54,320 bases of DNA, from positions 1 through 54,320 of the IMG/VR virus record IMGVR_UViG_3300031673_000059. One strand, given 5' to 3'. The notes under the pieces are model-generated. The model was not told where the DNA came from. It ran no database searches and was given only the letters and a program-made list of their open reading frames with translations. Made by a program: the position numbers and the translations under genes. The DNA comes from a virus. This document shows positions 1-54,320 of this stretch, one piece after another. Within the stretch, counting starts at the first letter, position 1, and the number at the start of each line of letters is the position of its first letter.

Positions 1-1046
1 CTCAGAGGCCCTCCGTCGCGCTTGGTGGGCTTGTTTTCGGCCCTCTTGAGGTCAGAGACCTGCTCCCGGTCTCCGACTAGCTGGGCCTTCTGACGAGCTC
101 TCTCGGCCTCCAGCTGCTCTTTACTCATGCCCATGGTGTCCTCCTCGGGTAAACCATATGGTGCACCCAGGTCCTCGTTTGGTGCGGCGCGGAACTCACG
201 ATGTTTCTCTTCGGAGTGCTGTGCCTCCGGCGGTTCGGGTGCAGGCCCAAGAGACGCGAGAGGACGTAAGTCCGATCGTGTCCTCAGACCGTTAGGTCTG
301 TCTCCCAATACATCTTCTAGTTCATCTGTACAGGGAAGCAGTGTACTGCCCGAGGGTCGGGCAGTACACTGCCATAGGTCAGGCAGTACACTGCCATAGG
401 TCGGGCAAGACACTGCCATACCTATAGCAGTGTCTTGCCCGAGGGTCGGGCAGTGTACTGCCCGAGGGTCAGGCAGTGTACTGCCCGAGGGTGAGTCGTC
501 CAGACTCGCCATCTCAGGCACTTGCGGCCCAGGACCATCACCCAAAGCATCGCCCAGGCCATCGGCAACGGCGTCATCGGCAACGGCGTCCAAATTCCCG
601 CTCGCCCACCCAGCTGGTCTGCCAGTCCGCTTCGGCCCCTTCCGCTGCTTGAATGATCTCCGCTGAAGCTCTTTGACCCCGCCTGACTCCTCGACGTAGG
701 CGATCGCGTCGACCGCTCTGTTGCTCAGTAGGCGCTCCGGGCAGTTGATGGGCGGAGGCTCTACCAGCGTGTAGACCGGGTATCGCTTGTCGTTATCGCG
801 GTAGCTGATGGAGATCAACCCGAGTCGTTCGAGGTTGCGAAGCGAGTCGAAGATAGTTCGCTCGGCTACCCTGAGCTGTCCAGCCAGGGCACCCTTCGTA
901 AGCCTGCAGACCCTCGGTCCGTCGGTCTTCTTGAGGCAGTAGGACATCAGCAGGGAGTAGAGCCTGAAGTCATGGCTGGTGAGGTCTGGGCAGCGGATGA
1001 TGTCGTCGAAGATCTGTGTGAAGAGGCGATTCTTGTCCTTGCTCAT
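1..1046 (-). CDS. Winged-helix DNA-binding protein, paralog 1 of 3. It is 3'-partial: the frame stays open to the window edge. Its C-terminal part spans the 12-mer repeat array.
   Basis: ATG at 1046..1044 overlaps the TGA of the upstream gene (ATGA). Manual translation: MSKDKNRLFTQIFDDIIRCPDLTSHDFRLYSLLMSYCLKK...RVAERTIFDSLRNLERLGLISISY (wHTH-like). There is no in-frame stop down to position 1. It is absent from the ORF track because it is truncated. Confidence 0.6.
   Translation of the reverse strand, partial: MSKDKNRLFTQIFDDIIRCPDLTSHDFRLYSLLMSYCLKKTDGPRVCRLTKGALAGQLRVAERTIFDSLRNLERLGLISISYRDNDKRYPVYTLVEPPPINCPERLLSNRAVDAIAYVEESGGVKELQRRSFKQRKGPKRTGRPAGWASGNLDAVADDAVADGLGDALGDGPGPQVPEMASLDDSPSGSTLPDPRAVHCPTLGQDTAIGMAVSCPTYGSVLPDLWQCTARPSGSTLLPCTDELEDVLGDRPNGLRTRSDLRPLASLGPAPEPPEAQHSEEKHREFRAAPNEDLGAPYGLPEEDTMGMSKEQLEAERARQKAQLVGDREQVSDLKRAENKPTKRDGGPL
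338..495. repeat. Array of 7 dyad-symmetric 12-mers, GCAGTGTACTGC or its complement GCAGTACACTGC (one variant, GCAAGACACTGC, is paired with its own inverse). Period is 22-23 bp. Candidate iteron or operator array.
   Basis: Read directly. Copies start at 338, 361, 383, 405, 428, 450 and 473. Each 12-mer is internally palindromic (GCAGT-NN-ACTGC). The spacing equals two helical turns. The array lies inside the open frame of the 1..1046 minus-strand ORF. Confidence 0.85.
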
Positions 1047-1369
1047 GCGCCGCCTGCACTAGCAAGCTGTCGAAGGACGCTGTAGCCGTTATCTAGGTGC
1101 AGGAGCTCGATGTTCAGCCACCCAGGCGACCGATGGACGATCTTGATGAGTTCGAGCTCAGAGAGACGGCGGAGCGCCCTGCGGACGGTCGACGCGCTGT
1201 AGTTGGTATCGGCGGCCACGGAGCTCACGCTCCCGCAGTCAACCGGGTTGTGATAGTGGGCCCGGTATTCGGCGGCGATGTAGAGGTAGACGATCTTCTC
1301 GGAGGGCGAGAGATCGGCGTCCCGGATAATCCGGCCAGCTACCTCGGTCATCGTCCTATGCTTAGCCAA
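1043..1369 (-). CDS. Winged-helix DNA-binding protein, paralog 2.
   Basis: LSPSEKIVYLYIAAEY...ASTVRRALRRLSELELI aligns with the same region of the flanking paralogs. GGAG lies 7 nt upstream of the TTG at 1369. An alternative ATG is at 1351. Confidence 0.6.
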   Translation of the reverse strand: MAKHRTMTEVAGRIIRDADLSPSEKIVYLYIAAEYRAHYHNPVDCGSVSSVAADTNYSASTVRRALRRLSELELIKIVHRSPGWLNIELLHLDNGYSVLRQLASAGGA

Positions 1370-1757
1370 CGAACTGCTCCGACGAGCTGTTTAGTCGAAT
1401 CAGTCCAGTGTAAGGACCTCGCCGACTCTCCCGGCTAATGAAGCCTCTCTCCTCTAGCCGCGCGAGCACCTCGCACACGGTTCGCTTCGTAAGCCCCGTG
1501 CGCTCTGCGAGAGTTTCGAGGCCGTCGTCGATCTCCTTCGCGCTCGTGCAGAGGTCCATGAGGACCGCGAAGACGCGGACGTCCGACGACCTCATTGACC
1601 GGTCAGACACAAGCCTTCTCGGTACGCGGAGATAGCCCTGTTCACTTCGTTGCATGTGAACCCTCAAGGAGTGGTTAGTGGTGAACTTGACGCCCCGACC
1701 GGCGCAGAAAGAGTCTAGCTTGACCTGAACGGATTTCAAGTCTTTTCCGGCGCGCAT
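1362..1757 (-). CDS. Winged-helix DNA-binding protein, paralog 3.
   Basis: RSSDVRVFAVLMDLCTSAKEIDDGLETLAERTGLTKRTVCEVLARLEERGFI is a wHTH motif paralogous to the two downstream genes. Confidence 0.6.
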   Translation of the reverse strand: MRAGKDLKSVQVKLDSFCAGRGVKFTTNHSLRVHMQRSEQGYLRVPRRLVSDRSMRSSDVRVFAVLMDLCTSAKEIDDGLETLAERTGLTKRTVCEVLARLEERGFISRESRRGPYTGLIRLNSSSEQFVG

Positions 1758-1787
1758 CGAAACCCCGACCTATCACCTACATAGGTT

Positions 1788-2003
1788 CTACCGGCAGCGC
1801 CAGGCTGCGCGCATGGTCTCTGGACGAACCATGTCGAAGTTCTCTCTGTGTCGCCTTATGCACGGCTCCCTGCGGAGAACACGGAGGCGGGTCGTCCAAC
1901 CGCCACCACGAGCAACATACGCATCAGTGATGCTGTATATGGCGTTCAGGTAAGCCCCACGAACTGGCGGCTCGGCGACGAAGTCGAACGTCATGATCTG
2001 GTA
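1788..2003 (-). CDS. Possible small protein of 71 aa (MTFDFVAEPPVRGAYLNAIYSITDAYVARGGGW...).
   Basis: This is the non-overlapping 3' part of ORF 1788..2516. It has an internal ATG at 2003, GC3 about 69% and no clear SD. Confidence 0.3.
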   Translation of the reverse strand, partial: YQIMTFDFVAEPPVRGAYLNAIYSITDAYVARGGGWTTRLRVLRREPCIRRHRENFDMVRPETMRAAWRCR

Positions 2004-2094
2004 ATCGACAACGCCGCCCTGCTCATCAATCGATCCACGACCGCTTTGAGAGATACCGACGCTCGAACCTTCGTTGAGCGCAGCCCGGAACCGC

Positions 2095-5000
2095 TCAGCG
2101 GCCTCGCCACGCAGCTCGAAGGCCGACGTCATCGTGCTCGCCCACGATTGGGTTCCGGTGACCGGGTTCTGGTTCGACGCAGCACCAGTAGGTGCCTCGG
2201 GCAGCGCGACTCTTACCTCGTCTGCTGATGTTGTCGAGGTAGAAAAGCATTCCGGCTCGGTTGTCGAGTGGTTGAAGAGGGGGCGGCCAGAAGGGGTTGG
2301 AGAGTCCCTGTCTGACGAGGGGTCCTGCGAACCGGAGGAATGCTGAGTCGCTGCCCCCCTCAGCGACGACTCGGTCCATGTGTCGCTGGTGGTTTTCGAG
2401 GAGCATGCCTGTAAGAGCTCTTGTGAAACTGTCGTCGACTCCTTCGAGGAGGGGGGCCCATTTCTGGGTGTAGCGGTTGACGATGCTCTGAAACTCTGGT
2501 GCCTCAGCAGCGGCACCTCCAGGCCGCTCTTGGAGTAACTCCTGCCTCAACCTCGTCATGGTAGCGAGGATCTCTGATGGTTGAATCGGCGGTGTCGCAG
2601 ACCCAGTTGAGTCCTCGGACGACGCGACCGTCGTCCACACCTCGCTCGGGGGTGCCGTCGTCGATGGTGGCGCAGAAGACGTTGAGTCCGAGTAACTCGG
2701 GTCCGGGAGCGCCGCCGACGATCCGGACCCACTCAGAAAATCCGAGTCACCTCGCTCTCCAGGCTGACCTGGGCCCGAGCCAGCAACGATGTTCACCGGC
2801 TCGGATGATCCTGGAGTCGAAGGCCTCTCCATGCTGGTAGGACTGCCAGTTACCTCCTCGGACGGTGCAGGATCCGAACCCCATCTGCTCGATGGCTCGG
2901 TCCATGACGGATCGTAGGTAGATTCGACCGCTGGTGTTCCGGGGGGCGATTCCGAAGGTTCCCTCGACGATGTGTGTGAGTGGTCTTGGGTTGACCATGA
3001 TGGCCGCCGCTTCTGCTCTTGTGATGTTTGGGCCGTAGAGGGCCCTAACCCAAAAGGGACGTCATCGGGCCCTCCATGCCGCCCGTGGACCGGCCGTAAA
3101 GTCGGGGAGTTCGGGATCGAGCCACCAGGAATCGGCCCGATCCCACCCCTGCCAGTCTCCGCCTCTGAGCGTGTAGGCGTCGATCCCGATGTAGTGCGCG
3201 ACTTCGGGCGAGACTCGCATCCAGTTGGCTGGGTTTCTGACGGTGAGCTCGTAGATTCGTTGGGCCGCCGCCGCGACCCTGGCGATAAAGGGAGGTCACC
3301 TTGCTCTCCAGGCGCACCTGAGTCCGACGTCTCTGACGTCGTTTCCGGCACCTCGCTGCCGTCTGGCGACGAAGCCCTCGTCCTCTCCTCTGAGGACCTT
3401 AGGTCGATCCTCGGCGGTGATTGCGATGTAGGGGGCGTAGATGAACCCGGTGTCAAGGACTGTGTCGCCCTTGTAGCCGAAGAGGAACCCCGTCCTGTCT
3501 CCGTCCTGGGACTGGTCAACATGGATGAGGCGGCCGCCGTCTTGGGATGAGAATGGGGGCTCTGGGTGGACCGTCCACCCAGGCCTGATCCGAAACCCGA
3601 GTCACCTCGCTCTCCAGGCCCCTCGGAGTCCGAGTCCGTGGTCGAGGTCCCAGCCCCAGACTCTGCCGGTGTCGAGGCCTGGGTCGGCGAGTTCGAGCCA
3701 GCAGATCCCCCGGACCCTGATCCGGGGCTGGAAGGGTCCGAGCCGACCGGCGTTGCGTCCTCCGCGTAGGGGCCCAACCCCATCCCGAGGTCGGAGTAAG
3801 CGTCCATGTGCTCGTAGTCAGCGTACCGGTCGAGCAGCTGCCCGGAAGGAGACATGAGACTGTCGCTCAAGGACCCCGAGCTGGTCTCGCCATCCTGGAG
3901 ATCCCTCTGGGGGTCGTCCGACATTCCAACTGATGGACTTGAGGATGTATGGGATACCGTCCTGGTAGAAGATGCCTCCGAGGTAGCAGCGTCCGAGTTC
4001 GCCGAGCTCGATCTCGCTGCATGGGTTGACCCCGAAGGCTCCGTAGGGTCCGAGCTAATGAACCCTGGCTCTCCAGGCTGTCCTGACGCCTCCTCGGTCA
4101 ATGTTGTGGCCCCTGAAGGAGGCGCCTCGCTCCCAATCCCGGGGGGACTCATCCCAGGAGTAGCTTCGGATGAGGAATCGATGATGTTGCATGCGCTCTC
4201 GGACGGAGAGGCCTGCGTAGGGTCCGAGCTAGGCTCTCCAGGCTGGTCGGAGTCCTGCGTCCTGGGCCCCTCCGACTGCTCGTCCGATGTTGCTGACGGG
4301 GAACGGATAGGTCCCGCCGTTGAGATGATATGTAGGAGGGAATCCGTAGTCAGGAACGGGGTTGATGTAGGGTCCGGGCGTTGCTCGCCGTTAGCGATGT
4401 AGCCATTCTCGGGCAGGTCCTCGACCCCTCGAACCCACTGGCACCTGGTCCATTCGAAGACGTTCCCGCAGTTGTCGTGGAGCCCCCAGTTGTTCGGATC
4501 CTTCAGGCCAACTGCCTTGTGCCCGTCCTCAAACTCGCCGCCGAACCAGGCGATCTTCTTTAGGTCCTCATCCGTGTCGCCGTTGGGGTAGCGCGTAGTC
4601 GCTCCGGCCTTAGTCGCGTATTCCCACATCGCCTCAGAGGGGAGCTGAAAGCCGACCCGCTCACCCTTCTCGTTCCAGAGCCAGGCCTGGTAGGCCGCCT
4701 CGACCTCTGCTGAGAACACCAGCGCTTGGTTCTGGACAGGCAGAGGCATGATGTCCGTGTTGACCTGTTGCTCCCACTCTCTCCACGTCAGCGTGAAGGT
4801 CTGATCTGAGTGTGTGAACTTGCAGTTGGTCAACCGTGCAAAGTCCAGCCGGTTGATGAAGTCCTCGACCTCACGGCACCGATCCCAGGAGACGCTCTCA
4901 ACAGGGTGCTCCCCCCACCTGCGCCCATCAGAGTCCTTCAACTCCATGCGGGTCGCAGGCCCGAACGGCGCGTCACCCATGCGGGTGACGTTAAGCCCCT

Positions 5001-5400
5001 CCTCGACCATTTCGGTCGTAGGGAAGTGACTCGGGAACTCACGTGTGACGCGGTACCACTCACGCCCGGTCCACGGGTACTTCGCCATCAGGAATGGCTC
5101 GTCGAAGGTCCGCTTGACCTGTTGCTGGGCCGTCTCATCATCAGGGTCCGCAGTGGGACCCATCATGAACTCACCCGAAGGGATCAGAACGAAGATCATC
5201 CCCGTCGTCTTGTGCTGATACTCAGCCAGGCCTTGGGAGTTGAGCCCGAGACACGAGAAGAGCTCAGTCTCCTCTACGCGCAGTCCGTAGGGGACGTCGT
5301 TTCCGGCCCTGCGGATTCGCGTGATGTAGTCGCCGCGATCGGCCGCGTCGCCTGTAGCCTGCCAACGGCGTTCTGCTGCTCTTAAAGCGGCGTCTGACAT
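2095..5400 (-). CDS. Large 1101-aa protein. N-terminal FGE-sulfatase (SUMF1/EgtB-like) domain of about 340 aa, then a roughly 500-aa Ser/Pro/Thr/Gly/Asp-rich low-complexity tract, then an unknown C-terminal domain of about 240 aa.
   Basis: N-terminal motifs MIFVLIPSGEFMMGP...FDEPFLMAKYPWTGREWYRVT and RYPNGDTDED...NNWGLHDNCGNVFEWTRCQW match the FGE family signature (xIPAGxFxMG ... GLyDMsGNVWEW). RBS AGGAGA lies 5 nt before the ATG at 5400. A single stop-free 3.3-kb frame is extremely unlikely by chance. Confidence 0.8.
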   Translation of the reverse strand: MSDAALRAAERRWQATGDAADRGDYITRIRRAGNDVPYGLRVEETELFSCLGLNSQGLAEYQHKTTGMIFVLIPSGEFMMGPTADPDDETAQQQVKRTFDEPFLMAKYPWTGREWYRVTREFPSHFPTTEMVEEGLNVTRMGDAPFGPATRMELKDSDGRRWGEHPVESVSWDRCREVEDFINRLDFARLTNCKFTHSDQTFTLTWREWEQQVNTDIMPLPVQNQALVFSAEVEAAYQAWLWNEKGERVGFQLPSEAMWEYATKAGATTRYPNGDTDEDLKKIAWFGGEFEDGHKAVGLKDPNNWGLHDNCGNVFEWTRCQWVRGVEDLPENGYIANGEQRPDPTSTPFLTTDSLLHIISTAGPIRSPSATSDEQSEGPRTQDSDQPGEPSSDPTQASPSESACNIIDSSSEATPGMSPPGIGSEAPPSGATTLTEEASGQPGEPGFISSDPTEPSGSTHAARSSSANSDAATSEASSTRTVSHTSSSPSVGMSDDPQRDLQDGETSSGSLSDSLMSPSGQLLDRYADYEHMDAYSDLGMGLGPYAEDATPVGSDPSSPGSGSGGSAGSNSPTQASTPAESGAGTSTTDSDSEGPGERGDSGFGSGLGGRSTQSPHSHPKTAAASSMLTSPRTETGRGSSSATRATQSLTPGSSTPPTSQSPPRIDLRSSEERTRASSPDGSEVPETTSETSDSGAPGEQGDLPLSPGSRRRPNESTSSPSETQPTGCESRPKSRTTSGSTPTRSEAETGRGGIGPIPGGSIPNSPTLRPVHGRHGGPDDVPFGLGPSTAQTSQEQKRRPSWSTQDHSHTSSREPSESPPGTPAVESTYDPSWTEPSSRWGSDPAPSEEVTGSPTSMERPSTPGSSEPVNIVAGSGPGQPGERGDSDFLSGSGSSAALPDPSYSDSTSSAPPSTTAPPSEVWTTVASSEDSTGSATPPIQPSEILATMTRLRQELLQERPGGAAAEAPEFQSIVNRYTQKWAPLLEGVDDSFTRALTGMLLENHQRHMDRVVAEGGSDSAFLRFAGPLVRQGLSNPFWPPPLQPLDNRAGMLFYLDNISRRGKSRAARGTYWCCVEPEPGHRNPIVGEHDDVGLRAAWRGR

Positions 5401-5428
5401 AATGATCTCCTGGTCTCTGTTTTACCCA

Positions 5429-6817
5429 TCAGACTCCAAAGAGCGCATGGAAGAAGCTCTTGGGCTGGTAGGCCTTCTTCTCGGGCTGCTTGGGCGTGAC
5501 CTTGACATTGGGCGAACTGGGACCACTCGACGGATCGAGTCGCAGCAGCTCATCACCGCTCATGGGGCCCCGAAGGAAGCTGTAGGCCCACCGGATCTTG
5601 GTCACAGCGTGCTCCCCGCTCTTCTTCAGGATCAGGAAGTGCCGCTGAGGAATCGACGTCAGGGTCGACGTGTCCACGTTCCGGCTGGAAAGCTCCTTCT
5701 TGAGGTCCCGGGCGCAGTCCCGGGGCCGCAGCTTGCCGAGGAACCAAGTGCCGACGTTGGTCAGCGCCTTGTAGTCCATGTCGTTAGGGTTCTGAGTCCC
5801 GATCAGCATACCGATGCCCTGGGCCCGGCCCTGAGCGAGGAGCGTGCAGATCGGCTTCTTGGTCGGCGGGTTGAGCGGGTAGGGCGGGAGGTAGCCCCGC
5901 GCCTCGTCCAAGACGACCAGCAGCTTCAGCTTGTTGCTGGCCGGCGCCCGGAACATGTAGTCCACGATCGCCGACAGCAGCATGCCAGCGAAGAACTGCC
6001 GCTCACCCTCGTCCAGGTGTCGGAGGGAGAACACCGAGACCTTAGGCTTGCCGGTGCCCACGTAGCTCTCGATCGAGAGCGGAGAACCGTCGAGCCACTT
6101 GGTCGCTTGCCGCCGGAAGCCGACGATCGACCGAGCGATCTGCATCCGCTTCTTCTTGGGGAAGAAGTCGTCGAGGCTCAGGCCATCGATCTCCTTCAGA
6201 TTGGCAGGGGGCGTGTTCAGAGCGGCGGACCACGTGTCCAGACCGGCCGCCTGACCCGAGGCCCAGGCGTCGACCATCACGTCCGTCAGGAAGACGTTCG
6301 CGGGGTCGGTCATGGGGTCGGCGGTGTGGCCGATCGCGTTGAGGACTCCGGCGACCAGGGCCGAGGCCCGGTCCCGCAGCGCTTGCTCACTGTAGTTGCC
6401 GGTGGGAGCGTCGAAGGACGCCAGGACGTTGACGGACTGGCCGCCGCCTCGGGTCTTGCCGGGGGCGTAGATCGTGACATCGGCGGCCGACTTCCACCGC
6501 TGGACGTTGGGAGCCAGGTGGCCGAGCTCCTTCCGAGCTCGGTCAGCGATCTCGCCCGGGTCCTTGCCGTCCTCCGCCCAGGGAGCGAATTCGCCGGCGG
6601 CCAGACCGGGGAAGGCCAGGGCCAGATTGGTGAGGTCGCCCTTGGGGTCAATGATGATCGCGGACGCGCCGCTCAGCACGGCCTCTTCGATCGTGGCGAC
6701 GGTGGCGCCGGTCTTGCCGGAGCCGGTCCGACCCAGGACCACGCCGTGGGTGGTAAGGTCGGCGGGGTCGATCGTGAGAGGAGTTCCGTCGTTCTTGGTG
6801 CCGATCAACATGCTCAT
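5429..6817 (-). CDS. HerA/FtsK-like P-loop ATPase (DUF87-type).
   Basis: Walker A GRTGSGKTG and Walker B LLVVLDEA. The start is placed at the internal ATG at 6817 (MSMLIGTK...) because the GGTAGAAA-N5-ATG start-associated motif precedes it. The ORF track begins at 6856. Confidence 0.75.
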   Translation of the reverse strand: MSMLIGTKNDGTPLTIDPADLTTHGVVLGRTGSGKTGATVATIEEAVLSGASAIIIDPKGDLTNLALAFPGLAAGEFAPWAEDGKDPGEIADRARKELGHLAPNVQRWKSAADVTIYAPGKTRGGGQSVNVLASFDAPTGNYSEQALRDRASALVAGVLNAIGHTADPMTDPANVFLTDVMVDAWASGQAAGLDTWSAALNTPPANLKEIDGLSLDDFFPKKKRMQIARSIVGFRRQATKWLDGSPLSIESYVGTGKPKVSVFSLRHLDEGERQFFAGMLLSAIVDYMFRAPASNKLKLLVVLDEARGYLPPYPLNPPTKKPICTLLAQGRAQGIGMLIGTQNPNDMDYKALTNVGTWFLGKLRPRDCARDLKKELSSRNVDTSTLTSIPQRHFLILKKSGEHAVTKIRWAYSFLRGPMSGDELLRLDPSSGPSSPNVKVTPKQPEKKAYQPKSFFHALFGV

Positions 6818-6909
6818 GGTTGTTTCTACCTTTCTTAGCCTTGTGGCTTCAACCACTACGCCGCCCTGCCACGATTCATCGAACTCGGGTATCAGTAAGC
6901 AGGTGACTT

Positions 6910-7440
6910 ATGAATCGATTCTTTGACGAACTGAAGGAGGCCCGTGACCAGGCCGCAGGCAAGAGTCGATTCAATCCCGACAAGAACCTTCGTCTCACCT
7001 ACGTAAGGGAAGAGCCCAAGGGGTGGCCGCTGACCAGGCCAGCTACTCCAGCCGAGTGGGCCCACGTCCTCAAGGTGATGATCATGCGGCGAGTTCCCAG
7101 GCATGAGCCTATTCATAGGACCAAGCTGATCCAATACGTAAGCGGCGACCTGGTGTCCGCAAGCTCCGCCGGAAGGCTCTACATGGGCCCGGAGTCGTGG
7201 GGCATGAGAAGCGTACATCTCGTGCTTGACCGACAGATGATCGGCAAGGACAAGATCCTGAGAACCGCTCCGACGATGGATGACCCGGAAATGGCCTGGA
7301 GTGCTCCTGCCATCTACAGGACCGAGCACGCTGATGGTTGGCTCGGGAGAGTGCCTGTTACCGTGAACGCCCTCGTAGACTTTCTCCCGGTGACCAACGT
7401 CCTAGATTTGATCGTACAGGCGCTCCTGGACGACGAATAG
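6910..7440 (+). CDS. Hypothetical protein.
   Basis: 176-aa ORF. Its composition is protein-like, unlike the antisense ORF 6892..7329. Confidence 0.5.
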   Translation: MNRFFDELKEARDQAAGKSRFNPDKNLRLTYVREEPKGWPLTRPATPAEWAHVLKVMIMRRVPRHEPIHRTKLIQYVSGDLVSASSAGRLYMGPESWGMRSVHLVLDRQMIGKDKILRTAPTMDDPEMAWSAPAIYRTEHADGWLGRVPVTVNALVDFLPVTNVLDLIVQALLDDE

Positions 7441-7644
7441 TAACTTCGCCGAACTGCACGATCGTTCTGGTTGTTTCGATGACCTGCCAGGATGATGCTG
7501 CAGGAAGAGATAGAACCTGTCCATTCACCGCGTCGAGTGCATCAGACTCCGTGTCGTAGTGGCCGCCTGAGCAGAGCATGTTGCCTCGCTCGCTAAAAAG
7601 CAGAAGCTCAAATCGCTTACGCGGATTAGACAAGGGTCACGCTC

Positions 7645-8076
7645 TCAGATGTCAGCTAATCGATCGAGGATGGTGGTCGTCTTGGCGATTGGTCTTGGAA
7701 CAGAGTCGGATACGAATAACGGTGAATCGAAGTTAACGGTCATGCCGCCCTCAGGCATTCGGCCGAAGGCCTCGGCCCGCCTGATCACTTGCTGGAGGTC
7801 CCACGCTATCTTGCCCCCTTTCGTAGGGCAACCAGAGATTCCGTGGGAGTGATTGGGGTGGGTGAGCTCGGGAAAGCACAGCTGCCGGGCCTTGTAGAGC
7901 GCATCTTCGCAGGACTTAGAAGCAGCACTGTCAGACAGCTTGTTCCAGAACTGCTCTTGAATGATGTTGAACTGGCCGATGTGAACCCGCGCGAATAGGT
8001 CGAGCGCCGTGACGACCAGCCTGGCCTGCTCCGGCGTCATTGTGACTTGGACGAAGAAGTTCTCGTTTCCGCTCAT
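7645..8076 (-). CDS. Hypothetical protein.
   Basis: 143-aa ORF with no recognised domain. Confidence 0.5.
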   Translation of the reverse strand: MSGNENFFVQVTMTPEQARLVVTALDLFARVHIGQFNIIQEQFWNKLSDSAASKSCEDALYKARQLCFPELTHPNHSHGISGCPTKGGKIAWDLQQVIRRAEAFGRMPEGGMTVNFDSPLFVSDSVPRPIAKTTTILDRLADI

Positions 8077-8125
8077 GGCGTTTTATACCGGACTGAACCC
8101 TCGCTTGTCCGGGTAGAAGAATCCC

Positions 8126-8890
8126 ATGAGCAGCGAACAAGACAGACTCCGAGATCAAGACGCTCTGCTCGGCAAGAGACCTCACTCCCTGGAACGAGCA
8201 TTCGTTCACAGGACCCGAGGAAAGACTTTCAGGCACCCACGACCGAGCGACTCGGGTCGAGTTCAGCCGGATTTGGTCGAGGAGTTTGGCAAGCTCACCG
8301 GCATCGATTCAACTGATGCTCCAAGCGCGAAATCGCTTAAGGGAGCATTCGAGGCACTACCACCCAAGGCCCAGAAGGCCGCACTCAACCATCTCAGATC
8401 GAAGACGCAGAACTTCGAGGCGCTCTACGCCACGATGCTGGGGCTTCCTAGTCGGATTCGGTCTTTCGTCAAGAAGATTTGGAAGCGGCAAGACAAGTGG
8501 GGTGACTCGTGGGAGAAGGTCGCGTCCGAGATGGCCGCCGGGGCCGCGAAGATCCTGTCTCAGAGAATAGACGTCACCGTCTACACTCCGTTCGCGGTCA
8601 CCAGTGGTGAGGTCGATCGGGATGACCCACGGCTGGAAAGAATGGCTACCGCACAGGCGGAGTGTGATGCACTGCTTTGCCTGTTTGCCCACTACTTCAT
8701 CATCGGCGTTACCGGCCACATCGCTATGCACTGCATGTCCTATCGGATTGATGACCCGGCGACCGCTGGGGTAGTCGATGTGGCTGACTACGGATCGTTT
8801 GACGCCAGCGCCCGGCGGCATCGGCAGCTGAAGGTGTTGGAAGCGGCCAAGAAATACGGGTGGGAAATACCAGAGCGGAGTGACAAGTGA
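8126..8890 (+). CDS. Hypothetical protein.
   Basis: 254-aa ORF. CCGGGTAGAAG lies 6 nt upstream of the ATG (start-associated motif). Confidence 0.6.
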   Translation: MSSEQDRLRDQDALLGKRPHSLERAFVHRTRGKTFRHPRPSDSGRVQPDLVEEFGKLTGIDSTDAPSAKSLKGAFEALPPKAQKAALNHLRSKTQNFEALYATMLGLPSRIRSFVKKIWKRQDKWGDSWEKVASEMAAGAAKILSQRIDVTVYTPFAVTSGEVDRDDPRLERMATAQAECDALLCLFAHYFIIGVTGHIAMHCMSYRIDDPATAGVVDVADYGSFDASARRHRQLKVLEAAKKYGWEIPERSDK

Positions 8891-9414
8891 CGGGCTCAGA
8901 CAAGAACGCGATTATCCTCAGCGCCACTAGGGACGGAGGAATGGTCCAGCTCAACTTGGACGACATGAAGGGCAAGGTCGCTGACCAGATGCGAGCCTTC
9001 CTTCTCAACATGCTTCCTGCTGAGGCCTTCAACGGTGTGATCGAGCAGGCCTTCAAGAGGCTAACCGAGCCCAGGCCTCCGAAGAATGACCGGTACGGTA
9101 AGCCCCAAGGATCGGAGCAGCCGTCCGAGCTCGAAGAGATGGTCATCATCGAGATGCGAAAACAACTCGCGACGAAGGTCGAGGAGTGGGGTAAGAGGTG
9201 GAAGGAGACATCGGCCGCCGACCGAGCCAGGGACCAGGCCATGTCGGATCTGGTCGACCGAGCGGCTTCTGGGTTCGTAACCCGGGTCGCGTCTCAGATC
9301 GTCCAGGACTCCTTGGCGAACCTGGCCACCTCGGCGAACACCACAGTGTGTCAGTGCGGCCGGGTAGTATCCCGGTTGAGGTCCTGTCCTGATTGCGGCG
9401 TCTACAATGACTGA
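8887..9414 (+). CDS. Hypothetical protein with a C-terminal zinc ribbon (CQCG...CPDCG).
   Basis: 175-aa ORF. ATGA overlap with the upstream gene. Confidence 0.55.
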   Translation: MTGSDKNAIILSATRDGGMVQLNLDDMKGKVADQMRAFLLNMLPAEAFNGVIEQAFKRLTEPRPPKNDRYGKPQGSEQPSELEEMVIIEMRKQLATKVEEWGKRWKETSAADRARDQAMSDLVDRAASGFVTRVASQIVQDSLANLATSANTTVCQCGRVVSRLRSCPDCGVYND

Positions 9415-9426
9415 GGGTGATGGTTC

Positions 9427-9891
9427 ATGGCCAAGAAGCGGCGAAAGCAGAAAGCGGCGGCCGATATGCTGTCGGTGATCACCGAGGAGACCCATCAGGT
9501 CGAGACCCCGGCCGAGACCCCGGCGAAGGAGGACACGGGGCCCCCCTCCTTGGGGCTCTGTGGTGTATGCCAGAAGGAGCGAAAGCAGGAGATCGCTTTC
9601 TACGACTGTGATGAGCACTGGGAGCTACCCGGGCATCCCGATCACATCTTTCGGAGCGTCTGTGTCAGCTGCGCTGGTGACTACGCGGAACGAGGGAAGT
9701 GTGCCGAGCTCGTTTACGCGGCCATGCGGGAAGCCTTCGCAAAGAAGGGCATGGGCGTCCACGAGATCGAATCGGCCGTCCATGTGATGTGGAGAACCTT
9801 CTGGGTCGATCTCGACGACGCGGCCCTGATCAAGATGGCCAGGAAACTCAAGGTCAACCACCCTTGGACCAAGGGGAAGAAAACCAAGTAG
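9427..9891 (+). CDS. Hypothetical Cys-containing protein.
   Basis: 154-aa ORF. Confidence 0.5.
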   Translation: MAKKRRKQKAAADMLSVITEETHQVETPAETPAKEDTGPPSLGLCGVCQKERKQEIAFYDCDEHWELPGHPDHIFRSVCVSCAGDYAERGKCAELVYAAMREAFAKKGMGVHEIESAVHVMWRTFWVDLDDAALIKMARKLKVNHPWTKGKKTK

Positions 9892-9958
9892 GGCTAATAC
9901 CTCCCGATAGCTCAGGTCGCCCGTTAATCTACGTAAGTAGGTGCAACGGAGGCCGCCG

Positions 9959-10771
9959 ATGAGGGTTCGAGAGCTTCTAATCCCACTAGTGATGCTGGGA
10001 ACGCCGGCTTTCGGACAATGCCGAGGGGCGGACGTCTCTCCTATCGAGTCGACCACTCCACCGCCCGAACCACCTAGAGCCCCAGACATCATCGAGTCTG
10101 TTATCCAGCCGACGATGACGATGACCACGAACGTGGCATTCGTGGTTGATACGTCTGGGTCTATGGACAATGATGGCCGGGTTGGCATGGCGCTTACTTT
10201 CGCCAGAGGGTTGATTGAGCGACCGACCGATCAGCTGATGATCGCTCTCCTGTCCTTCAAAGATTCACACATGAGGTGGCCCGGACTCACTGCCCAGGAG
10301 CGCGAGGCGGCTCGCATCGCCGGAACACTCCAGGCGGCCAGCTCGACTCCTCCTCCGAAGGGTTGGACCTACTTTCCAGGAGTCCCAGAGCTCGCGAGTG
10401 CTCAGGCATGGCTCACTGCGCGTGGGGCGAGCGGTGGCACAAACCCAGTCAGCGCGATCGCCGAGATCTTGTCCGAGAGCGTTAGAGATCTCACCGTCGT
10501 CCTGATCACTGATGGTGAGGACTTCGATGTTCCAGCCTTCAGATTGGCCGTGACCGCAGGCCAGGCAAGCAGAGTTCAGCGCGGTGTTGGTCGTGCGGTT
10601 ATTTTCGTTATCGGCACAGGAGGGGCCGCCGCGAATAAGCAGCATCTGCGTGATGTAGGAACGTCAGAGGGCGGCGGCCTCCACGTCATTCGTAGACCCG
10701 CCCCTCCGCCTCCACCCCAGAGGGCGCCGCAGATACCTGACCTAGATATGCCCTGGTCGCGTGACGACTAG
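9959..10771 (+). CDS. Secreted von Willebrand factor A (vWA) domain protein.
   Basis: MIDAS motif DTSGSMD. N-terminal signal-peptide-like MRVRELLIPLVMLGTPAFG. GGAGG lies 6 nt upstream of the ATG at 9959. Confidence 0.7.
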   Translation: MRVRELLIPLVMLGTPAFGQCRGADVSPIESTTPPPEPPRAPDIIESVIQPTMTMTTNVAFVVDTSGSMDNDGRVGMALTFARGLIERPTDQLMIALLSFKDSHMRWPGLTAQEREAARIAGTLQAASSTPPPKGWTYFPGVPELASAQAWLTARGASGGTNPVSAIAEILSESVRDLTVVLITDGEDFDVPAFRLAVTAGQASRVQRGVGRAVIFVIGTGGAAANKQHLRDVGTSEGGGLHVIRRPAPPPPPQRAPQIPDLDMPWSRDD

Positions 10772-11025
10772 ATCCACTGAACCTTGGCGCGGCGCGAGCT
10801 GCGCTTCGAGATCAGGTCGTCGAGTACCGTGGTCTGGTCGAACACGAGATCGACCTTGAAACCTAGTGCCCTTGCGACGATGGCCACGTCCTTGAGGCGC
10901 ATCTCCTCATCACCTCGAAGAATTCCTCTGACCTTCCTCCTGTCCATGCCAAGGATCTTGGCAAGCTCTGCAGGCTTCATCTCACGCTGCTCTAACTCCT
11001 CGCGGAGCTTGGCGTTACCCGTCAT
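10768..11025 (-). CDS. XRE/Cro-C1-type helix-turn-helix transcriptional regulator.
   Basis: EMKPAELAKILGMDRRKVRGILRGDEEMRLKDVAIVARALGFKV is a classic HTH_3. The start is placed at the internal ATG at 11025, with GAGGTG 4 nt upstream. Confidence 0.7.
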   Translation of the reverse strand: MTGNAKLREELEQREMKPAELAKILGMDRRKVRGILRGDEEMRLKDVAIVARALGFKVDLVFDQTTVLDDLISKRSSRRAKVQWI

Positions 11026-11042
11026 GAGGCACCTCACTGTTC

Positions 11043-11059
11043 GATGAGCTGCTCTCATC
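11043..11059. promoter_or_regulatory. Inverted repeat GATGAG-N5-CTCATC, between the XRE regulator and the divergent helicase gene. Candidate operator. TATAAT lies at 11089..11094.
   Basis: Read directly from the sequence. Confidence 0.35.
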
Positions 11060-11113
11060 CTATCGGAAGGGGCGACCTCAGGCGGCGGTATAATCACTCA
11101 TCCGGGAGTGTTC

Positions 11114-12922
11114 ATGTCTGAAGATATCGCTCGACGCATCGAAACCGTCGAGAGCCTGCTCGGGTTCAATCTGCGCAGCTACCAGAACCAGGCGCTGACC
11201 GCCATCGGTCAAGGAAAGAACGTGATCTTGCACGTTCCGACCGGCGGCGGAAAGACGGTTGCGTTTCAAGGCGCTCCCTACGTGTCCCCCCATGATGGGA
11301 TCACGGTGATCCTCTATCCGCTGAGGGCTCTGGTGAAGGATCAGACTCGTCGCTTCAAGGAGATCGGTCTACCGTCCGTGACGCTATATGGGGAGACTCC
11401 TCCTAAAGACCGTCCGGCTATCTATGAGAGGATCGCCAACGGTAGCGCCAAGATCCTCCTTACGACTCCCGAGTCGTTCGACATGAATCGCCGCCTCCAG
11501 GCGGTACTCACTGAGCGAGGCGTGTCAGTCCTTACGGTTGATGAGGCCCATGCCTACGAGGAGTGGGCCGACGGCTTCAGACCGACATACCGGCGGGCCG
11601 GGCACGTCGCCCAGCGTGTAGGTGTGAAGCAGTTCCTCCTCTGCTCGGCGACCCTGACATCCAAGGGGTTCAAGACGGCTAGGGAGACCATCGGCCAGGA
11701 CAACTGGACCATCGTTCAGGTCCCGCCCATCAGGTCCAATCTCGTATACCGAGATCTGAGTGAGCCCAGCAGTGAGATCCTCTGTCGCGCCGTTCGCGGG
11801 GATGGTCTGGAAGCTCCTGGGATCGTCTTCTTCACGACGGTCAAGTGCCTGAACGAGACAGCCGACTTCATCGAACGGAAGACCAGGCGAAAGGTCCTTC
11901 GCTACAACGGTGGTATGACCGGCAAGGACCGCAGGGAGGCCCAGGATACTTTCATGTCCGGCGACCACTGGATCTTCGCTACCAAAGCGTTCGGCATGGG
12001 CATCGACAAGGACAACATCAGAAACATCATCCACTTCCAGCTACCCAATTCGATTCTCTCATACGCCCAAGAATGCGGAAGATCGGGTCGAGACGGCCAC
12101 GAGTCGACCTGTTTTCTGACCCAGAGCGAGGACGGCAACGCGGCCCAGTTCCTGATCAGCATGAGCGTCCCATCGATCAATCAGGTGCGCAGGGTCTGGA
12201 ACCTCCTTCAGACCCACTCCCTGAACTACGCCGACTGGTTTGATGTTGACTGGCCTGAGATCGCCAGCAGGGCGGATTTCTCGATCCAGCTGGTCCAGGC
12301 CTGTGTGAGCTGGCTGTTTACCGGAAAGATGATCGAGAAGAAGCAGAAGAGGCTCAACTGGAAGTTCACGATTCACGCTGATTCCGATGAGAAGGCCATC
12401 AAGTACAAGAGAAAGACGCCAGAAATCCTCGACATGCTGCGCGCGGAAGCGATGGTCGAGCAGGGACCTTCAACCTTCGAGCTGCGGCCTGAGTTACTGT
12501 CCGACAGTGTGGGCCAGGTGTTCGTCGGCTGGAGGGCGAAGCTTCGGAAGATGGTCGAGCTCGGGATCATCGAGATCGATGAGCCTCCTAAGGCGAAGTC
12601 TCAGTATCGATTCCTCCACAGGAGTTTTCACTTTGCCCAGGGCGAGGAGCAGCTGACTAAGTCTCGCTCAAGGGCGTTCGATCGTCTGGACGACATGCGA
12701 CGGCTGCAGGCCGCCCCTCCTCATCAACGGCGAAATCTCATGGAGGCGGCCATCTCTCTCAAGCTCGGCAACATCGATGGGCTTGAGATCATGGACGGTC
12801 AATACGATGAGCCGGTCGCGCCATCCAAGCCAGCCCAGAAGAAGAAGAAGAGCGAATCCACCGACCCGTTCAAGTTCGATGGGGACGGCGATGACGACGA
12901 CCCGTTCGTCATTCCCTTCTAG
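11114..12922 (+). CDS. RecQ-family SF2 DNA helicase.
   Basis: Motif I VPTGGGKT, motif II VDEAH, motif VI QECGRSGRDG and an acidic C-terminal tail. GGGAG lies 5 nt upstream of the ATG at 11114. The ORF track starts at the GTG at 11108. Confidence 0.8.
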   Translation: MSEDIARRIETVESLLGFNLRSYQNQALTAIGQGKNVILHVPTGGGKTVAFQGAPYVSPHDGITVILYPLRALVKDQTRRFKEIGLPSVTLYGETPPKDRPAIYERIANGSAKILLTTPESFDMNRRLQAVLTERGVSVLTVDEAHAYEEWADGFRPTYRRAGHVAQRVGVKQFLLCSATLTSKGFKTARETIGQDNWTIVQVPPIRSNLVYRDLSEPSSEILCRAVRGDGLEAPGIVFFTTVKCLNETADFIERKTRRKVLRYNGGMTGKDRREAQDTFMSGDHWIFATKAFGMGIDKDNIRNIIHFQLPNSILSYAQECGRSGRDGHESTCFLTQSEDGNAAQFLISMSVPSINQVRRVWNLLQTHSLNYADWFDVDWPEIASRADFSIQLVQACVSWLFTGKMIEKKQKRLNWKFTIHADSDEKAIKYKRKTPEILDMLRAEAMVEQGPSTFELRPELLSDSVGQVFVGWRAKLRKMVELGIIEIDEPPKAKSQYRFLHRSFHFAQGEEQLTKSRSRAFDRLDDMRRLQAAPPHQRRNLMEAAISLKLGNIDGLEIMDGQYDEPVAPSKPAQKKKKSESTDPFKFDGDGDDDDPFVIPF

Positions 12923-12932
12923 GCGTACATAG

Positions 12933-12966
12933 CAAGACGGCCGCGACCTGCGCCGCAGCCGTCTTG
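12933..12966. terminator. Hairpin between convergent genes. 9-bp stem CAAGACGGC/GCCGTCTTG with no clear U-tract. Possibly a bidirectional terminator.
   Basis: Read directly from the sequence. Confidence 0.4.
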
Positions 12967-12987
12967 CGTGGACAACTAGGACTGCTC

Positions 12988-13554
12988 CTAGTTGTCCGCC
13001 GACACGACGTCCGTAGACGCCGTTGCGGTCGCAGCCTCGCTGCCTGCGTAGTAGCGAAGCCCCCTACGCTGACCCTCGGTTCGGATGTCACCGTTCTCCC
13101 GGGCAGAGTTCAGGATCCGACGGATCGTGCCCTGCGGAAGCTTGGTGTGGCCCTCGATGTCGGTCATGTTGCAGCCCTCGTTCTTCCGAACGAAGCCAAT
13201 GATCAGGTCAGGCCTGACCGGCTTTCGCTTGGTCGACTTCGCGACCGCTGGATTGGCCTTGCTGACCTTCTCCTGCCGCGTGGACTGCTTCTTGGTGACC
13301 TTCGGCTTCGAGGTCTTCTTGGTGACCTTCTTGGTGACCTTCGGCTTCGAGGCCTTCTTGGCGGCCGTCTTCTTCTTCTTGGCGGCCGTCTTCTTGGCGG
13401 CCTTCTGAGTGGTCACCCTGGGGGCTACCGCCTCCCCTAGCGCTACCGTCGTGGCCTTGTGGGCCACCCAGGTGTCGCCGACCCTGAAAGGCTTCACGCC
13501 CTGCGCCATCGCTGGCGTGATCGTGAAAACGACCGGTCCGCTCTGATTAGTCAT
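12988..13554 (-). CDS. Histone-H1/HupB-tail-like protein: Lys/Ala/Thr-rich repeats plus a C-terminal winged-helix-like domain.
   Basis: The repeat region reads AKKTAAKKKKTAAKKASKPKVTKKVTKKTSKPKVTKK. The C-terminal part reads GTIRRILNSARENGDIRTEG. GGAGGAAA lies 7 nt upstream of the ATG. Confidence 0.6.
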   Translation of the reverse strand: MTNQSGPVVFTITPAMAQGVKPFRVGDTWVAHKATTVALGEAVAPRVTTQKAAKKTAAKKKKTAAKKASKPKVTKKVTKKTSKPKVTKKQSTRQEKVSKANPAVAKSTKRKPVRPDLIIGFVRKNEGCNMTDIEGHTKLPQGTIRRILNSARENGDIRTEGQRRGLRYYAGSEAATATASTDVVSADN

Positions 13555-13825
13555 GAGAACACTTTCCTCCGTGTTGGATGGTGGTAACGATTACGGGACA
13601 GTTCAGTGTGGTCGGTGTAGGCGTATGGCGTGTCGTCCGATCAACATCGGATCCGCCTTTTGACTGAGTATTAACTGCCGTCACCGATGGTGACTCTACA
13701 CATCTGTTCCATGTCTCGCCACTAATACGGAAACGATTTCTCTCCGCAGCGCAGATTCCATCGGTCCTACAGGCGGCGGCCGATGATCGATGTGTATAAG
13801 TAGTTGCCATGGTGACAGGTTCGGG

Positions 13826-14347
13826 CTAACCCCGGCTGGACCTCTTTCGGGTCGGCCGGGCTACCGCCCTCTTCTTCTTCTTCTTCTTCTTCGTCTTGAC
13901 CTTCATCTGCCGGGTCCGCGCGTAGCTGATCTTCTTCTTGCTCTGCCGAAGTTCCAGCACGTCGTTCAGCCGCTCCTCGATGAGTCGGGTCCACTCGTCT
14001 CCTCGTGACTGACTGTCCTTTGCGATGAGGAACTCAGTCCACAGCACTCGGGTCACATCTGAGAGCGGCTGCTCTCGACTCTTTGCGTAGTCCCGGAGCT
14101 TGTCGGCGACGATGACCGGAACGATCGCGCCCATCGACTGAACAGGTCTCGGGAAGAGCCTACCGAACGGGGCGAGCTCGACCTGCTTTTCACCTGCCTC
14201 GTGAACTTCGAGTTTGACCAAGACCGTGACGGTCCGCCCTCTCTTCTCCTCGGCCTTCTTGGCCCTGGAGATCGCGTTTCGGTTGTCGGCGAGTTCGCTC
14301 TGCGTGACTTCGATCGTCGTCGCATCGAGAGAGTAGTTCAGCTGCAT
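13826..14347 (-). CDS. Hypothetical basic protein with a C-terminal poly-Lys tail (KKKKKKK).
   Basis: 173-aa ORF. The (CTT)n run at about 13868..13890 is the coding sequence for the poly-Lys tail. Confidence 0.5.
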   Translation of the reverse strand: MQLNYSLDATTIEVTQSELADNRNAISRAKKAEEKRGRTVTVLVKLEVHEAGEKQVELAPFGRLFPRPVQSMGAIVPVIVADKLRDYAKSREQPLSDVTRVLWTEFLIAKDSQSRGDEWTRLIEERLNDVLELRQSKKKISYARTRQMKVKTKKKKKKKRAVARPTRKRSSRG

Positions 14348-14852
14348 GGCCCCTCCATCCGTTCATTTGTGGATTTCAGCCTGATTCGAGCCTTTTATAC
14401 CTGATTTCTCTTTCGACGATCGCCTCCGATGCCCTAAATAAGTGGAAGATTCTACATGTCATTAGCAGGTGATGACTCGGCCAAGTCCAAGTAACGTAAC
14501 GTCTTAAAGAAAATCTCAGGAAAGCTTGATCCTCACTCTCAGATCCGTATAACAGGGGCACTCAGCGGTTGTTGGGTGTTGCGGGTTGCTTTCGGGCGGC
14601 GCGCAGTCGAGACCTGGGACGGACATCGACTTCGGTTGATGGAGAGAAGGGTCGAGGGCGACGACTTGTGGTCGGAGGTCATACTCTGCTGCAGGAGACG
14701 GGCTCCTCAAGGGTGAGTCTCTTGAAGGCGGCGCCGAGTGGAGGCGACAACTAGCCGAACGGGTAATGCCGTCGGCGGGTGCAGCAGACCTTGTTTCCAG
14801 CCACTCTAGGGCGGGCAGAGCAGGGACGAAGACAACCGGCGGGACACGAAGA

Positions 14853-14892
14853 GGGCGGAGCAGGGAGACCTGTTCCGCCCTTCTTCACATCC
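14853..14892 (+). terminator. Rho-independent-like terminator. Stem GGGCGGA/TCCGCCC, 14-nt loop, followed by TTCTTCA.
   Basis: Read directly. It lies in the 640-bp intergenic region about 95 nt upstream of the tail-fibre ATG. Confidence 0.5.
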
Positions 14893-14983
14893 ACCACGCT
14901 GACTCCGCTTTGCCTAACTCCCGTGAGTCTGATAGCATCATGATCTATACTGATGCAGGGCTTATCAGTCTCAGGGGTGATCG

Positions 14984-16183
14984 ATGTCTGGATTCGCGAC
15001 AGCGGGTACTGGTTCAGAGGGTGTTCTAAACGCCGTTTCGCACTCTGGAATCGACCACACGGGTATTCTCGGGGTCGGATCCGGAGGTGGCGACGCGTTT
15101 CCCATCGGGTGCATGGTCCCCTTTGGGGCCCTTGTCTCCGCCATTCCAGCCGGGTGGCTGGCCTGTGACGGGTCGGAGTATGGGCGTACAGGCGGAGACC
15201 CGAGCCCACAGCCCACGCTGTTTGGAATCATCGGCACCGCCTGGGGCATCGGTGACGGGTCCACTACCTTCAACGTCCCAGATCTCCGACACCGTGGTGT
15301 TGCCGGCATCAACGACGGAACACTACCTGCCGGCCCCGACGGTGGGTTCACCACTCGATCCCTTGGACAGCTCGCCGGCTCCGAGACCCACTCCCACACC
15401 GTCAACAACCACTCCCACACCATCTCGTCAGACGGAGCTCACACCCACACAGGCACTACTGATCCCAACGGTGTCAACATTATTGAGAGCTTGGCACCCA
15501 CTTACCCTGGTAACGACGGCATCAACTCGCGTCACACCCACACGTTCACCACCGGCGGCGCATCTCCTTCGACCCACTCTCACGGCTCGGTCACTGGACA
15601 ATCCAACCCGTCTACCAACGCGCAGCCTGGGTTCGGTCCGACCGCGTTCTGCCCGTTCATCATCAAGGCTGTAGCAGTTGGCGGTGGGGCTGGTGGTATC
15701 TCGAACCAGGTCAACGCAGGTCCTCTCCAGGGACCCCAGCCCACGATCAACTACATCGAAGGCCCCGGGATCTCGATCACGGCGGTGGAGAACATTCCTC
15801 AGAACCGCAACGACGTTACGATCAACGCCACTGGGGCGTTCGCGACACTTCCCTTCGGGTGCACCTTCGTCACTCCGAACAACTACGCAGTCGCCCACGG
15901 CGATGGTGCTCAGACTGAGATTGGATCTCTTACGGTGATCACTCAGACAGCATCACCGATTGCCGGCGGAACGGTCACACTGTCGTGGAACGTCTCTTTC
16001 TCCGGAGGAGATGCTCGCGTGTTCGTGAATGGGGTTGCCGCCGGCACACCGGTCACCCTCTCCACAGCTAACGGCGCTAGTGCGCAAGCGATTGCCGTCG
16101 CGGCCGGGGACAGGATCGCGGTCGAGTATCAGACCGGAACAGCGCCCGGACCTGCTCTCTTTGAGGTACACGTAGGCCCGTAG
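14984..16183 (+). CDS. Tail fibre-like protein with a phage tail-collar domain.
   Basis: PAGWLACDGSEYGRTGGDPSPQPTLFGIIGTAWGIGDGSTTFNVPDLRHRG matches the tail-collar (PF07484-type) signature. The C-terminal region is Gly/Thr-rich and beta-rich. The RBS is GGGGTGATC. Confidence 0.8.
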   Translation: MSGFATAGTGSEGVLNAVSHSGIDHTGILGVGSGGGDAFPIGCMVPFGALVSAIPAGWLACDGSEYGRTGGDPSPQPTLFGIIGTAWGIGDGSTTFNVPDLRHRGVAGINDGTLPAGPDGGFTTRSLGQLAGSETHSHTVNNHSHTISSDGAHTHTGTTDPNGVNIIESLAPTYPGNDGINSRHTHTFTTGGASPSTHSHGSVTGQSNPSTNAQPGFGPTAFCPFIIKAVAVGGGAGGISNQVNAGPLQGPQPTINYIEGPGISITAVENIPQNRNDVTINATGAFATLPFGCTFVTPNNYAVAHGDGAQTEIGSLTVITQTASPIAGGTVTLSWNVSFSGGDARVFVNGVAAGTPVTLSTANGASAQAIAVAAGDRIAVEYQTGTAPGPALFEVHVGP

Positions 16184-16186
16184 GTC

Positions 16187-16636
16187 CTAGTAGTTCTCAA
16201 ACTCGGCGTGGCCCTCATCGATGAGTGTGTCGCCTAGGCTCTTCCAGCCGCCCTCTACCTTGTATAGGCACACAATTAGCCAACGGCCATATTTGCCCTT
16301 GTCGCCGCTCTTGAAGGACCAGACGCGGAGCTTCTGACCGACGCCTAGGAGCTCCTCGGCGCGCTGCTCGGCCAGAGCACCCATCTCCTTCTCCTTGCCC
16401 CGCGTCTCCCAGGCGTCGACGCAGTCGTCGCTCTTGTCGTCTGGGGTCAGGACGGCGCCCTCGGCCAGCAGGCGGCAGTAGGCTCGGACATCGATCTCGA
16501 AGCCGATGTCAATTCGAAGGCGGAAGCTATCGCCGTCGATGACTCCTTCTAGTTTGCCCACATCCGGCACGACCTCAGCCTCTCTCCAGGGTGTATCGAA
16601 AGGCGTCGTCTCTTCGTCGGTCCACAGCTTGCCCAT
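16187..16636 (-). CDS. Thermonuclease (SNase)-like nuclease.
   Basis: VIDGDSFRLRID...RLLAEG...GRWLIVCLYKVEGGWKSLGDTLIDEGHA gives a partial SNase motif pattern. Confidence 0.5.
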   Translation of the reverse strand: MGKLWTDEETTPFDTPWREAEVVPDVGKLEGVIDGDSFRLRIDIGFEIDVRAYCRLLAEGAVLTPDDKSDDCVDAWETRGKEKEMGALAEQRAEELLGVGQKLRVWSFKSGDKGKYGRWLIVCLYKVEGGWKSLGDTLIDEGHAEFENY

Positions 16637-16692
16637 GAGCGGCCTCCAGGTGTCTGTAGGCTACATCATTAGGCGGGTAGGTAGAATAGGGT

Positions 16693-17058
16693 ATGAAGAC
16701 CGGCGCGAGGAAGGCAGTCGTCCGTAAGCTACGGAAGATGGTGAACCGGCATATCGGCAACATGGTCGATGAGAAGTTCGAAATGGGCTGCCTGGCGGCA
16801 AGTCTGTTCCCGGACTGGGTTGAGAGCGACTACTCCACCTTTGATCTTTACCTGTTCCACGGCTGTGGAATCCCATGGAACATCGCCAGTCGCCTGGAGA
16901 CGATGGCTCACACCTACTACGAGATTCCATCTCTTCAGATTTGGATGCAGGTGGGATACACAAGAGCCGCCCAAGCAGCCGGACAAGGCCGAGAGGGCCA
17001 AATCCGAGCGCTGCTTGAAAGCGGCTCTAATGTGCTAGACGTGATGACGTTGATCTAG
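16693..17058 (+). CDS. Hypothetical protein.
   Basis: 121-aa ORF. GGTAGAAT lies 5 nt upstream of the ATG. Confidence 0.55.
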   Translation: MKTGARKAVVRKLRKMVNRHIGNMVDEKFEMGCLAASLFPDWVESDYSTFDLYLFHGCGIPWNIASRLETMAHTYYEIPSLQIWMQVGYTRAAQAAGQGREGQIRALLESGSNVLDVMTLI

Positions 17059-18140
17059 ACGGCGATCGGCGCTTCGGTGCAGACCGTGGTGAGGATCCTG
17101 GTGCAGACCCGGTAGGGGTCGCAGTTGGCTCCGGGTCGCCGATCTTCGATGTAGCCGTAGCCCTGCTGGGCTACCTGGGCGGGGATGCGGATCGAGCAGC
17201 CGCGATCACTGTCACCGACCTTGAACGTGTTGATGTCGCACGTCTCGTGCTTGCCGGTCAGGCGCTTCTCCAGGCCGAAGCCGTAGTCTGCGATGTGCTC
17301 GGCGTGGACCTCCGACATCGCCTTGACCGCCGCCGCGATAGCCGACTTGCCGGTGCCTGGGTCTCGCATCTCCTTCGTGGAGAAGTTTGTGTGAGCGCCC
17401 GCACCGTTCCAGTCGCCTTGCTCAGGCTTGCAGTTGAGGGTGGCCGAGATGCCGTAGTCCTCGCCGATCCGGAACAGGAGCCAACGCGCAAAGATCAGGT
17501 GATCTGCGACTGTGAGAGGGTCGGCTGACTCGCCCGGGAACCCAGGACGATGACCGATCTGGAACTCCCACTGACCCAGCATGACTTCGGCATTGATGCC
17601 GTAGATCATCAGCCCGGCCCTCATGCAGGCGCTGAGGTGATCCTCGACCAGCTTGCGGCCCGCAACCTCGTCAGCTCCGACGCCGCAGTAGTAGGGTCCC
17701 TGAGCGCGCTGCGGGAGTCCCTTCTCCGGCCATCCAAGGGGGCGGCCAGTGTCTAGGTTGTAGAGCGTGTACTCCTGCTCGAAGCCGAACCAGGGATCGT
17801 GGTCCTCAGCGACCGACATGATGTCCCGCAGACGGCTGCGAGTGTTGGTCTTGTGCGGCATGTCGTCTGGAGTGGTGACCTCGCACAGGACCAGGAAGTT
17901 GGCGCCGCCGCGAATCGGGTCGTTGACGACGCGAACCGGGGTGAGCACCTGGTCTGAGTTGGACGTCCCCGCCTGATTGGTCGACGAGCCGTCGAAACCC
18001 CAGACCGGAAAGGACGTGTAGTCGATGACGCCCTTCTGATCATCGGGTAGATAGACCACACGGGTCTTCGACCGAAGGTTCTGGACAGGGATGTCGGCGG
18101 ATCCGCCGTCCATCCAGATGTATTCAGCTCGTACGTGCAT
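17055..18140 (-). CDS. glnII: Glutamine synthetase type II (eukaryote-like GSII).
   Basis: EYIWMDGGS N-terminus, GPYYCGVG, NAEVMLGQWEFQIG, DWNGAGAHTNFST and CSIRIP are hallmark GSII motifs. Length is 361 aa. RBS AGGAAGGG. Confidence 0.85.
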   Translation of the reverse strand: MHVRAEYIWMDGGSADIPVQNLRSKTRVVYLPDDQKGVIDYTSFPVWGFDGSSTNQAGTSNSDQVLTPVRVVNDPIRGGANFLVLCEVTTPDDMPHKTNTRSRLRDIMSVAEDHDPWFGFEQEYTLYNLDTGRPLGWPEKGLPQRAQGPYYCGVGADEVAGRKLVEDHLSACMRAGLMIYGINAEVMLGQWEFQIGHRPGFPGESADPLTVADHLIFARWLLFRIGEDYGISATLNCKPEQGDWNGAGAHTNFSTKEMRDPGTGKSAIAAAVKAMSEVHAEHIADYGFGLEKRLTGKHETCDINTFKVGDSDRGCSIRIPAQVAQQGYGYIEDRRPGANCDPYRVCTRILTTVCTEAPIAV

Positions 18141-18226
18141 AAGGCCCTTCCTGACTAATGGGGTTTGAAAGGGCAGTTTATAGCGTACTTAGGGCCGCCT
18201 CGTCGAGCCAGCTCTTATGATCGGGC

Positions 18227-18421
18227 TCATTCACCGATCAGAGCGGCGGCCAGCGTGTTCATGAACGGGCCCACCACAGCATCGTTGCTGAGTCGACGAG
18301 CCGTCATCACCACGCGTGGCATATCGATGTGGTCCTCCGCGCATAGAGAGCGGATGATGGCTTGAGCTTCCTCACCTTTGAGTGAGGCCAACCAACGAAG
18401 CAGGTGTTCTTCAGGTGTCAT
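18227..18421 (-). CDS. Hypothetical small protein of 64 aa.
   Basis: MTPEEHLL... with AGGAGA 5 nt upstream. The 216-aa track ORF is an antisense extension. Confidence 0.5.
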   Translation of the reverse strand: MTPEEHLLRWLASLKGEEAQAIIRSLCAEDHIDMPRVVMTARRLSNDAVVGPFMNTLAAALIGE

Positions 18422-18429
18422 AGGGTCTC

Positions 18430-19611
18430 CTAGTCTATTGATCCGACGATCCGATCGAGCACACCGACCATGTCGAGCATTGTCCCTAGGTATTCGATCG
18501 CCTTGTCTTTCCCCCAGGCGTGGAGCAGACACTCCCTCTCCTTGGGGCCGCCCTTGCAGGTTACCCCGTCCTTCTCGCCGAGCGCCTTGACTACGCTCGA
18601 ATCGAACGCCTCGTTGTTCTTCCTCTGCATCTTGATGTTGATGACCCTCTTCCGAGGGCCGATGGTGATGGTGTAGTCGCCGTAGGCGATGGCGTACCAA
18701 GGCTCGTTTTTGAACTGGTCCTTGTAGTAGCCGTTGGGGAGCTCCGTCCTCGTCTTGTTGGCCAGTCCGACCGCCTCGAAGATCTCGTTGAAGAGCTTGG
18801 CGTGCCGGAGCTTGATCGGGTCGACCGGGACCTCGATTTCCTGACTCCGCCCTGCGTCCACCGCCTCCCAGGTCCACTCGCCGTCGACCTTGTTCTGGAT
18901 CCAGACGCTGACCTCATCGCCGGGAACCTGGGGAGGGATAGGGGACGCAGGGTGCCCAGTCTGGTACCAGGACTTCTTGCCGGCCGCCGCGTGGGCTTCG
19001 AGCGCGTCTAGGATCTCCTGGGAGTGTCTCTTTACCTCGTAGAGGGCGTTCTCGGCCATGTTCTTGAGAACTGCCATCCGGTCGATGGCGTCAGGGGCGT
19101 CCATCATGCCCCATTCCGAGCCCGGGTCTGACACCCGCCTCTTCCAGTTGGGCTCCCACTGACCGATGGTTTTCAGGAGGCCGAGGAGCAGAGGACCCTT
19201 CTTGGGCTCGGCTACCCCGCCATCGAGAAGCGGAAAGACCAGCATCCCGATCGGGCCTCCGGCTCCGAGTTCGGCCAGCCTAGCGACAGCAGTGTTCCGA
19301 TCTGCCTCAGGGGTCAAGGGGGTGACAAGCGCTCTGAGCTGAGAGACCTCTTCGTCGAAGGCGGCCTTGTTGGCCCGCCAGGTCTTGAGGACCGTGCCGT
19401 TGAACCAGTCGGCCACCCTCTCGGAGAGACCCTCGCCCGGCTTCCGCATGAGCATGAAGAGGTTCCCGCCGTCGGCGGCCATATGGACCCCGAACCGGTC
19501 GCAGCCCTTGCACTTGAAGTTGCTCTGCGACATCCCGCCGAAGGAACCACCGTGACCCTGCCACTTAGGCGCGGCGCAGATACAGGACGGTACGTTCTCT
19601 GGCAACGCCAT
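18430..19611 (-). CDS. Hypothetical protein of 393 aa.
   Basis: Long ORF in an operon. Its ATG overlaps the TAA of the NADAR gene (TAATG). Confidence 0.65.
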   Translation of the reverse strand: MALPENVPSCICAAPKWQGHGGSFGGMSQSNFKCKGCDRFGVHMAADGGNLFMLMRKPGEGLSERVADWFNGTVLKTWRANKAAFDEEVSQLRALVTPLTPEADRNTAVARLAELGAGGPIGMLVFPLLDGGVAEPKKGPLLLGLLKTIGQWEPNWKRRVSDPGSEWGMMDAPDAIDRMAVLKNMAENALYEVKRHSQEILDALEAHAAAGKKSWYQTGHPASPIPPQVPGDEVSVWIQNKVDGEWTWEAVDAGRSQEIEVPVDPIKLRHAKLFNEIFEAVGLANKTRTELPNGYYKDQFKNEPWYAIAYGDYTITIGPRKRVINIKMQRKNNEAFDSSVVKALGEKDGVTCKGGPKERECLLHAWGKDKAIEYLGTMLDMVGVLDRIVGSID

Positions 19612-20048
19612 TAGGGCATCTCCATGATCTCTGCTCTGATATCCATCAAAATGCGGCCCAAGTGATTTTCTCCCTCACCCTCACAGACCCCCCAAAAGGT
19701 GTCGCGCCAAGAGTTTCCTTCGACCAGGTGCTGTCGTCCGGTCAGGATCAACTTCTCTCTGAGTCCAGGGTTCTCGAACTTCTTCCGCAGGATCCCTTTC
19801 ATCGTAGCGAGCTTGCAGATCCGCTCATTCTTGGTCCAGCCCTTAGACAGGGTGACCTTCTGGCCCAATCGCTTAGCCTTGCCGCAGGACTTGGCCTCCC
19901 TGATCTCTCGCCTTTGCTCAGGATCATCAGTCTTGGCGGCCTGATAGGCATGCTCTGAAGATGGATAAACGTCCCCCTGCCACTCGATGTCGATCATGTG
20001 GAAGTTGGAGAGCCAGCGGTATTCGCCTTTGAAGTCGGTGATGCTCAC
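19611..20048 (-). CDS. NADAR (YbiA/DUF1768) domain protein.
   Basis: YRWLSNFH...SSEHAYQAAK...LILTG...WGVC matches NADAR family motifs. The GTG start at 20048 overlaps the upstream TGA (GTGA). Confidence 0.75.
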   Translation of the reverse strand: MSITDFKGEYRWLSNFHMIDIEWQGDVYPSSEHAYQAAKTDDPEQRREIREAKSCGKAKRLGQKVTLSKGWTKNERICKLATMKGILRKKFENPGLREKLILTGRQHLVEGNSWRDTFWGVCEGEGENHLGRILMDIRAEIMEMP

Positions 20049-20314
20049 TTCGGCCCCTGACCGTAGGCGTGGTCCCAGTGCTCGTCTTCGGCGATCTCTT
20101 GGTCGGTCGGCAGTCTGTCGACCGTCACCACAGCCTCCAGCCGAGGGGCACCGAGGAGCGGGTAGTTGAAGACCCATTCCACACTCAGGACCTTCATTCG
20201 GTCGTCACTGATGTGCTTGTTGCGGAGGATCGACCCGACGGGCGGTGGCCCGTCTACAGCCTTCATCCTGTAGGGGTCTGGTACGACCCCTGGCCCTTTG
20301 TGCTTGATGATCAT
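20045..20314 (-). CDS. Hypothetical protein of 89 aa.
   Basis: MIIKHKGPG... ATGA overlap with the upstream gene. Confidence 0.5.
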   Translation of the reverse strand: MIIKHKGPGVVPDPYRMKAVDGPPPVGSILRNKHISDDRMKVLSVEWVFNYPLLGAPRLEAVVTVDRLPTDQEIAEDEHWDHAYGQGPK

Positions 20315-20892
20315 TTGTTGAACTGCTCGTAGTCTTCCTCGTCGTAGGCACGACAGGACGGATGATGGGCGTTGCCGCGACTCTCGCCGCAGCAGCACTC
20401 GGAGACGTGTTTGCCGCAGTCACACCACTCGGACGATCGCGACCCCGCCGCGTAGGTCTGGAGCGTGGGCTTAGGCGCAGGCTCAACCGGCTCGATGGGA
20501 GCTGGGCCGACCTTGCCGATCAGCTTGGGGCGGCGCTTCCCCCAAGCCCTGAGTTCTTCTACGTTCGGCGGCCGCCACTCACCAGTCCAGTGCTCGGACG
20601 TGTCCCACTCCTCGGGGTCCTCAGGGTGGTTCGACCTGTAGCTCGTGAGCTTGAGCTCGCCCTCGAATACCCACACACCAGGGGCAGGGGGCTCATCCAA
20701 GCCGTAGTCGCAGATGGACATCGACATGATGTTCTCCACGTAGACGCTGAACATCGGCTTCTCCTCTTCCCAGCTCAGGAGCATGCCATCGCTGCCGTCA
20801 TGCGGAACGGCGGCAAAGACCTTGATCTTCTGGGGACCGCATGTGCCACCCCGGTCGCCTGGTAGCTTGATTTGTTCTCCTCGTGTGCTCAT
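20311..20892 (-). CDS. Hypothetical protein with a Cys-rich C-terminus.
   Basis: MSTRGEQ... start overlapping the upstream TAA (TAATG). The C-terminus reads CDCGKHVSECCCGESRGNAHHPSC. Confidence 0.55.
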   Translation of the reverse strand: MSTRGEQIKLPGDRGGTCGPQKIKVFAAVPHDGSDGMLLSWEEEKPMFSVYVENIMSMSICDYGLDEPPAPGVWVFEGELKLTSYRSNHPEDPEEWDTSEHWTGEWRPPNVEELRAWGKRRPKLIGKVGPAPIEPVEPAPKPTLQTYAAGSRSSEWCDCGKHVSECCCGESRGNAHHPSCRAYDEEDYEQFNK

Positions 20893-21509
20893 TAGGGCTT
20901 CAGCTCCTCTGCAAACCGTGTGTCTTCGGACGCGACGTGCTGCATGAACCAGCACAGCGCTTGATACCTGAAGTAGGTATTGACGTCGTGGTCCCTAAAG
21001 CTGGGAGGATCGTCGTAGTCGTGGGAGGAACAGATCTCATGCCATTCCCGCTCGGCCTCCCGTGGATGGTCCTTGGACGGGAACTCTCTCCAAGCCCGAA
21101 GCATCTTGATGTAATTGGTCACTGACGTCTTGTCGCCGGTCCTCCGCTCCTCGCCGATCCGCTCGACGAGGTAAGCCTCAACCGCGTCCGCGTCGAAGAC
21201 TTCGTTCTGGTTCTGGAGCGAGAGCTTGGACATCGGGTAGTAGGGCTGGTCGGGCTTCATCTTGCAGCCCAGCGCCCACCGGAGCGGCTTCCGGTGGTTC
21301 ACATTCAAAACCATGTCGCCGATGTCGCCAGTGACGACGATGCTGCCGGGCACCATGATCACTCTGAAGTGATAGACCCCGGTGCCCTTCTCGCCGCAGA
21401 ACCACAATCCGGGCCCCTCCCTGGTGATCTGATGCTTGTCGAAGGTCTGGAACCCGACGACCTGTTCCAGTGCCTTCTCGTTGTTCGTCTTGGGACGTGC
21501 CTTGTTCAT
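20892..21509 (-). CDS. Hypothetical protein, first gene of a long minus-strand operon.
   Basis: 205-aa ORF. Confidence 0.55.
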   Translation of the reverse strand: MNKARPKTNNEKALEQVVGFQTFDKHQITREGPGLWFCGEKGTGVYHFRVIMVPGSIVVTGDIGDMVLNVNHRKPLRWALGCKMKPDQPYYPMSKLSLQNQNEVFDADAVEAYLVERIGEERRTGDKTSVTNYIKMLRAWREFPSKDHPREAEREWHEICSSHDYDDPPSFRDHDVNTYFRYQALCWFMQHVASEDTRFAEELKP

Positions 21510-21565
21510 AGCGTCTTTTACCCGTCGATCGACACAGATACGAGGTAAACAAGTCTTAGGAACAG

Positions 21566-22423
21566 ATGAGATATTACGACAAACGAGGAAACCCCATTAC
21601 GCTGGAGCAGTGGTCTGTTCTCCTCAACGACCCTGACTACCAACGGGTTGCGATCGACCAAGGCTCGGGCAGGCAGGTCTCCACCGTCTGGTTGGGACTG
21701 GATCACCGGCATGGAAGAGGCGGATCGCCGCTTATCTTCGAGACCATGGTCTTTCCGATGAGTCCTAACGGTGATGTAGGCGTGGGCGAAATCGACGCCG
21801 ATCGATACTCCACCCTGGAAGAGGCCCTAGCAGGCCACGCAGAGATGGCAAAGGATCACGCTTACGTGCTGGACAAGATCGTCAGGAAGCTGGAGGAGTC
21901 CGACAAGTCGGTCAAGGTCTGGACCATTCAGACGGAGGCGGCCTACGAGGAGCTCAAGGCGGAGGGAACGCTCTACGGTGACTGGAGCCGGGTGGACAAG
22001 GACTTCAAGAAGGCCTACTACTGGCTCTGCCATCAGATGGAGAATAGGGGCATGAGACTGAGGGGGCGGCCGCCGATCTGGGCTTGGCAGACGAAGCCCG
22101 ACCTCCGGCACAACGCCCATCTCGAAAAGGGCGAGAAGGGCGTTCGACTGGAGTTGGAGGTTCCGTCGGTTGAGCTTCTGGCGTCGAACTACAGTGCATG
22201 GCACTGCGTGCTCAACGATCACTACCTCACGTCTACCGACGCCGAGACCGACAAGGCGTTCTCTGATGACGGCTACACCAGGGATGAGATCGAGCTCAGC
22301 TGGCAGAAGGTGTTCGACCTGGACTACTGCGTGTCCGCCGACTACGGGTCTGCGGTCCAGCTGACGATGCCGGCCCTGGAGCTCCACTACGTGAAGAAGG
22401 CTCAGGCGTTTCGAGGACGGTAG
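21566..22423 (+). CDS. Hypothetical protein with a DUF3841-like C-terminal half.
   Basis: VKVWTIQTEAAYEELKAEGTL resembles the N-terminus of DUF3841 proteins. RBS AGGAACAG. Confidence 0.5.
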   Translation: MRYYDKRGNPITLEQWSVLLNDPDYQRVAIDQGSGRQVSTVWLGLDHRHGRGGSPLIFETMVFPMSPNGDVGVGEIDADRYSTLEEALAGHAEMAKDHAYVLDKIVRKLEESDKSVKVWTIQTEAAYEELKAEGTLYGDWSRVDKDFKKAYYWLCHQMENRGMRLRGRPPIWAWQTKPDLRHNAHLEKGEKGVRLELEVPSVELLASNYSAWHCVLNDHYLTSTDAETDKAFSDDGYTRDEIELSWQKVFDLDYCVSADYGSAVQLTMPALELHYVKKAQAFRGR

Positions 22424-22610
22424 GCCTCTCGTGAGCCCTCGTTCGCGGGTCCGGACGCTTGACCTTTCCGGTGATCTTTCGGGTAAAAGCCTTTGTCTCT
22501 TGGGTCACGTGGCCCCCGCAGGTCGAGCAGAGCCAACCTGCCTCTGTAAGCTCGCACCTACGGGCATCAGCATCAGTCTTACAGAGGACGCACTTGACGG
22601 TCACATCACT

Positions 22611-23096
22611 ATGTTAGATGAGTCGAGCCCCTTTGTGATCAAAGTCCCGGAGGGTGCGTCCCACATAGACCTAGGGCCGATTCTTCGCCCACTGATCTTC
22701 TCAATCCTGAAGCGTGGCCTAACCGATCCGGTGGCCATCGAGCGATACATCAAGGATGGGGACGAGGCCCTCGCCTACCGAGAGCTTCTCCCCAAGATCA
22801 ACAGCGCCCTTCTGATCAACTATCTGCTTCAGCACGACTGGGTTCAGGCAAACAAGAACCACGTCTGCGTAGCATTCGTCAGAGAATACGATGCCAAGCG
22901 ACCGACGTACGATCGATACGGCCCAAACGTTCGAGTTCACCTAGAGCGGGAGGATGCGAACCACCTGCTCCACAGACACAACGACACTATCGGCGACATC
23001 GCGCAGCACGACAGAAAGAGCAAGTTGGAGGTCACCAAGGAGATCATCGCCTCGGCCAACATCCTTGATCGAATCGTGGCTGAGCTAGGCGACTAA
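22611..23096 (+). CDS. Hypothetical protein. The start is uncertain; the track ORF begins at 22431.
   Basis: GC3 rises only after about 22611 (MLDESSPF...). Confidence 0.45.
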   Translation: MLDESSPFVIKVPEGASHIDLGPILRPLIFSILKRGLTDPVAIERYIKDGDEALAYRELLPKINSALLINYLLQHDWVQANKNHVCVAFVREYDAKRPTYDRYGPNVRVHLEREDANHLLHRHNDTIGDIAQHDRKSKLEVTKEIIASANILDRIVAELGD

Positions 23097-24187
23097 TGTG
23101 CGACGTCGTGCCGCTCCCTCACGAAAGAGGGGAACCGGGGCACGCCAGCGTTGGTGAGCTCTTGGTATCGGTAGGTGATGGTCGCGCCGATCATGGGCGG
23201 ATTGTCCCGTTGAGCGTCGGACATGCCCGTGCCGACCTTGAACTCGGTCCCGTCGGCGGCCCGAACCTCCAAGGCACCACATCGACCCTTGTGTCGGCCC
23301 TTGCCCTTGGTGTAGCCGGTCACGGTCGCCTCGGCGTCGTGGAAGGTCTTGACCTTCAGGAGGGAGTGGGATCGCCCCGCCTCGTAGAGAGACTCAGGTT
23401 GCCTCAGCATGAGACCCTCACCACCGGCCGCATCCATGAGGGTCAGCGCCTTCATCAGGTAGTCGATGCTCCTGCACTGGCTCTGAGCCACCGCTTCGCC
23501 GTAGGGCATGAACTCGACGACCTTGTTGACGACCTTGAATCGGTCCTCAACCCGCTTGTCGAAGCCGGGCGTGTCGAAGACGAGGTACTTGACCTTCTTC
23601 CAGAGGTCTCCAGCGTTGTGCCGTCGGACGATGCTGACGGTGTCCTGGAAGAGACCTCGACCGACGAAGAGCTCGCCGTCGAGAGGGAAGGAGGGGAACC
23701 CTTCAGTGAACCAGGCGGGGGCGTGGTAGACGTTGCCGAGCCGGGATAGGAACTTCGTGCCGTCCCAGTAGGCTCGGACGCCGTCCAGCTTCTCGCTCAT
23801 CCACCACCCGGCGATGTCCTGCTCACCGTCCCACTTGTGGGCCAGGAGGATCTCAGGGACCTCCTTCGGAGCGACTACCAGCTTAGGAGCGGCGGCCTTC
23901 TTGGTGCCCTTCTTGGTCTTAGGGGCGGCGGCCACACCGTCGAGAGGGTTCTTCTTCTTCTTCTTCTTCCACGCCGTGGGCATGTTGTCGTGACCGACCC
24001 GGGAGACCTCGGCCTCAGCGCCCCGGTGTGTCACAAGGTGCTTACAGGTCCGGATGTCGATCGCGTGCGACTGCATCTTCCAGGCGACGCAGGAGCAGTC
24101 GTAGACGCCCCCAATGTTCCGCAGAACGTAGGGCGTCTTACCAGAACCCTTTACCTCAGTCGTCTCGCCATCATTCAGGTCAGCCAT
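23093..24187 (-). CDS. ATP-dependent DNA ligase with an N-terminal SWIM-like zinc finger.
   Basis: Motif I KLDGVR (adenylation lysine), EGLMLR and LLKVK. The N-terminal Cys motif is CSCVAWKMQSHAIDIRTCKH. Confidence 0.8.
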   Translation of the reverse strand: MADLNDGETTEVKGSGKTPYVLRNIGGVYDCSCVAWKMQSHAIDIRTCKHLVTHRGAEAEVSRVGHDNMPTAWKKKKKKNPLDGVAAAPKTKKGTKKAAAPKLVVAPKEVPEILLAHKWDGEQDIAGWWMSEKLDGVRAYWDGTKFLSRLGNVYHAPAWFTEGFPSFPLDGELFVGRGLFQDTVSIVRRHNAGDLWKKVKYLVFDTPGFDKRVEDRFKVVNKVVEFMPYGEAVAQSQCRSIDYLMKALTLMDAAGGEGLMLRQPESLYEAGRSHSLLKVKTFHDAEATVTGYTKGKGRHKGRCGALEVRAADGTEFKVGTGMSDAQRDNPPMIGATITYRYQELTNAGVPRFPSFVRERHDVAH

Positions 24188-24285
24188 GAAGTCTTATACC
24201 TCTATTCGTGGTGGTTGATTCACCCACCACGAGTGGCCGAGCTGATTCATCGAGTTCTAGTGGTATGGCCGGTGATCCACGTCGG

Positions 24286-24546
24286 TCATTGATGCTCCTC
24301 ATCGTGGCAGTCATCACAGTATTGACCGGCGGCCAGGCGTCTCCAGACCCTAGTCACCATGCGTGCGCATGATGAGCACTTGTAGACGCGGGGCTCCTCC
24401 CTCTCGGGAGGCTCGTAGTCCTCGCAGTCACACCCCGGCTCTACACACTCGTCCTGGCGAGTGGCGTACCAACAGCCTGGGCGGGAGAGCGGCAGGTGGT
24501 CATGACCACACTCCGCGCACGACTCGGAGTCAATGACGTGCTCCAC
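24286..24546 (-). CDS. Small Cys-rich protein.
   Basis: 86-aa ORF with multiple CxxC pairs. Confidence 0.5.
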   Translation of the reverse strand: MEHVIDSESCAECGHDHLPLSRPGCWYATRQDECVEPGCDCEDYEPPEREEPRVYKCSSCARMVTRVWRRLAAGQYCDDCHDEEHQ

Positions 24547-25034
24547 TACTGGGAGTCGCTGCCGACCTCGTTGAGGTCGATGTGAATGGGCAACCCACTG
24601 ATGATCGAATTGTCGGCCAGCCGACTCGCCCGTGAGTTGTAGTCTTCTACTAGAGCAATACGTCTCTTCTGAGCGTCGAGGATCGCCTGGTTCAGGCGCC
24701 GTGACTCAACGCGGTCTTCCTCGCGCGAGATGCTCAGGAGACCGGACCTCTCGGCAACCTCCGCCTGGTGCCTGGCGAGCGCATCCTGCGCGAGTCTTAC
24801 CTCGACATCGGATCCAGCGATTACCTCGCGTTGCTCCAGGAACCAGTCCCGGTCGATGGTCACCGCGTCGACCTTGCTGTTCATGTGAAGGGCCAGCTTG
24901 GTGACCGTCACACCCACGCTGATCAACACGATCAGCAGCACGATCCTGACGATCCACCTCGTGATCCGCTCCGGCGACGCGACCTTGTCTACCGTCTTCT
25001 CGATCTCATCCAGTGGCATCGTCGTCTCCCTCAA
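24546..25034 (-). CDS. Membrane-anchored coiled-coil protein, i-spanin-like architecture.
   Basis: One N-terminal TM helix (IVRIVLLIVLISVGVTV) followed by a coiled coil. Confidence 0.45.
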   Translation of the reverse strand: MRETTMPLDEIEKTVDKVASPERITRWIVRIVLLIVLISVGVTVTKLALHMNSKVDAVTIDRDWFLEQREVIAGSDVEVRLAQDALARHQAEVAERSGLLSISREEDRVESRRLNQAILDAQKRRIALVEDYNSRASRLADNSIISGLPIHIDLNEVGSDSQ

Positions 25035-25407
25035 TCAGCGCCAGCTTGTCTAGCGCGTTTAGTTCTTCTAGCTCGTCCTGGTAGATCTGCGTGGCAGAGA
25101 ACTCACCATCCATCGTCTGGATCGACCAGTAGTTCCCGGCCCTCATGCCGGGGGTGTCTGGGGTGTAGTGGGTCAGCCGGACGAAGGTCCCTGGCTCGGG
25201 GCTCATCACCTCCTTGTGCCAGCCGTTCTCCGTCTCCCACTCCTTGTAGAGTTCCGGCGTCGGATCCTTCAGCTTGAAGACCTTGCCGACCATCGCATAC
25301 ATCCGATCCCGAAACGGGAGCTCATGGCCATTCCAATAGTCCCGGCACTCCTCGGTGTCCTCCTCGTGGCCGAGCACATCACACCGGGAGCAGTAGGTCT
25401 CGTTCAC
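25006..25407 (-). CDS. Hypothetical protein.
   Basis: 133-aa ORF. Confidence 0.5.
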   Translation of the reverse strand: MNETYCSRCDVLGHEEDTEECRDYWNGHELPFRDRMYAMVGKVFKLKDPTPELYKEWETENGWHKEVMSPEPGTFVRLTHYTPDTPGMRAGNYWSIQTMDGEFSATQIYQDELEELNALDKLALIEGDDDATG

Positions 25408-25730
25408 CAGGAATCGGCCCTTCCGGTTCGATCCATGTGACCGAGGATCTCTTCGATCCTGTCGTAGTGCTGTTGCCGCCGCTCGGCGAACTGGCTCAGG
25501 CTGATGATCTCCTCCTGACAGTTGGCGAAGCTACCGTTGATCGACATGAGTTCGACCTTGAGTTGCATGATCGGTGTAGGCTGCCGGAACTTAGCCGACA
25601 CGCCCGGGATACCGGGCAGAGCGTCTATAGGCGCGTCGTGGTAGCCACATGAGCCGCAGTATTTGGACCTGATGTCCATCTCGTTGAAGGACCGTCGTGA
25701 ACACTTTGGGCAGACGATGGCGTCGGCCAT
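25404..25730 (-). CDS. Zinc-ribbon protein.
   Basis: CPKCS...CGSCG. Confidence 0.5.
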   Translation of the reverse strand: MADAIVCPKCSRRSFNEMDIRSKYCGSCGYHDAPIDALPGIPGVSAKFRQPTPIMQLKVELMSINGSFANCQEEIISLSQFAERRQQHYDRIEEILGHMDRTGRADSW

Positions 25731-26084
25731 TCAGACCTCACAGACGATGTCGGCTCGAACCAATCGAGCGAACCCGTTCTTTTGTCGCTTTGCGGGCTTG
25801 CCGTCCTTCTTGTAGGCAACGTCGTGACCCTTCCACCAGTAGGCCTCGAACTTGGCGCCCCACGGGGAGAGCTCAAGCACCTTCGCTCGGCCTAGGAGGA
25901 TGGACTTGTCGCCCCTCGCGACTCGGAGAGTCGCGTAGTCGCCCTTTCGATCAAAGAAGACCTGGGCGTCCTTCCACGTCTCCTCCTTCCTAGACCCCAT
26001 CTTCTGGGTATGGAAGTTGAAGTCGTCAACCGGTTCGTCGTAGGTGATCTTGACCGTGCCGTAGCTGAAGTGCGTGAGGATCAT
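25731..26084 (-). CDS. Hypothetical protein.
   Basis: 117-aa ORF. Confidence 0.5.
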   Translation of the reverse strand: MILTHFSYGTVKITYDEPVDDFNFHTQKMGSRKEETWKDAQVFFDRKGDYATLRVARGDKSILLGRAKVLELSPWGAKFEAYWWKGHDVAYKKDGKPAKRQKNGFARLVRADIVCEV

Positions 26085-26127
26085 GCACTCTTTTACCCGG
26101 GGCGTCGGCTGTCGCCCAGCCGAGACT

Positions 26128-26307
26128 CTAGCAGCGAGTACCCTCAGGTCGGTTGAGCATCGTCTGGACAGTCTTCGGCTCCAACGCCTTGGTCAGGTTC
26201 TCCTTGACCTTGTCAGCCTGGAGCTTGGTGAACGACACAGAGCCGTCCTCTGCTGTGGCCATGCTGAGAGCGCCCTGAAACCAATTACAAAAATCTCTGG
26301 TATCCAT
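26128..26307 (-). CDS. Hypothetical small protein of 59 aa.
   Basis: The ATG at 26307 is preceded by AGGAGG. The track ORF starts at the GTG at 26322. Confidence 0.45.
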   Translation of the reverse strand: MDTRDFCNWFQGALSMATAEDGSVSFTKLQADKVKENLTKALEPKTVQTMLNRPEGTRC

Positions 26308-26315
26308 CGTGCCTC

Positions 26316-26678
26316 CTAGCACATCATTCGGGTGTCATGGCGACCACCGGATGGTCGCTTCAGCGCCTTGGTGGCTGTCGCTTGCGCCGTTTCGATCTTC
26401 TTCTCTAGCTCCTTTAGCTTCTCCTCCGACAGGGGCGTGAGCGTGTCGGCCCCTAAGTCATCGAGGAGCGAACGAAGCTTGTTGACGTCCACACCGTCGT
26501 GGACCGCCTGGAGAGCCCCCTGGACATTCGGGTCGTCTGAATGCGATGGGTCGATTTCGTGGAGGAAAACGAGGTTGAGATGTCTCCTGATGAGATCGGT
26601 CTGACGCTCATCAAGGGTCTTCGGGTCGGCCAGCTCGAATAGGCCCTGCAGCCAGTAAGCAAAGTCTCGACTAGTGAT
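26316..26678 (-). CDS. Hypothetical coiled-coil protein that lacks a canonical start codon.
   Basis: Protein-like frame (...LFELADPKTLDERQTDLIRRHLNLVFLHEIDPSHSDDPNVQGALQAVHDGVDVNKLRSLLDDLGADTLTPLSEEKLKELEKKIETAQ...) ending at the TAG at 26316. There is no in-frame ATG, GTG or TTG after the upstream stop. The best candidate is ATC at 26678, preceded by GGAGG. Confidence 0.4.
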   Translation of the reverse strand: MTSRDFAYWLQGLFELADPKTLDERQTDLIRRHLNLVFLHEIDPSHSDDPNVQGALQAVHDGVDVNKLRSLLDDLGADTLTPLSEEKLKELEKKIETAQATATKALKRPSGGRHDTRMMC

Positions 26679-26745
26679 GACGCACCTCCAAACCGTGAAA
26701 ACTAGAGCGATTTGGAGGCATTCTAGTAGAAACTAACGGAAATGA

Positions 26746-26982
26746 CTAGTCCGTTCCCTCGTAGCCGGCGAACCGGTCGTTAGGACCCTGGTCTTCATCG
26801 ATCTTGTGCGTCCACTCCCACGGGAAGTCCGAGATCTGACGTTGGCCGCATCTGACTTGGGTGAAGGTGATTACGGCGTTTATCTCATCCAACCACTGCT
26901 CGGCTGGTGGTCCTACGAGGCGCTGGATTGTGCCGTCGGCATACTCGAACTCAACCCTCACCATCGGCGACTTGTCGGCCAC
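26746..26982 (-). CDS. Hypothetical protein.
   Basis: 78-aa ORF. Confidence 0.5.
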   Translation of the reverse strand: MADKSPMVRVEFEYADGTIQRLVGPPAEQWLDEINAVITFTQVRCGQRQISDFPWEWTHKIDEDQGPNDRFAGYEGTD

Positions 26983-27352
26983 TTGACGACCCTCCTACAG
27001 CATCAACGATGTCATCCAGGATCATAACCCGTCGTAGGTAGGGCAGGACGATGTCTCTCACCCGATGTCTGTTGAGATAGCCACCAGAGCCGTCGTTCTG
27101 GGTGAAGGCCCTATCTCCGTTGATCGAGGACTCTCCGGGGATGAAAAGATCGACCCATAGACCTCGCAGCTGCTCGAACTTGATGTCCACATCCCCGAGC
27201 CGGCAGGTGATCATGGATCCGGATCCCCAGTTCACGGGTATCGACTTGCCGTGGAGCTTCAACAGCTTGAAGCATCGATCCTTGAGCTCTTTGACAAGCG
27301 CCTCTTGGGTAGCATTGTCTTCAGTAGTTCCAGTCTGATCGTCGTCCCACAT
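26951..27352 (-). CDS. Hypothetical protein.
   Basis: 133-aa ORF. Confidence 0.5.
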   Translation of the reverse strand: MWDDDQTGTTEDNATQEALVKELKDRCFKLLKLHGKSIPVNWGSGSMITCRLGDVDIKFEQLRGLWVDLFIPGESSINGDRAFTQNDGSGGYLNRHRVRDIVLPYLRRVMILDDIVDAVGGSSSGRQVADGEG

Positions 27353-27380
27353 GTCTGGGTTTTACCGGGTAGAACATGGT

Positions 27381-28121
27381 ATGACTCGAATGACGATCAT
27401 GAGAGGTGGACCGGGCTCTGGTAAGAGCTTTCAGGTTGCCCAGCTCTGCTTCACCAGGGACAAGGCTCCTGTCGTCTGCTCTGCGGACGAGTTCTTCGTT
27501 GATGACAACGGAAACTACAGCTTCGATCCCAGATGGCTGGGGAGGGCCCACGGCGCTTGCCTGAAGAAGTGCGTGGAGTCGATGGTCGCTCGGGAAAACG
27601 TCATCATCGACAACACCAACAGCAGTCCGACCGAGATGATCCCCTACCTGGCCTTGTGTCAGGCGTTCGGTTATTCCTGCACTGTGATCAAGGTCCTTTG
27701 CGACCGGAAGATCGCTTGGAAGCGGCAGTCGCACGGAGTGCCGGAGGACAAGTTCAACGAGATCCACTCCGCCGTTGAGCAGACCAAGGTCCCGTCCCTT
27801 TACCGGGGTGCTCCGTGGCTGACCGAGAGGGAGGTCAGGTCGGACGGACTCTATCGGCCGCATCCCAAGATCTACCAGCCCTACTCCGGAGCTCGGTGCA
27901 TCAAGTGCTCCGGCAACATCGTCTACAGCTACTCCGACGGGACCAAGGAGGGCTTCCGGTACTGTGACCACGAGGAAGACTGGTGCACGTGCCCTGACGG
28001 TCAAGAGGAGCCAGGGGAACCGTACGCTGGTCTCCCCCGCGAGTGCAACTGCGGGGTGAGCAAAGGCCTGCGGTCCGACCACGAGTCACAGTGTCAGGCG
28101 ACCTACATCCAGAGGAAGTGA
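27381..28121 (+). CDS. P-loop kinase of the AAA_33/polynucleotide-kinase family, with a Cys-rich C-terminus.
   Basis: Walker A GGPGSGKS and VIIDNTN. The start is placed at 27381 (MTRMTIMRGG...), after CCGGGTAGAAC-N5. Confidence 0.65.
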   Translation: MTRMTIMRGGPGSGKSFQVAQLCFTRDKAPVVCSADEFFVDDNGNYSFDPRWLGRAHGACLKKCVESMVARENVIIDNTNSSPTEMIPYLALCQAFGYSCTVIKVLCDRKIAWKRQSHGVPEDKFNEIHSAVEQTKVPSLYRGAPWLTEREVRSDGLYRPHPKIYQPYSGARCIKCSGNIVYSYSDGTKEGFRYCDHEEDWCTCPDGQEEPGEPYAGLPRECNCGVSKGLRSDHESQCQATYIQRK

Positions 28122-28723
28122 TGCTCGAAGAACGACAAAAGGAGCGAGACGCCGTCGCCGCCGACTACGCGGCTATCGGGGTTGAGATCGCCAAGGCCAA
28201 GCTGGCTAGCGAGCCCACCGAGGTTCTCATCGAACAGGCGGCCGAGCTCAAGGAAAGGCTCAAGGACCTAGACGAGCTCATCTCTCACCTGATCCCCAAG
28301 GAGGAGAGGCCCAGGCCGAAGATCGAGGACTGCATCCTGCGGCGGCTCTACAAGCTCAAGTGCCGGAACCTAAAGATGGGTATTTATGACGGCAAGCAGG
28401 GCTTTATCGGCATTCGGAGCAAGTTTGCGTCGCGCTTCCTCGACACTGAGTATCACTGGGACCAGGGTCCGCCTTACGGCACGGTGCACACGGCCATCGA
28501 TACTGGCGTCGATCTCCCCGCGCACATCTCGCTCTGCGAGGCGCCGGGCACGGTCGATCAGACTACTGACCGGTGGGTCGAGTTCGACAAGCCCATCGCC
28601 GATGGCGGTAGGGGCTGGTACTACGCCGATACTGGTGAGGCTAGCGCGGACATCGTACCGGTGGGAAAGACCAACACCGCGCTCTTCGATTGGCTTGTTG
28701 AGCAAGGCGCTGTTCCCGACTAG
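28121..28723 (+). CDS. Hypothetical protein.
   Basis: MLEERQKER... TGATG overlap with the upstream gene. Confidence 0.55.
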   Translation: MLEERQKERDAVAADYAAIGVEIAKAKLASEPTEVLIEQAAELKERLKDLDELISHLIPKEERPRPKIEDCILRRLYKLKCRNLKMGIYDGKQGFIGIRSKFASRFLDTEYHWDQGPPYGTVHTAIDTGVDLPAHISLCEAPGTVDQTTDRWVEFDKPIADGGRGWYYADTGEASADIVPVGKTNTALFDWLVEQGAVPD

Positions 28724-28798
28724 ATTCACCGCATGGACCGCTCGGGGCCTCGCAGAAATAGGGGACACAGAGATCGACTCTCCTGGGTAAGAGAGAGT

Positions 28799-29254
28799 AT
28801 GAGCGACGTCCAACTATATCGAGCATCTGTTGAGATCCTGGTCTGGCACCCTGAAGCTGAGACCTGGGACAAGCCTGACGAGAACCCCCGGCTACTTACG
28901 GTCACAAATCGGCGGTGGGGAGGGTTCTCCTGCCCTGGTGGAAAGGTCGAGAAGGGCGAGAGCCTGATGGCGGCCGCCAGACGGGAGTTCTTCGAAGAGA
29001 CTGGCTGCGAGGCCCACAACCTCGAACAGTGGATGGGCGGGGTTCACTATGACGCGCCGAAGGACGAAGGACCGCCGTGGTTCTGCATGGCATTCTGGGC
29101 CAACATCGGGGATCAGATCCCAACCCAGCAAGAGGAAGGGACGGAGATCGGCTGGCACACGCCTCAACAGCTGATGAGCGACTCTATCTACCCTGAGTGG
29201 TATCGATTCCTCTTCGCCCAAGCGGACATGGGCTACCAACTAAAGGACATCTAA
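28799..29254 (+). CDS. Nudix hydrolase.
   Basis: Nudix box GGKVEKGESLMAAARREFFEETG. GGGTAAGAG-N5-ATG. Confidence 0.8.
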   Translation: MSDVQLYRASVEILVWHPEAETWDKPDENPRLLTVTNRRWGGFSCPGGKVEKGESLMAAARREFFEETGCEAHNLEQWMGGVHYDAPKDEGPPWFCMAFWANIGDQIPTQQEEGTEIGWHTPQQLMSDSIYPEWYRFLFAQADMGYQLKDI

Positions 29255-29547
29255 TGAACTGCCCGATGTGTGACCGAGATCGAGACTTGACGTTCCATCA
29301 CTTGATCCCGCAGACGTGCCACAAGAACAAGTGGTTCAAGAAGAACTTCACCAGGGAGGAGATGCACGCCGGCATCGACATCTGCCGAGACTGTCACTCG
29401 GCGATCCACAAGTACATCCCCAACGAGAAGAAGCTTGGACGGGACTACAACACGATCGAGAAGCTGATGGCCCACACGGCACTAGCCAAGTACGTCGAGT
29501 GGCTCAGCAAGCAGCGACGGCAGGGAAGGTTTAAGGTCAGAGTATGA
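29254..29547 (+). CDS. HNH endonuclease.
   Basis: CPMCDRDRDLTFHHLIPQ...CRDCHSAIH. TAATG overlap with the upstream gene. Confidence 0.7.
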   Translation: MNCPMCDRDRDLTFHHLIPQTCHKNKWFKKNFTREEMHAGIDICRDCHSAIHKYIPNEKKLGRDYNTIEKLMAHTALAKYVEWLSKQRRQGRFKVRV

Positions 29548-29858
29548 AGGTCACGGTTAAGGAAGAGTTCGATCTCTTCGAGCTCTTCGTGCATGACACC
29601 GAAGCGATTCACGCCCTCTGCCCATACGAAGTGGCCGAGGCCATTAACGAACACTTGTGCGAATCAGGCTGGAAGGTCAGCCCGCCGGAGAGCCTGAGCC
29701 GGTTCACCCTCTTCAGTATCGATGATGAGGAGGAGGGATACCTGGAGCGCTACTACACCGCCCAACAGGTGAAGGATGCTTTCCCACCCGAGGTTGTCGA
29801 AGCCCTCGAAGAGATCAACGAACTAGAGTTCGATCTCAGCCCGAGGAAGCAGAGCTAG
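29544..29858 (+). CDS. Hypothetical acidic protein.
   Basis: 104-aa ORF. Confidence 0.5.
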   Translation: MKVTVKEEFDLFELFVHDTEAIHALCPYEVAEAINEHLCESGWKVSPPESLSRFTLFSIDDEEEGYLERYYTAQQVKDAFPPEVVEALEEINELEFDLSPRKQS

Positions 29859-30370
29859 ACTCCGTGGAGCAGCGCCGACCGTAGGTCATGATGGACCGGA
29901 ATCGGACCAGCTGGCGCCGGAAGGCCCAACGCGGTTGCGAACTTGTCCACACCGTTGGCGATGGATGCTAGGTAGCGGTTCTTGGGCGAACCCTCTGGGA
30001 AGCCCAGGACTACGCGATCGGGCCAAGTGGCGGCCATGAACCCGAACTCGACGTTGGTGGTGAACGCCGGCATATTCTCCAGGTTACGGGGCACCCAGAA
30101 GAGAACTCGCTCGGCACGACCTAGCGCCTGCCACTCCCACTCGACCTGGCGTTGGTAGTCGCCACACCAGCCCCAGTTCTCGTCTTGAGGGACGAAGACG
30201 TAGCCGGTGTAGCCGGCCTCCTCCAAGATCTCCAACGCTTCCTGCCGCCACCCCTGAACGTTCTTGTCGCGCGGTGTTGGTCCCGCCAGGAAGATGCTGT
30301 TGGGTGTGACCCCCCTCCGCGTCGGAGGCAGGTCTTGGGGAACGAAGACGACCTTAGGACCGATGGACAC
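29855..30370 (-). CDS. Nucleoside 2-deoxyribosyltransferase-like protein.
   Basis: IFLAGPTPR...WRQEALEILEEAGYTGYVFVPQ resembles the Nuc_deoxyrib_tr-like pattern. Confidence 0.45.
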   Translation of the reverse strand: MSIGPKVVFVPQDLPPTRRGVTPNSIFLAGPTPRDKNVQGWRQEALEILEEAGYTGYVFVPQDENWGWCGDYQRQVEWEWQALGRAERVLFWVPRNLENMPAFTTNVEFGFMAATWPDRVVLGFPEGSPKNRYLASIANGVDKFATALGLPAPAGPIPVHHDLRSALLHGV

Positions 30371-30611
30371 GAGCTCTCTCCTCCTCGATTGTCTGAGCCA
30401 CGTAGGCGCAGACCTCGACGATGCTGAGGATTGAATCAGACTCCTTGAGCTTGTCGCCGAATTCAGTCCTGGTCTTCACACCGGCCGCCTCGACCATGTG
30501 GGAAGGGAGGTGTTCTGCAAGCCCGTCGAGCATACGCCCTCGGATCTGAGCGAATCGCAGCTGGTCAGCGTCGCTGAGTGGGTCCGGCACTGGCTTTCTC
30601 CTCGTGGTCAA
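30354..30611 (-). CDS. Hypothetical protein, tandem paralog A.
   Basis: RFAQIRGRMLDGLAEHLP aligns with RFIAIKNRMIRDLATHLP in the neighbouring gene. Confidence 0.5.
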   Translation of the reverse strand: MTTRRKPVPDPLSDADQLRFAQIRGRMLDGLAEHLPSHMVEAAGVKTRTEFGDKLKESDSILSIVEVCAYVAQTIEEERARVHRS

Positions 30612-30828
30612 TGCAGACCGCAGTCCACGCTGTGATGTCGATGATCGCCGTCAACGTCTCGGATGTGTAGATGTGCTTGTGAAATTCGGCGCGATCCTTT
30701 GAGCCGGAGTTAGACAGCCAGTCGTCCGGCAGATGTGTGGCGAGGTCGCGGATCATCCGGTTCTTGATTGCGATAAACCTAGCATTCACGATCGGGTCTT
30801 GGGGGCTTGGACCGGTCGGCTCGTTCAT
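30565..30828 (-). CDS. Hypothetical protein, tandem paralog B.
   Basis: Paralog of 30354..30611. Confidence 0.5.
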   Translation of the reverse strand: MNEPTGPSPQDPIVNARFIAIKNRMIRDLATHLPDDWLSNSGSKDRAEFHKHIYTSETLTAIIDITAWTAVCIDHEEKASAGPTQRR

Positions 30829-30918
30829 ACAACTCCTCCGAGTACCACAGGGTAAATCAAATCCTTCCTCCGTGGCAGCAACGCGGTTAAAAACGACACG
30901 GTGACTAAGGCCGGTGCG

Positions 30919-31161
30919 TTATCCACCCTTAGTTAAGGCGTAGGCCATGACCTCAAGGACGGTTACGACTCGCCAGCCATCGGGTCCCTGAAGGTTCCAG
31001 CCGCCGGACATCGTAACTTTTCTTGTGATCGGGTCGACGCTATCTGCTATCGCAAACACCCCGTTCTTAGACTCTCGGACCAAGTAGGTTGAATGGCAAC
31101 CGTCGCCGATCCACCTGGCTTTCGTCGACATGATCAACTGGCCTTCGACAAACCGTTCCAT
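30919..31161 (-). CDS. Hypothetical protein.
   Basis: The start is at the ATG at 31161 (MERFVEG...), preceded by GGTAGAAG-N5. Confidence 0.5.
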   Translation of the reverse strand: MERFVEGQLIMSTKARWIGDGCHSTYLVRESKNGVFAIADSVDPITRKVTMSGGWNLQGPDGWRVVTVLEVMAYALTKGG

Positions 31162-31196
31162 AAGCACTTCTACCGCGTTCGGAGGTAGAACCAGTC

Positions 31197-31505
31197 ATGT
31201 CCACCGAGACGATCACCGAAACCGATACGACCACCAGGCTCATCCCGCCCTGGCACGTGATACTCCTCAACGACGACGACCACAGCTTCGAGTATGTCAT
31301 CGCCATGCTCTACGCGGTCTTCGGGTTTCCCCCTACCAAGGGGTTTAAGCACGCCGAGGAGGTCGACGCGACCGGTCGGACCATCTTGATTACTACCAGT
31401 CGTGAGCACGCCGAGCTGAAGCAGGAACAGTGTCACGCCTTCGGCCCCGACCCCCTAGTCCCCAGGTGCAAGGGATCCATGACCTGCATCATTGAGCCAG
31501 CATGA
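31197..31505 (+). CDS. clpS: ATP-dependent Clp protease adaptor ClpS.
   Basis: PPWHVILLNDDDHSFEYVIAMLYAVFGF...EVDATGRTILITTSREHAELKQEQ matches the ClpS core. GGAGGTAGAAC-N5-ATG. Confidence 0.8.
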   Translation: MSTETITETDTTTRLIPPWHVILLNDDDHSFEYVIAMLYAVFGFPPTKGFKHAEEVDATGRTILITTSREHAELKQEQCHAFGPDPLVPRCKGSMTCIIEPA

Positions 31506-31810
31506 GCGACGACAAGACACCTCTCAACGCGACGAGACTCGCTGCGATCTACGAGACCGCCAAAGTGTGGTCCGTAGACCGGTGCGAAGGCGCGTATCAC
31601 CAGGACGGCTGTAAGTGTGTGAGGCGCAGTCCTCTGTCCGGGCCGGCGGCCGAGATGATCGAGGAGATCAGACGCCTTCGACAGATCGCGGAGGACACAG
31701 TCAAGCAGTCGGCCCTAGTTGAGGGTCCAGACGGGCCGAAGGTGATGATCAGCTACGAGAGCTTCCGTCAGTTAGCGGAGGCGGCCAAAGACAACGAGCG
31801 ATATGACTAA
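31502..31810 (+). CDS. Hypothetical protein.
   Basis: 102-aa ORF. Confidence 0.5.
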   Translation: MSDDKTPLNATRLAAIYETAKVWSVDRCEGAYHQDGCKCVRRSPLSGPAAEMIEEIRRLRQIAEDTVKQSALVEGPDGPKVMISYESFRQLAEAAKDNERYD

Positions 31811-31985
31811 GACTCACTACACTTGTCAGGCCATGGTGCGAGGTACCAGTAAAGCTGGGTGTCATCAGGAGATTCAGGCGGCCGCACGAGACTACAAGAC
31901 TTTGCGATCAGCTGGCTGGGCTCACAACGGAAACTACCGTCGGGATCACTGGAAGTGCCCAGCGTGCAAACCGGAGAATATCTGA
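31803..31985 (+). CDS. Small Cys/His protein.
   Basis: 60-aa ORF. Confidence 0.45.
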   Translation: MTKTHYTCQAMVRGTSKAGCHQEIQAAARDYKTLRSAGWAHNGNYRRDHWKCPACKPENI

Positions 31986-32488
31986 TGGGAATGAGCTACA
32001 GGACCTACGTGGGGCCCTATCTCTGGTGCAGTGTTCGGACCCGACCGGCGACAAAGGAGATCAGGCTCTGCGCGCGGTCGGAGTGCCGGTTCTTCCGAGA
32101 GAGCAGTCCCATGCCCAGCGACAGCAACTTCTGCCCCCAATGCGGCACACCGGCCGTAGACAAGATCGTCGAGGTCGAGGGACAGGTCGAAGAGATCCTC
32201 AGCAGCTGCGATCTCATGGAGGCCACCAACGAGAATCTAGTTCCGGTCAACAACAACTACGCGGACGCCGGGGTCCACCTGTTCGTCTCGAACCTCGCCA
32301 AGGCTCCGGGCCTTCGACTGGAGAGGGGAGGAGATCTCGGCGAGATCATGCAGTATGACGGTGTGATCATTGATCAAGAGCTCACGGCCTTCAGGGAGCG
32401 GCACGCCGATGATCTGGAGATCGTCTACGAGCACTACGGCGAGGATCGTGTTGAGGTCCGGTGGGGCGTGTTGGCCTCTTACGGGTGA
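31985..32488 (+). CDS. Hypothetical protein with a zinc ribbon.
   Basis: MGMSYRTY...CARSECRFF...CPQCG. TGATG overlap with the upstream gene. Confidence 0.5.
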   Translation: MGMSYRTYVGPYLWCSVRTRPATKEIRLCARSECRFFRESSPMPSDSNFCPQCGTPAVDKIVEVEGQVEEILSSCDLMEATNENLVPVNNNYADAGVHLFVSNLAKAPGLRLERGGDLGEIMQYDGVIIDQELTAFRERHADDLEIVYEHYGEDRVEVRWGVLASYG

Positions 32489-32808
32489 AAAAGACGAAGA
32501 TCGTGAACTGTCTACGCGAAGAGTTCGATGTGTATATCGGACGAGCGGGCAAGGGTCACGACGGAACCTTCGGTAATCCGTTCAGGCGCGGCCCGGACGA
32601 CCCCCCAGGCTCGACGCTCATCAAGTTCGAGGAGTATTTCCTCAAGCGCGTCGAGGAGGACCAGGAGTTCCGAGAGAAGGTTCTCGCCCTAAAGGGTAAG
32701 AGGTTAGGATGCTTCTGTCCGCCTAAGAGGGCGTGCCACGGTCGCACCTATGTCAGGTGGCTGGACGGCGAACCCGAGCCAAAGGCGGAGCAGCTGGAGT
32801 TCTTCTGA
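32485..32808 (+). CDS. DUF4326 family protein.
   Basis: KIVNCLREEFDVYIGRAGKGHDGTFGNPF...LKGKRLGCFCPPKRACHG. The GTG start overlaps the upstream TGA. Confidence 0.65.
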   Translation: MKKTKIVNCLREEFDVYIGRAGKGHDGTFGNPFRRGPDDPPGSTLIKFEEYFLKRVEEDQEFREKVLALKGKRLGCFCPPKRACHGRTYVRWLDGEPEPKAEQLEFF

Positions 32809-33128
32809 TGACCGAGCCTGAGAAATACGACTACACGACGCCGGCCGTGGTGAAGAAGATTCTGACCCCTGGCATGGCTCTGGACATCACGTTGGAGCAG
32901 GCTCAAGAGGCCATCAAGGATCTCGCGAAGGCGCTCCAGGACACGCGTGAGCGTTACACCGCTCTGGAGTACAAGCACCACAAGGCTATGTCCGATGTCG
33001 AGATCCGGCTGGCGCAGGCACGGGGGCAGAAGCCCGACCAGCCGAAGTATCAGGACGGCATTCGCTATGCCTCCGAGACCCCCCGTCCCATGGGCCCGGA
33101 CGGTTTCCCGCAGCGAGGCATCGTCTAG
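32808..33128 (+). CDS. Hypothetical protein.
   Basis: MTEPEKYDY... TGATG overlap with the upstream gene. Confidence 0.5.
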   Translation: MTEPEKYDYTTPAVVKKILTPGMALDITLEQAQEAIKDLAKALQDTRERYTALEYKHHKAMSDVEIRLAQARGQKPDQPKYQDGIRYASETPRPMGPDGFPQRGIV

Positions 33129-33146
33129 CGCCGGGTAGAACACGGT

Positions 33147-33485
33147 ATGAGAGAGCCCCCGTACGACAAGATCGAGCTGATAGACCTCAAGCCGTGCCCG
33201 TTTTGCGGTCATACGCAGCGGGGAGTGGAGCCGAACACTAGGGTCCGGATCATGTTCGTCGGTATGGCCGTCTACGTACAGTGTGGGCGCTGTCGTGCGA
33301 TAGGGTCTAGTGTAGGGATACCGGGCCACATTGATGAGCTTGGTGCGTTTATGGATATGGTTGCCGACGTAGACATCTTCGGCCTCCCGTCAAACCCTCG
33401 GGCATTCAACGACTGTGAACTCGATCTCTGGATGTCGCAGCTCGCCGCCAAGTTCTGGAACAACCGAAAGCCCCAGCGAGCGTGA
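33147..33485 (+). CDS. Lar-like restriction-alleviation / zinc-ribbon protein.
   Basis: LKPCPFCGHTQ...VQCGRCRAIG. CCGGGTAGAAC-N5-ATG. Confidence 0.5.
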   Translation: MREPPYDKIELIDLKPCPFCGHTQRGVEPNTRVRIMFVGMAVYVQCGRCRAIGSSVGIPGHIDELGAFMDMVADVDIFGLPSNPRAFNDCELDLWMSQLAAKFWNNRKPQRA

Positions 33486-33703
33486 TGGACCACCACGCAC
33501 TGCTCTATTCCCACGCTGTCGTCCAGGCCGCCCGGGTCGGTCTGCCTCTGCACTGGGAGGAAGACATCATGACCTTCACCGCCCCGGGGCATGACGACTG
33601 GATCATCGGTTGGTGCCCCAACACCTTCAATCAGCTGCGGATCAAGGTGATGAGGTTTCACCAACCTGAGGACGCCTACCCGGACATCAAGCGGGAGTGT
33701 TGA
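33482..33703 (+). CDS. Hypothetical protein.
   Basis: 73-aa ORF. It is followed in frame by a 46-codon protein-like extension after the TGA (see findings). Confidence 0.5.
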   Translation: MMDHHALLYSHAVVQAARVGLPLHWEEDIMTFTAPGHDDWIIGWCPNTFNQLRIKVMRFHQPEDAYPDIKREC

Positions 33704-33840
33704 ACCTACGACTGGGAGGTGGGCGCCAGGCTGGTTGCCCAACTGATCGCGTCCAAGGACCCACTAGGGCTGGTCGAGTCGTGGGAGACGCCGGACAACT
33801 GCGAGCTGCCAGGATATGGCCGGGTGCGGATCGACAACGT

Positions 33841-34806
33841 CTAGTAGGGCGTTCCGGCCAACGTGATCAGAGATGCGAACTCCGGCCTCACGAGTGTGAT
33901 TTTGTGCCGGGTGCGGATCGCGCGCCGAAGAGTCTTGTCGGCCGGATCTACGAAGTTCGGTGTGATCTCGACCATGGTGTAAGGACTGTAGATGACGCAC
34001 GTATCCATTACGCTGTCGTCTGCCTGATACCAGGCCAGCAGCTTCCCTACGGGGAAGAGGGGATCCAGGTAGACGCCCCTGCCGTCAACCTCGCCGATTT
34101 TGGCGATGCCGTCTGCCTCTTGGACGTCAAAGCCAAGCTGGGCCAGCATCGCCGCGTTGCCAATGACCCTGTTTGCCGGGTTCCGCTGAGACCCCCGATG
34201 GACGATGTGGGCCGCCCTGTCCAGAGCTTCTTTGAGATCACCGCCGGCGGCCAACTCGATCTTGTTGTTGTCCAGGACGCCGTTCAGGATCGTTCCTACG
34301 ATCTCCCGAGCCACCTCGGTCAGGAGTGCGTCGATGTTCAGAGCCCCCTCTTCGTTGACGTCGGTGTGTGCCTTGCAGCGCCTCGACTCCGCTCGGATCT
34401 CTTGAGGGATGATGTCCAGCACGACGGAAGGCACCTTGACCTTCCTCTCGACGCCGTCTTGAATCAGGGTCGCCTCCTCCATCTCCCCGAAGCGCGGCTT
34501 GTAGTAGTAGACGATCCCGATCGGCCCAGTCATCGGCTGCACCGCGCAGAGGTCCGGGAGCACGTGGGTCCGGACCGAGGCCTTGAGGTTATCGAAGAGA
34601 TCCTCCGTCCACGAGCCGAGGACCAATGCCCGGGTCTCCTCGACGAGACGCTGAAGGTGTCTGCTCTGGTTCTCGCAGACCATGGCAGCGATGTTCGACC
34701 TGTAGCCGTCCTCTAGGCCCCACTTGGTGCGGAGCTTCTCTAGATAGCTCTCGTCCGGCATACCATCAAGCTGAGTCATAGTTCCTCCTGATGCGGAGGG
34801 TACCAC
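33841..34806 (-). CDS. T4 gp24-like capsid vertex protein (paralog of 34825..35778).
   Basis: KLRTKWGL...AMVCENQ, VQPMTGPIGIV, NPANRVIGNAAMLAQLG and YLDPLFP...VIYSPY match conserved T4 gp23/gp24 blocks (KW..L.G...A.I..FENQ; CGVQPM..P.G; N.I..S.N....L; Y.D....YYAPY). Confidence 0.6.
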   Translation of the reverse strand: MVPSASGGTMTQLDGMPDESYLEKLRTKWGLEDGYRSNIAAMVCENQSRHLQRLVEETRALVLGSWTEDLFDNLKASVRTHVLPDLCAVQPMTGPIGIVYYYKPRFGEMEEATLIQDGVERKVKVPSVVLDIIPQEIRAESRRCKAHTDVNEEGALNIDALLTEVAREIVGTILNGVLDNNKIELAAGGDLKEALDRAAHIVHRGSQRNPANRVIGNAAMLAQLGFDVQEADGIAKIGEVDGRGVYLDPLFPVGKLLAWYQADDSVMDTCVIYSPYTMVEITPNFVDPADKTLRRAIRTRHKITLVRPEFASLITLAGTPY

Positions 34807-34824
34807 AACTACATCAGATTTACA

Positions 34825-35778
34825 TCAGACAATCTGCGCCAACCGCTCCAGGACGTTGACCTTAACCACCTGGATGTGGCTCGGATGGGCCACATGGATG
34901 TTGTGGTTCAGGTAGATCGCGAAGTTGTGGCGGCCGTCCATCGGATCGAGCGGGTAGCAGAAGGGCGAGTAGACGACCGGCGTGTCTACGATGCTTGGTC
35001 CCATGTACCAGAGCATTACTTCACCGTCAGGGAACAGCGGATCCAGGTAGACGTGCATCCTCTGCTTGTAGACGCCTACCTTCTTCACCAGGCCGGTATC
35101 AGTCGTGTCCCACTCGTCCGGATCCTCCGGCGAGAAAAGCTCCAACATCTTCTCATTGCCGATCACGTGATTGGCCGGGCCCCGCATGCAGCGCTTGTGG
35201 ACCATCTGCGAGGCGCGAAGGATATCAGTGTCGAACGCGGTGTAGGTCGACTCCAACACATTGCCGGCGGCCGATCCCGCGCCGTGCATGACGCCCAACA
35301 CCTCGCGGATGGACGCCAGCATGACCGAGTCGAACACGCTGTCGATGAGCGCGAAGTTTCCTGGGTAGATCCTGACGCCGAGTCGCCTGATGGAGGCTTG
35401 GACGTTGACCGTCTGCAGGTTCAACGTCATCGTCGGGATCGATGTGCTCCCAGGAGTAGTGGGTCCGGCCGGCGTGGTGATGTTGGTTTGGCCGTAGAAG
35501 CCGATGGTGTCTGATGGCCTCCGTAGGGGCTGGACCGACACCATGTCGATCAGGGGGCAGTGCACCCAGGCCTTCACGAGAGCTCGGTAGAACTTGTCCT
35601 TCCAGTTGTCGCCATAGGTCTCTTCCAGATCATCGGGGATCAGCGATGAGCAAAGGACGTTGGCCTGGTTCTCCAACAGTAGAGCGATGACGCCAGAGCG
35701 CTTGTGATGGCCGGGGAGGTAACCCTCCCACTTCTCGGTCAGAGCCTTGATGTGGTCGTTGTCCAACATGGTGGGCAT
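34825..35778 (-). CDS. T4 gp23-like major capsid protein (short form).
   Basis: LTEKWEGYL...ALLLENQ, VQPLRRPSDTIGFYG, GPANHVIGNEKML and YLDPLFPDGEVMLWY...VVYSPF. Paralog of the adjacent gene. Confidence 0.6.
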   Translation of the reverse strand: MPTMLDNDHIKALTEKWEGYLPGHHKRSGVIALLLENQANVLCSSLIPDDLEETYGDNWKDKFYRALVKAWVHCPLIDMVSVQPLRRPSDTIGFYGQTNITTPAGPTTPGSTSIPTMTLNLQTVNVQASIRRLGVRIYPGNFALIDSVFDSVMLASIREVLGVMHGAGSAAGNVLESTYTAFDTDILRASQMVHKRCMRGPANHVIGNEKMLELFSPEDPDEWDTTDTGLVKKVGVYKQRMHVYLDPLFPDGEVMLWYMGPSIVDTPVVYSPFCYPLDPMDGRHNFAIYLNHNIHVAHPSHIQVVKVNVLERLAQIV

Positions 35779-35803
35779 AGTACCACAAGCCCACCCAAGG
35801 TCA

Positions 35804-36139
35804 TCAGTTGTGTCGATGCTCGGCGATTTTCTCCTTGTTCTCGCTCATGAGCTGCCACTGCCGGCGGTCCGCCTCGTCGTTGCGGTCCAGGCGCGCGTTG
35901 ATAACCGCCCGATCCTCCTTGAGGGCCTGGATCGCCTTCTCGTTCTCACTAAGGCGCGAGTGGATGCCACCGAAGACGTAGCTGATGACCGCGATTGAGC
36001 CAGGAATGAAGACCAGCGCGAGAAGCGCGAGGAGTCCCTTGACCGCCCACTGAGGGATATGTCCAGGGTCCGATTGCTGGACCACAATCGGCGCCGGGGC
36101 CTGAGGATCAAAAGGGGCTGGGTCGTCTGGGGGCATCAC
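35804..36139 (-). CDS. Membrane protein with one TM helix plus a coiled coil (spanin- or holin-like).
   Basis: TM helix LLALLALVFIPGSIAVISYVFGG. Confidence 0.45.
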   Translation of the reverse strand: MMPPDDPAPFDPQAPAPIVVQQSDPGHIPQWAVKGLLALLALVFIPGSIAVISYVFGGIHSRLSENEKAIQALKEDRAVINARLDRNDEADRRQWQLMSENKEKIAEHRHN

Positions 36140-36187
36140 TAACCTCTGAGGACGAGGATAGCAATCAACCCTAGCTAAACGTAGGGT

Positions 36188-36541
36188 TTAGGACTTGATG
36201 TAGCCCGTGCGGCCGCAGTTCTTGCAGGTCTCGTCTCGGGCAATCCAGCCCGTGCCGACGCAGTCCGGGCAGGCCCTTAGGCCCAATAGGCTTACGAGCT
36301 TGTTGCGCGGCGTCGTGCCGACCAGGCCCACGTCCTTGAGCTCTGAGAACGTGGTCAGAATGCCGAGCGCTTGGTGGTGCTTGGAGACGACCTTGCCCAT
36401 GCCGTCCAGCTCGGTCTCGGCCTTGGCCCTCCTCTCCTCATCAGCTGCGAGGTAGGCGGTGACCGCGTCACACATCTTCTCCAGCGCGACCAGCGACTTG
36501 TACATCTGTTGGCGCATTTGGTCTTCAGCTGGAGTGGTCAT
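36188..36541 (-). CDS. Hypothetical protein with a C-terminal zinc ribbon.
   Basis: CPDCVGTG...CKNCGRTG. Confidence 0.5.
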   Translation of the reverse strand: MTTPAEDQMRQQMYKSLVALEKMCDAVTAYLAADEERRAKAETELDGMGKVVSKHHQALGILTTFSELKDVGLVGTTPRNKLVSLLGLRACPDCVGTGWIARDETCKNCGRTGYIKS

Positions 36542-36845
36542 CGAGCTCCTTGGCCATCTGGTCGAGCACGTTGATCGACTCGACCTTCTCTACCCACATG
36601 GGATAGTACCAGGTCTTGGGCATGACCACACCGTTTGTCGTTTTGATCGTGAGGGGGCCGGGACTGTCCTTCCAGGAGATCCGGATCTCCCCGTCGTCGT
36701 CATCGTTCATGGGCAGACACTCGACGACTACGCCGGTGAACTCCCAGTCGTAGCCGCCGGCCTCCTTGTCGAGCCAGACGACCTCGTCTCCGAGCCTAAG
36801 CCAGCATCCGTTGGGCGTCTTCCAAGCCACAAGCGTTGTCTCCAT
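36525..36845 (-). CDS. Hypothetical protein.
   Basis: 106-aa ORF. Confidence 0.5.
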   Translation of the reverse strand: METTLVAWKTPNGCWLRLGDEVVWLDKEAGGYDWEFTGVVVECLPMNDDDDGEIRISWKDSPGPLTIKTTNGVVMPKTWYYPMWVEKVESINVLDQMAKELDDHSS

Positions 36846-37219
36846 CAGTCGAAGTCTGCTTCCACAGCCATCCGGACAAGCACGTTGTTGAAGTCGTTGA
36901 AGTCGGCCAGAAGCTGATCGATCAGCTTCTGCTCACTCATCGTCGATCCATCTTGCCTGAGGGCCAAAGGGATGATGTTGAACCAGACGACGTTGTTGAA
37001 GGAGGCGTTTCCCCTTCGGTACTTCTTGGCCAAGAACTGCTGGAAGTCCTGAAACGTGCTCGTGCCGTGTAGACCGGCGTGCTCGTCAGCCCCCCACGCG
37101 TAACCGCTGATGTAGGAGACGGCCATGTCGTAGTTGGTCTTCCCTACGTACATCGCTGGCCGGAGCAGGATTTCCCGAATCCTCTTAACGATCTTCGGCG
37201 ACAACCTAGTGCTGTGCAT
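36845..37219 (-). CDS. Hypothetical protein.
   Basis: MHSTRLSPK... with GGAG 5 nt upstream of the ATG at 37219. Confidence 0.5.
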   Translation of the reverse strand: MHSTRLSPKIVKRIREILLRPAMYVGKTNYDMAVSYISGYAWGADEHAGLHGTSTFQDFQQFLAKKYRRGNASFNNVVWFNIIPLALRQDGSTMSEQKLIDQLLADFNDFNNVLVRMAVEADFD

Positions 37220-37221
37220 GG

Positions 37222-37506
37222 TTACTCCTCGATGGCGCCCAGGATGTCGAGCACGGTGCCGTTGATGTTGGTGTCTAGCGTCTGCAGTCGCTGTGGACTG
37301 AGGATCCTGATCCGCCCCGTCTTGAGGTTGAGGGCCGCTCGAACATCGCATGTTCCTCGGCAGCAAGAGAGCAGAGCGAATGTCGTCTCCAGTGAACCGG
37401 CCTCTCCTCCAACGCCGTCCTGCGTAAGGAGCTGACCATCGATGGGGCACCGCTGCTGCATGAGCCGAGCGATACGGTCGTGCTTGGCCTGCTTGGCCTT
37501 ACTCAT
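37222..37506 (-). CDS. Hypothetical protein.
   Basis: 94-aa ORF. Confidence 0.5.
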   Translation of the reverse strand: MSKAKQAKHDRIARLMQQRCPIDGQLLTQDGVGGEAGSLETTFALLSCCRGTCDVRAALNLKTGRIRILSPQRLQTLDTNINGTVLDILGAIEE

Positions 37507-37825
37507 CGATCAACCGCTCGCCGTTCTCGTCGACGAACTCACACGTGGAGTAGGCGGCGGCCGTCATGTCGGCGTGTCGCACCCACCAGACGTCCCCGCC
37601 GTGGCCTCCCACCCAGGAGCCGAGCTCCCCCCAGGCTCCAGGTCGTCGAGCTTCGATGTGCTTCTCCGCGATTAGGAAGCCCCCAGTCCCATGGAGGGGG
37701 GCAACCGTCCTGACGAGCTTCCGGCCGCTGGCTCGGCACCGAGCTCGGACCAACCTCTCGGCCGCGTCCTCGGTGCCCTGCTCCATGAAGGCTCGTTCGA
37801 GCTCTCGTAGTTGAGCGTCGCTCAT
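37499..37825 (-). CDS. Hypothetical protein.
   Basis: 108-aa ORF. Confidence 0.5.
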   Translation of the reverse strand: MSDAQLRELERAFMEQGTEDAAERLVRARCRASGRKLVRTVAPLHGTGGFLIAEKHIEARRPGAWGELGSWVGGHGGDVWWVRHADMTAAAYSTCEFVDENGERLIDE

Positions 37826-38214
37826 GCTTCCTTCTTACTGCCGGACATCGACATGAGGAAGATGAGACCGACCGGCAGGGACAGCCCAATACCAAGGCCC
37901 GCGATCAGTCCGCCGAAGCCTCCGACGCCGTATCCGATGCCCATCGAGACTAGAACCACGACCAGCGCGACACCGATAAAGGCGCAACAGGCGAGGGCAC
38001 CTTCACCGTTCGACTCAGGCTTGCCCCAACCGCACCGATCACAGTGCTGCTCCATGATCCTCCACGAGACCGAGAAGGTGCAGTTCGGGCACTTCTTGTG
38101 ATCGGTCTTGGGCTTGTCCTTGGGCTTGTTGGCCTGAGTGTTCTCCGTGTTCTGATACCGCCGGTTCCCGGCGGTGTCGTCGTGGAGCCAACCATCAGAT
38201 CCTCGGTACTTCAT
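37822..38214 (-). CDS. Membrane protein: N-terminal zinc ribbon plus C-terminal Gly-zipper TM helices.
   Basis: CPNCTF...CDRCGW followed by IGVALVVVLVSMGIGYGVGGFGGLIAGLGIGL. Confidence 0.5.
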   Translation of the reverse strand: MKYRGSDGWLHDDTAGNRRYQNTENTQANKPKDKPKTDHKKCPNCTFSVSWRIMEQHCDRCGWGKPESNGEGALACCAFIGVALVVVLVSMGIGYGVGGFGGLIAGLGIGLSLPVGLIFLMSMSGSKKEA

Positions 38215-38657
38215 CCCTGCTCCACCCTCACCAGGAACGGCGGCCGGTACGTGGGGAACACCGACCGGACCCAGTGATCCCAGTGGGTGTTCTCCCAGTC
38301 GTAGTCATCGACGATCCGGGGCTCGTTCTGGTAGTTGATGACGCCTACCTGGAGGCAGCTGGGATCGGTCAGCTTCTTGCCGGCGGCCCTCTTCCAGTAG
38401 GCTACTACCAGAGCGTCAGCATACCTAGTGCCCTGGTCGGGTCGAGTGCTCATGTCGATACCGACGATGACCTCCTCGGACTCGCCCAGCTTGTTCCAGA
38501 AGTGCTGGACCAAGTCCGGCACCTCAACTGCCATGGCGTGGACCTGTAGTCCACCGTCCTTGTCCATCGAGATCATCTGGTGAGGGTAGACTCCTTCCTC
38601 ATCGATCGCGATCTTGACCATGCCCATAAACGTCTCGGGGAGCGTCTCGCTCATGCT
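38211..38657 (-). CDS. Hypothetical protein.
   Basis: MSETLPETF... ATGA overlap with the upstream gene. Confidence 0.5.
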   Translation of the reverse strand, partial: SMSETLPETFMGMVKIAIDEEGVYPHQMISMDKDGGLQVHAMAVEVPDLVQHFWNKLGESEEVIVGIDMSTRPDQGTRYADALVVAYWKRAAGKKLTDPSCLQVGVINYQNEPRIVDDYDWENTHWDHWVRSVFPTYRPPFLVRVEQG

Positions 38658-39259
38658 TCGTCTTCCTTGTCCGATTTGTCTAGGGCGTGGACGATCCGGT
38701 CTAGGAGCGGCATCGTCTCGTCTTCCAGCTCCCACTCGTGGACCTGACACATCATCCGGCATACTTCGTGGAAGTCGCTGATCCGCCTCTTGCCCCAGTA
38801 CTTGTCCCGAATGACGGCGGTGGCCGGAGCCTCCCAAGAGTAGTTGTTGTCCGTCCAGCAGTAGTTCTGCTCGGTACCCTCGGTCCATTGGTGGATCGTC
38901 GCCTGCGTGTCGGACATTAGCTGGAGGCCGTGCGCAACCTCGATCGCGTGGGCTCGCATGAGCTCGACGTTTGGCACGTTCCGCATGATGATTGTGATTA
39001 CCTCGCCGCTCCTGTCGTGAGCGACCGGGTCGGTCTTGTGGAGGACCAACTTGCTCACGTCCCGCCAGGGGATGTGGAAGCACTTCTCCAGCATCGCAAG
39101 TCGGTCGTAACCATCATCAGGCTTGTGTCTGAAGCACAACGCCTCGTAGGCACCGTCCTCTCTCCGATATAGCTGGGTGCAGAACCGACCTCCTCTGCCG
39201 CCCTCTTGGTGGCACTTGGTGCAGTGAAGCTCGCCCCTGAAGACCTTGCCGTTTTCCAT
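38651..39259 (-). CDS. Hypothetical Cys/His-rich protein.
   Basis: 202-aa ORF. GGTAGAAG lies 4 nt upstream of the ATG. Confidence 0.55.
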   Translation of the reverse strand: MENGKVFRGELHCTKCHQEGGRGGRFCTQLYRREDGAYEALCFRHKPDDGYDRLAMLEKCFHIPWRDVSKLVLHKTDPVAHDRSGEVITIIMRNVPNVELMRAHAIEVAHGLQLMSDTQATIHQWTEGTEQNYCWTDNNYSWEAPATAVIRDKYWGKRRISDFHEVCRMMCQVHEWELEDETMPLLDRIVHALDKSDKEDEA

Positions 39260-39283
39260 ACCTCTTCTACCTAGAAAGAGGTA

Positions 39284-40450
39284 TTAGGCGTCCACGGTTC
39301 CAGACTCGTCCTTGTCGTAGAACCACTCCATGATCCGCTTGTGGATCAGCTCCTCCATCTCGGAGTCCGAGACCCACGGACCAACGCCCGGGAACTCGAA
39401 GAGCGCTCCACCCTCGGCCGATCCATCAGGGAGCGACTTGGCCCCCGACTTGTCGCCGAACCGGTCTGCGAGCGTCTCGCCGAGGGGTGTGGTGTAGTCC
39501 TCGCTCCTGGCGCAGACTCGAATCTTCAGTGTGACATCGCCGGTTGTCTTGTCCTTGACCTCGACAACCGCCCACGTGACCGCCAACGGCGCTCCGACGG
39601 TCCTCAGGAGCTCATCGGCGACCATGGCCAGGTCGTCGCCGCACTTCTCCGGGATCCGGCCCAGACCGCCTAGGATTCGACCCTTACGGTAGGTGTCGTG
39701 CTTGTCCACGTAGGCTACTGCTCGGGACAGGTGCTTCAGGAAGGAGAACTGGCGCTTGTAGTTGACCAGGTCGCAGAGCAAGGAAGCGTCTGTGTAGCGC
39801 TTGACCCAGGCATAGGCCTGGTCATCACGCTCCCCCGACCGTGTGTTGCTCTTGCAGTCGGTGTAAATGCCGAGGGCGAGCATCAGCGCCAGGTCGGATT
39901 TGAACTCCCAGGTCTCCGGCGTGATCTCTGAAAGAAGCTCTGCGACCATCGTACTTGCCGAGCCTGAACTCTCGTCGAGCCAGAGAAAGATGTCCTCTCG
40001 GTCCTTGATGTCAGACTTCTCGTGATGATCGACCACGATCACCGGCTCGATCACGAAGGGCAGGCGGCTGTCCTTTGACTTGCTGGAGTCGACCAGGACG
40101 ATGTTCTCTGGGCACTGACCGGATGAATCAGTGTTCGGGTCCGTGAGCGACCGCATCCTGCTCATCAGACCGAGCTTCTGGCAGAGCGCCTCGTTTTGGG
40201 GATGCCCCACTCGTCCTTGGTAGTAGATGTGAGAGGTATGGCCGAGTTGGCTCAGGACTTCTTGCATACCGAAGGCCGACCCGATTGCGTCGGGGTCGAT
40301 CTGAGCGATGTAGATGGCGAATGGGCCATGCTCGGCCCGTTCCGCCGCCACTCGCCTCAACTTCTCGATACGACTCTCGTCGATACCGGGGCGTGCGATC
40401 TTCCGGGTAACGGTCATCGTCTCCTGGGCAAGCGCCTTTACTTCGGCCAT
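39284..40450 (-). CDS. DHH-family phosphoesterase (NrnA/RecJ-like).
   Basis: IYIAQIDPDAIGSAFG, NIVLVDSSKS and PVIVVDHH (DHH motif). The start is MAEVKAL at 40450, with GAGG 7 nt upstream. Confidence 0.7.
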   Translation of the reverse strand: MAEVKALAQETMTVTRKIARPGIDESRIEKLRRVAAERAEHGPFAIYIAQIDPDAIGSAFGMQEVLSQLGHTSHIYYQGRVGHPQNEALCQKLGLMSRMRSLTDPNTDSSGQCPENIVLVDSSKSKDSRLPFVIEPVIVVDHHEKSDIKDREDIFLWLDESSGSASTMVAELLSEITPETWEFKSDLALMLALGIYTDCKSNTRSGERDDQAYAWVKRYTDASLLCDLVNYKRQFSFLKHLSRAVAYVDKHDTYRKGRILGGLGRIPEKCGDDLAMVADELLRTVGAPLAVTWAVVEVKDKTTGDVTLKIRVCARSEDYTTPLGETLADRFGDKSGAKSLPDGSAEGGALFEFPGVGPWVSDSEMEELIHKRIMEWFYDKDESGTVDA

Positions 40451-40483
40451 CCTAGAACCTCGCTCGTGCTTAGTGAAATCGGA

Positions 40484-40502
40484 TCTCGCGCGAAGCGCGA
40501 GA
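40484..40502. promoter_or_regulatory. Perfect palindrome TCTCGCGC-GAA-GCGCGAGA in a divergent promoter region. CGGTATAAC-N7-ATG lies at 40547..40565.
   Basis: Read directly from the sequence. Confidence 0.4.
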
Positions 40503-40562
40503 CCTAGTGTAGTGCGCAGGCTTCCTTTTACCCTATCGGCCGAATTCGGTATAACAAACCCC

Positions 40563-41027
40563 ATGAACGACACAATCAAAAACGATGACGCTAAGCATCA
40601 ATACGTGTTGGTTGCCATGTGGACCGCGAAGGATCATCACGGGCAAGAGCAATACTCCCACCGAGTGGTTCATTCGACGTGGGAGGGCGAGTGGGACCCG
40701 AAAGGTATCGTCGAGCGCTACGTCCAGACGGAGCACCCGACCTGGATGCCGGACAGCTTCGGCAAGATCGGATACTTCATGGCGGAGGCTGAGGTCGAGC
40801 TCAGCCGAGTCGCGGTCTATAAGGTGGTCGGCGGCCGCCACGAAGACGCCTGGCCTGAATGGCTTGAGGAAGCAAGGGCTAAGCGCGCCTCAATCGATGT
40901 GGAGCGCGAGCGTATGGCCGACATGCAGACGATCGCACTGCTTCAGAGGAAGTGGGGCCTAGGTGAGCAAACAGAAGCCAAAGAAGCGAGCGCAGCGACT
41001 GAAGAGGGCGAAGCGGCGGAAGCATAG
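40563..41027 (+). CDS. Hypothetical protein.
   Basis: MNDTIKNDD... A TATAAC hexamer lies 7 nt upstream of the ATG (leaderless-type arrangement). Confidence 0.55.
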   Translation: MNDTIKNDDAKHQYVLVAMWTAKDHHGQEQYSHRVVHSTWEGEWDPKGIVERYVQTEHPTWMPDSFGKIGYFMAEAEVELSRVAVYKVVGGRHEDAWPEWLEEARAKRASIDVERERMADMQTIALLQRKWGLGEQTEAKEASAATEEGEAAEA

Positions 41028-41253
41028 GTTCGACCTAGCCATCGAGCACTTCACTGAGTGCGGCGATGCGGCTCAGCCGAAGGCGTGGATCTCGGACCCC
41101 AAGACAGGCATGCACGTCGAGTTCGTGTGCCCTAAGTGCAAGTTGAAGTACTGGCGGCACAATGAGACCTGGGAGTTTGAGATCAGGGGCGTCGGCAGGA
41201 TCTGTGCCAACAACCCTACAGTCCTCGATCTACTTACCCTGGGAGAGGTATAA
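40963..41253 (+). CDS. Hypothetical protein with a basic N-terminus and a zinc-binding motif.
   Basis: 96-aa ORF. Confidence 0.45.
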   Translation: MSKQKPKKRAQRLKRAKRRKHRFDLAIEHFTECGDAAQPKAWISDPKTGMHVEFVCPKCKLKYWRHNETWEFEIRGVGRICANNPTVLDLLTLGEV

Positions 41254-41427
41254 CGTAGGCATCGCCTGCCTGGACGTGTGAGGGACGCTTTGCACGGTAG
41301 CGAACCGGTGCCCAACACCGGATCTCGTATGGGTAGGGGATCAGGGGGTGTTGCACAGCCCCGCAGCGGCAACTCACACGGCGGACCTGGGTCAGGACGC
41401 GCAGTTGTCAACGGAGTCAGCCCTGGG

Positions 41428-41814
41428 CTAGCCGGGGCTGTCTTCGTTTCCGGCCGCCTGTTTTGCCGCCAGGGCCCTCTCGTCCATCATGTTGATCAGC
41501 CGGACCACCTTGGCGATTTTCTCGTCGGTCGTCCTGGAGTCGCAGACCTTGTCGATCACCTTCGAGCTGGCATGCTCGATGATGGCCCTGACCTTGGGCT
41601 GAAGCTGGGCGATGTAGAACTCCAGGTGCTCAGGGTGGACTGCGATATCGACCCGAGCATTGTTGAGCTTGGCGTATTCGGGGATCCCGGGGACGACCTC
41701 TTCCAAGAGGGCGGTCCTCCGCTCACCTTCCTTCGCCCCCCATTTCACGGTGAACTGGGCCAGGATTCGTTCGCGGATCTCCGCCTCGGTTGGATCAGGC
41801 GCCTCGTCAGACAT
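41428..41814 (-). CDS. Hypothetical protein.
   Basis: 128-aa ORF. Confidence 0.5.
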   Translation of the reverse strand: MSDEAPDPTEAEIRERILAQFTVKWGAKEGERRTALLEEVVPGIPEYAKLNNARVDIAVHPEHLEFYIAQLQPKVRAIIEHASSKVIDKVCDSRTTDEKIAKVVRLINMMDERALAAKQAAGNEDSPG

Positions 41815-41870
41815 CGTCTACTCCTTGTCCCAACTAGTAATAACGCATGAGCTTAGTGATTCGGAACCAA

Positions 41871-41894
41871 GTACACGAGAAATATCTCGTGTAC
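41871..41894. promoter_or_regulatory. Perfect 24-bp palindrome GTACACGAGA-AATA-TCTCGTGTAC, followed by the tandem direct repeat GATAGCTC x2 (41896..41911).
   Basis: Read directly. It lies in a divergent intergenic region and shares the GTGTAC core with the left-end array and the CTTGTGTAC sites. Confidence 0.6.
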
Positions 41895-41963
41895 CGATAG
41901 CTCGATAGCTCGGAGCCACATCACAGGTATAAGAAACCACCAACCTGCAATGGAGAATAAAGA

Positions 41964-42536
41964 ATGTCGACCACCTCAATCCCAACCGAGATCGCCCAGC
42001 GCTGCGACGCCACCAAGATCAAGGTCGGAGACATCTACTCACGTCATTCGTTCGGCACGGTCAAGCAGATCGAGAAGGTCTACGACCACGTCACCCGACG
42101 GAACATCACGATGCTGACGATCGAGAACTCCAACGGCAACAGTTGGCAGATCGGCGCTGACATCGCCGCTCTGGAGTTCAGCATCGCCTCGCAGTTCGAG
42201 GACGAGGAGAAGGTCTCCCGCACCCGCATGATCGAGATCATGCTGGAGCACCCCCGCACGGCCATGACCATCAACTTCAACAAGAAGCCCAAGGTCGAAG
42301 ACGTCGCCAAGGCCCTCCAGGAGGGCAAGACCGGCACGGCCAAGGACTGGAAGGCACTGGTCAAGGAGCAGCTTGAGGGCGCCGAGCGGACCATGCTTGG
42401 GTACCACGTCTGTAGTTTCGACGAACACCGCCGCCTCCGCTTCCAGGACGCTGAGGCGAAGGGCCAGCGATTGGTCGATCCTCGGACCTTGAACTGGTTG
42501 GTGGTCGACCGCGTCAAGTACACCATCACTAAGTAG
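41964..42536 (+). CDS. Hypothetical protein.
   Basis: 190-aa ORF. GGAGAA lies 9 nt upstream of the ATG. Confidence 0.55.
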   Translation: MSTTSIPTEIAQRCDATKIKVGDIYSRHSFGTVKQIEKVYDHVTRRNITMLTIENSNGNSWQIGADIAALEFSIASQFEDEEKVSRTRMIEIMLEHPRTAMTINFNKKPKVEDVAKALQEGKTGTAKDWKALVKEQLEGAERTMLGYHVCSFDEHRRLRFQDAEAKGQRLVDPRTLNWLVVDRVKYTITK

Positions 42537-42546
42537 GAGAGTCGCC

Positions 42547-43098
42547 ATGATCAAGGGATTGCGTTGCCCCAACTGCGACACCACCGTCCACAAGGACACC
42601 ATCATCGACTTCCTTCTCAGCAAGAAGGCCTCGCACCTCCGGTGCAAGAACGCCTTCTGCAACATTCGCTGGAACCGATCCGCCTTAGAGGCCAACAAGG
42701 CACAGTTCCTCGGTGCGGAGGCGCCGAAACCAGCTCCTAAGCCCGTCGAGGCCTCAGTCAAGGTCGCGATGACGAAGATGGTGGTTCCGGCCCACACGAC
42801 CGTGGATGTGGTGAAGCGCGCGGGTATGCCGGTCACGCCGACGACAGGTAGCTGGTTGGACCGGATCCGAACGATCGCGCAGCACCATGCCCAAACCAAC
42901 GGCGTGGTGTCCATCGATGATCTACGTCTCTGGGCGGACATCCACAAGGATCACCCGACCAGCTCAAGCTCGTGGGGCGCGGTCTTCCAGGGCGACCAGT
43001 GGAAGAAGGTAAGTGAGAAGAACTCCACCTACGCCAAGAGCCGCTCGCGGAAGGTCTCCGTCTGGGCGCTTAGGACTCCTGCCAGGGTGTCCGCCTAA
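42547..43098 (+). CDS. Hypothetical protein with an N-terminal zinc ribbon.
   Basis: CPNCDTTVHK...CKNAFC. Confidence 0.5.
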   Translation: MIKGLRCPNCDTTVHKDTIIDFLLSKKASHLRCKNAFCNIRWNRSALEANKAQFLGAEAPKPAPKPVEASVKVAMTKMVVPAHTTVDVVKRAGMPVTPTTGSWLDRIRTIAQHHAQTNGVVSIDDLRLWADIHKDHPTSSSSWGAVFQGDQWKKVSEKNSTYAKSRSRKVSVWALRTPARVSA

Positions 43099-43407
43099 GT
43101 GGACGTCGACGCAGTTCGCAGAGCAGCAAGCGAGCCATGCGCAGCTTCCCTGACGTCTTGTTCAGAGTGCAAGGGTTCAGGGGAGTGTACTGCTGATGTG
43201 AATGACATTGGTGACTGCAAGAAGTGTGGCTGGTCAGCAGAGAACCACTGGGGCGGATCGCGGCGGTGCACTTCTTGTTTTGGCTGGGGCACAGAGACAG
43301 AGTATCCTTGCTGGCAGTACATCAACGACACGCCTGACCTTTGGTGCGACTCCTGTAAGGCGCAGCCGCCCGAAGTGACGGACGAGCAGTTCTACGAGGA
43401 GCATTAG
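43099..43407 (+). CDS. Small Cys-rich protein.
   Basis: CSECKGSGEC...CKKCGW...CTSCFGWG...CDSCK. Confidence 0.5.
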   Translation: MDVDAVRRAASEPCAASLTSCSECKGSGECTADVNDIGDCKKCGWSAENHWGGSRRCTSCFGWGTETEYPCWQYINDTPDLWCDSCKAQPPEVTDEQFYEEH

Positions 43408-44108
43408 TGGCATCAACTCGCGAGACGACGGGTGAACAGCAGGTTCCGGACATCGTCTGGGATCTGCCTCACTTCCAAAGCTGGCTGCAGGCCCAGAAAG
43501 GCGCCGGAAACAGGCTCGACGGGTTCAAGCCTGTTTTCCTCTTCCCTGCCGGGGGAAAGCCTTTCTTTTGGGCAGCCCACGTCAACGTCTACGTGGCATC
43601 CGAGAACCGGAACAAGGTCAACGAGGTGGTTATCTCTCGGCCGGACATCATGCACATCGTCCTGCTCCACAAGCCACTCAGGCTGAGTGACAAGATCAGG
43701 GCGGTGATGGTGCGGGAGTTCCGCTCGCCGGCGGCCACACCGAACGGGTTCATTCTGGAGACTCCCGGCGGAAGCTCGCTCAAGGGCGAGGACCCGCTGA
43801 CCATCGCTTCACAGGAGCTCGAAGAGGAGACCGGCATGGTCATCAGTCCAGATCGGCTAGTGCCCCTTGGGGCTAGGCAGCTGATGGGGACGATGTCTGC
43901 TCACAAGGCTCACGTCTACGCCGCATTGCTCAATGACCAGGACATGGACAGAGCATTGGCAGAGGCTGGGAAGACGCACGGCAACGAGGGCGACTCGGAG
44001 CGAACCTTCGTCGAGGTGCACGACGTTGGCATGCTCGTGCGTGAGCCCACCACCGACTGGGCTACGCTGGGTATGATCTACGCGGCGGCCGAAGCGCTCG
44101 GAATCTAA
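43407..44108 (+). CDS. Nudix hydrolase (ADP-ribose pyrophosphatase-like).
   Basis: Nudix box GGSSLKGEDPLTIASQELEEETG. Confidence 0.7.
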   Translation: MASTRETTGEQQVPDIVWDLPHFQSWLQAQKGAGNRLDGFKPVFLFPAGGKPFFWAAHVNVYVASENRNKVNEVVISRPDIMHIVLLHKPLRLSDKIRAVMVREFRSPAATPNGFILETPGGSSLKGEDPLTIASQELEEETGMVISPDRLVPLGARQLMGTMSAHKAHVYAALLNDQDMDRALAEAGKTHGNEGDSERTFVEVHDVGMLVREPTTDWATLGMIYAAAEALGI

Positions 44109-44149
44109 TCCATCTCCTTGTGCCCCATGGTGGGGTACAGACGTCCGTT

Positions 44150-44190
44150 GAAGAGGCCGGGACCGCAACCCCGGCCTCTTCGCTTGTACT
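44150..44190 (+). terminator. Strong hairpin terminator. 12-bp perfect stem GAAGAGGCCGGG/CCCGGCCTCTTC with an 8-nt loop.
   Basis: Read directly. It lies after the Nudix gene stop. The next gene has its own TAGAAC start motif. Confidence 0.6.
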
Positions 44191-44239
44191 TCGATGAATC
44201 AGGGCTCTTAGACGTTGGCGGTGAAAGGTAGAACACACC

Positions 44240-44416
44240 ATGAGTCAAGTCCCGTGCACCGGCCCTGAGTGTCTGCTCTGTAAGCTCCTTGGCGAGCCCA
44301 CCTCCGTTCAGGTTCCGGTCAAGGACCTGAACGACGACGGCAAGGTCAAGTTGATGACCATGAAGAAGAACAAGGCTCTGGAGCTCGGCCTGATCAAGGA
44401 CGAGGCTAATGACTGA
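44240..44416 (+). CDS. Small protein of 58 aa with CxxC...CxxC (below the ORF-track cutoff).
   Basis: MSQVPCTGPECLLCKLLGEP... GGTAGAAC-N5-ATG. The stop overlaps the next ATG. Confidence 0.5.
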   Translation: MSQVPCTGPECLLCKLLGEPTSVQVPVKDLNDDGKVKLMTMKKNKALELGLIKDEAND

Positions 44417-44756
44417 GACGCAGACCAGACTCAATCTCCTCGACCGACTGGCGATGATCGCCGAGACCAAGGAGATCAAGATCAACGTCCACGGAATGGA
44501 TGGCAACGCCGGGAACCTTATCGGCGTCTGCAAGTCGGCCATGTGGGCAGAGAAGCTCCCGCCTGCAGTCGTGGGGACCTTTCAGCGTGAGGCCCGATCC
44601 AAAGACTACGCCCACGCCCTGGTGACCTGTGACCTGTGGTTCACGCTCGTCGACATCGCACCGTCTGGATCGAGCGGGTCTCTCATCGGCAGCTTGCGGC
44701 GGCTCGGCCTGGCGCCGAAGCCCCAGGAGGAACTCTGTTGGAGAGGGTGGGACTGA
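44409..44756 (+). CDS. Hypothetical protein.
   Basis: 115-aa ORF. Confidence 0.5.
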   Translation: MTETQTRLNLLDRLAMIAETKEIKINVHGMDGNAGNLIGVCKSAMWAEKLPPAVVGTFQREARSKDYAHALVTCDLWFTLVDIAPSGSSGSLIGSLRRLGLAPKPQEELCWRGWD

Positions 44757-44953
44757 TGCCTGAGCCGAGGATCAGGCTCTACTGGAGCAAGAGGGAGAAC
44801 TCCCTGATGGGGGACAATGATGAGGGCGCCGGCAGAGGCACCGTCATCTACCTTTTCTCGCTCTTTGACAAAGACGTTCGAGACGAGCTCGAACGGCGGG
44901 GCTACGACCTCACGACCCTGAGGTTCCAGATCAGGAAGAAGCCTGATGCCTAA
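44756..44953 (+). CDS. Hypothetical small protein.
   Basis: MPEPRIRLYW... TGATG overlap with the upstream gene. Confidence 0.45.
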   Translation: MPEPRIRLYWSKRENSLMGDNDEGAGRGTVIYLFSLFDKDVRDELERRGYDLTTLRFQIRKKPDA

Positions 44954-45470
44954 GTACCGGGAGGAGCGACAACTCAAGGCCCCGGTCCCCGGAGCCTTCG
45001 GGCTCGGCGCCAACGAGGACGCGCGGGCCAGGGACCTGTGGCAGCTGACCCAGCGACAAGCTCGGTATAGGGACAGGCTCTACATCTTCGTCGAGGAGGA
45101 GTATGGCTACGCCTCTTACCTGTGGACTTATCCCGGGACCCCAGAAGAGCTCGTCGATGACTGGTGCGCGGGTAGGGTTCCGTGGAGCGGACCGCTCGAC
45201 AAGCCCCTCTACAGAGGGGAGTTCAATCCGGCCGCCTTCCACACGCACGAGGCGAATCGAGGCATGCCCTATCCGCGATCTCTGGAACTACGGCTCACAG
45301 AGACCAACCAGGTGGTCGAAGGGTTCTCCCATATCAGCCACTTCGATGGGATCGCCCACTACCATGAGGAGGATGACTCCCACCTAAGGGTCGGCTTCTA
45401 CGAGGTCAACGGGTTCCGAAAGCCCGAGGTCGTGTTCCACGTCCTCGATGCGCTGGCCGCGATTACATAG
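44946..45470 (+). CDS. Hypothetical protein.
   Basis: 174-aa ORF. Confidence 0.5.
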   Translation: MPKYREERQLKAPVPGAFGLGANEDARARDLWQLTQRQARYRDRLYIFVEEEYGYASYLWTYPGTPEELVDDWCAGRVPWSGPLDKPLYRGEFNPAAFHTHEANRGMPYPRSLELRLTETNQVVEGFSHISHFDGIAHYHEEDDSHLRVGFYEVNGFRKPEVVFHVLDALAAIT

Positions 45471-46029
45471 CCATTCCGCCGTAGGCGGAGCGGTCCATCA
45501 TCGGGTCGGTGTTGTCCGTGCCGGAGTCTGGCAGCGATAGGAGAGGCATGCGGTCGAGCTCATCGAACTCGCTGCCGTCTACCGTCTGGTAGCGCTGCAG
45601 GATGAGCATCTTCGTCTCGTCGTCGATCAGCTTGTCGAGCGCAGGGAAGACCTTGGATTCTTCTTCCTGGAAGTGATGATCGAGGCCTTCGAGGATCACG
45701 AACACGAGCTGGCGAGCCTGGTCCTCGACGTTCGTAAGTCTCGCTGAGAACAGGATCGTGTTCAGGCGGCCGATCCGAGCGAGCGTCTGGTCGTGCTCCT
45801 TGAAGAGCTCAGGCAGGACCTTGTTGTCCGCCTTGAGGAACTTCATCCCGATCAGGTAGAGGACCGATTCCTCCCGCAGAACATGGGACTGGAGCAGGTC
45901 AGACATCTGCTGAGATGTATGCCGCATGCCAGGGATGTCGAACCGTTCGGTGTGGGCTCTCAGCTCACCGGCTAAGGTCCTTACCCGGGCGTGATCGCGC
46001 AGCAGGGGCTCAATGATGCTCTTTGACAT
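45463..46029 (-). CDS. Hemerythrin-like (HHE cation-binding) domain protein.
   Basis: LLRDHARVR...HVLREE...LDHHFQEEESKVFPAL gives paired H..E and HH..EE metal-ligand motifs. Confidence 0.5.
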   Translation of the reverse strand: MSKSIIEPLLRDHARVRTLAGELRAHTERFDIPGMRHTSQQMSDLLQSHVLREESVLYLIGMKFLKADNKVLPELFKEHDQTLARIGRLNTILFSARLTNVEDQARQLVFVILEGLDHHFQEEESKVFPALDKLIDDETKMLILQRYQTVDGSEFDELDRMPLLSLPDSGTDNTDPMMDRSAYGGMAM

Positions 46030-46076
46030 ACCTGATCTCCAGGGCAGCTGGACATCAGTAGGATAGCATCGTAAAC

Positions 46077-46820
46077 CTAGTTATCGAAGGCGATGACGAT
46101 TCTCACCTGATCCGGCGGTCCGAGAGCCACCAGCGAGGGGATCACGTCCACAAAGTTCTGGACGACGTCCCGGTAGGTCCTGGGCAGGGTGAGGGCCACG
46201 TAGGGTCCCAGCTGTTGGTAACCCCCGCCCAGACGGCACTTGCGTCGCCTGACCAGCTTCTTGGTCGTGTTGCTCAGTAGCAGCAGAAGCATCTCATCCT
46301 CGGTCACCTCTCTGTGGACGGCCACCAGGTCCTTGTGCCACATCGCCCGGCCGGTGACGTATTGCTCCTCCTCCAGCCTGGAAGGGAGCTTCCCGGTGTC
46401 CTTCCACTCAAGGTATTGGTTGGCGAATAGCGCCATTTTCTCGTGAAAGCAGACCGTGTCCCAGTCAGCGTCGAGGAGCTCCTGGACCGTGAAATGGGTG
46501 TGGGAGTGATACTCGTGGCTCTCGGCGTCAAGGGCTTTCAAGGTCGCCTTCGCGGCGTCTTCTGGAAAGCCCCGATTAGCGAATAACGCATCAACTGATC
46601 TCCATCGAACGCCGGCCAGGACTCCGAACAGAGCGTAGTTCCTCTCAGAAAGTTCGTTCAGATAGTCCGGCCATTCAGCCAGCCACTCGTCGTAAGGGAC
46701 ATCCTCACCTCTGTCCTCTCGACGACGACGGCTGGACCGGCGGCCATCCTTCGAGTCACGGAGCCCCCACCGGCCGTTTCGGCCCTTCACCTCGATCACA
46801 GGATGCGCGTCGGTTCCCAT
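46077..46820 (-). CDS. Hypothetical protein.
   Basis: The start is at 46820 (MGTDAHP...), preceded by GGTAGAAC-N5. Confidence 0.55.
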   Translation of the reverse strand: MGTDAHPVIEVKGRNGRWGLRDSKDGRRSSRRRREDRGEDVPYDEWLAEWPDYLNELSERNYALFGVLAGVRWRSVDALFANRGFPEDAAKATLKALDAESHEYHSHTHFTVQELLDADWDTVCFHEKMALFANQYLEWKDTGKLPSRLEEEQYVTGRAMWHKDLVAVHREVTEDEMLLLLLSNTTKKLVRRRKCRLGGGYQQLGPYVALTLPRTYRDVVQNFVDVIPSLVALGPPDQVRIVIAFDN

Positions 46821-46884
46821 GTTTAGTTCTACCTTCGATGAATCGCTGTTGGTCGCTCGTTGGTTCTGAAAGGTAGAAGAACGT

Positions 46885-47580
46885 ATGACGCACCTGTCTG
46901 ACAAGGAAAAGGAAGAGCACCTCAAGCTCGTCCTGGACGAACTCCCTCCCGAGTTCAAGAAGCTGGCCGATCTCCGGTCCTACGGACCCCAGTTGCGGGT
47001 CAGCCATGCAACGGTCGAGGTCGAACACGACTGGTACAGCAAAGCCAACACGATGAAGCTGTCCTTCAGTTACAACGTCCTGGACGAAGAAGGCGTCGGG
47101 GCTAAGAATCGATCGTGGAAGCAGCGAGGTCGAGACAACAAGTTCTGCTACGACCGATGCGCCGCACACATCGTCGATGTGCTCACCAAGTATGAAGCTC
47201 TTCAAAAGCGGCGGCGACAGGGCGATTCCATCGCCAAGAAGCGGGGCGAGGTCCTCAAGGAGGCCTTCAGGAGCGACCCTCTGCTCGGCGGCCTGGATCT
47301 TGAAGTCCAGACTAGTACCACTCCACGGACGGAGTCCGGGTCGGTAGACGTCGAAATCCGGGGCAAGGACTATTGCGGCTCCAACGCTTCGTTGAAGTTC
47401 GACGGCGAGGCCTTTCACGGCCAGGTGGACGTCTACGGGCTCTCGGCTGAGCAAGTGGCGGCCCTGATGGTTGTCGTAAGACTCGACAAGCTGGGTGTGC
47501 TCGACCTGATCGCGCTCTCTGACGACTCGATCCTCGGTGCATCCATCCGAAAACTGACCGAAGGGCTTAACAACGCATGA
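46885..47580 (+). CDS. Hypothetical protein.
   Basis: GGTAGAAG-N5-ATG. Confidence 0.55.
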   Translation: MTHLSDKEKEEHLKLVLDELPPEFKKLADLRSYGPQLRVSHATVEVEHDWYSKANTMKLSFSYNVLDEEGVGAKNRSWKQRGRDNKFCYDRCAAHIVDVLTKYEALQKRRRQGDSIAKKRGEVLKEAFRSDPLLGGLDLEVQTSTTPRTESGSVDVEIRGKDYCGSNASLKFDGEAFHGQVDVYGLSAEQVAALMVVVRLDKLGVLDLIALSDDSILGASIRKLTEGLNNA

Positions 47581-48002
47581 AGTTCTACGCCGTATTCAAG
47601 ACTGTGGTCGAGAAGCATGTCGAGCTCGACGCCGACAGCTGGGAAGCGGCGGCCGAGATCGCCAACACGATGAAGCGGCCGATCGTCCAGGCCGAGACTT
47701 CACTTGAAGTCGTCGCCATGTGTGCGTGCGAACACCCCGAGTGCGAGTGCGACTACTACGACGCGGCCCACGAGCTCGTCGGTCCTTGCAACAAGTGCGG
47801 CTTCCAGATCCTTGAGCGGGGTTGTACCGATGCGTGCAAGGACCAGCACCAGCACTCGGAGAGCGACCTCACTTACAGCCGAGGTGGCGGTTGGTGCTCG
47901 ACGAAGCACGGCCACATGTCGTGGTGCTCCCAGGCCTGCCGAGATGCTGATCGAGCTAATGATCCAGAGGTCGAAGTACTCGACAGGATGGCAGGGATCT
48001 AG
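47577..48002 (+). CDS. Cys/His-rich protein.
   Basis: 141-aa ORF. Confidence 0.5.
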   Translation: MKFYAVFKTVVEKHVELDADSWEAAAEIANTMKRPIVQAETSLEVVAMCACEHPECECDYYDAAHELVGPCNKCGFQILERGCTDACKDQHQHSESDLTYSRGGGWCSTKHGHMSWCSQACRDADRANDPEVEVLDRMAGI

Positions 48003-48244
48003 AACGAGTAGAGACCGGCCCCAGGTCCGCCTGATGACGGCGGCCGAGGAAGACCACGCTTCGCTCTCAACTTCTCATCAAGCATGGCCAGCTGCTCGAC
48101 ACGAGCCGTCTCCACGAACGGACGTAGGTCCCAGTTGTAGTCGCCCTTGACCTGGACGTTGTAGGGTCCGATCCACAGGTTCTGCTTCTCGCAGTAGTGG
48201 AACCCACGCTCGATGAGAGCCTGGCGATAGTCGTCAGGCGACAT
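47999..48244 (-). CDS. Hypothetical protein, tandem paralog.
   Basis: RGFHYCEKQNLWIGPYNV...LDEKLRAKRGLPRPP aligns with RGFRWCGNQWVGPFGI...VDEQLRAKRGQPRDP in 48412..48738. Confidence 0.5.
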   Translation of the reverse strand: MSPDDYRQALIERGFHYCEKQNLWIGPYNVQVKGDYNWDLRPFVETARVEQLAMLDEKLRAKRGLPRPPSSGGPGAGLYSF

Positions 48245-48411
48245 CGATCCACAGCTCCTCGAACTCCCCGCTCTCGCGAAGCGCCTTCAAATCGGCTTCT
48301 AAGTCTTGATCGCGCCTGGGTTTAGTATTTACCACACCGAAAACAAGGTCCCAACACCATCTAAACGCTGCTTTGATCATGGGTTAGGTCCTTGTGTACC
48401 GCAATGCAGAG

Positions 48412-48738
48412 TTACTGCCCCGGCGGCGCGGATTGGCGGTATGGATCTCGTGGTTGACCACGCTTTGCGCGCAGCTGCTCGTCGACATCAGCGAGCAGTG
48501 ACTTGCGCAGCCCCGAGATCCCAGGACCGACCATGCCGCCCATGAGGCCCGACGTTCCGATCCCGTCTGGAGTGTCGCGGCCCGACGTCGTGGGGTAGTT
48601 GGACTCGTTCGCCACGCCGGTGACGGTGATCCCGAAGGGGCCGACCCACTGATTACCGCACCAGCGGAATCCACGAGACTTGAGCTCAGCCTCGAATTGT
48701 GGAGCGGACATCGGCGGTTTATCGAACGGTCCAGACAT
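48412..48738 (-). CDS. Hypothetical protein, tandem paralog.
   Basis: Paralog of 47999..48244. Confidence 0.5.
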   Translation of the reverse strand: MSGPFDKPPMSAPQFEAELKSRGFRWCGNQWVGPFGITVTGVANESNYPTTSGRDTPDGIGTSGLMGGMVGPGISGLRKSLLADVDEQLRAKRGQPRDPYRQSAPPGQ

Positions 48739-48901
48739 AACCCCAGTCTAGCTGACGCGGGGACTAAACCGTCGGATGCAGAACGGTGTGTACAAATTCC
48801 GCTGTGGCTTTCCTACTACTGATGCGCTACGACGGACCTCAAAAAATGCGGTACCACTAAATGGTCGGTCGATGAATGCCGCCGGGTATACGTAAGCAGA
48901 G

Positions 48902-49345
48902 ATGAAGCCTACCGCCTACCGAATCAAGCGAACCAAGTTAGCCGACGCTGACACCTTTGACGGCAACCATCCGGGGCACGTCGCCTACTTACAGATCCAC
49001 ATCAGCGGCGGCCGGAAGTATGGGTTCAAGTCGAACCCGCGTGTCTGTCTTTACTGCAAGGACTACCACGAGGCGATTGATTTTCCGACGGCGGCCGCCG
49101 CCAAGAGGCAGCTCAGGTCCTCCGCCGTGAGGTCCTACTTTGCCCCGGAGATCAGCTGGGTACACGACGGCTACAAGGTCGAGGTGGTCGAGCTCCGGTT
49201 CGAGGAGTGCGACGAGACCAACGCCTTCTTCAAGGCGAAGGCGCCCTTCGAGCCTGCAGTTCCCGCCGGGCACCACGTCGTGGTCAGGGAGCGGGTGGTC
49301 TGGCCTGTTCCTCCTGTCCTCGACCGATTGGCGGCCATCGAATGA
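48902..49345 (+). CDS. Hypothetical protein.
   Basis: 147-aa ORF. CCGGGTATACG lies upstream. Confidence 0.5.
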   Translation: MKPTAYRIKRTKLADADTFDGNHPGHVAYLQIHISGGRKYGFKSNPRVCLYCKDYHEAIDFPTAAAAKRQLRSSAVRSYFAPEISWVHDGYKVEVVELRFEECDETNAFFKAKAPFEPAVPAGHHVVVRERVVWPVPPVLDRLAAIE

Positions 49346-49707
49346 CCGAAGGGGAGATCGTCGAAGAGGTCCTCGCTCGGACGAAGGAGCTCGCCAAGCT
49401 CCACGCCGCACCGCTACGGACTCACTCCGCCGGCGAGAGGGACTTCAACTTCAACAACTTCTGGTTCAAAATCTCGTTCTACGTTCCGAAGTACTGGTCG
49501 CTCTTAGGTCCGAAGTTCGGAGAGATCAAGACGCTGGCGGTCTACGCCACCGGCACCTATACCAATCCGCTTTTCTGGCTCAACCGAGAGGCGAGTAGTC
49601 CTGATGGGCTGTGGGAGATTGACAAGCCCGCGTGTGAGGGCCTTCTAATCTCGCTGCGAGCATCGATGATCCTTGATGATCTCGCGGGTATCAGTCCTGG
49701 GGCCTAA
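49342..49707 (+). CDS. Hypothetical protein.
   Basis: MTEGEIVEEV... ATGA overlap with the upstream gene. Confidence 0.5.
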   Translation: MTEGEIVEEVLARTKELAKLHAAPLRTHSAGERDFNFNNFWFKISFYVPKYWSLLGPKFGEIKTLAVYATGTYTNPLFWLNREASSPDGLWEIDKPACEGLLISLRASMILDDLAGISPGA

Positions 49708-49750
49708 GATAGACGGTCGCTGATTCTCTTCCTGACAGAAGTACACAAGA

Positions 49751-49993
49751 ATGTCTCAACCCGAGAAGACCCCTCAGGCTTACGAGGTCTACCAGCACTA
49801 CAAGGGGTCGCGCTATCTGTGTCTCGGCGTGTTCACCCACACGGAGACCGGGGAGAGCCTCGTCGCCTACCGTGAGCTGGCCAAGGTCGATGCTGAGCCC
49901 TGGGTCCGACCCCTCGGCATGTGGTTCGAGCGGGTCTGCTGCGATGACCGCAACTACTGCGGACCACGCTTCGTGAAGCTTCTGCGGACATGA
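49751..49993 (+). CDS. Hypothetical small protein.
   Basis: GTACACAAG (the reverse complement of CTTGTGTAC) lies 1 nt upstream of the ATG. Confidence 0.5.
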   Translation: MSQPEKTPQAYEVYQHYKGSRYLCLGVFTHTETGESLVAYRELAKVDAEPWVRPLGMWFERVCCDDRNYCGPRFVKLLRT

Positions 49994-50130
49994 TCGTAGA
50001 AAGATGTCACGCCAGGCTTGTGTACATCGTTTAGAGGCCAGTAAAGCCCCGTCACGGCCTTCATCACGTCTGCTTAGGGTGTCACCCAACAACGCTTTGT
50101 GTACACCGTAATGACGCTTATATAGCGCCG

Positions 50131-50397
50131 TCAGGCTTTCTTCAGGATCAGCTCGATGTTGGCGTCCCACTTGCCGTCCCGGTCAGGGATCAGGACGCAG
50201 ATATCATGCGGCTGGTAGCCGGCGACGTCGATGGTGATCATCGGATACGGAAAGGCCGGGTCGAGCGTATCAGGCACGCCGACGATGGTCCCTTCTGTTC
50301 TCGCCTCGTGAATGACCACCGGCACTCCGTCTTCCCATCGCACGACATGGTCACGCAACATGCGGATCCGGCGGCCCACGAGTGGGTGATCTTCCAC
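50131..50397 (-). CDS. Hypothetical protein.
   Basis: 88-aa ORF. Confidence 0.45.
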   Translation of the reverse strand: MEDHPLVGRRIRMLRDHVVRWEDGVPVVIHEARTEGTIVGVPDTLDPAFPYPMITIDVAGYQPHDICVLIPDRDGKWDANIELILKKA

Positions 50398-50478
50398 TCC
50401 GAACCCTCCGCCACCAGATTAGTCCATCATTCCGCGAACGGCAGGGTAGAGCCCTTTCCGGCTGGGTATAAGTGATGA

Positions 50479-51000
50479 ATGACCACACGCAAGCCCTGGA
50501 TAGAAAACGACGCCCTGGCCATCAAACAATTTGAGATCGGCTGGGCATGGCAGCGATTTGTGGGGTGCTTCTTCGCAGCTCACGGCCTGGAAGTGATGCT
50601 CCCCAAGCTCCAGATCAGGGAATCTGTGGATGACATCCCTGATTTTGCTGATGAGTGGGACTTGTCTGTGGCTGGACAGCGGATCGAGGTCAAGTCGCGC
50701 CACTTCGAATTCACCTCCGATCCGGAGTCGTTCCCGTGGGACCGTCCGTTCGTAGACACTTACGGCGGCTACGAGGTCAAGAAGGTCAAACCCATCGCCT
50801 ACGTCTTCGTCAGTCAGAAGACCGGAGCGCTCCTATCCACGCCCGCCAATGAGCAGGAGCGCGACGACTTCTGGGAGACGGTGGTCGCACCGGATCGTAT
50901 GCGAAACATCGCCCAGGAGACGTTTTACGTAACCCCAAGGGCACGCCTCTCACCGATCACACGCCTCGTTGCCCGCCTGAAGGAGATCGGCGACGGATAA
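50479..51000 (+). CDS. Hypothetical protein, possibly a PD-(D/E)xK-like nuclease.
   Basis: DLSVAGQRIEVKS gives a D...E.K pattern. GGGTATAAG lies upstream. Confidence 0.35.
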   Translation: MTTRKPWIENDALAIKQFEIGWAWQRFVGCFFAAHGLEVMLPKLQIRESVDDIPDFADEWDLSVAGQRIEVKSRHFEFTSDPESFPWDRPFVDTYGGYEVKKVKPIAYVFVSQKTGALLSTPANEQERDDFWETVVAPDRMRNIAQETFYVTPRARLSPITRLVARLKEIGDG

Positions 51001-51066
51001 CTTGTGTACCTTGTCACGCTCGTCGGTAGAACCGGCGGCCAGTGTGACATCTCGGTATAACCCAGC

Positions 51067-51270
51067 ATGAGCGACTACGACGATCTGATCGAGGCCCTCG
51101 ACGACTACCGAGCCAGGAAGGACGAGTGGTGGCGAGATCTCTCGCAGCCGGGTTTCTATGACCCGACCGACTCTCGACGAGACTACGCGGAGAAGGAGAT
51201 CGCGAAGGCGCACGACCACCTCGACAAGGTGTTTAGGGCGCTTGTCCTGAAGGTGATCGAAAAGGCTTAA
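51067..51270 (+). CDS. Hypothetical small acidic protein.
   Basis: CGGTATAAC lies 5 nt upstream of the ATG. Confidence 0.45.
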   Translation: MSDYDDLIEALDDYRARKDEWWRDLSQPGFYDPTDSRRDYAEKEIAKAHDHLDKVFRALVLKVIEKA

Positions 51271-51424
51271 GACGCCGCGAGTCAAATCACTAAAACTTCT
51301 TGCGTATCAGCCCAAAATCGAAGAAACTCTTGACCGCATTAAAGAGCCTCCTGGTCGGTATAAGCGGGGGTTCTTTTTCGGAGTAACACTCCATCGACGA
51401 CCATTCCTAGGAGGAATACCCCCC

Positions 51425-54320: not shown

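Follow-up and report, generated by a model that had tools for sequence, protein, structure and literature searches.

A ClpS-family protein encoded by a jumbo T4-like phage lineage, with a probable origin in Planctomycetota

Introduction

ClpS is known from Escherichia coli and Caulobacter as the N-degron adaptor of the ClpAP protease. In solved ClpS structures, the loop between helix 3 and strand 3 bounds the substrate pocket. It was reported for the E. coli protein that M40 bars beta-branched side chains, and that two glutamates (E79 and E82) stabilise the complex with the N-domain of ClpA (bioRxiv 10.1101/2024.06.12.598358). In ClpS of M. smegmatis, the amino terminus of the peptide is salt-bridged to the DD-motif Asp, and the part played by the His is only an indirect one, by way of a metal ion. 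In addition, a set of Planctomycetes ClpS proteins, which includes the parent of the recogniser PS961, is reported to bind the N-terminal residues Leu, Ile, and Val natively (Reed et al., bioRxiv 10.1101/2022.01.04.475002).

ClpS genes also occur in phages. Jumbo phages have been noted to carry ClpS, which was proposed to supply ClpAP of the host with targets (Iyer et al. 2021, PMC7824862), and gp708 of Agrobacterium phage Atu_ph07 (A0A2L0V0Y2) has been annotated as ClpS (PMC6102473). In the literature searched, no experimental test of any phage-encoded ClpS is apparent; such proteins might supply substrates to the Clp protease of the host, obstruct it, or alter its specificity. The present analysis bears on these alternatives through a ClpS-family gene found in the IMG/VR virus record IMGVR_UViG_3300031673_000059, of which positions 1 to 54,320 (54,320 nucleotides) are referred to below as the window. 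The coordinates of the features discussed are listed in Table 1.

Table 1. Features of the ClpS gene, of its product, and of its surroundings in the window
Feature	Position	Strand	Remarks
Start-proximal motif GGTAGAAC-N5-ATG	31184..31199	+	preceded by GGAGG (Shine-Dalgarno-like)
ClpS-family gene	31197..31505	+	102 aa and stop; ATG 31197, TGA 31505
N-terminal extension, residues 1-16 (MSTETITETDTTTRLI)	31197..31244	+	predicted flexible, Thr-rich, alternating T-x-T
NDD motif region, N25-D26-D27-D28-H29-S30-F31	31269..31289	+	from alignment to E. coli ClpS
Pocket wall, A53-E54-E55-V56-D57	31353..31367	+	from alignment and residue counts
Docking surface in helix 3, E70-H71-A72-E73-L74-K75	31404..31421	+	corresponds to E. 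coli E79/E82/K84
Extended helix 3-strand 3 loop, residues 82-95 (FGPDPLVPRCKGSM)	31440..31481	+	from alignment and counts
102-aa ORF, no assigned function	31502..31810	+	ATG overlaps the ClpS stop (ATGA)
DUF4326 gene	32485..32808	+	62 bits
Lar-like ORF	33147..33485	+	29.1 bits (cut-off 28.6)
Gp23-type capsid paralogue 1	33841..34806	-	
Gp23-type capsid paralogue 2	34825..35778	-	

The ClpS gene, its product, and its neighbours

The gene is a real ORF whose 102-aa product is as described in an earlier, sequence-only reading of the window, and the codon-position GC values (0.53, 0.45, and 0.81) fit a coding frame. The product is a ClpS-family protein. It matches Pfam family PF02617 (ClpS) over residues 17-81 with 55.4 bits against a gathering cut-off of 23 (E 5.4e-15), as well as PHROG 27368, a family of phage ClpS-like proteins (E 4.8e-8). 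With regard to the NCBIfam ClpS equivalogs, which for canonical proteobacterial-type ClpS are PRK00033 and PRK13019, all 10 models stayed far under their cut-offs (best 30.8 bits vs 117). Since all of these equivalog scores fall below the thresholds, the phage protein is to be placed, on family models, as a divergent ClpS member and is not filed as an equivalog of E. coli ClpS.

An AlphaFold2 model, for which an alignment of 102 family sequences served as input, has a mean pLDDT of 88.3 and a beta-alpha-alpha-beta-alpha-beta topology after a flexible N-terminus, comprised of strands at residues 19-24, 61-67, and 96-101 and helices at residues 31-42, 46-59, and 69-81. This is the ClpS alpha/beta fold, in which a three-stranded sheet lies against three helices, and a Foldseek search of the PDB returned ClpS structures at every one of ranks 1-38 (target-normalised TM-score 0.79-0.92 for free-standing chains, identity 21-27%). 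Membership in the ClpS family and the fold are thus established by the Pfam score above the curated threshold, the confident model, and the PDB matches, as the sequence-only reading had proposed. Its further statement that the product matches ClpS almost residue for residue is valid within the protein's own subfamily only, as characterised ClpS proteins are 21-27% identical over the fold alignment.

The same reading had pointed to a TAGAAC start motif before the gene. This can be sharpened to GGTAGAAC-N5-ATG, of which the window has 5 exact copies (0.00 expected), including one directly before the ClpS gene, and a near-identical GAGGTAGAA precedes the ClpS gene in two related phage loci (L005 and L011). 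The motif may be a translation-initiation or promoter element, here serving the first gene of a plus-strand block. The small genes named for this block include the DUF4326 and Lar-like genes, both of which were recovered, and a zinc ribbon, for which only a weak sub-threshold match was obtained (19 bits vs 25). The ORF that begins within the ClpS stop codon has no Pfam match in its product; the overlap suggests that the two genes may be translationally coupled. This ORF is not kept beside ClpS in related phages, where the downstream genes differ.

The phage replicon

In addition to two Gp23-type capsid paralogues, the window encodes an ATP-dependent DNA ligase, a DEAD-box helicase, a HerA/terminase-like ATPase, and a DHH phosphoesterase. 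No tRNA genes are present in the window, and its GC content is 60%. When 50,697 GenBank phage records were searched, neither megablast with 7 kb around ClpS nor tblastn with the ClpS protein (E <=0.001) gave a match. Relatives were found among metagenomic sequences: an identical ClpS protein is encoded on several metagenome contigs, and proteins that are 75-88% identical sit on viral contigs of 94-400 kb. Two of these loci (P0008 and P0018) are syntenic with the window in that they share genes for NUDIX, nucleoside deoxyribosyltransferase, ClpS, DUF4326, and Gp23, and DUF3841, AAA_33, and Lar-like genes are additionally found around P0008. In IMG/VR, the P0008 type occurs on a viral contig of 204 kb. 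The P0018 contig (400 kb) is catalogued in a 'Nitrospira sp.' MAG, evidently through wrong binning of a phage. A bacterial identity was also considered for the 150-400 kb contigs with close homologues and was rejected, because their gene context is that of phage synteny.

Overall, the IMG/VR contigs syntenic with the window are as long as 204 kb, and the other phage contigs that it resembles reach 400 kb. On account of the capsid genes and of this synteny with long viral contigs, the window is recognised as 54 kb of genome from a lineage of jumbo T4-like phages that have ClpS at a conserved position, and the view that the gene is phage-encoded is borne out by the two capsid paralogues, the DNA ligase, the helicases, and the synteny alike. 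The full phage genome probably measures 200-400 kb, of which 54 kb are seen here.

Comparison among the phage copies of ClpS gave dN/dS values of 0.075-0.24 with dS >1, i.e., synonymous sites are near saturation. Because of these low ratios and near-saturated synonymous sites, the gene is regarded as old in the phage lineage and as maintained by purifying selection. The first 44 clusters (90% identity level) in the match list are 72-100% identical to the protein described here, and all carry the phage-type signature; all three members whose context was examined lie on syntenic phage contigs.

Cellular relatives and origin

Cellular homologues were found in the genomes of 212 species, and the best 80 of these are almost all Planctomycetota, such as Gemmataceae, Gemmata, Fimbriiglobus, Limnoglobus, and Singulisphaera. 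The nearest ones, all from this phylum, show 58-73% identity with the phage protein in the stretches compared. Two groups can be distinguished. Homologues of the Gemmatales type occur in ordinary chromosomal contexts. Those of a second clade (clade 2) have the signature LLDDDDH...AYLHACEVD and come from genomes labelled only 'Planctomycetota bacterium' (e.g., MCA8923040.1 and MBX3471072.1). In a neighbour-joining bootstrap with 200 replicates over an 86-column core, the phage-type sequences grouped with clade 2 to the exclusion of the Gemmatales clade in 180/200 replicates. Strict monophyly of the phage-type sequences was unsupported (2/200 replicates, or 31/200 with intermediates allowed), and for this reason neither a single capture event nor any specific order of events is claimed.

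Judging from these relationships, the phage ClpS gene probably derives from a Planctomycetota host lineage and was probably captured long ago by the lineage of very large T4-like phages to which the window belongs. Such an origin leads to a prediction at the level of the host phylum, namely that the host of the phage is probably a member of Planctomycetota, with which the 60% GC of the window is compatible. It had also been suggested from the sequence that the host has a ClpS pathway of its own; this fits, as it is among ClpS genes of Planctomycetota that the closest homologues from cells are found.

For the flanks of the cellular genes, clustering of raw ORFs was too noisy at such GC, and direct tblastn was used for neighbour counts. 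About 70 of 80 Gemmatales-type loci have a FHA-GAF-SpoIIE (PP2C) gene upstream of ClpS and in the same orientation. In 52 of the 80 the two genes are immediate neighbours, and most of the other loci have a gap of about one inserted gene. Clade 2 is arranged differently: in three genomes, a conserved ORF of 117-121 aa overlaps or abuts the ClpS start, and gidB and a giant S8 peptidase gene follow downstream. One clade 2 locus has a FHA-domain gene no more than 3 kb away and another has a Ser/Thr kinase gene at about 6 kb, and the FHA-GAF-PP2C phosphatase neighbour itself is absent from clade 2 and phage loci. Co-capture of the 117-121 aa ORF together with ClpS was considered and ruled out, as neither the window nor any of the phage loci contains this ORF.

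The substrate pocket

Residues were mapped by a gapless family-profile alignment to the E. coli ClpS core (offset 9, with the PDB 1mbu_C sequence as the reference), and conservation was counted over 141 family members of the phage type, the Gemmatales type, and clade 2. N25, D26, and D27 correspond to E. coli N34, D35, and D36; D26 is invariant, D27 is found in 138/141 sequences, and position 25 is either N or D. V34 and V56 preserve E. coli V43 and V65, respectively, and the invariant M95 aligns with the pocket residue L99, whose hydrophobic character is kept.

Four pocket positions differ from the E. coli protein. H29, at the position of T38, and A53, at that of M62, are both invariant in the 141 sequences, and the gatekeeper position M40 is occupied by F31 in the phage protein and by Tyr or Phe throughout. 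The canonical His66 is replaced by D57, this position being Asp in 123/141 sequences (42/44 phage-type, 65/81 Gemmatales, and 16/16 clade 2) and His in 16/141. In addition, the helix 3-strand 3 loop exceeds that of E. coli by 6 residues; it was modelled with a pLDDT of about 90, and G83, D85, G93, and M95 are invariant and C91 is near-invariant within it.

The N-degron pocket is therefore retained in part, with the NDD motif, V43, V65, and a hydrophobic residue at L99 in place and with His66, Met40, Met62, and Thr38 replaced by Asp, Phe/Tyr, Ala, and His, respectively. Since the replacements are invariant or nearly so across the subfamily, cellular copies included, they point to a conserved variant of the pocket whose specificity would be altered, and not to a dead one. 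As the His of M. smegmatis ClpS acts only indirectly, it is plausible by analogy that an Asp in place of His66 could still allow the amino terminus of a peptide to be held.

Phage and cellular copies agree in residue at every functionally annotated position, and it follows from this agreement that the biochemical activity of phage ClpS should be the same as that of the cellular protein. Among the positions compared, the only consistent phage-type differences are W19 (Tyr in Gemmatales-type copies; in clade 2 either Tyr or Trp, the latter in 7/16), H52 (Leu or Met in the Gemmatales clade, His in clade 2), and C97, which is found in most phage-type copies vs Ala in both cellular clades.

The docking surface and the N-terminal extension

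In E. coli ClpS, the docking surface for the unfoldase includes E79, E82, and K84. The corresponding E70 and E73 are invariant in the 141 sequences, and K75 is invariant save for one Arg.

About 16-18 residues precede strand 1 in the model of phage ClpS. Residues 1-18 are without secondary structure, with mean pLDDT values of 60 (residues 1-10) and 76 (residues 11-20). Phage-type copies have an extension of 16 residues, compared with 21-23 residues for the cellular clades and 25 for E. coli. Thr accounts for 37% of the extension over the 44 phage-type sequences; the figure is 5.7% for the core, 17-28% for the extensions of cellular copies, and 4% for that of E. coli. According to truncation studies of the E. 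coli protein, an extension of 16 residues is still long enough for delivery, and ClpS with almost no extension is expected to bind but not to deliver. One may speculate that the two-residue periodicity of the T-x-T extension is compatible with engagement by the unfoldase pore.

The Clp partner

Pfam lists contain no Clp ATPase or ClpP gene either in the 54 kb window or in the flanks of related loci. The clpS-clpA operon arrangement is likewise absent, no Clp ATPase being encoded in the 5-10 kb around ClpS, be it in the window, in 6 phage loci, or in the examined cellular loci. A tblastn search of the window and all loci with approximate E. coli ClpP and ClpA D1/D2 queries also gave no match, although the negative result as a whole rests mainly on the Pfam lists. 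As no Clp ATPase or ClpP is found near any examined locus, a partner unfoldase of the host is implied. On the other hand, the phage could encode an unfoldase of its own elsewhere, given that 54 kb of a probable 200-400 kb are seen. The literature searched on Clp unfoldases in Planctomycetes offered nothing specific.

Proposed role and alternatives

The reading that we favour, and hold to be reasonably probable, is that the gene encodes a functional ClpS adaptor of a planctomycete subfamily, which very large T4-like phages captured from a Planctomycetota host and have kept. Its most likely function, as far as the sequence can tell, would be to reprogram the host ClpA/ClpC-ClpP protease during infection. 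In this scheme, the folded core would bind the free N-terminal residue of target proteins in its hydrophobic pocket, where the acidic NDD motif and Asp57 would hold the alpha-amino group of the target. Helix 3 would dock through E70, E73, and K75 on the N-domain of a ClpA- or ClpC-type unfoldase of the host, and the flexible Thr-rich extension would enter the unfoldase pore. When expressed by the phage, the adaptor would supplement or supersede the ClpS of the host itself, and the host Clp protease would be shifted toward N-degron substrates and away from other substrates in the course of infection. Binding of the unfoldase, delivery of substrates, and a benefit to the phage are what we infer from the conserved features. 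An adaptor role is supported by the Pfam match, the fold, the retained NDD motif, V43, and V65, the docking residues, the extension, purifying selection, and synteny; it is weakened by the four pocket changes, the failed equivalog models, and the fact that the cellular gene is never found next to clpA or clpC.

The same features could be turned to a different end, in that phage ClpS might act as an inhibitor or decoy rather than as a delivery adaptor, either by occupying the N-domains and pore of host ClpA/ClpC or by sequestering N-degron proteins. Phage proteins (e.g., virion proteins that acquire new N-termini through proteolytic processing) would then be protected, or Clp-dependent responses of the host would be blocked. 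We judge this unlikely, albeit the main alternative. The conserved docking residues would serve such a protein equally, its extension is shorter than that of E. coli ClpS (16 vs 25 residues), of low complexity, and 37% Thr, and the phage copies consistently depart from those of Gemmatales at W19, H52, and C97. Moreover, a ClpS-like protein with almost no extension is found in a second viral lineage (L014-L017), and E. coli ClpS itself is reported to inhibit the degradation of other ClpA substrates (PMC8666677). However, Thr richness of the extension is a trait of the family (17-28% in cellular copies) and not a disabling change specific to the phage, H52 is common to clade 2, and W19 is present in 7/16 of its members. 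The 16 residues would also suffice for delivery by the E. coli truncation studies mentioned above.

Another possibility, a rather improbable one, is that planctomycete-type ClpS, and hence the phage copy, is a module under Ser/Thr phosphorylation control, whose Thr-rich extension would be phosphorylated, read by a FHA domain, and reset by the adjacent PP2C phosphatase, and which might be partly or wholly independent of classic N-degron delivery. It is suggested by the FHA-GAF-SpoIIE (PP2C) gene upstream of ClpS on the same strand in about 70 of 80 cellular loci (adjacent in 52), by the strong Thr enrichment and T-x-T alternation of the extension, and by the FHA-domain and Ser/Thr kinase genes (<=3 kb and about 6 kb away, respectively) in one clade 2 locus each. 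Yet gene adjacency is the sole link, clade 2 and the phages are without the phosphatase neighbour, and the invariant unfoldase-docking residues argue for a Clp-linked role.

A combined view, to which we would give slightly less credence still, takes planctomycete-type ClpS as phospho-switchable and as having a non-canonical N-degron specificity (possibly Leu/Ile/Val), with an unregulated phage version that seizes the host Clp protease. The amplified Thr tract of the phage protein would in that case escape or saturate control by the FHA-GAF-PP2C phosphatase, whose gene is the adjacent one in Gemmatales.

Finally, that the gene is a functionless passenger from a host genome is hardly credible: the gene is indeed small, sits among other small accessory genes, and has immediate neighbours that change from one related phage to another, but dN/dS between phage copies is 0.075-0.24 with dS >1, the 44 clusters (72-100% identical) share the phage-type signature with 3/3 examined members on syntenic phage contigs, and all functional positions are intact.

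Significance

As phage-encoded ClpS had already been noted in jumbo phages, the present gene is another example and nothing categorically new; such proteins already receive the annotation 'ClpS' automatically, and nothing is overturned. The gene nevertheless offers a clean case for study, in which strong purifying selection acts in an uncultured giant-phage clade, cellular counterparts are at hand, and four pocket differences are defined. It also provides a phylum-level host prediction (probably Planctomycetota) for a jumbo-phage lineage that has no relative in the GenBank phage collection searched. Furthermore, attention is drawn to the unstudied link between ClpS and a FHA-PP2C phosphatase in Gemmatales.

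Comparison with known ClpS systems

The cellular ClpS proteins of Planctomycetota share with the phage protein the length class, the NDD(D)H motif, the Y/F gatekeeper, A53, V56, D57, E70/E73/K75, and M95, together with the 6-residue longer loop and a Thr-rich extension. The phage extension is shorter than theirs (16 vs 21-23 residues) and richer in Thr, and the cellular genes follow either the FHA-GAF-PP2C gene or the 117-121 aa ORF, neither of which is present in the phage.

With the ClpS proteins of E. coli and Caulobacter (PDB 1mbu, 2w9r, 3o2b, and 3dnj), the fold is common (target-normalised TM-score 0.79-0.90), as are NDD, V43, V65, a hydrophobic L99 position, the E79/E82/K84 docking surface, and a disordered N-terminal extension. 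However, identity is only 21-25% in the fold alignment and 28% over the core in a MAFFT alignment, and the phage protein differs in the replacement of T38 by His, M40 by Phe/Tyr, M62 by Ala, and H66 by Asp, in its loop (6 residues longer), and in that its gene is not beside clpA.

The Planctomycetes group that binds Leu, Ile, and Val shares both the phylum and the protein family with phage ClpS, and a pocket that lacks the Met40 gate would fit, by analogy, the binding of Ile and Val. Three of the four positions mutated in PS961 (Q55, L68, V72, and Y100) match the phage family, but E. coli ClpS matches them equally, so that these positions do not discriminate between subfamilies.

With regard to other phages, Atu_ph07, Klebsiella phage RaK2 (H6X3W1), and several uncultured phages encode small ClpS-fold proteins like the one described here, although their predicted viral structures correspond to proteins only 12-22% identical to it. 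On the basis of this low identity and of the lack of a tblastn match among GenBank phages, the other jumbo-phage ClpS genes look like independent captures from different host lineages. In the low-GC viral lineage L014-L017, the 86-aa ClpS-like protein shares NDDDHSF and the Asp at the His66 position but differs in having almost no extension. Capture of ClpS by large phages is thus a recurrent event.

ClpS Neighbourhoods in Planctomycetota

Among the cellular loci of Gemmatales type (L018-L097), a gene of about 560-575 aa, which encodes an FHA-GAF-SpoIIE (PP2C phosphatase) protein, lies upstream of ClpS in about 70 of the 80 loci and directly adjoins it in 52 of 80. In about 18 loci, the two are separated by a further gene; its product, about 390 aa long, looks VWA-like by its sequence. 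To our knowledge, ClpS has not been described as linked to any PP2C phosphatase. In the second planctomycete clade, labelled only "Planctomycetota bacterium", the gene order is a conserved ORF of 117-121 aa (overlapping or abutting the ClpS start), ClpS, gidB, and a gene for an S8 peptidase about 1600 aa long. This ORF shows about 70% identity from genome to genome, has no Pfam match on record, and was not found in the Gemmatales loci or the phages.

Several contigs of metagenome-assembled genomes (MAGs) that bear the label "uncultured Alcaligenaceae" or "Bacteroidales" (L030, L033, L056, L061, L065, L075, and L083) also carry the FHA-GAF-PP2C and ClpS arrangement of planctomycete type. These loci show 72-79% identity to the Gemmataceae protein, and the taxonomic labels of the bins are probably wrong. 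On the phage side, the close phage-type ClpS protein P0018 was detected both on L098 (a 94 kb contig from Logan SRR27751815) and on a 400 kb NCBI contig. The phage synteny block of NUDIX, deoxyribosyltransferase, ClpS, DUF4326, and Gp23 occurs on a contig filed in NCBI under a "Nitrospira sp." MAG; this contig evidently comes from a jumbo phage and was placed in the bacterial bin by mistake.

ClpS in Viral Lineages

An 86-aa ClpS-like protein is present in an unrelated viral lineage (L014-L017, IMG/VR contigs of 24-107 kb and 30% GC). It has the NDDDHSF motif in common with the ClpS of the window, carries Asp at the position of the E. coli pocket residue His66, and contains the E..E.K helix, with only about 8 residues ahead of the core. 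By analogy with E. coli ClpS, this short form would be expected to bind substrates but not deliver them.

In the window, the motif GGTAGAAC-N5-ATG was observed in 5 copies versus 0.00 expected, and in every copy the start codon lies 5 nt past the end of the hexamer. The hexamer TAGAAC by itself occurs 22 times (11.9 ± 3.5 expected). At the related phage loci L005 and L011, ClpS has a similar sequence, GAGGTAGAA, in front of it. The motif may serve translation initiation as an element specific to the phage, or it may be a -10-like element of transcripts whose leader is short or absent.

Coordinates of the features discussed
Feature	Sequence	Coordinates	Strand	Remarks
GGTAGAAC-N5-ATG	window	27368..27383	+	exact motif count
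GGTAGAAC-N5-ATG	window	31184..31199	+	exact motif count
GGTAGAAC-N5-ATG	window	33134..33149	+	exact motif count
GGTAGAAC-N5-ATG	window	44227..44242	+	exact motif count
GGTAGAAC-N5-ATG	window	46833..46818	-	exact motif count
Gp23-type capsid paralogue	window	33841..34806	-	partial Pfam Gp23 match
Gp23-type capsid paralogue	window	34825..35778	-	partial Pfam Gp23 match
Unusual cargo gene	window	2095..5400	-	1101 aa, FGE-sulfatase domain
Unusual cargo gene	window	17055..18140	-	361 aa, resembles glutamine synthetase
Unusual cargo ORF	window	51434..54037	-	867 aa
FHA-GAF-SpoIIE gene	L008	4247..5974		upstream of ClpS
ClpS	L008	6001..6324
117-121 aa ORF	L099	4628..4993
117-121 aa ORF	L101	6635..7000
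117-121 aa ORF	L102	6447..6800
ClpS-like gene	L014	5974..6234		low-GC viral lineage

Other Genes in the Window

With regard to the unusual cargo, no family match was found for the 867-aa ORF. Its first codon positions have 87% GC, which points to a product with abundant Gly, Ala, Val, Asp, and Glu and possibly a repetitive sequence. The two adjacent Gp23-type paralogues, each matching only part of the Pfam profile, resemble the T4 pair of major capsid and vertex proteins.

Threonine-Rich Extension of Phage ClpS

In the phage copies (window 31197..31244 and homologues), Thr makes up 37% of the ClpS N-terminal extension in an alternating T-x-T-x-T pattern, which might provide phosphorylation sites, form a tract that engages the pore or is "slippery", or reflect nothing more than low complexity. 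Thr accounts for 17-28% of the extension in the planctomycete copies of cellular origin; the E. coli value is 4%.

Follow-up and report, generated by a model that had tools for sequence, protein, structure and literature searches.

What do two short genes resembling the T4 capsid gene do in a phage when they stand apart from its head module? The question is raised by a stretch of viral DNA of 54,320 nucleotides, which was analysed at its full length and is called the window here. It carries two adjacent genes on the minus strand, gene A (33841..34779, 312 aa) and gene B (34825..35778, 317 aa), each coding for a gp23-family paralog without the insertion domain.

Two short gp23-family genes in an accessory region

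The open reading frame of gene A extends up to a GTG at 34806 (33841..34806, 321 aa). Its true start is likely the ATG at 34779, since a perfect AGGAGG is found 4 nt ahead of that codon, and the database version of the protein, P0001, likewise has 312 aa. Aligned end to end, A and B share 27% identity and 44% positives (E=3e-27). Both score above the gathering threshold of 24.4 bits for the Pfam family PF07068 (Gp23), A with 41.6 bits and B with 31.3 bits, and a Pfam scan of the two proteins at E up to 1 matched no other family. Both also matched PHROG 138 (major head protein), and the family profile recovered T4 gp23 from the PDB with E=7e-47. The GC3 of the two genes is 0.79-0.83, as is typical for real genes in the window.

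The motif blocks of the gp23 type were all located in both proteins. The KW...ENQ block reads KWGLEDGYRSNIAAMVCENQ in A and KWEGYLPGHHKRSGVIALLLENQ in B, and the VQPM block is VQPM in A and VQPL in B. The third block is PANRVIGN and PANHVIGN, respectively, and the fourth is YLDPLFP...YSPY in A and YLDPLFP...YSPF in B.

Monomer models were generated for both proteins with AF2, yielding a complete HK97 fold for A (pLDDT 90.7, pTM 0.87) and a similarly confident model for B (pLDDT 85.4, pTM 0.85). A Foldseek search with the model of A returned T4 gp23 chains as best matches (E ~1e-9). A and B are true members of the gp23 family, with an HK97 fold that is minimal as modelled. In both, the predicted core is whole: the helices at the N-terminus, the P and A domains, and an E-loop that is a plain hairpin. 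Aligned with T4 gp23, both proteins lack the insertion domain of the E-loop and a portion of the N-arm, and two further insertions of T4 gp23, in the A domain and at the C-terminus, are missing as well. The insertion domain without counterpart in A and B amounts to ~105-150 aa, to which several smaller insertions are added. According to the alignment, the plain hairpin, which in A corresponds to AF2 strands at 87-129, replaces residues ~137-243 of T4 gp23, or ~140-250 of the long capsid proteins of the clade.

Three neighbours on the plus strand were each matched by Pfam: ClpS (31197..31505), DUF4326 (32461..32808) and Lar (33147..33485). Just upstream of B lie two ORFs, one of 111 aa (35804..36139) with a hydrophobic stretch that resembles a transmembrane segment, the other of the CxxC zinc-ribbon type (36188..36541). 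The 54-kb contig was scanned with Pfam and PHROG and compared with head proteins by blastx; genes for a portal, a protease or a scaffold were not found in intact form. A preliminary description of this DNA had presented the pair as adjacent minus-strand paralogs of roughly 320 aa, gp23-like in their motifs and family, about 200 aa shorter than T4 gp23 (521 aa), and placed among non-structural genes, with ClpS, Lar, DUF4326 and small membrane and zinc-ribbon ORFs rather than portal, protease and scaffold genes at their flanks. Our analyses bear this picture out, the surroundings being an accessory and DNA-metabolism region.

Remains of head genes are present elsewhere in the window. Short fragments are jumbled at 1.9-3.9 kb, small ORFs on the contig are built from portal, protease and capsid-protein fragments, and the decayed fragments include a long-type capsid gene, a portal and a protease. 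Six head-gene fragments were concatenated and searched against 5.8 billion proteins, which returned nothing at E<=0.01; a recent donor was not found in that search. One window ORF matched PHROG 15528 ("portal protein") with E=4.5e-8, a match that was absent among 20 ORFs rescanned singly. The contig also codes for a vault-protein homologue, another shell-former, and a NADAR gene was detected by Pfam elsewhere in the window. A 14-nt palindrome at 338-490 has local occurrences only and is not a genome-wide motif.

Relatives of the pair and the long capsid gene

Twelve contexts of short forms were examined, the window included. Nine of them count as syntenic: the window itself, the lineages L004, L001/L007, L128, L129, L131, L132/L157 and L138, and L137, which is added through its link to ClpS; the pairs of L133 and L134 are non-syntenic. 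The locus of A and B is a fixed site in the accessory and DNA-metabolism region, and the slot of the capsid gene after the protease is held by a short form in none of the 12 contexts. Orthologues of A, 42-55% identical, occupy the same syntenic site in at least five lineages. B-type orthologues are merely 26-35% identical (L004, L129), and B is missing in four lineages, L001 and L128 among them, and frameshifted in L129. On these sequence comparisons, it is the downstream copy, A, that is conserved, and the upstream copy, B, evolves fast and is dispensable. Between the window and L001, identity is 47% for A, 83% for ClpS and 79% for a HerA-like protein. In the window and L004, B comes first and A second, whereas L129 and L138 have A followed by the other copy. 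A conserved copy is again accompanied by a divergent one in the distant lineages L133, L134 and L138.

An exhaustive phmmer search with B returned 121 relatives, roughly 60 of which are near full length (~290-360 aa) according to a manual tally of the listing. By sequence, A and B thus belong to a diverse family of orphan short gp23 forms of ~290-360 aa, which occur in large uncultured phages, on contigs of up to 369 kb. Of the largest contigs, Ga0452204_000004 (358,707 bp) and one of 368,865 bp were read in slices of 20 kb. Single-protein scans of IMG/VR with A and with P0126 yielded nothing. No relatives of A or B were found in GTDB (185,579 bacterial and archaeal species-representative genomes), indicating that they are not prophage or cellular genes in those genomes. 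A megablast of the locus and tblastn searches with its HerA-like and DHH proteins detected no close relative in 50,697 phage records, and the clade has no sequenced cultured member among the records searched.

Genes in the vicinity of short forms include counter-defence types identified by Pfam, with Tad4 in L004 and L129, and Tad6 together with a weak Macro-domain match in L134. The pair of L133 has an Acb1-like 2H phosphoesterase as a neighbour, and Lar, NUDIX and DUF4326 genes are likewise among the neighbours.

For the long capsid gene the evidence comes from relatives, the window covering 54 kb of its own genome. Contig Ga0210057_1000066 (203,521 bp) is collinear with the window over ~48 kb. 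Its A-type gene lies at ~174.6 kb and its long capsid gene at ~7.4-8.7 kb, the two being ~166 kb apart. The long gene, which codes for 477 aa and scores 200.5 bits for Gp23, is preceded by a T4_baseplate-like gene, candidate scaffold genes of 282 and 330 aa, and an intein-bearing S77 prohead protease gene, the last of these directly before it. In L137, a 42-kb contig, a 322-aa short form is found 1.3 kb from a 477-aa capsid gene and a protease gene, on opposite strands. The capsid slot after the prohead protease is held by the 477-aa Gp23 in both L143 and L137, and every long relative examined adjoins a head protease or sits in a head module. A portal-profile scan of IMG/VR gave 492 relatives, and the 203-kb contig was not among the best 80 of these 492.

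Because relatives pair a short form with a canonical long Gp23, the most likely status of A and B is that of extra paralogs and not of the major capsid protein. They have neither the E-loop insertion domain nor a place in a head module, the marks by which a major capsid gene was recognised. The preliminary description had offered two explanations for the position of the pair. A fragmented morphogenesis module is unlikely, since the collinear relative has a long Gp23 after its protease and L137 has both forms. A minimal gp23-fold pair is apt as a description of the two proteins and not as an account of the phage's capsid, since they appear to be extra paralogs.

The nearest sequence relatives of the pair are the 475-483-aa Gp23 proteins of a high-GC T4-like clade (L015, L032, L137 and L143), which are 40-43% identical to A over the shared core and share the RL.EETRA and DTG.IYSPY motifs with it. 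They differ by an E-loop insertion of ~150 aa, a longer N-terminus and a position that is always after the S77 protease. We built a simple neighbour-joining tree (p-distance; Poisson distances) with gp24 as the outgroup. A-types grouped with 98% bootstrap, B-types with 96%, and A and B together with 76%, beside the clade of 475-483-aa capsid proteins, with T4 gp23 outside. Relative to gp24, A and B join inside the gp23-like radiation. A larger tree of 44 sequences was ladder-like, and no claims are drawn from it. The grouping in the neighbour-joining tree suggests that the duplication of A and B is lineage-specific and independent of the T4 gp23/gp24 split.

The identification of the pair as gp23 and gp24 in T4 order, as first proposed, is not supported by these results, as neither gene is a gp24 orthologue and the order differs between relatives. 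The family profile matched gp24 with E=1e-10, compared with the far lower value for gp23, and A and B are 11-19% identical to gp24 and 17-24% to gp23; with the tree, these values rule out gp24 orthology for either gene. Position does not identify them as gp24 either, as the long capsid gene is ~166 kb from the A-type gene in the collinear relative and lies on the other strand from the short form in L137.

Leaders of genes A and B

The leader of gene A (34780..34832, minus strand) reads CTGATG-N4-TCTGATG-TAG-TTGTGGTACCCTCC-GCATC-AGGAGG-AACT-ATG. In the leader of gene B (35779..35810, minus strand), the nonamer TTGTGGTAC is located 2 nt before the ATG, with CTGATG ahead of it. The window contains this nonamer just twice, once ahead of each of the two genes, compared with 0.11 matches expected by chance. 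In the A-leader, pairing is possible between CCUCC and the Shine-Dalgarno sequence and between UGU and the AUG. The predicted stem encloses both the AUG and the Shine-Dalgarno sequence, and the fold has a minimum free energy of -20.2 kcal/mol (z=-2.6). No sigma-70-like site was found in 33300-36300.

An A-type leader precedes the first short gp23 gene in L001, L004, L128, L129 and L132, and it is more conserved than the coding sequence. Counting pairs across lineages, we found 82.9% of the cells paired versus 34-51% with slid partners, and only two pairs had double changes. RNAalifold, run on seven leaders, gave no consensus structure.

T4 provides a precedent in the leaders of e, soc, 49 and I-TevI, which hide the ribosome-binding site (PMC3014915). 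As in those genes, there is an upstream strand able to base-pair with both the Shine-Dalgarno sequence and the AUG, and the gene lies within a co-directional series. For the A-leader, the evidence is conserved pairing potential rather than covariation. By analogy, read-through transcripts would fold the A-type leader and hide the Shine-Dalgarno sequence and the AUG, so that translation would be limited to transcripts starting inside the leader, within TTGTGGTACC. We infer this model of late expression from the pairing potential, with almost no covariation.

Possible roles of the short forms

The reading that we prefer, with a probability of about one half, is that A and B are intact, selected extra paralogs of the T4-type capsid protein of the clade, made late as minor shell subunits of a vertex type; that role is our best guess from the sequences. 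According to this proposal, the short proteins would be made late and would join the long capsid protein during assembly as subunits of low copy number. Their positions in the shell would be vertex-type or otherwise special, making them functional analogues of gp24. A would enter the same prohead as the long capsid protein and be trimmed by the same protease, and B would be a second variant, faster-evolving and dispensable. The EETRA motif and the N-terminal KW..L.G...ENQ block are common to A-types and long capsid proteins, and the block is part of the cleaved pro-piece in T4 gp23. That A keeps both suggests its entry into the prohead and its trimming. The pairs of a conserved and a divergent copy in L133, L134 and L138 are also consistent with a two-subunit role in the shell.

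For a low-copy subunit, T4 gp24 is the best functional analogy, being a duplicate of the major capsid protein that is kept beside it and is more divergent. It differs from A and B in having the insertion domain and in its place in the head module, where its gene comes directly after gene 23. T4 gp24 is dispensable in some backgrounds, and T4-type capsids can make pentons from the major protein alone, a vertex paralog not being required. It argues against minor shell subunits that the rate of evolution of the short genes is no lower than that of their accessory neighbours, as seen in the comparison of A with ClpS and the HerA-like gene, and that their copy number varies between lineages. The counter-defence-type neighbours in several lineages would fit a non-virion accessory role as well.

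Duplicates of capsid genes with a special role are already known, T4 gp24 being the textbook case. Here, the stripped-down copies of gp23 form a diverse family, often with a conserved copy next to a divergent one, and are found in large uncultured phages at sites remote from the head module. If the short forms are indeed extra paralogs, automatic annotation mislabels them "major capsid protein", which would distort capsid phylogenies and predictions of capsid size for huge phages. Should they be minor shell subunits, specialised capsomers would have arisen a second time by a separate route, one that dispenses with the insertion domain by which T4 heads are stabilised.

A second possibility, held more tentatively, is that A and B are non-virion accessory proteins that act in the infected cell. 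They might mimic the capsid for host sensors, be dominant-negative against competing T4-like phages, or form the shell of a separate compartment. The short forms always lie outside head modules, in accessory regions, and among neighbours such as Tad4, Tad6, the weak Macro-domain match, the Acb1-like protein, Lar, NUDIX and DUF4326, with NADAR elsewhere in the window. Their fast divergence, variable copy number and one frameshifted copy would also suit such a role, as would the vault-protein homologue and the small ORFs built from portal, protease and capsid fragments on the window contig. However, the association with counter-defence is one of gene neighbourhood only, and a text search of a catalogue paper found that none of 268 anti-defence proteins was described as capsid-like. 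Capsid sensors are usually activated, not blocked, by what binds to them, which counts against mimicry. The full fold, the pro-piece-like N-terminus and the EETRA motif retained in A are as expected for proteins that enter the prohead, and the leader, which would prevent translation of early transcripts that read through it, is easier to reconcile with a late structural gene than with an early counter-defence gene. Slightly less probable is a specific version in which A and B would be intracellular capsid mimics, possibly acting with the nearby ORFs made of portal, protease and capsid fragments, that blunt immunity, sabotage competitors or build a second HK97-type compartment. If the short forms are non-virion proteins, phages would have recruited capsid-fold proteins for conflict or compartment functions, of which we know no earlier case.

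For a compartment shell, encapsulins are the known system to compare. They have an HK97 fold without the insertion domain and a similar size, and the Foldseek match has E ~1e-6. In contrast to encapsulins, A and B match Gp23 alone in Pfam, and their nearest relatives are phage capsid proteins. No adjacent cargo gene of the encapsulin type was recognised, the neighbours of A and B being phage accessory genes. We rejected A and B as encapsulins on the basis of the Gp23-only match, the lack of a GTDB relative and the lack of a cargo gene.

We consider it unlikely that the phage has scattered head genes and that its true major capsid protein and vertex protein are A and B. The complete and confidently modelled HK97 folds of both and the strong ribosome-binding site of A are compatible with this reading, and the phage's own genome is seen for 54 kb, in which the decayed long-type capsid, portal and protease fragments could mean that a canonical module was lost. 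There is also a parallel in the gp23-family capsid proteins of the jumbo phages PA5oct (gp329) and Erwinia phage Hallingskeid, which have 391-395 aa, ~125 aa fewer than T4 gp23, and align with the short form P0117 over ~91% of its length; the phages have genomes of 287-366 kb, and gp329 of PA5oct was verified by mass spectrometry as the major head protein. However, those genes occupy the canonical slot, in the order portal, protease, scaffold, capsid, and A and B never do. A and B are moreover shorter (312 and 317 aa), occur as orphans or in pairs within accessory regions, and have orthologues that coexist with a long capsid gene. The collinear 203.5-kb relative, with its intact long Gp23 after an intact prohead protease, and L137, with its short and long forms, argue against the reading as well, as do the Pfam scores of 42 and 31 bits versus 200 bits for the long capsid protein of the clade, and the lower conservation of A compared with its neighbours.

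Finally, it is very improbable that A and B are functionless duplicates in decay, as might be thought from the loss of B-types in several lineages, the frameshift in L129 and the very low B-type identities, because both window genes are full-length and open, with a GC3 of 0.79-0.83 and high-confidence fold predictions, A-types have stayed at a single locus through deep divergence behind a leader that is more conserved than the coding sequence, and a large family of full-length short forms persists.

Insertion-less gp23 paralogs at a fixed accessory locus

Gene A (33841..34779, minus strand, 312 aa) and gene B (34825..35778, minus strand, 317 aa) aligned over their whole length with 27% identity (E=3e-27), in keeping with their earlier description as paralogs. 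The most likely start codon of gene A is the ATG at 34779, which is preceded at 4 nt by a perfect AGGAGG sequence, and its 312-aa product is the same as database entry P0001. Both proteins matched the Pfam family PF07068 (Gp23) above the curated threshold of 24.4 bits (41.6 bits for A and 31.3 bits for B), as well as the PHROG major-head family. The A/B family profile matched T4 gp23 with an E value of 7e-47 and gp24 with only 1e-10, and Foldseek comparison of gene A with solved structures returned T4 gp23 chains as the best matches. Those results confirmed the assignment to the gp23 family made in the preliminary description.

AlphaFold predicted a complete HK97 fold for both A (pLDDT 90.7, pTM 0.87) and B (pLDDT 85.4, pTM 0.85), with three to four N-terminal helices, a spine helix, P and A domains, and an E-loop in the form of a long plain hairpin. 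Alignment with T4 and long relatives showed that both lack the E-loop insertion domain (~105 aa in T4 and ~150 aa in their closest long relatives), a portion of the N-arm, one insertion in the A domain, and the C-terminal insertion of T4. "Minimal gp23 fold" was a fair wording.

A-type genes (orthologues of A, 42-55% identity) were found at the same site, flanked by a DHH gene and a DUF4326/ClpS block, in a 358,707-bp JGI contig (L004), contigs of 182-369 kb (L001 and L007), a 55.9-kb contig (L128) and a 22-kb contig (L129). A more divergent single short gene occupies this site in L131 (150.8 kb) and in two contigs of ~50 kb (L132 and L157). The window and L004 both have B upstream of A, and their B orthologues are only 29% identical. 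The second copy is missing in L001 and L128; it is located downstream of A in L138 and, with a frameshift, in L129. Non-syntenic pairs are present in the accessory neighbourhoods of two other loci, L133 (genes of 361 aa and 350 aa, next to those for an Acb1-like 2H phosphoesterase and DUF4326) and L134 (Tad6, 461-aa gene, 174-aa gene, 385-aa gene, ThyX). An exhaustive phmmer search of 1.84 billion representatives using B as the query yielded 121 relatives, of which roughly 60, by a tally from the listing, were near full length at ~290-360 aa. The short forms thus make up a large, fast-diverging family, the breadth of which a word-indexed search had missed. Both window genes are intact and under selection, and they represent paralogs of the capsid protein of this clade that lack the insertion domain and keep a fixed place in an accessory region.

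In a neighbor-joining tree based on p-distance, with gp24 set as the outgroup, the A-types (98% bootstrap) and B-types (96%) were joined (76%), and the A + B group was placed beside the clade of 475-483-aa capsid proteins (100% support), with T4 gp23 outside. This topology argues that the A/B duplication is independent of the gp23/gp24 split of T4. The gp23-then-gp24 order was initially thought to be preserved, which the data did not support, as the duplication appears to be independent, the conserved copy in this clade is the downstream gene, and gene order varies.

The ClpS, DUF4326 and Lar neighbours were confirmed by Pfam, on the convergent plus strand, and small hydrophobic (transmembrane-like) and zinc-ribbon ORFs were found upstream of B. 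The window is the whole contig, with 54,320 bp also the length of the longest contig for P0001, and its remaining genes are devoted to replication, repair and accessory functions. Among their products are a HerA-like ATPase, a DEAD helicase, a DNA ligase, a glutamine-synthetase-like protein, a DHH phosphoesterase, a nucleoside deoxyribosyltransferase-like protein and HTH regulators. In relatives, Pfam-annotated counter-defence-type genes are present within a few kb of short gp23 genes, including Tad4/Tad6/Acb1-like 2H phosphoesterase sites (L004:7739-8113, L129:905-1279, L134:7648-8076 and L133:12539-13090); the window itself has Lar, DUF4326, NUDIX and NADAR genes, the last of these elsewhere than at the A/B locus. 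No close relatives of the window were found among 50,697 phage records or in 185,579 bacterial and archaeal genomes.

The leader upstream of the short genes

In six lineages, an element ahead of the first short gene is conserved far better than the proteins, with the consensus CTGATG-N4-TCTGATG-TAG-TTGTGGTACCCTCC-GCATC-AGGAGG-N4-ATG. The window contains the nonamer TTGTGGTAC only twice, once ahead of each of the two genes A and B, for a chance expectation of 0.11. In the predicted fold, a single hairpin (-20.2 kcal/mol, z=-2.6) takes in both the Shine-Dalgarno sequence, whose GGAGG pairs with CCUCC, and the start codon, whose AUG pairs with UGU. The share of paired cells across lineages was 82.9%, compared with 34-51% in slid controls; covariation was almost nil, and RNAalifold found no consensus structure in the leaders.

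The logic of this element would match that of T4 e, soc, 49 and I-TevI, whose ribosome-binding site is hidden in early read-through transcripts, while late transcripts starting inside the structure are translated (PMC3014915). By analogy, early read-through transcripts would fold the leader and hide the Shine-Dalgarno sequence and AUG, and late transcripts starting inside the structure would be translated, suggesting late-only translation of the short genes.

A third copy of the motif, TTTGATTTACC-CTGTGGTAC-TC-GGAGG, is found at 30829-30870 (minus strand). It places the variant nonamer CTGTGGTAC ahead of the start of an 87-aa gene (30565..30828, minus strand), which is overlapped just downstream by a gene for an 85-aa paralog (30354..30611, minus strand). 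This arrangement suggests a small regulon to which A and B also belong.

Relation of the short genes to the capsid

Every long relative examined is beside a head protease gene or within a head module. The order is portal, S77 protease and capsid gene in two relatives (L015 and L032), protease, capsid gene, sheath and tube in a 401-kb contig, and portal, protease and capsid gene in LR756511, a 595-kb genome; the long form is similarly by the head protease or in the head module in Flavobacterium phage immuto and Microcystis phage Mel-JY01. In L137, a 42-kb contig, a 322-aa short form and a 477-aa Gp23 gene are separated by 1.3 kb; the latter comes after a 595-aa S77 protease gene, and a ClpS gene, 54% identical to that of the window, is 2 kb away on the short form's other side. 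In a scan of JGI metagenome contigs, Ga0210057_1000066 (203,521 bp) matched at two loci, with an A-type gene at ~174.6 kb and a long gene at ~7.4-8.7 kb. We treated this contig as IMG/VR UViG 3300025150_000002, which has the same length and identical A-type locus coordinates and is collinear with the window over ~48 kb. At its long-gene locus (L143), a T4_baseplate-like gene is followed by two genes, of 282 and 330 aa, whose homologues stand ahead of the protease gene in L015 and L032, then by the gene for an S77 protease (940 aa, including a LAGLIDADG intein) and by one for a 477-aa Gp23 (200.5 bits, E=7e-59), which shares 69% identity with the L015/L032 capsid proteins and 40-43% with A. These two contigs were decisive: the clade keeps a canonical capsid gene, as seen in the nearest large relatives, and A and B are most likely additional paralogs.

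We infer that A and B would enter the same prohead as the long capsid protein, as low-copy shell subunits, because the A-types retain the N-terminal KW..L.G...ENQ block, which is in the cleaved pro-piece of T4 gp23 (domain 1, profile alignment), the RL.EETRA motif is common to the A-types and the long capsid proteins, and a conserved and divergent pair is seen again in distant lineages, as expected of a specialised capsomer role like that of T4 gp24. Weighing against shell subunits are fast divergence, as A is not slower-evolving than its accessory neighbours (47% for A vs 83% for ClpS and 79% for the HerA-like protein), a short-gene copy number that differs between lineages, and frequent neighbours of counter-defence type in Pfam (Tad4, Tad6, Acb1-like, Lar and a weak Macro match, with NADAR farther off in the window). 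A non-virion role, although rather unlikely, therefore keeps a substantial probability.

It is quite improbable that A and B are the phage's own capsid and vertex proteins in T4 order, as first proposed: short members of the gp23 family do occur as genuine capsid proteins, as in PA5oct and Erwinia phage Hallingskeid (major head proteins of 391-395 aa, that of PA5oct verified by mass spectrometry, which cover 91% of a short form when aligned with it), but those genes are in the canonical slot, where A and B are never found, and a long Gp23 gene follows the protease in both L137 and L143.

Head-protein fragments and other features of the window

Short, jumbled pieces with homology to T4-type head proteins are present in three reading frames at 1788-3900 (minus strand). 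The fragments match portal residues 52-87, the N-terminal and catalytic parts of the S77 protease, and N-terminal, middle and C-terminal parts of the capsid protein, and they resemble the long capsid proteins more than they do A or B; a search of 5.8 billion proteins yielded no close donor. Nine segments terminate in ..R.AWR.R, with a stop within three codons after each, and the DNA coding for this ending is a repeated 22-42-nt element, with copies at 2750, 3299, 3605, 4064, 4233 and other sites. It could be that the fragments are recombination debris, capsid-targeting tags or interference peptides.

A 1101-aa ORF at 2098-5400 (minus strand) carries an FGE-sulfatase domain at its N terminus (Pfam E=2.8e-19), a long Ser/Thr/Pro/Gly-rich stretch, and a C-terminal part similar to the long capsid protein of the clade in its pro-piece and N-arm (QKWAPLLEG...LLENHQ; QKWAPLLEG vs QKWAPVLEG, 35% identity over 74 aa). 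The same fusion is found in frame in a relative (L043:11714-13621). This ORF, whose frame is favoured by GC3 in parts only and which may not be real throughout, may code for a capsid-targeted enzyme. Another small ORF derived from a head-protein piece (L128:399-824, 141 aa), ~9 kb from the A-type gene of that contig, contains two portal-fragment copies, ..KKKRLINPTTGRLDIRFNPLAMDE.. and ..KLDLNYNPMENDEDFFIPQR.. A small window ORF, one of 52 in alignment A2, matched PHROG 15528 "portal protein" (E=4.5e-8); it was absent among 20 window ORFs rescanned singly.

Inteins with LAGLIDADG or HNH endonucleases split the DEAD helicase, DnaB helicase, prohead protease and portal in relatives (L043:3237-5264, L043:16908-19535, L143:6970-9792 and L015:2224-5733), and the window helicase at 11108..12922 is intein-free. 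Toward the right end, a 173-aa ORF (50479-51000, plus strand) without a family match has a 40%-identical homologue in L011 (8117-8608), ~3 kb downstream of the long capsid gene, and may represent a gene in common with the long-capsid T4-like clade. It is followed by a major vault protein (MVP) homologue (51257-54319, plus strand; at least 1,021 aa, cut by the contig's right end) with an MVP_shoulder domain (E=1.8e-22), a Vault repeat and a long coiled coil at the C terminus; the 867-aa ORF at 51434..54037 (minus strand) was rejected as its antisense artefact. Finally, 22-nt tandem units at 338-490 are built on the 14-nt palindrome GGCAGT(GT/AC)ACTGCC, with five copies for 0.04 expected and none elsewhere in the window. 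As the cluster adjoins HTH replication-initiator-like genes, it may be an origin or operator array.

Follow-up and report, generated by a model that had tools for sequence, protein, structure and literature searches.

Whether the short GTGTAC-containing sequences scattered between genes on the right side of a large phage genome are the sites of one regulator, and whether they belong together with a repeat array at the left end, is the question raised by this locus. The window, i.e., the whole stretch of DNA analysed (54,320 nt), covers 54 kb of a large T4-like phage represented in metagenomes only. A T4-like capsid gene is carried by the phage, and no sign of a temperate lifestyle was found across its available sequence.

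Distribution and conservation of the box

The dispersed motif, hereafter the box, is non-random, exclusively intergenic, evolutionarily conserved and located at the edges of exchangeable gene modules. All the sites listed in the original prediction are present in the sequence, including the perfect palindrome at 41871-41894; TTGTGTACACC is also found, but it spans 50097-50107 and does not reach 50108. As had been claimed, the motif far exceeds chance, since CTTGTGTAC occurs four times in the window against 0.10 expected, a count reached in none of 100 shuffles, and TTGTGTAC occurs five times against 0.47 expected. Equal frequency inside coding sequence is not observed: at up to one mismatch, 14 matches are found against 5.8 expected, and the excess consists exactly of the intergenic copies and both palindrome arms, while six of the remaining seven matches lie within coding sequence, as for background. 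The dispersed 9-10-mers are strictly intergenic, and the two arms of the palindrome are members of this motif family. Within the 54 kb, all six copies of TGTGTAC fall inside 2.6 kb (48.39-51.01 kb), every one of them between genes; in the 13.5 kb of L001 for which public gene calls are available, the intergenic share is 8.5% (own sum of gaps between calls).

The position weight matrix (PWM) scan that had been recommended was run over 65.6 kb (window plus extensions) and leaves only box sites above a clear gap, with scores of at least 14.6 for these and at most 12.1 for everything else; box F, which scores 12.0, is within the background range. High-scoring sites are intergenic in nine cases out of nine, several abutting start or stop codons. 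The bare GTGTAC hexamer, with array and palindrome set aside, is not enriched in the window (19 observed vs. 12.3 expected). The box consensus is (C/T)T(T/C)GTGTAC(A/C), with a core YGTGTAC that is invariant across all copies found, and GTAC, the most avoided 4-bp palindrome of the window (observed/expected 0.50), is yet kept by every box. The main promoter-like signal of the window, GGTA(T/G)AA(G/C), is distinct from the CTTGTGTAC box.

Regarding the individual sites, the palindromic double box GTACACGAGA-AATA-TCTCGTGTAC (41871-41894) lies between divergent genes (41428-41814, minus strand; 41964-42536, plus strand), for which no family or structure match was obtained, and both its arms are one-mismatch copies of CTTGTGTAC. 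A degenerate box, CTTGTACTT (44183-44191, plus strand), directly follows a strong terminator hairpin (44149-44182). Box A, CTTGTGTACC (48391-48400, plus strand), is found 11 nt past the stop of a minus-strand 108-aa gene and precedes by 10 nt the ATG of a 48-aa ORF called on the minus strand. Upstream of the ATG of the 108-aa gene, by 47 nt, stands box F, GGTGTGTACAA (48785-48795, plus strand; read as TTGTACACACC on the minus strand). Box B, a minus-strand CTTGTGTAC (49741-49749; plus-strand reading GTACACAAG), is separated by a single A from the ATG of the DUF1653 gene at 49751. The convergent intergenic region beyond this gene harbors box C, CTTGTGTACA (50017-50026, plus strand), 23 nt past the DUF1653 stop, and, 80 nt away and co-oriented, box D, TTTGTGTACACC (50096-50107, plus strand), which contains the 8-bp palindrome GTGTACAC. 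Box E, again CTTGTGTACC (51001-51010, plus strand), abuts the TAA of a 173-aa gene, with GGTAGAAC 15 nt downstream. The block had been thought to end at the MVP (major vault protein) gene, but a further CTTGTGTACA, box G' and the seventh copy of TGTGTAC, lies about 50 nt past the MVP stop (window-equivalent position 54414 in L001, beyond the window end). Placement is heterogeneous: proximity to gene starts, as first described, is true for some copies, two of which abut start codons, but the copies at 50017 and 50096 are located between convergent gene ends and that at 51001 abuts a stop.

In relatives with 67-82% protein identity, the box is kept at matching intergenic positions and the flanks have diverged, a pattern consistent with target sites of a sequence-specific DNA-binding protein. 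The box A counterpart of L018, TTTGTGTAC, follows the orthologous gene 8 nt before the next ATG, and at the equivalent of the 44183 site L020 shows a terminator hairpin, a full TTTGTGTAC, 16 nt, GGTATCAC, 10 nt and an ATG. When four phages are aligned upstream of the 108-aa gene, the longest stretch of invariant columns is TGTACACAC. L023 has the palindrome GTACACGAGA-TTT-TCTCGTGTAC between the orthologous divergent pair, with a spacer of 3 nt instead of 4 and with diverged flanks; on the side of the 128-aa gene, the distance of 24 nt from the palindrome to a conserved GCGTT..AC.TA element is also kept. A convergent intergenic region of the same phage carries a co-oriented box pair similar to the C/D pair, 56 nt apart and with TTTGTGTACAACGTCAT as one member, and in the 18 kb of this phage all four copies of TGTGTAC are outside called genes. 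Box C is identical in L017, a strain about 96% identical to the window. The box cluster is absent from three other relatives: L013 has a single copy, near chance expectation and explicable, in our own reading of the sequence, as a spacer after the SD (GAGG), L014 has no copy, and L016 (79% identical) lacks the box at the box E position.

Regulator site or promoter element

With modest confidence, the dispersed box can be regarded as the conserved recognition site of a candidate sequence-specific DNA-binding regulator. Sites for such a regulator had been proposed originally, and the conserved orthologous copies fit this proposal, but the accompanying link to the array and to the wHTH paralogs is not supported. 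It can be inferred that the box is bound by a protein, which thereby turns nearby promoters on or off. The putative regulator, either phage-encoded or co-opted, would control transcription of the accessory-gene block. It would act at single boxes in short intergenic spaces, several of which lie in the -35 zone, 10-20 nt upstream of a -10-like element and in either orientation, and several of which directly follow a terminator hairpin; the back-to-back double box may be the palindromic operator of the divergent pair formed by the 128-aa and 190-aa genes.

In tandem-gene spacers, boxes A and B are antisense and boxes E and G' sense, and boxes C and D are directed into a convergent gene. Depending on the phage, box F is 10-39 nt from the -10-like element; at other boxes this distance is 14-19 nt, and both orientations occur. 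Because orientation is mixed and promoter distance variable, a DNA-binding factor fits better than a promoter element read by the polymerase. That the box is such an element, either a -35-type TTGTGT read by a sigma factor or an analogue of the MotA box, which together with a hairpin would form a terminator-promoter cassette, is considered unlikely. In its favor, box G' and the L020 site directly follow strong GC-rich hairpins, and a canonical GGTAGAAC or GGTATCAC stands 15-16 nt downstream of box E and of the L020 site. Box C, box G' and the L017 counterpart of the latter have in common an extended box-TTAGA-GTA module, CTTGTGTACAnCGnTTAGA...GTA, and each palindrome arm faces outward to a divergent gene. 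Yet only 2 of 18 sites have a strong canonical -10 at a suitable distance, the mean -10 score (-3.8) is only slightly higher than that of the mirrored control (-6.0), and no match to sigma-70-type promoters was found in 41.3-51.5 kb. Boxes A, B, C and D and their orthologues are directed towards opposing genes, into their 3' ends. In relatives, the TGTACACAC of box F is found 10-15 nt upstream of a TATACT/TATAAT element, but it is opposite in orientation to this -10. Stem-loops directly adjoin box G', the degenerate copy at 44183 and the L020 site, and are weak or absent at boxes A, B, D, E and F.

Two known systems bear on this alternative. In T4, the MotA box, an asymmetric site about 9 bp long around -30/-35, takes the place of the -35 element and is recognised by a phage activator; it lies about 12 bp upstream of the -10 and in one orientation, whereas the boxes described here vary in both respects. 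No MotA/AsiA-like domain was seen in the window proteins scanned. The PeSL (promoter-early stem-loop) of T4-type phages, where a stem-loop and an early promoter are repeated in hyperplastic regions (PMC2839356), offers a precedent for the cassette. As in PeSL cassettes (PMC2839356, PMC4122927), intergenic regulatory modules recur here within a hyperplastic stretch made up of small ORFan genes, some boxes directly follow a GGGG...CCCC-type stem-loop, and box E lies at a replacement border of close relatives, in one strain pair (window vs. L017). Unlike in PeSL, a stem-loop is present at only two to three of about nine boxes, orientation is mixed, no sigma-70 consensus promoter was found with the boxes, and the conserved unit is 9-10 bp, reaching about 45 bp in one subfamily.

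For the reading as regulator sites, a parallel is provided by the stoperators (L5 gp71-type) of Cluster A mycobacteriophages, which are asymmetric intergenic sites bound by the phage immunity repressor (PMC9283540). Both consist of short asymmetric sites that are repeated in the narrow gaps between genes, frequently next to a stop or start codon, with a promoter-associated operator besides the dispersed sites. Stoperators are 13-14 bp long, number more than 20 genome-wide and follow the direction of transcription, whereas the boxes are 9-10 bp long, number about 8 in 13 kb and do not follow it. One palindromic double box is, moreover, found here, unlike among stoperators, and no repressor homologue was found among the proteins scanned: none of about 70 window proteins has the HTH plus stoperator domain of such a monomeric repressor in Pfam or PHROGs, about 15 small ORFs being outside this set. 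Another DNA-binding candidate is a Cro/C1-type HTH protein encoded at 10768-11097.

The left-end array and the wHTH paralogs

The left-end array is composed of seven 14-bp imperfect dyads, GGCAGTGTACTGCC, at 338-495 with a period of 22-23 bp. GTGTAC, first described as common to the array, is present in five of the seven units but changed in the other two, which have GTGTCT and have lost GTAC. The iteron is a GGCAGT-GT-ACTGCC dyad centred on GTGTAC, the conserved parts of which are the GGCAGT arms. The array lies in the reading frame of the third wHTH paralog, which is open throughout and is called as a 521-aa gene in L007, a 98.4% identical strain in which the array is 100% conserved. The features of a lambda-type origin within an O gene are found together, namely phased iterons, an N-terminal wHTH DNA-binding domain, an adjoining AT-richer patch (290-329, where GC falls to 0.43), helicase loader and helicase. 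Since the iterons lie in an O-like initiator frame and are followed by DnaC-like loader, DnaB and primase genes, the array is judged to be a predicted lambda-type replication origin rather than a promoter array.

On these grounds, a single regulator among the three tandem wHTH paralogs, binding both array and dispersed boxes via GTGTAC as originally suggested, appears improbable. The hexamer is indeed the unchanged box core in all phages and the centre of five iterons, its sharing by chance amounts to about 1-3% (own estimate), and the two short paralogs (108 and 131 aa), essentially a DNA-binding domain alone, could act as regulators. Against this, all three proteins match phage replication-initiator/O-like PHROG families beside the replication genes, and they are pairwise only 22-29% identical. 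The iteron determinants look like the GGCAGT/ACTGCC arms, which the boxes lack, the latter having Y and not A before GTGTAC. The palindrome is 41 kb off, at an unrelated gene instead of a rep promoter. Iteron-plasmid Rep proteins bind the iterons of the ori plus an operator, an inverted repeat in which part of the iteron recurs, and, as in the pPS10 RepA and P1 RepA systems, wHTH initiator-like proteins, a direct/inverted iteron array and a distant palindrome sharing part of the iteron are present here; in those systems, unlike here, the palindrome is at the initiator's promoter, and the 6 bp shared here are the iteron centre and not an arm. The common hexamer, though suggestive, does not amount to evidence of one regulon, and the idea uniting boxes and array is a weak one. 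Its broader form, in which the O-like wHTH family reads GTGTAC sites at origin and boxes and so couples origin firing to the swappable MVP-bearing accessory block, the boxes being also exchange joints, is decidedly doubtful.

Cassette exchange, RNA-level roles and significance

Another question is whether the main role of the boxes, at the borders of exchangeable cassettes, is to offer short patches of homology or to act as recombination sites, with regulation in second place. L017 and the window are 97-100% identical to the left of box E and 68% to its right, box E itself being conserved in nine of nine positions; the MVP and 91-aa genes are missing from L017, and the replaced segment carries the box module of about 45 nt, retained in a different gene context. 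The 173-aa gene precedes MVP in both the window and L016 but follows it in L013, and PeSL-mediated shuffling offers a precedent (PMC2839356, PMC4122927). However, a 9-bp stretch offers very little length for homologous recombination, no box marks the right-hand junction (54730), phage module borders generally coincide with gene ends, and box F and the palindrome are conserved in stable syntenic contexts, pointing to a function other than exchange, so that this role is very unlikely to be the main one. An RNA-level element, either GUACACAAR as translational operator or pairing of the complementary CUUGUGUAC and GUACACAAG, is highly improbable, for although in four cases a start codon follows 0-10 nt after a reverse-orientation box (A, B, the L018 copy of A and the L013 copy already attributed to an SD spacer) and boxes B and C are perfect complements on either side of the DUF1653 gene, copies are found both sense and antisense to local transcription and also in divergent promoter regions, and the C/D spacer shows no significant fold on either strand (z = -0.6 and -1.0).

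With the left-end array re-read as a lambda-like origin, a false regulon call is avoided. Hardly anything is known about the regulatory signals that large uncultivated phages use; a conserved box separate from the main promoter-like motif is supplied here, and with it come a few target genes open to testing, among them a vault-protein homologue that one strain has and another lacks. The box set gives a handle for finding the regulator, and it also allows the boxes to be tested as seams of gene-cassette exchange.

An intergenic box in the right part of the window

The sites that the original prediction had placed in the right part of the window are all present, one end coordinate being off by one, and follow the consensus (C/T)T(T/C)GTGTAC(A/C), with copies A, F, B, C, D and E of this box starting at 48391, 48785, 49741, 50017, 50096 and 51001, respectively. 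In the window, CTTGTGTAC is observed four times (0.10 expected) and TTGTGTAC five times (0.47 expected). When up to one mismatch is allowed, 14 matches are found against 5.8 expected; the one-mismatch excess corresponds to five intergenic copies together with both arms of a palindromic double box at 41871-41894, located between the divergent 128-aa (41428-41814, minus strand) and 190-aa (41964-42536, plus strand) genes, and six of the seven remaining one-mismatch matches lie in coding sequence, as for background. All six window copies of TGTGTAC fall within 48393-51009. Outside the palindrome and the array of seven repeats at the left end, GTGTAC as a bare hexamer shows no enrichment. Two secondary words found close to boxes C and E, TGTCACGC and GATGTCAC, are not enriched either, and no significant RNA fold was found in the C/D spacer.

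A PWM scan of 65.6 kb (window and extensions), as had been proposed with the original prediction, cleanly separates the sites, box F excepted, from background and reveals one further single copy, the seventh, CTTGTGTACA (window-equivalent 54414), directly 3' of the terminator hairpin of the major vault protein (MVP) gene. The site set therefore extends past the MVP gene, at which the block had been thought to end. The claim that all copies are intergenic holds, even though only 8.5% of the 13.5 kb with public gene calls is intergenic by our own sum.

Of the 4-bp palindromes, GTAC is avoided most strongly in the window (79 occurrences versus 159 expected, obs/exp 0.50), followed by CTAG (0.65), and about 14 of the 79 occurrences are located in the left-end repeats (iterons) and the boxes. 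The scarcity of GTAC (and CTAG) may reflect restriction avoidance; that GTAC is kept in every box despite this window-wide avoidance suggests constraint. A variant one base longer, (C/T)T(T/C)GTGGTAC, occurs as CTTGTGGTACtATG directly 5' of the ATG of the second capsid gene (35780-35789, minus strand), a further window position being 48851-48857 (minus strand). As TTCGTGGTAC, the variant is also kept upstream of the 108-aa gene in three relatives (L018, L020 and L023), where it precedes box F by ~50 nt. GTGGTAC is found seven times against 3.4 expected, always on the minus strand.

Conservation in related phages and module borders

The window (GC ~60% over 54 kb) encodes two Gp23-like major capsid proteins, from an adjacent tandem gene pair on the minus strand (33841-34806 and 34825-35778), a tail-collar protein, an ATP-dependent DNA ligase, a DEAD-box helicase, a glutamine-synthetase-like protein and, at its right end, a 979-aa protein with an MVP shoulder domain. 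Among deposited phages, huge phages from metagenomes come closest, with ~29% protein identity to the MVP-like protein, and near-identity DNA searches of phage and plasmid collections gave no match. From this gene content, these relatives and the lack of near-identical DNA in the collections, the window is considered to be part of the genome of a large, uncultivated phage whose capsid gene is T4-like. It is extended by 2.3 kb on the right by contigs of identical or nearly identical sequence, obtained from several metagenomes (L001), and by 9 kb on the left by a 98.4% identical strain (L007); L005, which gave the impression of a deletion variant in its gene table, is a shorter identical contig. 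The source metagenomes are JGI 3300031578 and 3300031669 and ENA ERZ27256847, ERZ27256808 and ERZ27256828. No relatives were found when IMG/VR was scanned with the MVP and 173-aa proteins or with their alignment, a single metagenome scan returned only one short, unrelated contig, and Rfam and tRNA scans of the window gave no matches. Long AAG/CTT trinucleotide runs are present within coding regions (13368-13890, 23949-23963, 12837-12850 and 51991-52002), implying lysine- or glutamate-rich low-complexity protein tracts. The 81-aa (47999-48244) and 108-aa (48412-48738) genes, both on the minus strand, separated by a called 48-aa ORF and both present in relatives, appear by eye to be paralogues with common RGF..C...W.GP and LRAKRG.PR motifs.

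The most informative step was the comparison with related contigs, fetched by homology to the MVP-like, 173-aa and 108-aa proteins. No box cluster is found in L013, L014, L009 or L010: L014 has no box, and the one copy in L013 (MVP 71% identical) is near chance expectation and explicable as an SD-to-start spacer. L016, whose 173-aa protein is 79% identical and syntenic, likewise has no cluster and no box at the E position. The relatives found via the 108-aa protein (L018, L020 and L023) retain the box at orthologous intergenic sites. In the four-phage alignment of the region 5' of the 108-aa gene, the longest stretch of invariant columns, the -10 element aside, is TGTACACAC (box F), which precedes TATACT/TATAAT by 10-15 nt in the relatives, versus 39 nt in the window; box A is kept 3' of the same gene in L018. 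In L023 (67% identical, syntenic but inverted), the palindrome, kept as GTACACGAGA-TTT-TCTCGTGTAC, is flanked by diverged sequence and separates the orthologues of the 128-aa and 190-aa genes, the 24-nt distance to a conserved element on the 128-aa-gene side being the same as in the window. A convergent spacer of L023 harbors a co-oriented box pair 56 nt apart, comparable to boxes C and D (80 nt), and all four TGTGTAC copies in 18 kb of this phage are outside called genes. L020 displays a terminator hairpin followed by a full TTTGTGTAC, then GGTATCAC and the ATG; the corresponding region of the window carries a hairpin (44149-44182) and a degenerate CTTGTACTT.

In L017, a short contig from a ~96% identical strain, identity to the window drops from 97-100% to 68% where the 173-aa gene ends, and box E, conserved at nine of nine positions, sits exactly at the switch. 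The 67-aa gene is present there as a diverged allele, the MVP gene and the following 91-aa gene are absent, and a module of ~45 nt (CTGTCTTGTGTACCAACGGTTAGATTGGCAACGTATACAG) matches both the window's post-MVP module and box C. From this switch at box E, the two absent genes and the kept module, the boxes can be said to border, and to travel with, exchangeable modules, and MVP, missing from so close a strain, to be a strain-variable accessory cassette. The phage gene encodes a full-length MVP homologue (51425-54320, ending at window-equivalent 54364 in L001); hundreds of homologues with ~50% identity occur in bacteria.

The left-end array and its proposed link to the boxes

The array (338-495) comprises seven 14-bp imperfect dyads, GGCAGT-GT-ACTGCC, with a period of 22-23 bp. 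Two of the seven iterons read GTGTCT instead of GTGTAC and retain the GGCAGT arm, hence GTGTAC is the iteron centre and not a half-site as originally described. The reading frame is open from the third winged helix-turn-helix (wHTH) domain through the array and is called as one 521-aa gene in L007. The three tandem O-like wHTH paralogs (window 1-1757, minus strand) all match phage 'replication initiation protein / O-like' families; a DnaC-like loader is encoded by the following gene, with DnaB, primase, ResIII helicase and RecA after it (L007 7062-11785). The array is 100% conserved between the window and the L007 strain, the sequence further on being variable, and an AT-richer patch adjoins it. 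Judged by this anatomy, the array looks like a lambda-type origin inside an O gene. A possible internal start at 133 (GAGGAGG...ATGGGCATG) marks the onset of strain divergence. Two iteron-core matches of 9-10 nt, AGTGTACTGC and GGCAGTACA (43184-43193 and 43313-43321), are found 130 nt apart in opposite orientation within a Cys-rich 102-aa ORF (43099-43407).

That boxes and array are linked through their common GTGTAC, as the original prediction proposed, is improbable. The box core is YGTGTAC, unchanged across phages, and contains the iteron centre; the chance of a common hexamer is ~1-3% by our estimate, so that the idea is 'not absurd', and a precedent exists in those iteron-plasmid initiators which, in addition, recognise an inverted repeat made of part of the iteron. 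However, the GGCAGT arms are absent from the boxes, two iterons have no GTAC, the base before the core differs between boxes and iterons, the palindrome is 41 kb from the array and is located at a conserved, unrelated pair of genes, and the wHTH proteins are replication initiators by homology annotation.

Promoter signal and possible role of the box

The dominant intergenic signal of the window is distinct from the box: GGTA(T/G)AA(G/C) has 21 occurrences versus 2.3 expected. It usually precedes an ATG by 5-7 nt, in both directions where spacers are divergent, even when these are only 29 nt long; examples are at 8112, 24193(-), 31167(-)/31184, 41926, 44227, 46826(-)/46872, 50465, 51054 and 51357. 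It is conserved in L013 and L016, and its last position is not T, hence unlike a sigma-70 -10. From its sequence and placement, it looks like a -10-only promoter for leaderless mRNAs; no sigma-70-type promoter was found in 41.3-51.5 kb.

Box orientation relative to neighbouring genes is mixed: boxes A and B are antisense to local genes, box E and the post-MVP copy are sense, boxes C and D point into a convergent gene, and box F and the palindrome are in divergent spacers. Several boxes do lie in what would be the -35 zone of a -10-like element, with neither orientation nor distance being constant. Such variable placement, together with a conserved palindromic double site whose spacer has changed, would fit a DNA-binding transcription factor, acting as a repressor or a class-II-type activator, and would fit less well a hexamer read by polymerase. 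When the phage's own -10 motif was scored at the expected spacing downstream of 18 sites, against the mirrored side and background, the mean was slightly raised (-3.8 versus -6.0) and only E and the L020 site were strong, which makes the box a weak candidate for a strict -35 element. Boxes as mere terminator U-tracts are rejected, the hairpin being absent at most copies and the GTGTAC part being the conserved portion.

Candidate binders encoded by the window comprise the three O-like wHTH proteins (1757-1362, 1369-1043 and 1046 leftwards) and a 109-aa Cro/C1-type HTH protein (10768-11097, minus strand), the latter an alternative candidate for the palindromic operator. For the 128-aa and 190-aa genes that flank the palindrome, whose products are further candidates, no family match was found, PDB profile searches were empty, and AlphaFold single-sequence models of their products (pLDDT 50 and 42) are too poor for use.

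Among known systems, the Cluster A mycobacteriophage stoperators, which are asymmetric and occupy short intergenic spaces (PMC9283540), and the MotA boxes are among the closest analogues, but the boxes described here follow neither the orientation rule of the former nor the fixed geometry of the latter. The bordering of exchangeable modules is reminiscent of the promoter-early stem-loop (PeSL) cassettes of T4-type phages (PMC2839356, PMC4122927), whose module-border and stem-loop features are partly found here, unlike their sigma-70 promoter. Nothing shown requires a new kind of mechanism; the box is a real, conserved cis-element of new sequence in a poorly known phage lineage.
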